Positions 1-45,747 of a DNA stretch of 45,747 bases are shown piece by piece. Position 1 is the stretch's first letter; every line of letters starts with the position of its first letter. The translations under genes and the position numbers were made by a program. The stretch is from NCBI GenBank assembly GCA_000934665.2, contig KZ538827.1:1-45747 (forward strand), given 5' to 3'. Source of the DNA: Catajapyx aquilonaris. Lineage: Eukaryota. The notes below the pieces were generated by a model that saw only the letters and a program-made list of their open reading frames with translations, did no database searches and had not been told where the DNA came from.

Positions 1-239
1 AAGACGTAATTAAAGCGATTCGCCGATTTTCGTCAAAATCTGACAACCCAAGGGTCAATTTTCCTTAAAAGCTCGGTGAATTGACATGGAATGACCCACA
101 TGAGAGTTAGTTCCCCCGTATTTTTCCCTGATTTGTGACCTCATATAGAGTAAGTGAGAATTTTTCCAGATTTTTAAAACAAGTTTTGAAATTCATTAAT
201 TTTTGCTTTGAAAATGGTAAGTTTTTGGAGAGTCACCCA
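1..239. mobile_element. End of a TIR DNA-transposon-derived repeat (same family as 15151-15300)
   Basis: About 120-239 matches the reverse complement of about 15155-15285 (GAGTAAGTG..AAAACAAGTTTTGAAATTCATTAATT..GGTAAGTTTTTGGA..GTCACCC). Confidence 0.6.
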
Positions 240-354
240 TATACAAAACACTCTTCACCCGTGGTTATTTCACAGGATCACTGGTGGTATGCAGGTTCCA
301 CATTTTTACATGGCTTTTGGTTAGAAAGTAGTCTAGTTGTTAGGACCCCATGTA

Positions 355-564
355 CCCCCGCGAGCATAAAGATGGAGACGGCAGGCCCTTTTTGGACCTT
401 TCTTTATCCGACTCAAATTAATGAACTCTTTTGGGACCGAGTTAGCTGCATCAGGCGTGTGTTCGTGTATTTATGAAGTATATTTGATACTGTAATAGCT
501 GCAATTGGCAGAGCAGCCTGCCGAAGGTGAGGGTCTGCCGTCTCCATCTTTATGCTCGCGGGTG
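355..564. mobile_element. MITE with about 35-bp TIRs, TA-flanked
   Basis: CCCCCGCGAGCATAAAGATGGAGACGGCAGGCCCT at 355, near-perfect reverse complement ending at 564; TA on both sides. Confidence 0.8.
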
Positions 565-1375
565 TACATACAGGGCGTTCCAAATGTGTGGCTCATTTTT
601 AGTTATCACTAATATTGCCCAAGTAGTTATTTTTGTGTAGCTAGTTGTGCCCTGATCCAGGTGCCTCATTACTCCCAGGTGGTCGAATATAGCAGTTTCT
701 ATCAAATAGGGCACTTCGTTAGAGGCACAACAAGTTACAAAAAAAAAACAGCTTCAAGCAAAATTTCCTATTACTAAATGTACTAACATAGTAAGTTTAA
801 TATACAAATATAATTTGTGTTTCCACACATGTCAAGGAGCAGGAAAATGTTGGCCTCGGTGCCTAAACAATTTTCTCCCCTACATTGCAGACTTGTTTTG
901 GGCCAACAAGAATGCAGTAACTGGGTGTCCCACTAGCAAAAAAACCCCACTAGTTGGCTGTAGAGCTCCACTAGTCATAGTACTTACAGAACTCACACTG
1001 TGAACTGTAAAGGATGGTCTTCCTTAACACTATGGCCACTAGTTAATTTTGACTCCATTCTCTGACACTGAAAAAGAGTCATATAACAGCTAGGAGAAAG
1101 AAAGACAGTCTGACACTTCAAACATGTTGGTGGGAACCTTAGGGAGAAAAATCGGGTCATAATATAATCTCAATGGACTCCATCAATGCAGCAGGAAAAC
1201 ACCATCCCCAAGCCCCAACATCCAATATGTGGTAGGCCTACTCAGAAATTTTTGTGTTTTGTAGGCTATGCTCAATCCAAAAATATCCCTTTGTGTAGTA
1301 ACACTCAAAAGTATCAATTTCATATCTAGCCCATATGTAACTTTATGCTCTTCACTCCGTCTATGTAATACTCAC

Positions 1376-4300
1376 TGGCTGTAGCTCAAGGAACATGCGA
1401 TGCTCCTCCTCATTTGGCGAGATACCTTTCACTGCCTCAGCATAACTTGGATCACCAAACAGGAAATGCGGCAGAGAAACATAGGCAGGAGCTCCAAATT
1501 TGCACTTAGCGATGTTCAGGACCCCATCTGGCCAGTCCTTTTGACCGGTTGTTGGGGAGAAGCACCAGTTGGACGGGCAGGTAGTACGGTTAGCAAACAG
1601 CATGTTCTCTACTGCGTACCGATATCCAGATACGCCTAGGAAGGATGTTTCCCTCAAATATGGAAGCGTCATGGGCCTGTGGAAGTAGAAAATAATCAGA
1701 CAGAATGTCAATAACAATTCATTCACTATTAATGCTGCCATTTTTAGTAGAGTACATTTTGTAGTACAGTAAGTACCCAGGTAATTCCATGTGAGATCGC
1801 CCAAGACATAACACCCCCCAATTTTGAATTGGATTGAAAATTGTAGCCCACATTTGTGCCACGAATCGAACATGATATGTATATGACATTGACCCCTGAG
1901 GTCAATAAGTCAAGTATTATTTGCAGATGAAAAATCCCTAAAACCGTCAGCTAGTATTTATACATTTATTTACTCATCTGTTATTATGCATCAAATCGTC
2001 ACAATTGTGGTGCCATCTAATGGGGAATACATACGGGTTCAAGGCTTTTTAAGTATATGAAATATCGCTTTTGAGACTTAATTTTATGACAGGTCAAAGG
2101 TCACCATTTTTTGTTTCTCAAAATGTGTATTTTTAAAAAATGCCAAAATTAATTCAAATACAAGTTATACTTATGTCGAACGGCTGACAAAATTTCACAT
2201 CACAATTTTTCCGCGTTTCCGAGAAAAAAAATCCCAACCATGTCAATGTAACCTCATGCAACCGCATGACCACCTGCGCGGCGACTCATCTCTCCCTCCA
2301 GACAAAAGCTCGGGCACCGCAAAGAGACACCAGCTGCAGCAATAAAAATCCACTGTGTTAAAATAAGACCACGTGCGATCTTTACCCACCATTCTGTTAA
2401 CGGGAGTTCTGCTACTGACGAATATTGACGAAAAGGCGGGAACCATTGTCCAGCACATGTGCTGCTCAGATGTATACATTGTCGCCATAAAAATATGTAG
2501 AGCTCAGCATGCTGGTGTCTGAGGGAGTCATTTTGCCAGTTGAAGAAAAGACTATGAGCCGAACAGTGATGTGGTTCAGTTCTGTATATTAATCCTGGGT
2601 GGTTTGAGTGTGTGTGTGTTGTGATATACATTGTTGCTGACTGTGAGTGTGGGATTTTGTCCAGTTCCAGTACTGGGAAAATATCTTGCACTATTTAAGA
2701 AATATGAGGAAGTGAAGTTTTAGTGGCAAGCCCAACAAGTTCCACCAGTTGGCACGCACACAAAAAACCGGTCTTCCATCCTTAACCCCCAAGGAAAAGA
2801 ATGCTTTGTCTCTCCGTACGCAAGTGAGTGAGAGTGCTATAAAGACTATTTGTGAACACCACTATGCCTCCCTGTACGTCAGTTTCTAGTTTTTTAAACG
2901 GAAGTGTTGCAACCCTTTTGGACTCCATGATAACAAGGTGCAGACAAAAGCACTTCAAATCATCAGTAACAAGTTCTACAACCAAATCAAGACTATTGCT
3001 CCACTGGCGGTTCTAGGCGAAAAAAATTGCATTACTTGCCAAATGGAAGGGGATCGCCTTGTAAAACCTGCATATGACAGTGCATCAGGCGGTTTGGGTA
3101 AAACTGCATCAAGTAGTCTTGATGCAGCGGGGTCAAATGAAATCGACAAAGTGACGGGAATTTACAATTTGACTGTGCAGGACAGTGAAAAATTTGAATA
3201 TCAACTCAAACATCGTGACAAGTAGTGACCGAAGAGGGTAAGAGGTTATAACTTGAAATATTCCAATGCCTTCTTGTACTTCTCTTGTTCTCAATTTTTA
3301 ACTGCCTTAGTGTTGAAGTTACAATAGCATAGTACATACTGTAGTTTAAGGTAATACAAGGTTTCACTTATGTTAATGTGCTGAGGAAGAAAGAAAGGTT
3401 TCATAGTTGAAAATGATGTTCATCTGCTGTTGGAATTTTTTGATTACTTAACACGTGAACTACTGACATGTAATGTGTGTTGTGTGATTTTAAAAAAGTC
3501 ACATGGTAAAATGTATTCCACGGCTTTAATTGATATTAGAAGTATTTAGACAGTTATGGGTAAGTGATATGCAGAAGCAGAAGCACTCAATACTGGAGGT
3601 CAGTCGGTAGCCTGGCAGTACATCATTATCGATTAGATATTTTTTCTCAAAAACGAAGCAAAATTGTCCGTTGAAATTTATGGGCATATGTCTGTAGTGT
3701 CATTGTACATTTTTGCATAATTTTCAAAAATACACTTTTTGAAATGACAAAGGTAATGGATTTTGACCCCATAAAAATATCTTTAAACATAGCTTTTTTT
3801 AAAATTAAAATATAGATTGCGAAGTAGTACCCTTTCCTAAAAATTTGATACTAAAATTATTAAGGTAAGATAAAAACTACTCAGAAATAAATCAATTTTG
3901 AAACATGTGTATTCGGTTTTGGAATTTTTCATTTGCTTGTAACTTGTGAACTATTGACCCCAAGATTCAAGAATGTAAATGTTATATTTCATTGTTATGG
4001 TGTAAGTTTATATTCCAATTTTCAGTTTTATTAAAAAATAGAGGGTGTGAATCTTAGCTTTTTTTGGGTGATGTCACATGGAATTACCCACCCGTTTTAC
4101 GCCGTTAATTGGTTCCAGCAACATAGCGGCGTAAAGTGAATCGGGGTAAAACGAGACAAAATTATAATGTAAGTAAATGAGATAGGTTCCAAAATTTCCA
4201 AAAGTTTTCCACATACAGTAGTAATATTGCTGTTTTTTATGATGATCTGAGTATTTGAAACATTTATTGCACACATTTATTGCACACATTTATTGCACAC

Positions 4301-7300
4301 ATTTAATGGGAGGTTTCAGGGTGATGCTCATAGAGTTCAGAAGGGTCCTTTCCCTTCTTTTGCAAGAAATGCAGTACAGTAGTGTATTGTAACGATGGAT
4401 ACAATACTTCAGGGAGGCCAGAGACCAACAATACAGTACTATAGATATCTATACACCCTGCCACAATGCACCACGAAAAACATAAGAAGCGCCAATAAGG
4501 TTGTGTTTGGCCCACAGTTTGGACTCAGAAGTGTTGTCCCTGAGATGTGATTATGTTTAGAATGTTTTGTATTTTCAAATTGTTTTTTGTTTTGTTGTAC
4601 CCCATGCTATGGCCCTAGGCCCTCTTAGGGGAGTGGAATACCACCATCAGGTGCAGGGGACAGGATAGGGATAATGAGGGGGGGGGGGGACACTGNGGGG
4701 GAGGGGGGAACTGGTGCAAGTGTAATGTCTCATGGTGGGGGTCGCATGCAGTCCCTCAGGGAGCCCGTTTGCCAAGATGACCCCCTAGATGCAGGTCAGA
4801 AACGCCCCACCGACACTGCACCTCCTCATGGATGGGACAAGGATAGGAAAGGAAGGAAGTGGCTGAGGCCTATTATTTAGGAAGCAATCCCGGAATTCTC
4901 CTGGGGGGACCGTGGGATACCACAGAAAACCACGGTTAGGATTGCCGGCCCCGGGACTCGAACCCAGGACCTCCCGATTAGCAGTTGAACACCTTATCCA
5001 CTCCACCAAACTGCTTCGGTTGTATTTTCAAATTGTCTTAAATTTTCTGGTTTAAAAATTTTCAAAGGTAATTTTGACACCGGCGTTAATGTGAAACGGT
5101 GTAAAATGTGTAGTGCCCCTTGCACAAAGCATGCAACTACTACAAAGAGTAAGAGCAAGTTCCCCCCCTTCAATACAGCACCTACTCAGAGCCTCAAAGT
5201 AGTAGTACAGAGGAAAAAGTGTGTTCTGAATTAATATCAAAATAGCAAGGTCAATGTGTACAGCCTTCCTCGGCCGTGAAGGTCCGCCATCTTTGATAGT
5301 TTTGCCATGGCACTTCACGGCAAGAACATGTGCGAATTTGAATATTTTTGCCGTACTTACAGAATCAATACGTAGAAAAGTGCGTTAAAGGAGCTCATAC
5401 GGCAAAAATATTCAAATTCGCGTGTGTTCTTGCCGTGAAGTGCCATGGCAAAACTATCAAAGATGGCAGACCTTCACGGCCTGTCTGTATCCTATTTATC
5501 CCTCGTTGGCGCCAGCCTGATACTCACGACCGGGTGCAAGTGTTGTGGCTTTGAAACATTGCCTTTTGGCTGTATTTTCACCCTGCTAAAGTGGAAATTA
5601 GCAGCGGAGGTGATGTTTTCTCAACACTATAGGCCAAGCAGAATTAGAAAATACAAAAATTTCAAAATTCAGGAGGGTAAGAAAAGTCACTTTGGTCTTC
5701 AGTCTTAAGGATCCACCAATTGGTACAGGACACTCCATCCTTTGGCAGGACAAAGGACATATCGGCATGCACAAATACGTGAATCCTTACAACTAAACCG
5801 AAAACTAGTGCTATAACCACCAGTGTGTAGACCCTGGTACTGTTCACATGGTGCAAATGGTAATGACAAACTGGGAGGAACCTTACAGACACCCAGTGTA
5901 AACCCTGAATAGAGAAGGCAGATAAAACACAAAACTTCTCAAACCTGCAGATGTCTGAGAAGAATATGGTGACGTTTGTCTTGGTCCTCTTCGGTGGAAA
6001 GAGTTCGCCCTCTGATCCATTGACCATTCCACAATAAGACTCGTAATACTGTGTCTGGGTTACATTGTTCCAGGAATCAATATCAGCCAGGTGCTTTATA
6101 TCTGCAGATCCAGTGTTCATCTCAAAGTAGCCATCATATGTACTCGAGCCATTTCGCTTTAAAAAAATTACACAATATCAATGTTAATGCAAATGAATGT
6201 TATTGCCTTTCAGATACTCTATGGCAGCAGCCTTCAACCTTTTTTTCCTGCTTCAAAACCCTTTTGCTTTACACAAATTTGGCTGGAACTCTGTACAGTA
6301 TTGTCCAATGATACCAATACTTATGAATATCTATTAACAGCTACGTGCTCTCTTCAAATCTATTACATACATGTAGTCCACTTTAGGTTTTTTAAATTTT
6401 CTGGCATGAAAATAATGAACCAGAGAAGAATAACCAATATTGATATTAGCATGTTGACATAATGTAGACCCCAAGAATCTTAAAAGAATCCTGCAAAGAG
6501 GCCTGCATATCCCTAGGGTTCCACAAACACAGGCTGAAAACTGCTGCCCCTTATGATTGTCAAAGTGTTTGTTGCCAAGAAAGTGGGCACCAAATAATAA
6601 GTTACTCACAGGGTAGAACCATCCAAACTTGTCATAAGGCACGTCAAATCCAGGTAAATGGAACTCCCTGACCAGATTCAGAAGATCGTCATCATAGCCT
6701 TCAAAAAGTAGCTCTCGAACTTTTTTAGACACAAAAACCTTTGTTTTGTGCTTCCAAAAATAGCCATCTAAGGCGAGCTTCAGAATAAAGCTGTTTTTGG
6801 CAAAGTGAGCTGCTACAAGTGGTAGGACATTGAGTGACATAACCTCATCATCTTGGCTGCCATGGCTCAGTGATTCCTCAAACCACCAGGTCATTTTCTG
6901 ATGGTACTTTATGGTCGCGTTGGGAGTCCAGTCCAGATCAACTTTCACCCGACTGCCTCTGCAAAACAATGAAGATAGTATTAGTCTCTTATTTCTATTA
7001 CTACTACTACTATTGAAATTTTCAATATAACAATAATAATACAGTCGAATCCCTCTATAACGAATCCGGATATAACGAAAATCCGCTTATAACGAAAGAA
7101 AGTTTTTGACCGTCAGAGGCCCCATATAAACCCATGTTAAAAATATCCACCCTCTTGGACGAAAAAGGGCGGAAGTAGGCAAATTGGGCCATAAATCACC
7201 ATCTGTGTGGTCGGGATTCAACCTTTTTTCACACATTCCCACCAAAAGTTGATAATTTGGGGTCCTAATGGAAGGGAAATGATTCTCTGGGAGGGGGGGA

Positions 7301-9849
7301 GGGCTGTCGCGCAGTGACTCAGAGCTGCCCACTGGATTTATTGCTAGCTCGTGGCTCCCCCAGGGAAGGAGGCAGGTGGTTAAAACCTGGAAAAATTCAT
7401 CAGAAATTTGAGCAGCAAAACGAATCACATCTGGAAAGGAATTCCTGGACGCGGACTTATCATATGCTGCCTAAATGGTGGGATGAGGGTGCGAGCGGAA
7501 TAGGTGAAGGGCCTAGTCTGCATCTGGTGCAGTCCTCTGGTGTTTGCTGTAACTTATTGTTGTCGCGTTTGCGCCGTGCTTTGTGAGATAATCTAATTTA
7601 GCGCGGAAGAGTTTTTTAACTATTTTTCCCACTACCAGGGCATCATATGACACCTAAATATGGAAAAAAGTTGGGGAGATGAAGTGGCGACCGCGCCCAC
7701 GGATATGAATGTCCCGGGTTCCCCCCCGGGTTCCCCACCCGGGGTTCCCACCTTTATCCGTGCAGAGTTGGGCCATCTCTGGCTTCATTTCGGGTGGAAA
7801 TATCCTAAAAGACTAATCCACCCGGGGGAGTTCACAAAATGACCACTCAACGACAGCACACATGCACTTTGCACATCCCCTCCCACCTAGGAGTAAACTA
7901 ATAAGATCCTTCTTAACACGCTCCAACAAACCCTGATAGTGGTAATCCACNNNNNNNNNNNNNNNCCCCCCCCCAAAGGAGTAAGTAGCTCCCTAAGTGG
8001 GGTAATGAAAAAAAGAAGAAAAAAAAGCGAAAAAAGTGAGGCTTAAATGAATTTTTTTATATATAGCAAAATTCGCATATAACGAAAGAAAATTAGGTTC
8101 CCTTCAATTTCGTTATAGAGGGATTCGACAGTAATAATAATTCATACCCCGTTATCAGCCATCGGCTCTTTAGGGGGGAAGTATGTTTTGCCTGGAACTC
8201 TTTGCTTTTCATTTTACTGTGCTCTTTGGGATAGGATAGGGACGGAAGGAAGCGGCTGTGGCCTATTAATTATGGAAGCAACTCCGGAATTTTCCTGGAA
8301 GGACCGTGGGAAACCACAGAAAACCACGGTCAGAGTTTCCGGCCCCGGGATTTGATCCCAGGACCTCTCGATTAGCAGTCAGACACCATATCCCCTCCTC
8401 CAAACTGCTTCGGTGAAATTTTCAATATACAGTAAGTACCCATTTTATGCCGCTCCATTTTACGCCATTTCACATTAACGCCGGTTTGAAAATGGCATTT
8501 AAAAAAATTTTAATTTAAAAATTTTGCAAAATTTGACGATAACTTAATCTGAACGCAACACTTTTGAGTCCAAACACATGACCATAAATGCTCTTTTTTG
8601 TTTTTCGAGGTGCCTTGTGGCAGGGTATATCAATAAATACAGTACTGTATTGTTGGTCTCGGCACTCTCCGAAGTCTGTTAAATACCCTACGTCTACTGC
8701 AGTTCTTTCCAAAATAAGGGAAAAGAGGCCTCAGAACGCAATGACCCTCAACCTGAAACTTCCCATTAAATGTGCATAGTAAATGTTTCAAATAGTCAGC
8801 ATTAAAAACAGCAATTTAAGTATACTGCCTGAGGGAAAAAATTTGGAAATCTTGGAACCTATCTCATTTACTTAAATTATAATTTTGTCTCGTTTTAAAG
8901 CCTTCTCAATTTACGCCCCATTTTGCTGGAACCAATTACCGGCGTAAAACAGGTACTACCTGTATTAGGCATTGTAAGCTGCTCTAGCAGCATTATAACC
9001 CATAGGTACTATAACTGCTGGTCTTTATGTGTGGTAATATTACCTAAAAGTGGAATTTCCTAAAGACTAATCCACCCGGGGGGAGTTCACAAAATGACAT
9101 TAGCAATGACATTGCACTGCACTTTGCACATCCCTTCCTGTCATCCTGCCTGTGGGCCCAGGCGATTCGCTCAAGGTTCCAGCATTGTACTGCATTGTAC
9201 TTCAAGTACAGTAAAACATCTATAAGTCGAATCTCCATGGGACCGGGGAAAACTTCGAGTTATAGAAGATTCGAGTTAGAGAAGTTTGGAATTTTTAAGC
9301 ACATAACTCTATAAGGAAGCCTACCTTTATATCCAGGGACGAAAGGTGATCAAAACTTTAAAATAACTGTCACTATCACTCTTACAATGTTCCTCGTTGT
9401 TTTGTTGTAAAAAAATCTCCGGACATTTGCCTACTCTTAGATTCAAGGATTCAATTGTCACAATCGAGTCAAACACTTCTTTCGGTACGTCTGGTAGACG
9501 GAGATCAGGAAATTGAGCCTTTCTGTACATGCGGCCTCCTCTCGACCCTTCGGCTGGGAAATGAGAAAATTTTCCACATTCGCCAAGATGAACTTCGACT
9601 TAGGGAGACTGAAAATGCAATGATATCCCATCGTAAGGCCCTGCCTGCACTTGGAGTTATGGAGAACTTCGAGTTATAGAAATTCGAGTTAGGGAAGTTT
9701 ATTTCCTATTATTTTACATTGTGACCAACCAAGCTCATCATTTTCTTCGACTTATAGAGAACTTCGACTTAGGGAAGTTCGACTTATGGAAGTTTTACTG
9801 TATAATAACGGTCCGTGCTCCGTACCTGATACAGTCTAGCACTACCCGG

Positions 9850-9927
<78 letters not shown>

Positions 9928-10282
9928 TGAAAGTGTATGGTCCCAATTGCTGAAGTTGAGGCTTGGCATGCTTTTTAAGAACATCTTCTGGATTGGTCAC
10001 ATTAAAAATATAAACTCGGAGATAGAGAGGGATTGGGGTCACCTTCCACATTTTGTAGCTCAGGGAACCATCCTTCACAACCAATTCCTAAAACAAATAA
10101 ATGTATTATAATTTTGATGCAACCTTTCAACAGCTGGGGAGAAACTTTTCCAAATGAATGATCACCTTGTTCAAGATGATGTCACTTATTTCTGGCCAGC
10201 ATATGCCGATTATACCTCCACCAAGGGCTAGGAATAACCCTAGCCCAGTTACAGCAGCTAGCTTGCATGGTGTACAAGGCAT
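1376..10282 (-). CDS. CD36 / class B scavenger receptor, croquemort-like; 3' exons not found in the window
   Basis: Coding exons 10282-10166, 10087-9927, 6958-6610, 6156-5945, 1676-1376; all GT-AG, phases 0/2/0/2/0. Translation gives an N-terminal TM (MPCTPCKLAAVTGLGLFLALGGGIIGICWP) and CD36 motifs YIFNVTNP, LGPYTF, LLFEGYDD, FGWFYPRNGS, VNGSEGELFPP, SDICR, GAPAYVSLPHFLFGDP. The C-terminal TM exon was not seen. An acceptor just upstream of the ATG implies a separate 5'UTR exon. Confidence 0.95.
1779..4089 (+). mobile_element. 2.3-kb TIR DNA transposon, Sola2-like, with a decayed Cys/His-rich ORF
   Basis: Ends AGGTAATTCCATGTGAGATCGCCCAA and TTGGGTGATGTCACATGGAATTACCC. 4-bp TSD ACCC (1775-1778, 4090-4093). 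Removing it restores the host MITE. Superfamily inferred from TSD length and terminus. Confidence 0.75.
2704..3225 (+). pseudogene. Decayed transposon ORF with an ARL14EP-N-terminal-like Cys/His domain
   Basis: One frame from ATG 2704: MRK*SF..HQLARTQKTG..LSLRTQV..KTICEHHY..F*FFKRKCCNPFGLH..LQII..LGEKNCITC, with two in-frame stops. Confidence 0.65.
4584..5020 (-). mobile_element. tRNA-derived SINE family A, long-tail variant
   Basis: Minus-strand head with A box TGGTGGAGTGG and B box GGTTCGAGTCC; A-rich tail; 16-bp TSD TGTATTTTCAAATTGT (4568-4583, 5021-5036). Confidence 0.9.
5272..5481. repeat. Inverted repeat with about 84-bp arms (MITE-like hairpin)
   Basis: GGCCGTGAAGGTCCGCCATCTTTGATAG..TTTTTGCCGT (5272-5355) versus ACGGCAAAAA..AGATGGCAGACCTTCACGGCC (5399-5481). 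Confidence 0.8.
5550..5697. mobile_element. Single TIR arm of the 10871-11374 MITE family
   Basis: GTGGAAATTAGCAGCGGAGGTGATGTTT..GGCCAAGCAGAATTAG..CAGGAGGGTAAGAA shared with 11230-11374. Confidence 0.75.
7042..8131. mobile_element. pogo/Tigger-like MITE, TA TSD; contains a SINE B fragment and a 15-N gap
   Basis: TIRs CAGTCGAATCCCTCTATAACGAA and TTCGTTATAGAGGGATTCGACAG; subterminal TATAACGAA repeats. Confidence 0.85.
7672..7886 (+). mobile_element. SINE family B fragment (5' half)
   Basis: Matches 40540-40760 (GCAGAGTTGGG..CTCTGGCTTC..CACCCGGGGGAGTTCACAAA..TTGCACATCCCCTCC). Confidence 0.75.
8430..8962. mobile_element. pogo/Tigger-like MITE, TA TSD
   Basis: Ends CAGTAAGTACCCATTTTATGCCG and CGGCGTAAAACAGGTACTACCTG, TA-flanked; second copy at 1767-5110. 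Confidence 0.8.
9053..9920 (+). mobile_element. 5'-truncated SINE family B with (ATT)n tail, split by a MITE
   Basis: 9053-9206 and 9803-9850 are collinear with 40670-40880. TSD TATTACCT(A/G)AAAGTG at 9038-9052 and 9921-9935. Confidence 0.85.
9209..9800. mobile_element. pogo/Tigger-like MITE, TA TSD
   Basis: TIRs CAGTAAAACATCTATAAGTCGAA and TTCGACTTATGGAAGTTTTACTG; subterminal TTCGA(G/C)TTA repeats. Confidence 0.88.
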
Positions 10283-10381
10283 TCTTCATTGGCTGAAAAA
10301 ATGAAAGCTAATTAGTTTTACTATTCCTCCCATGAACATGATCAAAGTGCAAGAAGATCATGATATGGATGTATAAAAATA

Positions 10382-10441
10382 CTACACCGGCAGGGTACTG
10401 AACACACTACTTGTAGTGTGTTCAGTACCCTGCCGGTGTAG
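10382..10441. repeat. Perfect 29-bp palindrome with a 2-nt spacer
   Basis: CTACACCGGCAGGGTACTGAACACACTAC-TT-GTAGTGTGTTCAGTACCCTGCCGGTGTAG. Confidence 0.95.
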
Positions 10442-10870
10442 CCTTTTCCAGTGCAACCCGCAAGGCTAAAAACCCGTTCAACCAGGTTCAAATTTACCTT
10501 GACTCTTGCCAGCCCGCCCGACTCGATTCAAACTGATTGGACGTGACGTCACACCGTAGACCGTAATAAATAAATTGAATACTGCCGTATTTCTAATTGT
10601 TTTATAAAACCGACAGGGGTTGTCGCCACCTACGATTTTTCCCCACCCCCTCGCACTCGCTTGACCCGTGACTCTGATACACCCTGCATAGATATTTTTT
10701 CGTGCTTTTTCCTCAGCAAAAATATTAATTGCCTTCCTTGCCCAAGCGTTTTAGATGCTCAGAATGGCGAGTTCACCAAGTCTTTCCCCTGACATGGTAC
10801 TTCGAAAATACTGCAATTCTTAATTAGCTTCAATTTCGAAAATGAGCGCTCCACGGTTTCCACAGTCTTA

Positions 10871-11374
10871 CAACCAAAGTAACTCTTCTTACCCACCTGA
10901 ATTTTGAAAATTTTTGGATTTTCTAATTCTGCTTGGCCAATAGTGTTGAGAAAACATCACCTCCACTGCTAATTTCCACGTTAGCAGGGTGAAAATACAA
11001 CCAAAATGTGATATTCTGATCGCGGTCGCCTTTCACCGAATGTGTAGCTCTCTCCGGTGCCCTGAAGGAGAAGGGTCATCTCGCGTGCTTTGAAGTCGAA
11101 GCCTTCAACTTCAAAGCGTGACCTTCTCCTTCGTGGCACCGGAGAGCACTACAGACGCAGCGAAAGGCGACCGCGACTGGGCAGCCGGGACCGGCGACTC
11201 GCGACCGGATGCAGGTCTTGTGGCTTCGGAATATCGCATTTTTGCTGTATTTCCACCCTACCAATGTGGAAATTAGCAGCGGAGGTGATGTTTCCCCAAC
11301 ACTATAGGCCAAGCAGAATTAGACAATCCAAAAATTTTCACAATTCAGGAGGGTAAGAAGAGTTACTTTGGTTG
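10871..11374. mobile_element. MITE with about 145-bp TIRs, TTA TSD (PIF/Harbinger-like)
   Basis: TTA|CAACCAAAGTAACTCTTCTTACC ... GGTAAGAAGAGTTACTTTGGTTG|TTA. Confidence 0.85.
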
Positions 11375-11609
11375 TTAGGCCACATCCCGCATGTTGGCCT
11401 AATCTATTCGGCAATTCACGTATTTTCGCCAGGGCCTCCAGAGGCCATGATATAAGACTAATAAGTTGAGTCTGCATTTTTAGGCACGGAAAAACCCCAA
11501 AATCGACAGAAAAAACCCTCAAATAGGCACAAAAAGTTTACTTTTTTGGGCATATGGAGGATAATGTTACAGAAAATAAAAAAGCCAGAATAATTTTATA
11601 GGCCTAAAG

Positions 11610-12100
11610 CAGGGGTATTCAACTAGTTTCGGACAAGGTCCAGTATTTACCTTTCCTGGCCCATTGAAGGTCCGGACCCCCCCCCCCCCCGGGGGGGGAT
11701 GTATAGATTTTATATGGTACCACAGGGTTCATATTCGAAAATATAAACATGTGCAGCAAGGGTAGGGTCTATCAAGACAGGGGATATTAAGACATTTTCG
11801 CCCTTTATGATGTCCTGTACAGGGGCGTAGGCAGAAGAATTTCGGAGGGGAGCCCATTTCGTAAGCACAAGGTGAACAAGCCGTAAAGGGCCCGCCACAG
11901 GCGAAATTTTTGGGGGTTCAAGGTCACAAGAGCTTAGGTAAGATGTGGGAGATTTGAATAGGTGTGTATTTGATGAAATTGGTAGCACTTTTTCCAAAAA
12001 AAATCATGAATTAGTCATTTATCATGCTATTTCAAACAGTCCTGTATATTGTCGCGGTCCTGACAAAATTGCGTCGCGGTCCGCCAGTTGAATATCCCTG
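11610..12100. mobile_element. hAT-like MITE
   Basis: TIRs CAGGGGTATTCAACT and AGTTGAATATCCCTG; 8-bp TSD GCCTAAAG. Confidence 0.88.
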
Positions 12101-12280
12101 GCCTAAAGTATAAATATAATGTCCCAAACCAGAGAAAAAATCTACTAACAATGATAAACTGACAGAAAATCACAACACTTGGGCAAAAGACAAAATGCAA
12201 GCAAGTATCACTTTCTCTGGACTCTACCGCTTACAGCCAGTTTCCACTTGCACCACACTTGCACAATATGCTGCCAAATA

Positions 12281-12662
12281 CAGGGTGGACCAACTTCAAG
12301 TGTCGTTTTATAACGGCGATTAATAGCAGTGATTTGCGATGACGTAGCAGCGACGTGTAAAATGTCCCACTTCAGTGCCATCGAAAATATTAACTGCCAA
12401 TAGCAGCACGTGTAATCAACCCTGCTGCTGGGTTGACCTGGAAAAAAGGAGGTGCACACATGACCTGCGATGCGCCTGGGTGAAATGGGTGACGCCCAAC
12501 GCACCAGATGGACCTGTAATGCAAGGGGGAAACCTGCAAACGAAACAGCTAATATTTTCGATGGCGCCGAAGTGGGCAATTTTATACGTCGCTGCTACGT
12601 CAATCGTAAAGCGCTTCTATTAATCGCCGTTATAAAACGACACTTGAAGTTGGTCCACTCTG
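12281..12662. mobile_element. Tc1/mariner-like MITE, TA TSD
   Basis: Long TIR CAGGGTGGACCAACTTCAAGTGTCGTTTTATAACGGCGATTAATAG, with its reverse complement ending at 12662. Confidence 0.9.
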
Positions 12663-13349
12663 TATTTTTACAATCAGAGGAAATTTAGAAAAAATTTGGC
12701 ATACATGTCACGGAAACATGACTTGTATTACTTCTGAACGATTTTGGTCCTTTCAGGAGCACAAAAAAATACTCCTCAAAAAACCAAACATGCCTCTGAA
12801 GGAATAGGCCTGGAATAGGCCCAAAAAGTCCCAAAATTACTGCAAAATGGTCAAAAACTATCCCAAAAAAGGCCAAATAGGCATGAAATGTTGCAAAAAG
12901 GCAGATTTGGCAAAATAGTTCCCAAAACCAAGCGATACGCCATTTTCGGCACCTACATTTCCACATCCTGCACTTATGAAAAGGATCGATATCTTCACAA
13001 AACCATCCCAACTGTTAACCCTGGAACCGTGCCGTGGGGTCTTTTTGGACCCCAAGGAAAAAAATGCATTAAAATAATCATTACAATGAACTTTTGCCAT
13101 TTTTTTACAGTAAGCCAGTAGGCTAGTAGAGGAATCCGAGAAATATCGGACGAGTAGTTTCGATTCTATAGCCAATTCCAAAGCGATTGTCACTTATGTA
13201 CTTCTTGAGCCAAAAAAAACATGACGCGGACAGGGGAGAGTCGGGGACTTTTGATATGTTGTTCAGCATGGCAAACAGAGCCTGTGTGCAAATTTTCAGC
13301 TTTACATTATTTTTGTCCGGGTTAGGCCTCATTTTTGTCTAAAACTCCT

Positions 13350-13787
13350 GGGCTAATAGAGTAAGAGGAGGAGTGAGAGACAGAGGAGATGATAGAGTAC
13401 GGCTGGGGTCCCACCAGGTGGGACATGACGGGGGTCCGGAGCGGGCCCCGATCTCTCCGACGGGATCTTTCCCTTTGGGGCTTGACGGAGGCCTGGGTGA
13501 CCAGGCAGAAGTCGAGAGGCCTGTCGGACGGGATTGGGGCGAGCTCCGGACCTTACAGGTTCGGGACTCGATCGTGGGACGGGCGGCTCCTCTGGGTGTC
13601 GTCCCGATGGTCGAGTCTCGACCCTATGACGGCTTGGGTTCGATTCGGAAGCGAACGGGTGGTCCGCCCCTGGCGGACCACGATGAAACGGACTTAGAGT
13701 GATGATATAGGCCCTATGTGGGGCCCGGGGTTTAAGGACCTACATGGTCTGGAATAACCCCGTTAATATCTGACTAAGTATATAACA
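13350..13787 (-). mobile_element. GC-rich insert, possible truncated LTR
   Basis: Abrupt GC-rich block in AT-rich surroundings; minus strand begins TGTTATATAC. No second LTR or TSD found. Confidence 0.35.
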
Positions 13788-13848
13788 GGAAGTGCAGGTT
13801 TATTTTGAATAAGCGATCCTTTTAGGCATTGTTCAAAGAATAATTGTA

Positions 13849-14440
13849 CAGGGTGGACGGAAAGTTTTGGACCCCCCCAGATTTTGGATTCTAATGTGTG
13901 TCCTTGGAGGAGATATTCTGAAAGTGGAAATGTGTCGTGTTGATTAATTTACCAAGGTAGGACTGTCTACTATCCTTTCGCACCAAGAAAATATTTTTAA
14001 AGTAAAACTGGTGAGTACCAATGTGAGGATTGGAAAGTAATGCATCCGGGTCCGCAATTTAATGCATTCCTTTTCATTTTTTTATTGGACCAGGTTATAG
14101 ACCAATACGAAAAATAAGGTCAGGAATGAATTCACCACATTTTAATGGAGGGGAACTCATGGAAAAGGGTCACGAAAACCTTACCTACCACAGAATATGA
14201 CCACAGTCCTCCAAGGCAACAAGTAAAATAAACGTAAAACAGATAGGATGTATGGATGAGTCACAGAGGCAAAGTTATTAATGGAATTGCAGAAGCAAAG
14301 GTGCTCACATGTTGTCAAGATTATGCTTCAAAAGATAGTGTACATTAAAACTTCTTGTGGACTTTTAAAAGATGTGAACAGATTCTGTGAAATGTACAGT
14401 TCAAAAACCTGGGGGGGTCCGAAACTTTCCGTCCACCCTG
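13849..14440. mobile_element. Tc1/mariner-like MITE, TA TSD
   Basis: TIRs CAGGGTGGACGGAAAGTTTTGGACCCCCCCAG and CTGGGGGGGTCCGAAACTTTCCGTCCACCCTG. Confidence 0.9.
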
Positions 14441-14958
14441 TATATAGTCAATACATTGAAAAGTATTATATAATAATTAATAAAAATTAAAATATGGTGG
14501 GGTCCGAAAAGACCCCACGGCACGGTTGCCGTAATACTCGTAGGCACGGCACGGTTCCAGGGTTAAGGAACTAAATAGGCATTTGCCTAAAAATCCGGAC
14601 TCTACTAATAAGAAACCCCAGTACCGGCAACATGAGTCATTATGCATTACCATTACTGTGACGATTTCTCATTTCTGTTTTTCTGTCACACAGATTACTG
14701 ACACTGTGACTGCGAGTCTCACAGTGAGACGGGGCGGAGATTGGGGCGGTAGTTACGCCCCTGGGTCGTAGCATGCCCACTAGTGTCTACATTAGAAGTC
14801 ATGTGAAACCACAAACCAGCCTGCCAAACATGTCACACTTTCACCACTAGTACCCTGCAAGAGGCTACCCACCGTATCCGTATCTCCTAATAATGTCCTG
14901 CTGTCCAGGTTGCTCCCTTGTCATCGTATTAATGAGTCAGCAGATGCAACACCAGCAT

Positions 14959-15110
14959 CTTACCCCACCTTAGTCCATAGTCCACTCTTCGTTAGGCTAG
15001 TTAGGCTCTTCCGGTAGCCATTTTTAATACCCATCCATTGATTAGCTACTTGGCTACTACAGAGACCAGAGATCACGTGGTGATACTATTCGAGCAGCAG
15101 ATGGCGGTCG
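14959..15110 (-). promoter_or_regulatory. Candidate promoter and non-coding first exon of the CD36 gene
   Basis: Non-TE patch with a minus-strand donor G|GTAAGA (14963), E-box CACGTG (15074-15079) and CAGCAGATGGCG (CTCF/YY1-like, about 15095-15106). Motif evidence only. Confidence 0.3.
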
Positions 15111-15150
15111 GTACGCATTTGGCAAAATACGGTTTCTGTTCGCGCACGTG

Positions 15151-15300
15151 CAGGGGGTGACTATCCAAAACAATCCAAAAACTTACCATTTTAAAGCAAG
15201 AATTAATGAATTTCAAAACTTGTTTTTAAAATGAGTAAAAGTTCACACTTACTCTAGATGAGGTCAAAACAAGGGAAAAATAGAGGAGGCCTACCTACAA
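15151..15300. mobile_element. TIR-element end, same family as 1-239
   Basis: Begins CAGGGGGTGACT; reverse-complement similarity to 120-239. Confidence 0.6.
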
Positions 15301-18300
15301 CTCTCATATTCTAAAGAGTGGTTGAAACCTGCTTCCAGGATTAATTTTGCAGTTGACCGCAATAATTTTTATTGGACGTTGTTCCTCTTAATATTATATC
15401 AAAAAGTGAAACTCAGTTTTTAAATGCCTGTCCCCTAAGTATAGTGAAAACCTGGCCTCAAAAGTCGCGAATTTGCAATTTTTGTGCACTTGAAATGGTC
15501 ACAGCAGGCACTAAAAAGCTGCCGGAATTTTAATATTAATTTTTCAGACACTAGTTAATGCTGTCCAATTTTTTGAGACGTGTCTTCTTCAAGAATGATA
15601 ATTTGTTAAAAGATTAATATGAATAAATATTATTGCTAGGAGGTTGGGAGCCAGAAGAATGCCCTTCGGATGCATTAGGATTAATATCACGGCCCAGAAC
15701 AAACGTTGACTCGAGAAATTTCTGTCAGGTGATGACATCCCTTCATGCCATGGAATCACAGGTATTTCAAAACATTTGAGTTATTACAAGTATGTGCCAT
15801 AGAAAAGTGAGCCAGGAGTGTGACTACTAAAATGTTCTACATACCTGAATTTAATAATACTCCTTAATTTTTTTAACCCACTAGGAGACGTACCTCTTGC
15901 ACAGCAATCTGTAGTTAAATCACGGTGTCATTGAGAAGCAGTGTTGCCAAATAATGGAGTAAAAAATCCACTTATTTCACTGCAAATTTTTTTAAAAAGT
16001 ACTGATCCAGGAGAATAACATGAAAACTCAGGACACACTTTGGAGCGATGCAGCAAGGTCATGTCAAATTATCAAATTGTTTTTTTGATGTTGTTTTACA
16101 CCTTCAAGTATGCACAATTTAATTATAGTATTTAAACTTATCTAAATGGTAATTATAAAATTGTAAGAAAATATAGAATACTTTAAAATAAGATCGGGAC
16201 ATGCCAGGAAGTGACTTTACGTTTTAGGCCCTTACATATTTTTTTGCAGTAGAAGATAATTTAATATCTCTTTGTTTTCATGGGGATGGCTATGTGTCAA
16301 CTGCTTCTACAAATGTTTAAAAAATCAACTCTCTCAGTCAAGCCATTTTTGAGTTATTATGCCCGGACATAGTATTGGTAAGTTTTGGAGAATCGCCCAT
16401 ATATGGTACAGTTTAAAATTACATTTAACTGCCGCTGTTCGTTCTTATGTGACTGCTCACACTATTGCATTTTTTGGAAATCCAATTGGAATAAACTATA
16501 CGGTATAAAAATATGGAGGTATGAAAATAATTTTTATGTATTACGCTCAAAACAATATTATTGGTGATGGAAGAAGCAGGCATACTGTAATAGCAGAATT
16601 TTGAGCATTTATTTATGACGGAGACACCACGCAAATTATAACTTCCTGTCATTATAATAAACCACCTAATCGCAATGGTGGGATTTTACGAATAACTGGC
16701 GATCTTTAGACAATTTATGTACACTAAAAATATTTACAGAATTGACCATTTTTCTCTTCTGTATTTCCAGATTCACCACCATTCAAGAAAATAACGGGAG
16801 TAATAAAATTATTGAAGAGGACGGCGCGGCGCGGCGGTCCGTATGGTCACAGGTCGAGTGCAATCATTGAAATAAACCACCTCAAATGATTAAGGACTAT
16901 CAGTCTGGCACTCTAGAAGGCAAAACTGCAAAGTTGACGACAATTTTTTCTCTCAAGTCATAATAATTCTCTTCCACATGCCTTAAGGAACAGAGACTCA
17001 AATCATGTACCTACCTTAAAATAGAATAGTGCAACTTTTCAGTGGAAATCCCAAAATGGTGAAATAAAATGCACCCTGTTGATCCCTAACAATTGTCTGG
17101 ATGGATTCAAAATCAGAAGTGTAGCCTTACTGTATCTTAAAATACAGCAGCTCATTTTCGTGTTTGTCTGCAGTGATATAAAATGTCAATTTGATTTATC
17201 ACCTTTTCTCATTGCCATGCCATAGTGCCGCATTAAAAAGATTTGCAGTTCGTACTCCAATAGTGTCATACTTATGACTTGTATCTCCATTAATTTCACG
17301 CGTAAACTAAAAGTGCATTTACCTTTTCAGAAAGATCCTGTTTAACTCTAAGACTTTTTCCTCTATCAAATTTGTCATCACATCCGTTTATTTATTGTTT
17401 ATAATAATTCCGAAAAATTGTAGCTACATGGTAACCCAAGGAGTAACCGAAATTATCCTCAATACTTCGCCTTGTTCATTTTAACAGTAGTTTGCTAATG
17501 TTATTGGTAACATCCATTCCTTCTACAAATTTTCCAGCTCTACATAAAATATCGCCTGGTAAACGGTTTTACTGGAATTCCGCTCAACATGATATAGTCA
17601 GCGGTTCTATATTTCCTGTTGAAGATTTTATCCCAATCGTGTTACTAGTTACTAAAATCATACAACTGCAACTATTGCATCTTTATACTCTAAGTAATAC
17701 AAACTATATATTCTATTTACAAGAACATCGATATGCCTATACAGCCCCAAAAAAACAGCATCTGCAGTATAGATCAAGTTCATGTTGCAGTCCTTGGAAA
17801 AGTTGCTCTTGACTGTTACAACTGATGTCGAAATACTACACTACCAATGGCATCGCTTAACCTACGATTAATAGGTACTGACTACTGCTAAAATATATTT
17901 ACTATTTAGGCCTAATGTCTGGTAGGCAAGAGGCCAAACCAGAAATCATAAATTCTGATTGCAGGCCTTCACGTCTCTAAATAACATTATACAGTATACT
18001 AATTGTATAATACAGCTTCAGCTTCAGGCAATAATCTTATTACAGGCAATATTAGTGGGCAATATCTTATGCAGTTTCTTCTATTCTGGCTGAAGTAGAA
18101 TTATCCCTTGACCACTTACATCAGAGTAGGTCTGTACTGTTTTGGTCAGAGGTTGGCCACTCGCATAGGCCTAATAATCAGCGTGCTATACACTTTTTCC
18201 TGTAATCAAACATGATCCTGTGCTTCCTTATTAGAAATGTATTGTGCATAATCGCATAAGGTAGGCTAATCGTAATTAGGTGTACACTTCAAATATCAAG

Positions 18301-20915
18301 TAGAAGTGGACATCCCCTGTAATTTACTCTGATTATTACTTTAAAGCGTCTTATTTTGCTCACATAAGTCAATCAATGTCTAAAAATGCCGAGACAAAAT
18401 CCTGCGACGGGGGCACTTCAGGCGGAATCATTGTAGCACATATAAAATATAAAGGTTTATATAGCAGAGCTGCACATTTTTTCGTTATTTCCAAACATGA
18501 AGGTCATCATGTTCCTTAGATATACAGCAGCTTAAGTTTCCTTCCATTTGTTGCAAATGGAACTCAGTTGTAAGTCTTAAGCACGAGAAAGTACCCTACT
18601 ATCTCTAACACCCAAGACAAATCGTGGATACAGAAAGCTTACTGATTACCTTTAGCTGAAACAAAACACTCCGTTTCCTGAAAACCTCACACGACTCTCC
18701 ATCGCCTAAGCAAGTCTTTTCTCACACTGAGGTCACATGACGCAATTTTTTCTTCTTGAAGAGTGACCTTCAAGCACGAGTTGAACGTACGAAATTAGCT
18801 AATTTCTCATATTCTCCTTATAACTAATTCATATTTATTCAGCACACCCTATAGTATTTTTTTTGTATTCTTCATTCCTTAGGAAGAGAAAAGCGAAGCC
18901 TTGAAAATATTTTATTCAGCGCGAAATGAATGGTTAGACTAATACAAATACCATATCCTCCTGAATACAATGGCGTGTCATGTTTTTTCACATGTAACAT
19001 CACATCGACAGGACTTGCGCATATGGCACAAAACTAATGAGTTATAAAAGTCAGCAGGATGATGTTTCGTAAGAGTTCACATGCGAACCGTACCCAGTAA
19101 AATGCCTACCTTTTTGTGAAGGTGCGTGACGGGCACTCTATACCTCTACACTTTCATTACTTACTACGTGGCATATGCAAAAATCATTGCAAGCATTTCA
19201 TGAGACCATGATGCATGAGATACTCTTACTCATTATATGTGGGATATTGCTCTCGTATTTCAATCACGGGACTCGAGTGTTGGTTTATTCAAGGGCAACG
19301 AAATTTGCATTTGATCCAAGTGTATATCGATGACCAGGGTCAGTATGAAATATTTGACTCACAATTGCATAATCTGCCTTGCGACCTTGTGTGCCATTGT
19401 AGTGTAAAAATACATGATAAGAATGAACTAAATTGATCACAGGTTGCAGGTGTCGCAAGTGAGTATATGAAGTACTCACACAACATATGAATATTACACA
19501 GCTGGTTCCACTGAATTAAAGTGTGCAATTACCAATTTTGACACTGAGAAGTTTATTAGCCGTCAAACGGTTACTTGTAGAAGCACCCAAAAATTAGCTG
19601 TTAATATCAAGTCGAAGGAAACCGTCTTCTCAGCAAAAAGTCTCGACATTGCTAAATAACCAATTTTGACAATATATTTGCAGAAGAGGTCAGCGGTTGA
19701 CCCCTATTTTTACAAACTTGGTAGAAAACAGACCTTCGACATTTTTCTTGTCGCGGAACCCTTTCGTTTTACACAAACATTTCCAAATCCCTGTGCAATG
19801 TTATTATTCTTTTGAATGCCTAACAACAAGCATGATGCTCTTATTACAGCATGAGGTCTACTTTCTATTTTCAGCTTTTTTGCGTGAGAATAATGGACCG
19901 AAAAAGAAGTACTGTAAAGGCACCTAGATTGATATTAGAGCATTTATCTGACTAATACTATCCCAGCTATTACCCACAGATATCACTGTAATATCAATGC
20001 GGTGTTCCACGGAATACCGCACCAGTTCATCATGACCACTGGCCTTCTCACGCATTATAGGCCAGCTAAAAAGAAAAATGCCATTCCAAACCATACCGGT
20101 TATCATGTGGTACCGTACATAGCGTTGTCTTAAAGTGTCGAATCAAGGCGATTACGATAAAACTCATATGCGAGTGTGTGAACCATACATTATGGAATAA
20201 ATAACATCCTTATTATATTTTTGTACAGGTTATCCTAAGCATAAGATTTGGCTTGAATTATCCCAGACATACAGTATAGGCGTGATGCCGATCAAATAAA
20301 AAATATATTAAAATCTGATAGCGTCTAATGACCGAATCAGAAGTATTCACATCTGGTGGATTACTAGATCTCGGTGCTGATAGATTTTTACTAATAGCAG
20401 GAGGGAAATAGGAGGACCCTCATACAGTAACACATTTAATATATTGAAAGTAAAATAACTATTGTTACCTACTAACAGCAGAATATGCATGCTGTGCTGG
20501 GTTAGAATCAAAATAAAGTGCCTATATTATATCTGAGCATAGTAGGGTATAATCAAGTTTGTTGCTGGCAACACCTTTCCGATCCCCTGCACCCATTTAA
20601 TGCCTCTTTAAATCCTTGCCATACACGACTCGATCCTAGGTAACTATCCATCCGTGTAGATCCTTGGCAGCGATAGACCCAGCATCCAGACTGGACAAAT
20701 GGACGCACATGAGATGGTATCCCCGGAACAGGACATCCGGAGGGCGATTCAAGGGCGCATTTCTCTGATGCAGGCAAGGGCACATACCATATTTTCAAAG
20801 GGGGTACATTTTATATTATTTTTTATTCTCCCCCCCCCCCCCTTTTTATGAGAACCTCTAAAATGAGCCTGCTTGCACGAATCTAGATTAGTTCTCAAGG
20901 AGCCGTAGATCCAAC

Positions 20916-22957
20916 ATGGCCTACTCCGTGGCTCTTGTGCTTTGCCTCGCCCTCACCTCATCTCTGGTATGCTATTATCATTTGTAGACTAATGATATTA
21001 ATTGAATTGTTACTATTATCACCTTCAAAAATGTACACTTTATATTAATAGGAACCTAAGACAATTGAACTTGAGCTGATTTCCTTTTTCTAACTGTTTC
21101 ACCAATGAATAAGGCAAATTATTGAATTTGATAAATGCTGTGTACGGAGCTATCGAGATAAAATATAACGTCATTCCCCCATATACCCGAAGATGTCCAT
21201 ATAGCAAATACCGCAGAATATGTTCATTGTATTAAAGCTTCTTTATATTAAATGTTGACTATGATGATGCTAATTACGATGATAAATTTCAGGCTGCCAT
21301 TCATGGGAGCTATGACAGCAACAAGATTGATCAGGGTGAGTTTATAAATTATGCCCGCTGAAACACATTCCTTAGTTAGACTACTTTTCTGTAACATAAC
21401 GAATGTATTTTTGCAAAGTGTTCCCACTAACTGCTCTACCAAGAAGAGAAGGGCTCTAATAATATGGTTTTGTGGCACTGAAAATATCCATTGGGTCTGT
21501 CCATTTCTTCATTGAGTAGGGGAGACCAGTGATAGTTGGCACAATTTTTACATTTCATTTTTTATGACGTCAATTAAGACTTATTTGCTGTAATTTATAT
21601 ATTCTCGACAGGTGACGAGAAGACCAGGGACAGTCCTCTTCCAGACTGGCATTGCTCGGACAAGTTTGTCGGACTTGCCATGAGGGTATGTACAACATGA
21701 AACATGCCATTACAGTAGCAGTACGACGTCATTGATAATTCCTGTCTGGCCAGGCATGCGATGTCGTGACTGATGAGGCAGAGGTAGCCTTCTTGTCCTG
21801 CGTCAGGGAACTGGACCTAACCCTGCCCTGCATTTTCAAGTCCTGGCTCCATACCGACACCGTCCGCACTTGCCCCAATGACGAATCTGAAATTGATACA
21901 TGGGACCGATTCCTCAACCAATCCGAGTCCAGGGTAAGCCCAGAAAGGATTAAAGTTTCCAGTGATATTATCCTGATTGCCAGAGAATTAACTAACGATT
22001 CATTAATTCCAGTGCCTGATGAGGTGCTTCTTCAACAAGATGGGATTGGTAAGTACCCTGCAAATTGGCTTCAGTGTATGTAGCACTGTAGGAGTTGGCA
22101 GTTTTATTGGCCACACTGTGTCACACACTTTATGGTCATTCTATAGTACGGCTGTACAGTACCGTGTGTAACATGAGTCAGCTCACATTGCAGGATGTTC
22201 ATATCGCTTCACGCCAAATGTGAAGTTGATGATGCCACAGGGACAAACATCCGCGAAGTTCCATCGATACAGATGTGAGCTAATGTTACACGCGATATAA
22301 CCAATGTGAACTATGTGACTATTTTTCATGGTCACTGACGTCAATGAGTGGCAGTGTGCATGCCATGATTTATGATCGTGTGTAATCCGCCCTAAAGCTG
22401 TATACCACACATGAAAATGTATGTTATAATTCGAGCCATATATTTTGACAGATGAAGGAAGACAACCACGTCAGCATGGTCAGATGGTACAAGTACGTCG
22501 AGAAGCACTACACAATGACCGGACGTTTCACCGCAAAGGAATCCAATGAATTCCTCAGCTGCATGCGTGGTGACGACGGTTCCGACGGTAAGGAAGCTCA
22601 TTTTAAATGACACCTTGCATGCATGAATAGACCATTGTTTTTAGATTCTGGCGAATCTGATGACGATTCAGCTGACACTTCCTCATCGGAGGAGGACAGA
22701 TACACCATGCAGAGACCAGCTGATTGCGTCGAGACCGAGAAGGCCGAAATTTGCTCCTTTTCTCTTTTAATGAACGTAAGTTTTTTTTTTCAATACCTTA
22801 CGTATAAAATGCTTCTCAGGATTGACTTCTAATAACATTATCCTTGATTTTCTTCAAGAAATTGGAAGAGTGCGTCGGACCCGTATGCCGTAAGCTCCTG
22901 GTCGGAAGCAAGGGAATGTACAAGTCGGCCAGCCAACTGAAGGATTTCTCCGAATAA
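20916..22957 (+). CDS. Secreted cysteine-rich odorant-binding-protein-like (PBP/GOBP-like) protein, 249 aa, 8 exons
   Basis: Exons 20916-20966, 21293-21335, 21612-21685, 21754-21933, 22013-22048, 22452-22587, 22645-22775, 22859-22957; all GT-AG, 750 nt with no internal stop. Signal peptide MAYSVALVLCLALTSSLA. OBP-type spacing C-X20-C-X3-C (CLMRCFFNKMGL), then X43-C, then C-X8-C (CVETEKAEIC). AATAAA at 23068. Confidence 0.85.
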
Positions 22958-24196
22958 GAAGACGATGATAACCAATCTATTTGAATTTTCACTCTATCTC
23001 TAACGTTTTCCAGCACTTCGGACCAACATTATTGGCGCAGGTGGGAACTGCTGTACAAACAAAAATTAATAAAAGCAAGAGTTGCTGCATACACACACTC
23101 ATTCACCATATTTCCCAAGTATGTCTTATTTGGCACATCCTGTAATCTTTGCCCTGCTGCCGCTGCTGGTGATGACAATATAGGCTGTAGCACGCTTATT
23201 TAAAAAACAGCAACTTATGATAAAAGTGACCTGATATAATTATACGGACCTGGAGTTCAAGAGGAGATAGCAGCAAAGTTATGAATTGTTTACCACTTCA
23301 AGGAAAACAATCAAAATCACATTAAAGTTGCTACATCTTTAATTTATTCTTACTACTTTGTCATTGCGAGCTTTAGTCATGAATAGATAACGGCTAACGC
23401 GCCCACATCGTCTTATCGATGGGAATTGTATGCTAGTGACTAATACAGGATAAAAATGGTCATATGTTCATGTATTGCTCCTTTGCCAATAAATAAAAGA
23501 GCCTACTTACGCAACAAATCAGAGGGTCACAAGATGGTCAGTGATTTTCATTTATTATTCATTCAAACAGAGAGTGGTATACCGACGTCACAATGAGCAA
23601 AATTATTGTCAACAGAATCAGCAATTGAAGGCTCGAAAGATGACCAGGCCTTCCAGGCTAATCATATGTCAATCATGTTTCCCACAATATTTTAATTAAT
23701 GAAGCCAAGCTTGGGCACAGTAAAAAAAAATCCCTCCAATCGTAATAATTATATCAGGGTAAATACCGTACTCTTTTTACTCTTTCTCAATTCACCAGCA
23801 TCCAGTGTCAATTCCATAATAGACGCGCATATTAACATCAATGAATGATGATTGAGGTAGGTATTGCAAATATTTGTTCTCCGCCCCCAACACAAGAAAA
23901 TAAGGCACTCAAAGACAAATCTGTTGTATTGCGTATAGTGTGAATAGTGTGTATAAGTGGTAGATGTTGCATTTAATTGGGATAAACGGACTTGTGAGAA
24001 ACGTAGTAGTATCACGTGCGTAACATGGTTCATTGTCATGCTCTATATGTGTAAGTTTAGTATATGGTTCAGCTCTATTTCATTGCTGTCTGTCAGAAAT
24101 GTTACGCTTTCACATTTGTGTTTTCAATTTCACTCCATTTAGACTTTCTGGTAATATTAGGCCTACATACATCCGGTCTCAATCAGGTATGCTTAA

Positions 24197-24352
24197 CCCT
24201 GTAATGCCCCTTGGGTCATATCTGGCACACCATTTAGTGCAAGTTGGCACACTTACAGAAAATATAAAAATTGCAAAAATTGCAAAAATTGCACTAAATG
24301 GTGTGCCAGATATGACCCAGTGGGCATTACTTAGATTAGTGGCATTACAGGG
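24197..24352. mobile_element. piggyBac-like MITE, TTAA TSD
   Basis: TTAA|CCCTGTAATGCC..TGGGTCATATCTGGCACACCATTTAGTGCAA ... TTGCACTAAATGGTGTGCCAGATATGACCCA..GGCATTACAGGG|TTAA. Confidence 0.9.
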
Positions 24353-24599
24353 TTAAGAACGTTAAGACCTGCGTGGTTTTATATAAGTATGCTTGAAAAC
24401 GAAGTTTTCCCCTAACGGCCTAACCCTTGAAATCATTAATTATTTTAGAATACGTGGAAAAAATTAGTTTCGTTATCAATATGAGCAACACAGTTCATTA
24501 CTTAGATCGACGTAATTTTTGTTTCCAGTAGTAAGTATATGTGTACAGCCATGATTATTCGGCTATGTTGGTATTGGAGGAAAATTAACCCCTTCGCTA

Positions 24600-25589
24600 C
24601 CAGATAGGCCCGAACCTCGTAGATTTAGGATTACGCGTATACTCCGAGGATACGGACAAGATATTTTATTTTACTAATAACTAATAGCAGCTATACTCAT
24701 CACGATCAGGGAAAACACTATAGCTACGTCTGAAACAATTTTACTTTGGAAGTCCCTAAATTAATTTCCCAAATAAGGTTATAAAAACTGGAAATCCGAG
24801 TACTGCCGACTAGACCAGAGTCTGTTAGGCTGGTTATGAAATGCGCCCTATCCCGGGATAAACAACAAAAAAAAAACAAATTATGAAATGCGTGAAAATA
24901 TGCGGAATAACAACCTTGAGAACCATGCCAGACAAATTTTTTGAACTCGTCATACTTTGGAGAAATAAATTAATACTACTTATTTAAGGCTTTTTCTAAT
25001 TTCTAATTTTCTAATTATATTTTTTTTTCTAATTTCTATTTTCCGAAGTGCCTGAAAGTCGGAAATAAGTATTAATTTATTTCTAGAAAAGTACGACGAG
25101 TTCATAAATGTCTGGCATGGTTCTCAAGGGGGGGAAGGGGAGGTTCCCGAGGGAGGGCGCTGTAATATTATAGTCATTTCTGACTTTCTGAAATACACCA
25201 GACCTTTTCTCCTGGCCCTGGGCAGAGTAGGGAGTGCAATTCTGCCCCGGCATGTCGGGTGAAAAGAGGAAAAAGACCCGGCCAAGCAGAGGTGACGGGG
25301 ACGGGATTTGAACCCCGGCCTCCCGCTTGGCTAGTCAGTGGCGTAACCGCCAGACCACCATGCCTCCGCATTTCATAATTAAATAAGCCTAACAGTTGGT
25401 CGGCAGAATTTCCAGTTTTATAACCTTTTTTGGGAAAATTAATTTAGGGACTTCTAGACAAGTAAAATTGTTCCATACACATTCATAGTGTTTTCCCTGA
25501 ACGTGGTCAGGCTCGTATAGCTGTTATTATTTGTAAAGTATGATAATTTATCTTGTCCGTATATTCGGACGTGGTTCGGGCCTATCTGG
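24600..25589. mobile_element. Fold-back element with long imperfect TIRs, TA-flanked
   Basis: CCAGATAGGCCCGAACC and GGTTCGGGCCTATCTGG ends. Arms 24600-24850 versus 25367-25589, and inner arms 24913-24983 versus 25063-25129. Confidence 0.8.
25165..25369 (-). mobile_element. tRNA-derived SINE-like element (family C) inserted in the fold-back arm
   Basis: Minus strand GCATGGTGGTCTGGCGGTTACGCC..GGTTCAAATCCCG (A and B boxes) followed by a non-tRNA body; it interrupts the right arm of 24600-25589. Confidence 0.7.
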
Positions 25590-25591
25590 TA

Positions 25592-25790
25592 CATTGTAAA
25601 CCTCAAAACACGAAAAGAGCATCACTGGTGAGTCTCTCATGGAACATCAATTTTTAATGCTCTTCTAATGCTCTTGTGATGCTCCTGTGATCCTTTTTTG
25701 TTGCTAAAAAGCATCACAAGAGAATTAAAAATTGATATTACATGAGAGACTTACCAGTGATGCTCTTTTAATGTTTTGCGGTTTACGGTG
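25592..25790. mobile_element. Hairpin MITE, TA-flanked
   Basis: CATTGTAAACC..AAAAGAGCATCACTGGTGAGTCTCTCATG versus CATGAGAGACTTACCAGTGATGCTCTTTT..GGTTTACGGTG. Confidence 0.8.
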
Positions 25791-27151
25791 TATAGCGAAG
25801 GTGTTAAAAACATTTTCATCTGGTAGCTACTACTGTAGTTGACTTTTAGAATGCGGCAATAATCGCAATATAGCCTACTTACAGATTCCCCACTAATCTT
25901 GTTTTCTGAATGAACGACCACGGATGAACAGATAATGTCATACAAAACCAGCAAAATCTATTGACAGATTTGCAATCTGCACGTGCAATACTGTACTTAC
26001 CGTATCATTAAAAAGAATAAATTATAGATAGGAAGGTTCTTTCAAGTTTGTAAACTCTTATCTAAAAAGCCATGTCCGATAGCATCACAGGCATTACGCC
26101 ATGCTCTATTATTTGTTGCTATTCACACTGACGATACACATACTGGCCCCTAACCGAACTAATAGGGTCTACTGCTAGCATTTGACATAGTATCAGCTAG
26201 TTCACTTTTTTTTCCGTGTTAATCAAGTCCGAGACGGAAAAGCGGCTATGGATGTTGTTTAATTTTGCTAGTACTGTACACTACTGTATTAGGACTCACG
26301 TGGTGGTAACACGTTCCTATAAACAACGTCTTCTATGATGCACCCAGATTCCTGCAACGTCGGAAATTCCGGCGAAGACTCGGCTCTGGTTCGGTTCACT
26401 TGGGATCTGCTACATGAAGCGATTCTCGCCTTATGAGACTACAACGCACATCTTCTGCATCTACACAAAATAGCCCGGCATCCGCCTATTTGCCATCTGC
26501 ACTCAGCTGGTAACCAATCGCATAAAGATACACTTGGCTTATCTCTCGATTACGTTGCAAGTTCCCTGTCGCGCACAAGATAGCGCACTTTTTATGATCC
26601 AGAATGCTGAACGAGAGCACGAAATCTGAGGCGCCTCGTCCTGCCATGACGCTATTATTTTAACACCCGACCATGGCACACACGATGGTGACTAATCTTT
26701 GCACATACAGGATGCCTACACTTTTCAAGAGAGAAAAAAACTATATGTATGTATACACTATGTATACTATAGGGTTTTGGTTAGGGAAGCCCGGAAGCCC
26801 TTATGCGGTGGCACACTTGAATGAAAGAGAATAGATTATAATAGTTAAATATTCTTTCTATTATTAACATGTTGATGTCACCAAAGCTGAGAGGTTCCTG
26901 AACGACCCTAATCAGCAAACAATGATACCAATTGGCTCTTTCAGAGAACAACGCATACCATCACGCTCTGTATATATATTATTGACAGCCCACGATAGAG
27001 CCTTCCTTTTATCGTTAAGAAAAACATATTCGGGATAAACTCTGTCAGCTGAACTTGTCGAGGGCATTCCAGTGCACTCTGTTCAAAGTGCACGGGGAAG
27101 TTTGAATCATTTGCATACGCTCAACACAAGTTTACTTATCCACTCATGAAT

Positions 27152-30100
27152 TCAAATTCGATTATTCTGCTGGACTCTCTGGAACGTAATAAGATCAGCC
27201 AAGTTGTCCGACCTGGGCTTTCTGGAAGATCCTGGAACATTGAGGGTGGACGCAGTCAGACGGAACGGTCTCTGGCGACGAGACCTTCCTTGCTGTATTG
27301 GAGAAAACAATATTAGTCTGTGTATAACCCATTCGGTTACTAATAATGCCCCGCTGTGTAAAATTCGCAAGTGCGACCAGCACTGTATTAATTCTAGACA
27401 AGGCTTAAGTCAGATCGACTACCGTATTTACCTTTCCTCTGGTCATCATTTGCTTGATGGTGCCTATGAGTATGATCAAGAAGGGAATAACCACCAGAAT
27501 GATCCATCCCATCACATTTGTCCACTGGGGGAACTTTTTTCCTTGAAACGTGATCGAACTGGAGTCCCTCGATTTCAGGATGACTCCGAACACCACCAAA
27601 CACTGAAACAAAAGTCAAAGCTTTCAGTCACAATACCCTTAAATAGGTAACGGATACGGTCCTAAAACTCGCTGCTGTCAACAATTTACCACTATTGTCA
27701 CGGGCTGAAGGAAAGTCCATGAAGCCATCCAGTAGATTTGCAGTGCAAGAGGCACACGTGTTCCAATGTCTTGGATGAGCTTGATCATCTTGGAGGGCCC
27801 GAAGACCCAGGCAGTGACGTAGACCTCTAAGGCTGACATTACCAGGATACCCCAGTCCGAGGCGAAGATTTCCATCAGCTTGTAGATGAAAAGGCCTCCA
27901 CGGAGGCAAAAAGGAAGCGACAGCACGCTGGCCAGAAAGCATATACTCAGTACCAGGTATACTCGATTCCATGACGGAACGTGATCCACTAGGGTAGACA
28001 CCACCGTCTCCACCAGTACCAACTAATAATATTCACATACATTTTGATTATTAAACTGATAAATAGTCAAGGAGAGCGGATAGAGACCATGCTGACCTCA
28101 CTGCTGAGTGAAAAGGTGAAGACTACAACATAGAATGAGCCGGTTATGACGTGGGGTAGAGGCATCACAGCAAAGGCTTCTGGGAATACAGTGTATAGCA
28201 TAAATGTTGGGTCGTTGAATATTGGGAATGCGGTTTCATAGGCCGTGGTAATAACCCCCATCGCTGCGAAGGTAATGAGAGCTGTAGCAAAGTATGTCAC
28301 TAGAGTCAGGAAGCCCACCATGAAGGTGCCCCTGGAAAGGTAAGAAAACAAGCACAGATTATATACTATACATATAATTGTGGTAGTGGGACGCCTAATT
28401 GGGGACCCCTCACCTGTTCAATTCATTTTTATATTGGTTCAACAATAAGCTAAAATTTCCAAATAATAAGGGTTCTTCCCTGACACTGTTATGTATAACC
28501 CTTACATGTGACAGTTGATGCGACTGCTGTTGTAGCTGGCTAGCACCATCAGGCATCCGACGCCAGTGTTCATAGAATAGAGAGCCTGAGAAGCTGCATC
28601 CCTCCACAGGTGCCTGTCCATCAGCTTGCTATCATCCACCTCATCGAACAAGTGCATGATGCCCTCCTTCGCTCCACTGAACACTGTGGCTAGAATATTG
28701 AAGAATAATTTTTAAAAAATAATGGAGTCTTAATTTTCATTTTGCTACAATGCTTTAGAAATTAGCAAAAATCTAAATCCGAGAGTTGTTGCAACATCTT
28801 TCCACACCAATTTGTATGTAACAGTATTGACTGAAATGCTTTCTTACTGAATCCCAATATGACTGAAAGTGCCATGTAGGACAGGACCAGTGCCACAATC
28901 AGGACGGCCCTGGACAGAAATCTCATCCCCATGACCAGGAGAAAGGCAAGTATGCCCCAACTGACGAACATACACCCTGCGACTTCCCAGTGAATCCATC
29001 CTAGATTGGACCACGATGTCCCTCGGAAGTCCAGTACCTTGAACCTGCCGAACGAAAATCAGTCTTTACTTTTCTTTTGCTCCTCAAACGTTTTTCTCTA
29101 AAAACTCAGCTACAACAAAGGCAAAATGAAAAACTTACTCAAAGTACTCAACTGCAGCGGATGTCCGTGTTACCATGTTCTCAACGGGCACAAAGGTATC
29201 CGTGGAGGTTGAGCAGTGAGTGAGATTGTAATAATCGTAGTCATGTTCAGCGCAGAAATCGGATATGTTGTGGCACATTCGGTTGTAAAAAATCGTTCCA
29301 GGATTCTCTGAAAGGCAATGGGCGTTGTCCAAAGGTCCGAAACAATCTGAAGAAGAAGAAAAATCGAACCACTGCACTTGGTAGTCACATTATGTCCCAA
29401 TAAGTCAGTCATCGCGTAGTATTATGACGCTCTAACCTTTGGTGTTCCATGTATTAGTGCAGTGAATCCATGGCAAGAAGCTCCCCAAATAACTTCTGAG
29501 GATGTAAGACATGGACCAAGCCATCACCATGCAGTCAGTTATTGAGGTTATGAACGCCATCCATACCATGGCCCAGCCTAGACCTGTCAAAACAATAACA
29601 AACTACAGGACATGTAATGTGTTGTTTTTTTCGGTCATTAAGACCCAGCTACGCAGAAACGGATTTACAGTACATTCTTTCCCTTATCGCCCAATGAAAA
29701 CCTCACACCCCCAGGTAATAATGAATGAATAATTTGTTAGTAAGTTATTTAATACAAATAATTTCGGATATACCTACAAAACATGTCTCAATTGCCACAA
29801 GTTTGATCAAGAACAGCATAAGTTTACCTCACATAGTAAATTAAAGCGAAAATATTTGAAACTTGACACATACTACGAAAATGAGGGGTAATTTTCCTAT
29901 ATATGTCGACAGGGCCCATCTTGAACGTGTGTCCCAAGAGCACCTCCATGAAGGCCAGTGGAAGCGAAGCTACCACAAACATGCAGGTGAAGGCTATCAA
30001 AAATGTCCCTGAAATTTCCCAATGCACCATTTTATTTTATCATCACTGAATATTGAAATATGCGCCAGAGCTAGTCCCTCCGTAAAATTTTTTTAATGAC

Positions 30101-30730
30101 TTTACCTTTGTACTTGGAACATAGGAAGGGAAAGCGCCAAAGGTTGCCTGCTCCAATGGTGCACGAGGCATAGGCGTACAAAAAGTCACCTGTTGTCATC
30201 CACTTCCCTCGGCGGTTGCACGACTTCCAGAACTGCCACCACTTTCCCAAGTCTTCATCTTTCTAAACAGGCAAAAAAGTATGGGTGACATTATAGAACA
30301 GCTGACAGACAACGGGGATCTGTCCAAAACGGGAGTGACATACCACGTCATGTTCGGAAGCCACATAAGGCACGGTGATGATCTCTGGTTCCTGCTGTAT
30401 CGGCAAAGATACTATGCAGACGTTGTTCTTGCGCAATGGCTTCTCGCTGACCTCCAGAGTGTCGTCCTCCTCTTCCGTGCCACAACTTGTTATGCTGGTG
30501 GTCGCCGTGACAAAAACTGGGGACGGTGGACCTTCCTTTTCCGATTCCTGAAGCTGCAGTCTGGAGCAGCAGCTATGGAAGGTTGATGACACGGTGGGGA
30601 TGCTGGGCATCTGGGACTGAGGCAGAGGCGCACCCTGGTTTAGCTCCAATGCCACACGGGTGTTTGACGCCGAAGACACGTTGTCTTCCGGCGGCTTCGT
30701 CGGTCCGGGAAAGTTTGTCTTCCTCGACAT
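27152..30730 (-). CDS. Divergent SLC6 (sodium:neurotransmitter symporter family) transporter, 764 aa, 11 coding exons
   Basis: Exons 30730-30344, 30262-30106, 30008-29874, 29583-29437, 29346-29139, 29044-28848, 28689-28506, 28331-28097, 28022-27690, 27602-27432, 27292-27152; phases consistent. Motifs RGKW..DF..IGAGNLWRFPFLC, LPWIHCTNTWNT, LWRDAASQ..ASYN, FPEA, and a Cys-rich extended EL2. Confidence 0.93.
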
Positions 30731-32035
30731 CGTTTCTGGCAGAAAATATGCATAAATATTTAGGTCATATTATCCCACGTATACTGTGTATATACTGTAC
30801 AGGAAGCCCGGCAGTGTGTGGTTGCCCTTGCCTTCAGAATTGTATTATTCTTGTTATGTTAAGATACATTTACCATTCCTGTCTCGCCAACTAGTTAATT
30901 TTATCACAATCATGTTAACATCAAAATAAAATTCAGATGCGCAGGCGAATTTTTTAAAAGGAAGAAGCCGTGTAGGGACATCAAAAAAATGCGACTTTGT
31001 GTTACATTATGGTCGCTAAATCTAATAATCTTTTATATTATGCTGTCGCTACAGTAGGCTAACACTTTGTACCGTTGATTCTTCTGCTTTGGCCATTTAT
31101 ATTGTTTTCACTTGAGGGTACACATTTCAGAGATTGTTTACCAGCAAGCGTGAATGAAAATACTGAAACCTCTGAATTACAAGTTAGCTTAGTCTACTCT
31201 ATATGCTTCACATAACTTACTAGAATTAGGAGAAAATGAGCTGAACACCCCAAGAGTAGTTACCACTGGTGAACAGTCTACGCAAAGGTCATATACCAGG
31301 CAACAATTGTTTACATTTTTAATTGTTTATAAAAAGTTGTCCCAACTGCACCCACAATGAACCTTTTTTGGTTAATCCCATAAAACATACAAAACGAATC
31401 ATAGTAATCTAGTCTACTAATTATTTCAAAGTGTAAGAGTAGGCCTACGTACATTCCTAGGCCTTACTTGTACTTAAACCATTTTAATTTGGGGGGGAAA
31501 CATTGCACAGTTTTCATTATTGTGCGTATCTAAGACAATATCAATAACGGGAAAACCCTTTTCAAAAAAGTATAAAAATCCCCCGCTGAAACCCTCCCAA
31601 AAATATTCGGCCAATACACCCAATATTTAAATGGCTAGTTATTTTTGGGCAAGGGCCGTCGGAACTTGAATCATTCTAGGACCCGAGTGCAGACGGACAG
31701 CATGAGCACTAAAATTGTCTGAAGCGATAAGTAAGTACTACACTGCACGCCATTATTGATCATCTAGCCCTCATTTCCATTGGCGATTACGTGCTTTTCT
31801 CCTATTTAAATCTTTTCAGGGCCGTATACGTCAAGTCCTCCAGAAGTTTACTGGATTTTTAAAAAATATATGTTTCTCAAATATTTTGGAAACGTAAGTT
31901 ACCTTTTATCTATTGTATAGGCCAATCAGTACTTAATTAGGCCCTAATTAACATATTTTCTAGAAAGATTTGGGAAAATATGCATATGCTTATACAGAAC
32001 ATGGATATACTGTATAGCCCTCATCAGTCCCTTTT

Positions 32036-32186
32036 GTACCATGGGGCTAAAAATTGTTTTGGCCACTTTATCCTGGTCTTGAAGCAACCCTTCACACACA
32101 CACACACCTCCTCACCGTCGGGTCTGTGTGAAGGGTTGCTTCACGACCAGGATAAAGTGGCCAAAACAATTTCCGCCCCATAGTAC
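32036..32186. mobile_element. Hairpin MITE with about 63-bp arms
   Basis: ATGGGGC..AAATTGTTTTGGCCACTTTATCCTGGTC.TGAAGCAACCCTTCACACA and its reverse complement at 32125-32186. Confidence 0.85.
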
Positions 32187-32278
32187 AACAATGCAGGTGT
32201 TAAGGTGCTGGTGCATGATCAGTAATTAGTCATCTACCTCTCCAGCAGGGACCAGAAATTAAGTAATAAATCATAGCA

Positions 32279-33329
32279 ATGGCGGCATATATGCGACGTC
32301 GGGCTTTACCCCGTCAAGAACCACCCCCGATGACCCTGGGCGAGGTCGGCGCCCCGGTAGCTTCTAGGCACAGGGAAAGCATCTTGTTCTTTCCTGAAGA
32401 GGGCCTGACGTCCTTTCTAAATCAGCGCACATCCATGCAAATTTTGACCGGGTCTATGTTCGAGTCTGCCGACGAATCCATATCCTCAGCCACAACGACC
32501 AATCCATCGTCTACATCCTTCTTCAGTGCCTCTGGCTGGCCACAACAGCCCTTCGATGTTCAACGAATGCGAGCTAACGTCAGGGTCATGGCGGCAAAGG
32601 CCTGGCCCGATGTGTTCTTGCGGATACCGATGAAGTACGCTCATCGGCATCACGCCAAAGCATGTGAGGTGCTCAGCTTTCTGAGGAATAAGGCGGCTGC
32701 AGTTGACGATCCCGGTGCTGCGACCATTATTAACTCACCGCAGCCCGCGCAGCCCTCCACTTCCAAAACTACTCCTCAGAAGACACCTCAGAAGCGCTCG
32801 AATTCAGGGAAGTCAACAGGGTCAGGGAAAAGCACCAGGGGCAAGTCCGGAAAATCACAAAAGGTCAAGCAGGTAACCTCAGGGATCACCTTCCTGGATT
32901 CCGCCGAGAAGAAGCTTGCGTGCGATCTGGCCTTCTCATTGAAGAAGTGTAAGTGATGTCATCTTTCATTTTCATTGGGCCTGCCTCTAGTTACAACTTT
33001 TCCTATATATTTACTATATTGGAGACGATGACTGTCTAATGCTCACTTGAGATGTACTTCCCAGAATCAAGCAGTTTATTGCTAATACTCCCTTATCTCG
33101 AGACACCCATGACAATATTATTGTGGAGGATTGTACTTGATATTCCACTTTGACATAATTATTCACACCTAGACCAGAGGTTAGAGGTCTATTACTGCGT
33201 AATTATTCAAAACACTTATTGCTGATTAAGGCCAGATTGTACGCTTGTGCCATTCAAGGTAAATGATATAACCAGGCATTATTATTAATTTTATTATTAT
33301 TGTTGTTGTTGTTGTTGTTGTTATTGTTA

Positions 33330-33385
<56 letters not shown>

Positions 33386-36300
33386 GCACATGGTCATGGT
33401 GCCATGTGAACTTTTGCTCCTGCCCTTCCTTCCTTGTCCTTTCAAGTGTCAGGGTAACACGCAGGCGCTTATCACGATACTTTTGGCGGTTAGTCCCCCA
33501 ATATAGTCAGACCTTCACCCCATAAAGCTATATTTAGGCGGATTTCGCTGCAAAAAAGTCAAAAGTCGTCGTCCTGATATAGAGCCCTATATACCCCCTA
33601 CTGCTCCCCATTCTTCTGCATTATGAAAGTGATATTTACAGTATTCGAGAGTTGTTCGCATTCTATGGCACTTCGGCCACTTACACATCCTAATGAATGG
33701 GACATAGCGTTGTCCTCTAAATTGACACATCTTTGTATTGATGACGGGTTGTTTTTGTTTTGTTTTTGTTTTTTGTCAAGAAGTAATTATCCGCATGTCC
33801 ATGACATCAGTGACAAATATGGCGACCATTGTTGTCATGTAGCCAAACGCCAAGACGAGGATATTTTACACAAAATTTGGCACTCTATTTGTGGATCTGA
33901 AATGAGCAAAATAATGCTAATCCCACACGTAGCCGGGTAGGTTGATAAATAAATCCCAGGTCCATTTTAATATCTGTCGCACCCTATATACAGAGACTTG
34001 CCTTCGCTTCACCCTTATTTATTATCCTTATCTAATTACAAATTTGCTAGTCAACTCTCATTTCTTCTGTATGCGGCTCATCCTATGTGTGGTACCACTC
34101 TTTCAGACGAGCACGTCTTGGATGAGATCCTCGACGAATGTTGCTTCTTCAAGAGATTTCCTGAGGTGAGTGCCAGTCTATATGTACGAGTATATCATTA
34201 GTCTCATAAAAGTAACAGTCATACTTAGCACAATGAGCTCATTCAGCCCCAAACGCGATGTACAAGATTAATACGATATTCAATACTAAATACTCTCAAT
34301 TTTTTTGAGCGTTGCAGCACGATGTAATGAAAACGTCCTGACCTCACCCATCCTCTGAATGAAGTGTCTTAAATATGTTGACTTCTTTGGGCAGCTCATA
34401 TTAGAAAGGGACATGGTTATGGCCCTTTTCTTCGACCTGCAAGAGAGGCGTTTCCGTCCGCGGACACAAATGGAAGGCGAGACAAACATCCCCAGGATAG
34501 AAGTGGTAGAACAGACGGTGACGGGCATGAGGATCAAACTTCAGGCTGCCATGGCTCGAGTCAGGATAAAACACGACGCTCCATCACTCAAACACCTCCT
34601 CCCTAGTCACATACGACAGATGGATGACTATGAGTCTGTGATTCCGCTCTACGCTTGGATCAACAGGTGCAAGGCTAGGTAGGTTATGCGCACATATATA
34701 GGTTTTCTCATGGGCATTTGTTATTTATCTAATGTGCTTGTCACTTTGTGTTGGCAGTCTTCCTGAGGTTCTACAGAGCCTACATTCCACCGGGTTCAAA
34801 GTAGTGGACCACCCTTCCAAGTTGACCAGGAACACGTATATGCAAGACAGTGACTGCCCGGACCTGCTACAGTTCCATTGTAGCCATCGACCGGACCTTC
34901 CAACATCCCCGCTCTTCGAAGGAGGCGCGCTTGTTGTGCAGGTGAATGAATGAGCGAATTAATTAATTACTTAATTAATGGGGGTCGGTCATGACAGACT
35001 GCATGTGAAAAGGGAAGGGGAGGTTGATACCAGCAAGATGAACCTTGACCTGGGGGTAAGGAGGAGGCCAGATATGTCAAAATTTAAAATGGCACAAGAC
35101 AGTATTACAGAGAAACCTTATACATGGTGTTTCGTAATGATTCGGACAAACCCAGGGTGACCCAGGCAAGGGGTCTTATAATGATATCGATCAACTGTAG
35201 CTACTGTACTTTCTTATTTTAATTACAAAGCCATAATCGTATAGGTATTTGACACCATATGTTTCCAAAGTATCGAGGCTTCGGAGGCCAAGTAACACCC
35301 ATGGTACCCATAATCTGACTTTATATTTACTATGTTTACTGTATTTACTCATCATTTAGTCTACCTCCGGAACACTAGATAATTGCCGTTATGTCCTTTT
35401 TCAGGAAAAAACAACATGCATAGGACCACAGTCATTTCTGCAAGCAGTGCAGAGCAACGTTGTCGCAGGCGATATCCTCCACACTCATGTTGGCTCTGGA
35501 CGTACCACAGCCCACTTGGCCAGCCTGCTCCAGGCAAAACAGGAGACTCCAAGACGGACGATATATGCCTTCGGAGCTGGACATAAGTAAATTCAACCTC
35601 CGTTTATCACTCTAGACTCTAGAGCAGTTGTTCCCAACCTTTTTCGGGTCGTGACCCTCATCTTCCGAGTATTAGTAGAAGATTAATGAAGTGAAGACAT
35701 ATTTTTAAAACCTTTGTGGTAAAGTAAAACCGCGCGACCCGAGGGAAAAGGCTTTGCGACCCACAGGATGGGAACCACTGCTCTAGAGCCCTTGTTTTAC
35801 CCTGCAACAGGGTACCAAATGACATGTTTCAGTGACCACTGACCAGTGCTGTTATACAACCTTGTTTATTGAAGCATAAATACACATCTATACTACCGGT
35901 ATTAAAATCGTAGTCAAAGCCATGGTGCTACTTTTCATGGAAAAATATTGTTGATTTCAGGATTAACCAGCTACAACATTTTTTTCGTCAACTGGGTATG
36001 GACAACGTGATGGTATTCCGGGAAAACTTCACGAGGGTAAATCCACATGACCAGCGTTGGGAGAACGTTACTGCTGTATATGTCACCCCACCCTCCTCGA
36101 ACTGCAACGTCATCAACCCAGTTGATTTTGTCTGCAATGAGGATGTGGGTGAGTAGTTCCATGTGTAGAGTTGTTACATCAGTGTCAATTTTTGAAAGTC
36201 CCAAGGGGCAACTACATTTACTGTATTACACTACCGGTATGCAACAAAAATCAACTTGTTTTTTGTCCATGGAAATTCATCGCTACTTCCATGTTCCTTA

Positions 36301-38040
36301 GGTCACTCGTAACTCATAATGACCATTCATTTTGTCTGCAATTTGTTTTTGACCTCGGGCAGTTAAAAAACCAATACCCTCAAATATAGCAGTTTTTGCC
36401 AATCAAGTGGGCCTAAATGTTGCTAGACCATCTCGTATTTTGCTGAAAAAAATCACAGCTGTACACACCTATGCCATAACACTGCATGCCAAGTTTCAGC
36501 CAAATTGCGAAATACCGTGGGGAGGGAAGAAATTGCGAAATTTTAGAAATTGGTCTTTCTTTTGGATAATATTTTTCGGTTAGTGGAAGTTGTAACTGGT
36601 CAAAACTATATATATAATAAAAGCATTCTCCTCGCGGTTTTCTTTCATTTGATATATGGGTGTAACAAGACCCCATGCATAAATTTTAAAGGCGGGTAGG
36701 GGACCCCAAAACAAACATTTTTGACCAATGAACCCACCCTGTAAAAAAATCAGAAAATTCACTTAAAACGATAACTGGTTAGTGCCTGTAGTAACAGTTA
36801 TGTGGTAGTTGCTACTCTACAGTAGCGTTGTCATGGTAGTGTTGACAATTTAGTACAGTACTGTAAAAGGTCGTCACCACCACAAATTAATGAACGGTGA
36901 CATGAAACCTACCACCACCTTTATTGGACCAAACCTGCAATCAAAGGAGCTGCTCAAAGTGTCCTCCAGCCACTTGTACACACAGCCTCCTACTACTGTA
37001 CAGTACTGCACTAAATTGTCAACACTACCATGACAACGCTGCTGTAGGCCTATAGAGTAACAGCAACCACATAACTGTTACTACAGACACTAACCGCAGT
37101 AATCGATTTAAGTGAATTTGTGATTATTTTAGAGGGTGGGTTCATTGTTCAAAAATGTTTGTTTTGGGGTCCCCTACCCACCTTTAAAATTTCTGCACGG
37201 GGTCTTGTTACACCCATATATCAAATGAAAGAAACCCGCGAGGAGAATGCTCCTATTTTATTTTTCTCGAAAATGTAACCAGAAAAACGTGTGTAGCATT
37301 CTATTGGTCACATGCTCAGTCACATGTCCGAGTGTTTAGACGCAAACAATTAGTGATGTATTTGCGTAAGAGCAGCCATATTTGGTGACAGGAGTTGTGA
37401 CCGTGGTTGTGACCCATACAAGATTCAATATGTTCAGTTTCAATCCTGGGTCATGCATGGCTCGCGAGAAAATAATAGATATGTTTTGCAGTTAATTATA
37501 CTTGTATACCACTAATTTTCAAGGACCCAAATTCTTGGACATGTGATCGATCGAATGCCACACACGCTTTTCTGGTTACATTTCAGAAGAAGAAAAATTT
37601 AATAGGCCCATTCTCCTCGTGTTTCTCTTTCGTTTGATGTATATGTTGATTGGGTTTTCACCACTTCCACTAACCGAAAAAAATTATCCAAAAAAAGGCC
37701 CCATTTCCAAATTGCGCGATTTTTTCCCTCCCCACGGTATTGCTCAATGTAGATGAAATTTGATATGCAGTGTTACGGCCTAGCTGTGTACAGCTGTGAT
37801 TTTTTTTCAGCAAAGTCCGAGATGGTTGAGTAACATTTACTGTAGACCCACGTGATTGGGAAAACCCCCTATATACGAGTAATTGAGGATTTTGGTTTTT
37901 TGACTGCCCCGATGTCAAAAACAATTTGCAGACAAAAATAATGACTGGTCATTATGAGTTACGAGTGGCCTGAGGAAAATGGAAATTCCGATGAATTTCC
38001 ATTGCCAACTATCGTGTTGCATAGTGTATTAGTGTTGATG

Positions 38041-38105
<65 letters not shown>

Positions 38106-38451
38106 TAGATATGAGTCTGCTGAATGCGGTCATTGACCATCACCAGGGTCAAAATATGGCCCGCAAGCTGTTCTCAGACCAGGTGAGTATCCTGGAACAT
38201 GCACTGGCATTTCCTCGAGTGTACTTGGCTCTCTACCAGACCTACTCACGCCTGGATGTGGAAAACCAAATGGTCATTGACTCAACGCTCTGCACTGTCA
38301 ATAACAAGTACAGAGATGCAATAGCCAAACGACATAAGGACCCGGACAGGATCGTTACAGAAGTAAGCAGTAATCACGTTCTACAAGCATGCTGATTACA
38401 GTATAGAATGCTGTGTGCTGATGTGTAGTGTTCTCAGAGAACCATAGTATG

Positions 38452-38536
<85 letters not shown>

Positions 38537-41500
38537 TCTGGGGGTAGTGCTTGACCTTACGGTATTCAGCACGGACCTTTATTGTGTCGTCGTACAATTT
38601 TGGAACCTTTTTGCGAAGCGCCCGGGCCCACGGGCAGGATGACAGGAGGGGATGTGCAAGGTGCAGTGCAATGTCGTAGCTGTGGTCATTTTGTGAACTC
38701 CCCTGGGTGGCTTAGTCGGTTGGAAATACCACCCGAAACGAAGCCAGAGATGACCCCGAACTCTGCACGAGATGACGGGGGTGTCCCCGGGCTGGGATCG
38801 AACCCGGGACCTTAACATCCGTGGGGGCATACGTTACCGCAGCGCTACTCCGTCTCCCCTAGTATGATATAATAATATTATTACCAAGAGTGTTCTGCAC
38901 TTGGGGGTTTGGGTTCAAGAACGTGTAAGCTGATCAACATGCGTGATATGGTGAATTCAATAATAATGATTCACTGTGCAACCCGATTTGCTGATCTGTG
39001 TGAGTCTGTTTTGTGTTATAATGTGAGAGTTACAGCATTTGATTTGTTTTTTCTTCTTCATTGACTACCTTTTTGAGAGAAAAAAAAACACTTTTATTGT
39101 ATTTATGTAAGAAGCCAAAATGATAAAGGCAATACACAATAACCCTTCAGAAATTGAGTTATGGGACATGCATTGTTCTTCTCTGTATAAAGGACTAATT
39201 TTATGGCAAAACAAACTACGTGAGCTCTCATATTGTCAGAAACCACCAGATGACCTATTCATCCTGGAGCCAATAGAAGCTATAGGGAACATTGTCAGCA
39301 GCAGTAACAACACCAACATTGAGGAAAGCAGCAGCATAGATGATAGGCGCTACTTCACAGTAAAGCCCTCCGAAACTGGCAGTGGGTGCTTCCTGGCAAT
39401 GCTGAAGAGAACTGTAAGTCTTCATCATTTCTATCCTGGGCACACTAATTTTTCAATATGCTTGAATTTGGGCGCCAAAACACAATGGAAGAGAGTGAGT
39501 GTAATTTGCCCTTTACAACTAAGCTTACCAGTAGTCAGCACTAATTTGAATGAAATTCTTAAGATATTTGATTTGACAAGCCAAGTTTTACCACCAGTTC
39601 CATCAATAATTGTAAATACATCAACCTATACATTCCCATACCACAACATCTGACCATTCACAGGCGACAGTGAAGCTCTCGGCTCGTGCCATAATAGAGG
39701 AGGCCCAGGCCAAGGGACTTCTGACTGGACTACATGACAGTATGAGAATCATAGAGGAGGAGAGCATGCACACCAAGAAAACTGATGATGCATCATCGGG
39801 AAAGATGCCAAAGAGGCTGCAGAGGCTGGTAGAACCAACCCAGTCATTTTTGCACAAACAAAACACCAAGAAGCTTATTCAAAATGGACCATTCTCCAAG
39901 AACACCATGGGTGCCCAGAGATTTTATCCAGTACCTGGAGACCAGGATATGGGAGCTGCGGGAAGTGTGGGAACTGCGACTACTGGTGGCATTGGAAAAA
40001 AATTCAACACGGCAATCCCTGCATGCCCACGTCACTCCAGGTGAGAGGAGGCTAATTCCGATTTAAGTCAAATAATAAGTTGTTCCTCGCTCTCTGCCGT
40101 CCTTGAAGAGTACTCATGTGGGGTCAAGAAGTACAGGTACTTAGGAGTTCTACCAACAAACTTCTCAAGTGAAACCTGGTCACTATACTGTATAATGCCC
40201 AATTTCTCAACCGATAGTGTTTCAATTCCTGTTACAAGAAACTTTTGGTGAAATTTAAGCTCCCACACTGCCTCTTCTCATTTCTCAATTATTTGAATCC
40301 TAGACAGGGCTTAGAGGAACAGCATCAGATTACGGTACAGCTACTCACATTGCTATACAGTATAACAAATCAGAGACTACCCTGCAATAATATCACACTC
40401 AGCCTATGCAGAAAATACTGCAAACTGCATCCACCTCCAAAATAACATGTTCTGCAGTCCAGTTTATTTATGTACCAAGAAGTGATAATTACATGATCAG
40501 ATCACATTTGGCAGTCCCTGTCTCATTACTGAAAGTTGGAGGGAGGCGCAGTGGCGCTGCGGTAACGTATGCGCCCATGGATGTTAAGGTCCCGGGTTCG
40601 ATCCCAGCCCAGGGTTCCCCCCCTTCATCGCTTGCAGAGTTGGGTCGTCTCTGGCTTCGTCTCGAGTGGAATTTCTGCTAGACATAACCACCCGGGGGAG
40701 TTCACAAACTATGTACCATGTTAGAAACTTTGCACTGCACATTGCACATCCCCTCCTGTCACCCTGCCCGTGGGCCCAGGCATTTCGCGAAAGGTCCTGC
40801 GATGTAGCCTACGAATGTACAAATGGCTAAAATAAAGGTCCGTGCTTGTACCCAAGGGCTCAGAAGCACTACCCACAATTATTTTAAAAAACATAAACAA
40901 AAAAAAACTGAAAGTTGGTATAACTTGATTGCTTTAATCTAAAAGTATATGACATCACATCCCTTCTCCAGGAGCATACTTTTATTGACACTTTCATTGC
41001 CTTGGTGACTGGTTATGACTTACACCAAGTTATTAGCTCTTGCTTATACTCAAATTAGACTAATTTGAGGGAAGTGACCTGTCCAGATGGCTATAAGAAT
41101 ACTCTCCTGCTTAATATTAATAATTACGGTTAACTATATTTACCATGCTTTGTCATCATAGGGTACTTTATCAACATTTAAATTACTAAAACACATTACC
41201 ATATTAATAGTTAACATACTTCTTGAAAATTTTGAAATGTGGGCTATTACCATGAAGAGATAGTACTGCGCTGTATATGCAATGCATTAAAGGGAAACTG
41301 CAATTGATTTGCAAATTGTGCACTTAAAAATGGTAAAAACCATGTAACTGGTCCGATCTGAGGGTATGAAGGACATTTTACTTGAAAGGTTGGAAATAAA
41401 ACACTTCCATCGATTTATAGCATGACACCCTGTTGTATTGCCTCTCCTGCAAAGTTGAGAGGAGAGGACATGGACCCTTTTCATTCTCACCAATTCAATT

Positions 41501-42334
41501 TTTATATAATGGCAAAGTCTGTCATTTTGGATATCCCTGATTTGATTCTTAGAACTGGATATTCTGGGAAAGAAATTCTGTATTTCATTTGTCATTGTGA
41601 AAAAATGCCTTGGCAAGTCAATCAAACAGGCCACAGAAATCCTTTCCCCCCCATTAATTTTTTCTAGAAGCCTAAAAAAAGAAAGAAAATAATAAAAAAA
41701 GAAACAGCAATTTCCTAAGTAGCCAAACATTATCAAAGGGTAAAATACTCATATAACTACACTACAATTTGTTATATCTAGAGTTTACCGGTACTGGAAT
41801 TGTGAACTTGGGCAGTGTATACCACCCTGCATACATTAACATTGTTCCAAGTTATTTTTGAAGCATCTAACAAATTGACTCGATCATAAATATTTCAATT
41901 TGCCATAAAAATGAATTATTTTTGTAATCTCAGAATGACCCAGACAGTATGACAGCAGTTCAGAATGATTCAGAATTAAAATTTCCTTCAGGCACCACCA
42001 TGAAGACAGTGAGATGAAAACTCGCTTTGTGGCCCAACCAGTGAATCCAAAGATCCTGAAGCCTCGCATGGACCAAATGCGAATGCAAGAGGAAGCAAAT
42101 AGGATTGCTAGGCGATGCAAGAACTACAAGGGGATGGGGATGCATAACTTGACAGTTACTGTTACGGAGGGAAAAGCAGAAGAAAACCTCTACTCCCTGA
42201 TGGCCACCTCCATAGCAGCTTCAGTTGCCACCCAGATGTTTGGCAGAAGCAAGGATGGGTTTGAAAAACGACGAAAGCTGTACCCGGTGCATACACTCAG
42301 GTTGGATGGAGGCAGCTTTTTCGATCATGAATAA
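32279..42334 (+). CDS. NSUN7: NSUN7-like NOL1/NOP2/Sun-family protein (probable pseudo-methyltransferase), about 904 aa, 10 coding exons
   Basis: Exons 32279-32948, 34107-34165, 34395-34678, 34758-34941, 35405-35586, 35961-36148, 38109-38362, 39240-39413, 39664-40040, 41992-42334; GT-AG and phase-consistent. NSUN7-type segments LAFSLKKYEHVLDEILDECCF, FFDLQERRFRPR, RIKLQAAMARVRIKHDA, PLYAWIN, NPVDFVCNE, SGCFLAMLKR. Start codon and last exon are less certain than the core. Confidence 0.88.
33292..33386. repeat. (TTG)n/(TTA)n microsatellite
   Basis: Read directly; in NSUN7-like intron 1. Confidence 0.95.
35625..35780. mobile_element. hAT-like MITE
   Basis: CAGTTGTTCCCAACC and GGATGGGAACCACTG; 8-bp TSD CTCTAGAG. 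Confidence 0.88.
36225..38030. mobile_element. Composite fold-back structure with nested inverted repeats
   Basis: Outer arms about 36225-36595 and 37660-38030; inner hairpins 36621-36865/36999-37250 and 37271-37325/37539-37583. Confidence 0.8.
38042..38104. repeat. (TTA)n microsatellite abutting a splice acceptor
   Basis: Runs directly into TTTAG at 38104-38108. Confidence 0.95.
38460..38859 (-). mobile_element. tRNA-derived SINE family B, full length, with (ATT)n tail
   Basis: B box GGTTCGATCCC; homologous to 40540-40906; TSD TAGTATGATATAATAATA at 38445 and 38860. Confidence 0.9.
40540..40906 (+). mobile_element. tRNA-derived SINE family B, full length, with A-rich tail
   Basis: A box TGGCGCTGCGG, B box GGTTCGATCCC; 12-bp TSD ACTGAAAGTTGG (40528-40539, 40907-40918). 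Confidence 0.9.
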
Positions 42335-42814
42335 ACATCAAAGTGTATCCATTTTTTAATGATATACATTTTAAAAGCGTGTTTTCTTCCATGAGAGAGA
42401 AAAAAACTCGATATTAGACCTTCACTGTTGTATGAATATGTTCCTATTGGTATTAATGTCATCTAAGCTCACTTATTGCAGTGCAAATACCACCCCTTTC
42501 TTCCAACCGGCCAATCACATAATTATGTAGTTGTATGTGATTTTTATACATGATTGCCTGGCAGGAAGAAAGGAATGGTACTTCCACTGCAGTGCAAAGT
42601 TAGACTAGGATTAGAATGTCGAGTAACGACATCCAGACAGGAGAAATTTCTAATGGAAAAAGGTTCCTGATGACTGATGTGACAATATTTTTGATCAAAA
42701 TACTGTAGATCTCTGTGATAAACCGAAACAGGGGCAGAAAGACAGGGAAAAGAAGACTTATAGTGCAGTCGGACCACTATGGTGCATGCAGCTTGTGTAT
42801 AAGCTGTGCACTAA

Positions 42815-43410
42815 GGCCATTTTCACACGAGGACAGCATGGGACTTGCTGTTTTTTAAAATTAATATGTAAAAAAATACCATACGATCCTAGAGACTGGA
42901 GAACTTGTGCTCTAAAATTAGAAAATCAAGAGTAATTTGATTCAACTCATAATTAGGACCAGACCTAAGCGGAAAGGAGGAGAGTATAGCTACTTGTAGT
43001 GCGTAGTAGACTATTATTTTGTCAGTGGCATAGGCAGGCGCCTGAAATGTTTGAAATAACATTAGAAATTACTAATTAATTTGATTTTCACGCTGCTGCA
43101 TAAATTAGGCAGCGCTTCCCTGGAGGCGTGTTACAGATTTTTTCACCACCACGGACACTGCCAGCCAAGCACGGTCTCAAAATGCACATCTGGCGCCATG
43201 AAAAGTCGCACGTCTCATGTGAAAGGCTTCATATGATACAATGCAAACACGTGGCAGCGCGGCCAGCGGGCAGCACCAAAAATCGCTCTGCCTGCCACCA
43301 GTACTTCTGGCAGTGCTGCCAAGCATGCGACCACCATGTGTGAAAGGCTCCATTTGCAGCAATGCAAAGACGTGGCACCACGTCCATGATGGCCTCGTGT
43401 GAAAGAGGCA
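42815..43410. mobile_element. PIF/Harbinger-like MITE, TAA TSD
   Basis: TAA|GGCCATTTTCACACGAGG ... CCTCGTGTGAAAGAGGCA|TAA. Confidence 0.75.
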
Positions 43411-43444
43411 TAATAGCTATAGGTATATGTTATTACTTATTATA

Positions 43445-44063
43445 CAGGGTGATCCGTTTGGGTAGGGATAATATAAAACATGTATCACATTCAACACATA
43501 AGCTGTTCCAAGTTGATATTCTGCCAGTTTGGCGAGGCAAGATGGGAGATTCATGCACTGTACTTCAGTGCGCCTGCATTGGGCCTGCATCGTGACCAAA
43601 GAGGCTGGATGTGGCATAGCCAGCTGTATACGGCCTTTTTTTCTTCTCTGAGGACACAATACAAGCAGGACCATACTTTGACATTCTAAGATCTTCTTGG
43701 TACCACCAAGGTACCACAACTGGACAACAATGTCACTTTCCAGCAAGATGGGGCACCACTCCACTGGTCACTGTAAGTCAGAAAGATCAACAACACTTTC
43801 TATGACAATTGGTGAGGCTGTGGTGGTCCTATTCCTTGGCCTGTAAACTCCCTGGATCTCACTCTCCCCAATGTCTTTCTTTGTGGTTTGTGAAGACTAT
43901 CGTCTACGGAAAACGACATCAAAGCCTGGATGACCTGGAGGTGAACAATTCTGCAGCGTTCACACCAATCACTCTGGAAATAATGCTACAAAACACGTGG
44001 CAGGAATGGAGCACCCGATATCAACTCTACCGAGTACGCAAAGGGGGTCATGTGGAGACCTAG
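43445..44063 (+). pseudogene. Decayed Tc1/mariner-superfamily transposase fragment
   Basis: TA|CAGGGTG terminus. Broken translation VYGLFFFSEDTI..FQQDGAPLHW..GGPIPWPVNSLDLT..FVKTIVY..GGHVE with stops and frameshifts. Confidence 0.85.
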
Positions 44064-44120
44064 ACAAACTCCCACTCATAAAGGTAATCTCTGCCTAATT
44101 TGGATCAATTCTGTCTATTA

Positions 44121-44525
44121 CAGTGGTTCCCAACCTTATCATCATGATGCCCCCCCTTTTCGTTTTCACCAAACAATCACACCCCCCCCCCCCATAANAA
44201 CTTCAGCAAGAGTTTCTTGAAAGAAAATTTTATAACTGAGGAATGAAAACCTGTTGAAATAGGGGGCAACAACAGAAGGACAAATTTTTGGGGGGTTCAA
44301 GGTCACAAAGTTTAGGTGAATGTAGCTGACAAAGTACAGTGGAATCTTCCTACACTGTAAGCACATCGGATACAAGCAAGGAGAAAAGTCGGTCCCTTCA
44401 TATTTCCAGCAGCGCCAAGCGGAAACATGATACATTATTTTACGTATTTCTCATGGCCTCACGCCCCCTTTGAAATCCTCTCGCGCCCCCCTGGGGGGGC
44501 GTGCCCCTCAGGTTAGGAACCACTG
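44121..44525. mobile_element. hAT-like MITE
   Basis: CAGTGGTTCCCAACC and GGTTAGGAACCACTG; 8-bp TSD GTCTATTA. Confidence 0.88.
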
Positions 44526-44542
44526 GTCTATTACAACACATT

Positions 44543-44808
44543 ACCGAAACAGTTTGGAGGAGGGGATATGGTGTCCCACTGCTAATCGGGAGGTCCTGGG
44601 ATCAAATCCTGGGGCCGGCAACTCTGACCATGGTTTTCTGTGGTTTCCCACGGTCCTTCCAGGAAGATTCCGGAGTTGAAGTTCGTAATTAATAGGCCAC
44701 AGCCGCTTCCTTCCGTCCCTATCCTATCCCAAAAAGCGAAGTAAAATGAAAGCAAAGAGTTCCAGGCAAAACAAACTTCCCCCCTAAAGAGCGTATGGCT
44801 GATAACAG
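44543..44808 (+). mobile_element. tRNA-derived SINE family A, short-tail variant
   Basis: Near-collinear with the reverse complement of 8150-8414. Confidence 0.88.
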
Positions 44809-44810
44809 AG

Positions 44811-45747
44811 ACGTCCAGAAGCTGGGCATGAAATGGCCCGTAATAGCCCCATACCGTACTTGTGTTCTTTCAATCTCCTGGCTATCACCAATGCCTCTGG
44901 ACGATTGTCCATTAGTGTAGTGACATCTTTGATCATTAGTGATTTCATGCACTAGAAAATATACCAGGTCAGGCAGTTATGTCTTGTAACGAGATGGTGA
45001 TGCCATCTAGTTACAAGACATACTGTATGGTATGCTTGTAACCAGCCACCTTCTTGAATCGCTCCAAAATTGCATCATGGCTTATGAAATTGGCATGCAG
45101 TGACAGTGTGCATGCAATATATCTTATTTAGTGCACCACATCTTCTGCACATTGCAGCAGTTGTGTCATTCCAGGGATGGGCACTGTGTCAGAGGTACGG
45201 CGACCAGACCATAAAGGTCCCACGCCAAAGGGTTGGGCACTGTGAAGGGGACCATCCCAAGAAGAGAGTTATTAGAAAGCACCATTCATCAAAGCAGGTA
45301 AATTTACCCTCCACCATGAAGTGGCTGGAGCTCAGGTCAATAGACATTCCATTACCTTCCCTTGGTTGAGGACACTTAGGAGATGCTTCATGAGTTGCTG
45401 TTGGGCCTTTTTCCACAAAAGGTTTGCTATTTTCTTCCTCATCCTTGATTGGCAGGAGATAAAGCAACTATGGTTATCTGGTTACTAGAAGATACAAAGG
45501 TAAGACAGATCCCACCAAAAACCTTTCAGTAAAAAAAGGCCAAGTTCTCCTGACTGCTTGGCCGTAAAAAGTGGTGAGATCTGAAATACGGCCAAGTTCA
45601 ACGTCGTTGTCAATTACTGGCATTCTCAACTTCTTCAACCTGAACCACTAACTTTGTTTTTCCAGGTCGACCTTAAGTTTAATCATCGAAAGATTTTAAT
45701 GGAATTTCTCTTGCTGTAACTTGGCCATTGCTCATGTCCGAGGTATT
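44811..45747 (-). mobile_element. Decayed non-LTR retrotransposon with restriction-like endonuclease (Utopia/NeSL-like), C-terminal part
   Basis: Ordered remnants across frameshifts: SSSHFMVEGKFTCFDEWCF, CRRCG..H..CHCMP (Zn knuckle), HDAILERFKK, PDLVYF..DVT..DNRPEALVIARRLKEHKY. Confidence 0.8.

Follow-up and report, generated by a model that had tools for sequence, protein, structure and literature searches.

An eight-exon coding sequence is situated on the + strand at positions 20916-22957 of the window, i.e., the whole 45.7-kb stretch of DNA that was analyzed. The coding sequence, which was read from the sequence and rebuilt by script, is 750 nt in length (249 codons and a TAA stop), with exons 1 to 8 measuring 51, 43, 74, 180, 36, 136, 131, and 99 nt, respectively. 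GT...AG boundaries were found in all seven introns and the frame was unbroken over the joined exons, bearing out an earlier note on this DNA that had proposed a hidden, eight-exon gene with a 249-aa, secreted-type product. The locus is organized as follows:

20916..20966, + strand: exon 1, with the start codon and a signal-peptide-like segment at aa 1-17; donor CTG/gtatgc
21293..21335, + strand: exon 2, 43 nt, phase 1 at its end; acceptor tttcag/, donor AGG/gtgagt
21612..21685, + strand: exon 3, 74 nt, with Cys46; acceptor cgacag/, donor AGG/gtatgt
21754..21933, + strand: exon 4, 180 nt, aa 57-116, with Cys58, Cys72, and Cys82 (N-terminal extension) and Cys96 (C1)
22013..22048, + strand: exon 5, 36-nt microexon, aa 117-128, sole carrier of the C2-X3-C3 pair
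22452..22587, + strand: exon 6, 136 nt, aa 129-173, phase 1 at its end; C3-C4 region, Cys165 (C4), and start of the acidic loop
22563..22724, + strand: coding region of the acidic C4-C5 stretch (aa 166-200, 35 residues, Asp/Ser/Glu-rich), split by intron 6
22588-22644, + strand: intron 6, 57 nt, phase 1, inside the acidic-stretch coding region at the exon 6/7 junction
22645..22775, + strand: exon 7, 131 nt, remaining codons of the acidic loop followed by Cys201 and Cys210 (C5-X8-C6); acceptor tttttag/, donor AAC/gtaagt
22859..22957, + strand: exon 8, 99 nt, Cys222, Cys227, C-terminal tail, and TAA stop; acceptor cttcaag/
23068..23073, + strand: polyadenylation-signal candidate AATAAA, 111 nt past the stop

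Base composition clearly separated the exons from the introns (GC content of 0.52 vs. 0.36), and GC3 was 0.66 over the whole CDS and exceeded GC2 in each of the eight exons. The extended donor consensus GT[AG][AT]G occurred at 7/7 used donors vs. 15 of the 112 GT dinucleotides of the region. In addition, the open frame begins with a signal-peptide-like segment in a start-codon context that was judged to be good (caacATGG), and the candidate poly(A) signal lies at the expected distance from the stop. All of these properties argue against a chance chaining of open segments and splice-like sites with no gene at all, an explanation that we regard as very improbable even though AG and GT are common enough to thread an open frame across 2 kb and the exon-level searches yielded no homolog. 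Intron length is 57-83 nt in four of the seven cases, and no dispersed repeats overlap the locus, which consists of unique sequence. Within the 45.7-kb window no paralogs were found; tblastn of the gene model returned only itself, with all other matches at E>=2.2, and a scan for the C-x3-C motif gave three other matches, all of them in unrelated or repeat-like ORFs. Taken as a whole, the evidence is convincing that the eight-exon locus is a real, single-copy gene.

By inspection, the N-terminus of the predicted protein contains a hydrophobic core followed by small residues that fit the -3/-1 rule at ~aa 16-18, and the mature protein would be ~231 aa in length with a pI of ~4.7. One cysteine lies in the signal segment (aa 10), and the mature part has 12, at aa 46, 58, 72, 82, 96, 117, 121, 165, 201, 210, 222, and 227, an even number that is enough for six disulfides. 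From Cys96 on, the cysteine spacings are 20, 3, 43, 35, 8, 11, and 4; those of the N-terminal region are 11, 13, 9, and 13 and include neither X3 nor X8. The rebuilt protein exactly reproduces the 12 cysteines and the core (C1-X20-C2-X3-C3-X43-C4...C5-X8-C6) described previously, and the cysteine positions confirm that four extra cysteines precede this core and two follow it. The reported ~35-aa, Asp/Ser/Glu-rich C4-C5 loop was also recovered at aa 166-200, where 13 D/E, 9 S/T, and 3 K/R were counted in 35 residues and six S-x-[DE] sites occur at aa 172-188. After C6 (Cys210), 39 residues remain.

The cysteine spacing of the core was compared to published OBP motifs. The general OBP motif (PMC2808328) is C1 X15-39 C2 X3 C3 X21-38 C4 X7-15 C5 X8 C6, and the order-level six-cysteine ranges in Table 2 of the same source extend C4-C5 up to 28 in Diptera. 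Four of the five core intervals (C1-C2, C2-C3, C3-C4, and C5-C6) each lie within at least one of these ranges (PMC2808328), with the C3-C4 interval of 43 residues being above the 21-38 of the general motif. The C4-C5 interval of 35 residues lies outside every published six-cysteine range (7-15 in general, up to 28 in Diptera), and neither the general motif nor the combined order-level ranges had any strict match (0 each). When 12 cysteines were placed at random in 231 residues in 200000 trials, a relaxed cysteine pattern, set after the sequence was seen, appeared in 2044/200000 placements (~1%), and an X3 pair with an X8 pair somewhere after it appeared in ~8%. The cysteine pattern is only moderately beyond chance. 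The segment from C2 through ~15 residues past C3 may resemble the most conserved PBP/GOBP block. At 231 aa, the mature protein far exceeds the 130-140 residues that are typical of OBPs (PMC4145409).

Because the predicted 36-nt exon alone carries Cys117 and Cys121, the C2-X3-C3 motif depends entirely on exon 5. Thirty in-frame AG...GT candidates were found between exons 4 and 6, and the best two have the acceptor at 22013 in common; with the alternative donor at 22075/22076, the exon would be 63 nt long instead of 36. As the two forms score equally well (12.8 for 63 nt vs. 12.5 for 36 nt) and exons 4 and 6 are both in phase 0, which would preserve the frame if exon 5 were skipped, a real gene might produce another transcript. 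Its product would then have no C2-X3-C3 pair or a changed distance between C3 and C4, making the OBP signature an artifact of exon choice. We consider this quite unlikely, since the motif-bearing part is favored either way by the shared start at 22013 and the 36-nt form has a GC3 of 0.92 vs. an intron GC of ~0.35-0.42. Skipping of exon 5 would leave 10 cysteines, still an even number, and is neutral on this question.

Homology searches were performed with translations of individual exons. No Pfam family was matched at E<=10 by five single-exon translations, a weak negative with fragments of 24-60 aa, and the PBP_GOBP profile had no match at E<=0.1 in any of three longer ORFs that include exons 4, 5, and 6. 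Searching of the PDB with phmmer (E<=10) gave 0 matches for exon 6 and 0 for exon 7, word-index homolog searches were blank for exons 4 and 6, and exon 6 had no usable match in the ESM Atlas, all being weak negatives obtained with short fragments. Exon 4 matched two TIM-4 chains in the PDB (E 0.87 and 1.1), which were judged irrelevant, and its sole match among 1.84 billion representative proteins was a repetitive, 451-aa protein that was judged spurious, with 7 stretches matched via a short repeated motif. Exon 4, the sole query used against the 1.84 billion representatives, is the least OBP-diagnostic piece of the protein. As no annotated protein containing exon 4 was found among them, the gene may have been missed by annotation.

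Structure predictions for the fragments were helical. AlphaFold2 modeled the exon 6 fragment as two helices (aa 131-151 and 156-167) without strands (pLDDT 73.8), and the exon 4 fragment as three helices without strands at low confidence (pLDDT 53.7). A Foldseek search with the 45-aa exon 6 model, uninformative at this size, returned four matches at E<=10, none of them an OBP and 0 at E<=0.001. When the spliced protein was scanned by a Chou-Fasman-type method, 92 residues were assigned to H, 67 to E, and 90 to other; the method was too crude to use.

Our best single guess, with a probability of roughly 0.5, is that the gene encodes a divergent member of the insect-type OBP (PBP/GOBP) superfamily. 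Of the earlier OBP interpretation, the anatomy and four of five intervals stood, while the strict motifs were unmatched and the exon-level searches were blank. The reading is plausible but unproven and is based on cysteine spacing and a putative motif likeness. In its favor are the helical fragments from exons 4 and 6 without strands, as an all-alpha family requires, the even count of 12 mature cysteines, and weak hints of an arthropod host. Moreover, C-plus OBPs provide a precedent for longer proteins in which a classic core is joined by further segments and cysteines (PMC3839933). The lack of a paralog in the 45.7-kb window counts against it; many OBP genes occur in clusters (PMC8067015).

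Alternatively, the gene might encode a secreted helical protein, acidic, rich in cysteines, and specific to its lineage, that has no homology to OBPs and whose OBP-like spacing is coincidental, a realistic possibility that we rate below even odds. Such a protein could be of the matrix, cuticle, mineral-associated, glandular, or seminal kind, with the acidic stretch binding calcium or a basic partner. The blank searches for family, structure, and sequence with every exon used, the unmatched strict motifs, and the frequencies at which chance yields X3...X8 pairs (~8%) or the full relaxed pattern (~1%) are all consistent with this alternative, as are the large size of the protein, its pI of 4.7, its 13 D/E in a 35-residue stretch, and a long, four-cysteine N-terminal region that has no OBP counterpart. 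Nevertheless, its acidic run is short next to those of typical mineral-matrix proteins, its fragments are helical like those of OBPs, and four intervals plus the C6-X11 cysteine lie inside published OBP or Plus-C ranges, which is rare under random placement.

To place the protein within the OBP reading, we compared it to known subclasses. The Plus-C motif (PMC2808328) has C4 X17-29 C4a X9 C5 and a C6a at X9-11 past C6, and the class definition in PMC8067015 includes a conserved proline directly after C6. The Plus-C ranges contain the protein's C1-X20-C2-X3-C3-X43-C4, C5-X8-C6, and C6-X11-Cys (PMC2808328). Cys222 lies X11 past Cys210, at the position of C6a, and this fit to the Plus-C C6-X9-11-C6a interval speaks for an OBP. 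So does the C4-C5 interval of 35, which is within the total Plus-C C4...C5 span (17-29 + 1 + 9 = 27-39). Between Cys165 and Cys201, however, the spliced protein has no cysteine that could serve as C4a, and the residue after Cys210 is Ser rather than the Pro of the class definition; the earlier label of "Plus-C-like" therefore fails on two defining features. Plus-C OBPs such as OBP47 and OBP48 of Anopheles gambiae are, like the present protein, secreted and longer than classic OBPs, and they have a classic-type core with extra segments and cysteines (PMC3839933), a likeness of layout. The number of cysteines is 12 in the present protein vs. 10 in OBP47 and 13 in OBP48 (PMC3839933). It differs from Plus-C proteins in having four extra cysteines N-terminal of C1 and an acidic, low-complexity run as its C4-C5 segment.

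With classic OBPs the protein shares a putative signal peptide, C2-X3-C3, C5-X8-C6, and helical fragments, and its C1-C2 and C3-C4 distances are within the order-level ranges of PMC2808328. In contrast, it has 231 vs. 130-140 aa, a C4-C5 interval of 35 vs. 7-15, six extra cysteines, and no match to PF01395 at the exon level. Dimer or tandem OBPs likewise have ~250 aa and 12 cysteines; this class was rejected, as the N-terminal half does not have the X3/X8 signature and no internal duplication was detected (the local score of N-half vs. C-half was reached by 68/500 shuffles). Also rejected were the mosquito Atypical OBPs, whose description in PMC8067015 does not fit 12 mature cysteines, 39 residues past C6, and an extension that is N-terminal, and the CSP (OS-D) family, whose pattern in PMC2808328 (C1-X6-8-C2-X18-19-C3-X2-C4) is absent from the present spacing list. 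The OBP-like proteins of chelicerates and myriapods are divergent and secreted, and were assigned by cysteine pattern and modeling instead of strong sequence identity (PMC5381604). Unlike the present protein, with its six core cysteines and six more, they are Minus-C-like, without two of the six; they were also backed by BLAST or profile matches (E from 1e-3 to 1e-5) and by Phyre2 models built with OBP templates (PMC5381604). The D7 salivary proteins of mosquitoes resemble the present protein in layout, being long (~300 aa), secreted, OBP-related, and endowed with extra cysteines, with eight cysteines in each D7 domain (PMC3839933). Obp59a and Obp73a, the two OBPs whose orthologs span insect orders (PMC8067015, PMC6191283), were weighed as candidate orthologs.

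If the protein is an OBP, a helical, disulfide-locked core at ~aa 96-210 would surround a cavity that accommodates a small hydrophobic ligand. Its putative disulfides are Cys96-Cys121, Cys117-Cys201, and Cys165-Cys210, modeled on the three interlocked disulfides (1-3, 2-5, 4-6) that lock the compact six-helix fold of classic OBPs. An N-terminal extension of ~77 residues with four cysteines would precede the core, and a short C-terminal segment with two would follow it. The 35-residue, acidic Ser/Asp/Glu loop is probably disordered and, emerging between the helices that bear C4 and C5, would extend away from the fold. Its S-x-E/D sites could serve as phosphorylation targets within the secretory pathway, and the loop could interact with cations or basic partners or modulate a pH-dependent release of ligand. 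Such a protein would have an unusual architecture for a family that is divided into subclasses by the number of cysteines, namely a classic-type core without C4a or the proline after C6, combined with a long acidic loop and a cysteine-rich N-terminal extension, and would offer a handle on non-olfactory or cation-/pH-coupled roles of OBPs. If it is not an OBP, the gene would add one more lineage-specific secreted protein. In either case, the present findings say nothing about how OBPs originated. A literature search for an OBP with an acidic insertion, too narrow for the feature to be called unpublished, gave a single item, a collection of symposium abstracts. That the protein represents an undescribed OBP subtype, in which a 35-residue, acidic, phosphorylatable, cation-binding C4-C5 module, together with a helical N-terminal extension carrying four cysteines, would couple ligand carriage to calcium, pH, or a basic partner, is speculative and in our estimate unlikely. 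A bolder form, compatible with that unlikely reading, would have a full six-cysteine OBP core occurring outside Hexapoda if the host is a non-insect; among arthropods, OBPs have been reported as limited to insects (PMC4145409).

Elsewhere in the window, CD36, SLC6, and NSUN-like genes make up a metazoan gene content, and a SINE copy is also present, a 20-base stretch of which occurred in 0 papers; SINEs of similar sequence may exist in hemimetabolous insects. Comparison of the SLC6 exon and of a relative of the CD36 gene with the PDB gave no taxonomic information. The neighboring CD36 gene had one relative with 71% identity, the only match among 101 candidates. Besides the intron lengths given above, a weak hint of an arthropod host is that the nearest ESM Atlas cluster to this relative was "protein peste-like" (0.99), which is commonest in Arthropoda, and chordate clusters followed at 0.98.

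The C2-X3-C3 pair of the OBP-like protein lies within an eight-exon gene model that the earlier note had proposed. Its exons were recovered on the + strand as eight open segments with canonical splice sites at their edges.

Exons of the OBP-like gene, 20916-22957
20916-20966, + strand, exon 1 (51 nt)
21293-21335, + strand, exon 2 (43 nt)
21612-21685, + strand, exon 3 (74 nt)
21754-21933, + strand, exon 4 (180 nt)
22013-22048, + strand, exon 5 (36 nt)
22452-22587, + strand, exon 6 (136 nt)
22645-22775, + strand, exon 7 (131 nt)
22859-22957, + strand, exon 8 (99 nt)

Spliced together, the exons read as 249 codons closed by TAA (750 nt), in exact agreement with that model. Exon GC was 0.47-0.59 (overall 0.52) and that of the seven introns, four of which are 57-83 nt long, was 0.28-0.43 (overall 0.36). 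GC3 was 0.66 and exceeded GC2 in all eight exons. The donor motif GT[AG][AT]G was found in 7 of 7 introns vs. 15 of 112 GT dinucleotides in the region. The start codon sits in the context caacATGG, residues 1 to 17-19 resemble a signal peptide (small residues come after a hydrophobic core, judged by eye and the -3/-1 rule), and a poly(A) signal (AATAAA) lies 111 nt downstream of the stop. None of the window's dispersed repeats overlapped the locus and no second copy was found in the 45.7-kb window. Because the GC contrast, GC3, donors, start context, signal-like N-terminus, AATAAA and unique sequence are several independent signals, the locus is very probably a real gene, and the view that there is no gene at 20916-22957 is highly improbable.

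The C-x3-C pair is encoded solely by exon 5, a predicted 36-nt microexon. Enumeration of in-frame AG...GT exon candidates in the 518 nt separating exons 4 and 6 produced 30, the top two of which share a start at 22013 and end at 22048 (36 nt; GC3 = 0.92) or 22075 (63 nt). Since both best-scoring candidates begin at 22013, the motif-bearing exon 5 is favoured over the others. Skipping of exon 5 would preserve the frame because its two neighbors, exons 4 and 6, share phase 0, and alternative splicing that takes away the cysteine signature is considered unlikely.

The mature protein contains 12 cysteines (aa 46, 58, 72, 82, 96, 117, 121, 165, 201, 210, 222, and 227), with spacings from Cys96 (C1) onward of 20, 3, 43, 35, 8, 11, and 4. 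It gave no match to the general OBP motif (C1 X15-39 C2 X3 C3 X21-38 C4 X7-15 C5 X8 C6) or to the union of six-cysteine order-level ranges (C3-C4 up to X46, C4-C5 up to X28; Table 2), as excerpted from PMC2808328, because its C4-C5 distance is 35. The Plus-C motif in the same excerpt is C1 X8-41 C2 X3 C3 X39-47 C4 X17-29 C4a X9 C5 X8 C6 X9-11 C6a. The Plus-C-like label proposed earlier held for five intervals (C1-C2, C2-C3, C3-C4, C5-C6, and C6-C6a), and the C4-C5 distance falls in the total C4...C5 span of Plus-C. However, the C4a cysteine is absent and C6 is followed by Ser rather than the conserved Pro included in the class definition (PMC8067015, in excerpt), so the gene is not classifiable as Plus-C. 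Nor does it fit the class definitions of classic, dimer, or atypical OBPs, and an internal duplication, as a dimer OBP would have, found no support (68 of 500 shuffles scored at least as high as observed). When 12 cysteines were placed randomly in 231 residues, the general motif arose in 348 of 200000 trials, the bare X3-then-X8 arrangement in ~8%, and the relaxed OBP pattern, which was implicit in the earlier note and set post hoc after the sequence was seen, in 2044 of 200000 (1.0%). Given the relaxed and bare frequencies, this post hoc pattern is suggestive of an OBP and falls short of proof.

Homology searches and models covered contiguous translations of single exons or exon-containing ORFs. 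Five exon translations (24-60 aa) each matched no Pfam family at E<=10, and PBP_GOBP was not found with ORFs holding exons 4, 5, and 6 at E<=0.1. By phmmer against PDB (E<=10), exons 6 and 7 had no matches and two TIM-4 matches of exon 4 were irrelevant; against 1.84 billion representatives, exon 4 had a lone match to a repetitive protein, judged spurious. A word-index search with exons 4 and 6 gave no match, and ESM Atlas with exon 6 no usable one. Single-sequence AlphaFold2 predicted two helices for the exon 6 fragment (pLDDT 73.8) and three, at low confidence, for exon 4 (pLDDT 53.7). Neither fragment had predicted strands, and Foldseek against PDB with the exon 6 model returned no informative match. 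The positive results from these models show an all-alpha tendency only. From C2 to ~15 residues past C3, the protein resembles what we take to be the best-conserved PBP/GOBP block, a lead only. The exon-level negatives are weak because the fragments are short and OBPs are extremely divergent, with identities that can fall below 10% (PMC4145409, in excerpt).

The window is animal nuclear DNA (45.7 kb; GC per kb ~0.34-0.51), in which an Rfam scan found no family at gathering score. Its neighboring genes are as follows.

Other genes and ORFs in the window
1361-7086, - strand, CD36-family (scavenger receptor class B / SNMP-type) gene, three ORF-sized exons (PF01130; E 8e-32, 4e-24, 3e-20)
27408-30262, - strand, SLC6/SNF sodium:neurotransmitter symporter gene, at least seven exon-sized ORFs (PF00209)
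32270-42331, + strand, GC3-rich ORF run, including a 228-aa ORF at 32270-32953

Of 101 candidates for a CD36-family exon, a single one proved to be a relative (P0002, 71% identity over one exon), so the host proteome seems to be missing from the protein collection searched, and blank searches with the OBP-like exons therefore carry less meaning. In the Atlas, P0002 lies closest (0.99) to a 'protein peste-like' cluster whose commonest group is Arthropoda, with chordate clusters at 0.98. This cluster and the four introns of 57-83 nt in the OBP-like gene hint weakly at an arthropod host.

With the cysteine intervals on one side and the blank family searches on the other, we put membership of the OBP superfamily at about 0.5; an unrelated secreted, acidic, cysteine-rich helical protein is possible rather than probable. 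As an OBP, the protein would be a secreted, disulfide-locked, helical carrier of four parts. The core (~aa 96-210) may form disulfides 1-3, 2-5, and 4-6 by analogy with classic OBPs, for which an excerpt of PMC3839933 gives that pairing. A helical N-terminal extension would hold two further disulfides and the C-terminal part a short cysteine pair. The 35-residue C4-C5 loop contains 13 D/E and 9 S/T residues, with six S-x-[DE] sites, and its coding sequence is split by phase-1 intron 6; it probably projects from the fold as a disordered segment that may be phosphorylated and may bind cations or partners. Of the OBPs described so far, Plus-C/C-plus OBPs come closest, with their greater length, extra cysteines and segments added around the classic core. 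If an OBP, the gene is a new variant with a long acidic C4-C5 loop and a four-cysteine N-terminal extension; a narrow literature search for such a loop or extension turned up nothing but a collection of symposium abstracts, too little to show that the feature is unpublished.

Among the neighbors, one SLC6 exon matched Drosophila dopamine transporter chains best in PDB (E ~5e-10), with human GlyT2 close behind. The sole family match in the 32270-42331 run was a weak one to the NSUN5 ferredoxin-like domain (PF21148; 34702-34950, +, E 0.0017), and no methyltransferase domain was matched among the ORFs scanned there; the run may be an NSUN5/NSUN7-like methyltransferase gene. A large inverted duplication (36269-36865 vs. 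36999-38002) pairs 36269-36593 with 38002-37660 (82%) and 36612-36865 with 37261-36999 (89%), and may be a foldback-type element within this region.

Two families of short dispersed repeats (4833-5031, 8151-8425, and 44543-44806; 7725-7883, 9049-9190, 38592-38858, and 40541-40795) have copies 77-92% identical with tRNA-like heads and are apparently SINEs; in wording they seem to resemble SINEs of hemimetabolous insects. A 20-base stretch of a putative SINE was found in no paper. Long, nearly perfect ATT/TAT-type microsatellites (9850-9925, 33278-33385, 38041-38105, and 38454-38536) are translated as poly-Ile, poly-Leu or poly-Tyr where they fall within listed ORFs. A GC-rich island at 13325-13739 (GC ~0.62-0.65) has several open frames on both strands and no Pfam match. 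Four C/G homopolymer tracts of 12-14 bases (4678-4689, 11677-11690, 20830-20842, and 44182-44193) have dissimilar flanks, and one lies ~75 nt upstream of the OBP-like gene's ATG. Ambiguous bases occur at 4696, 7951-7965, and 44198; two of the four tracts have such a base within a few nucleotides, which suggests that homopolymers caused sequencing trouble.
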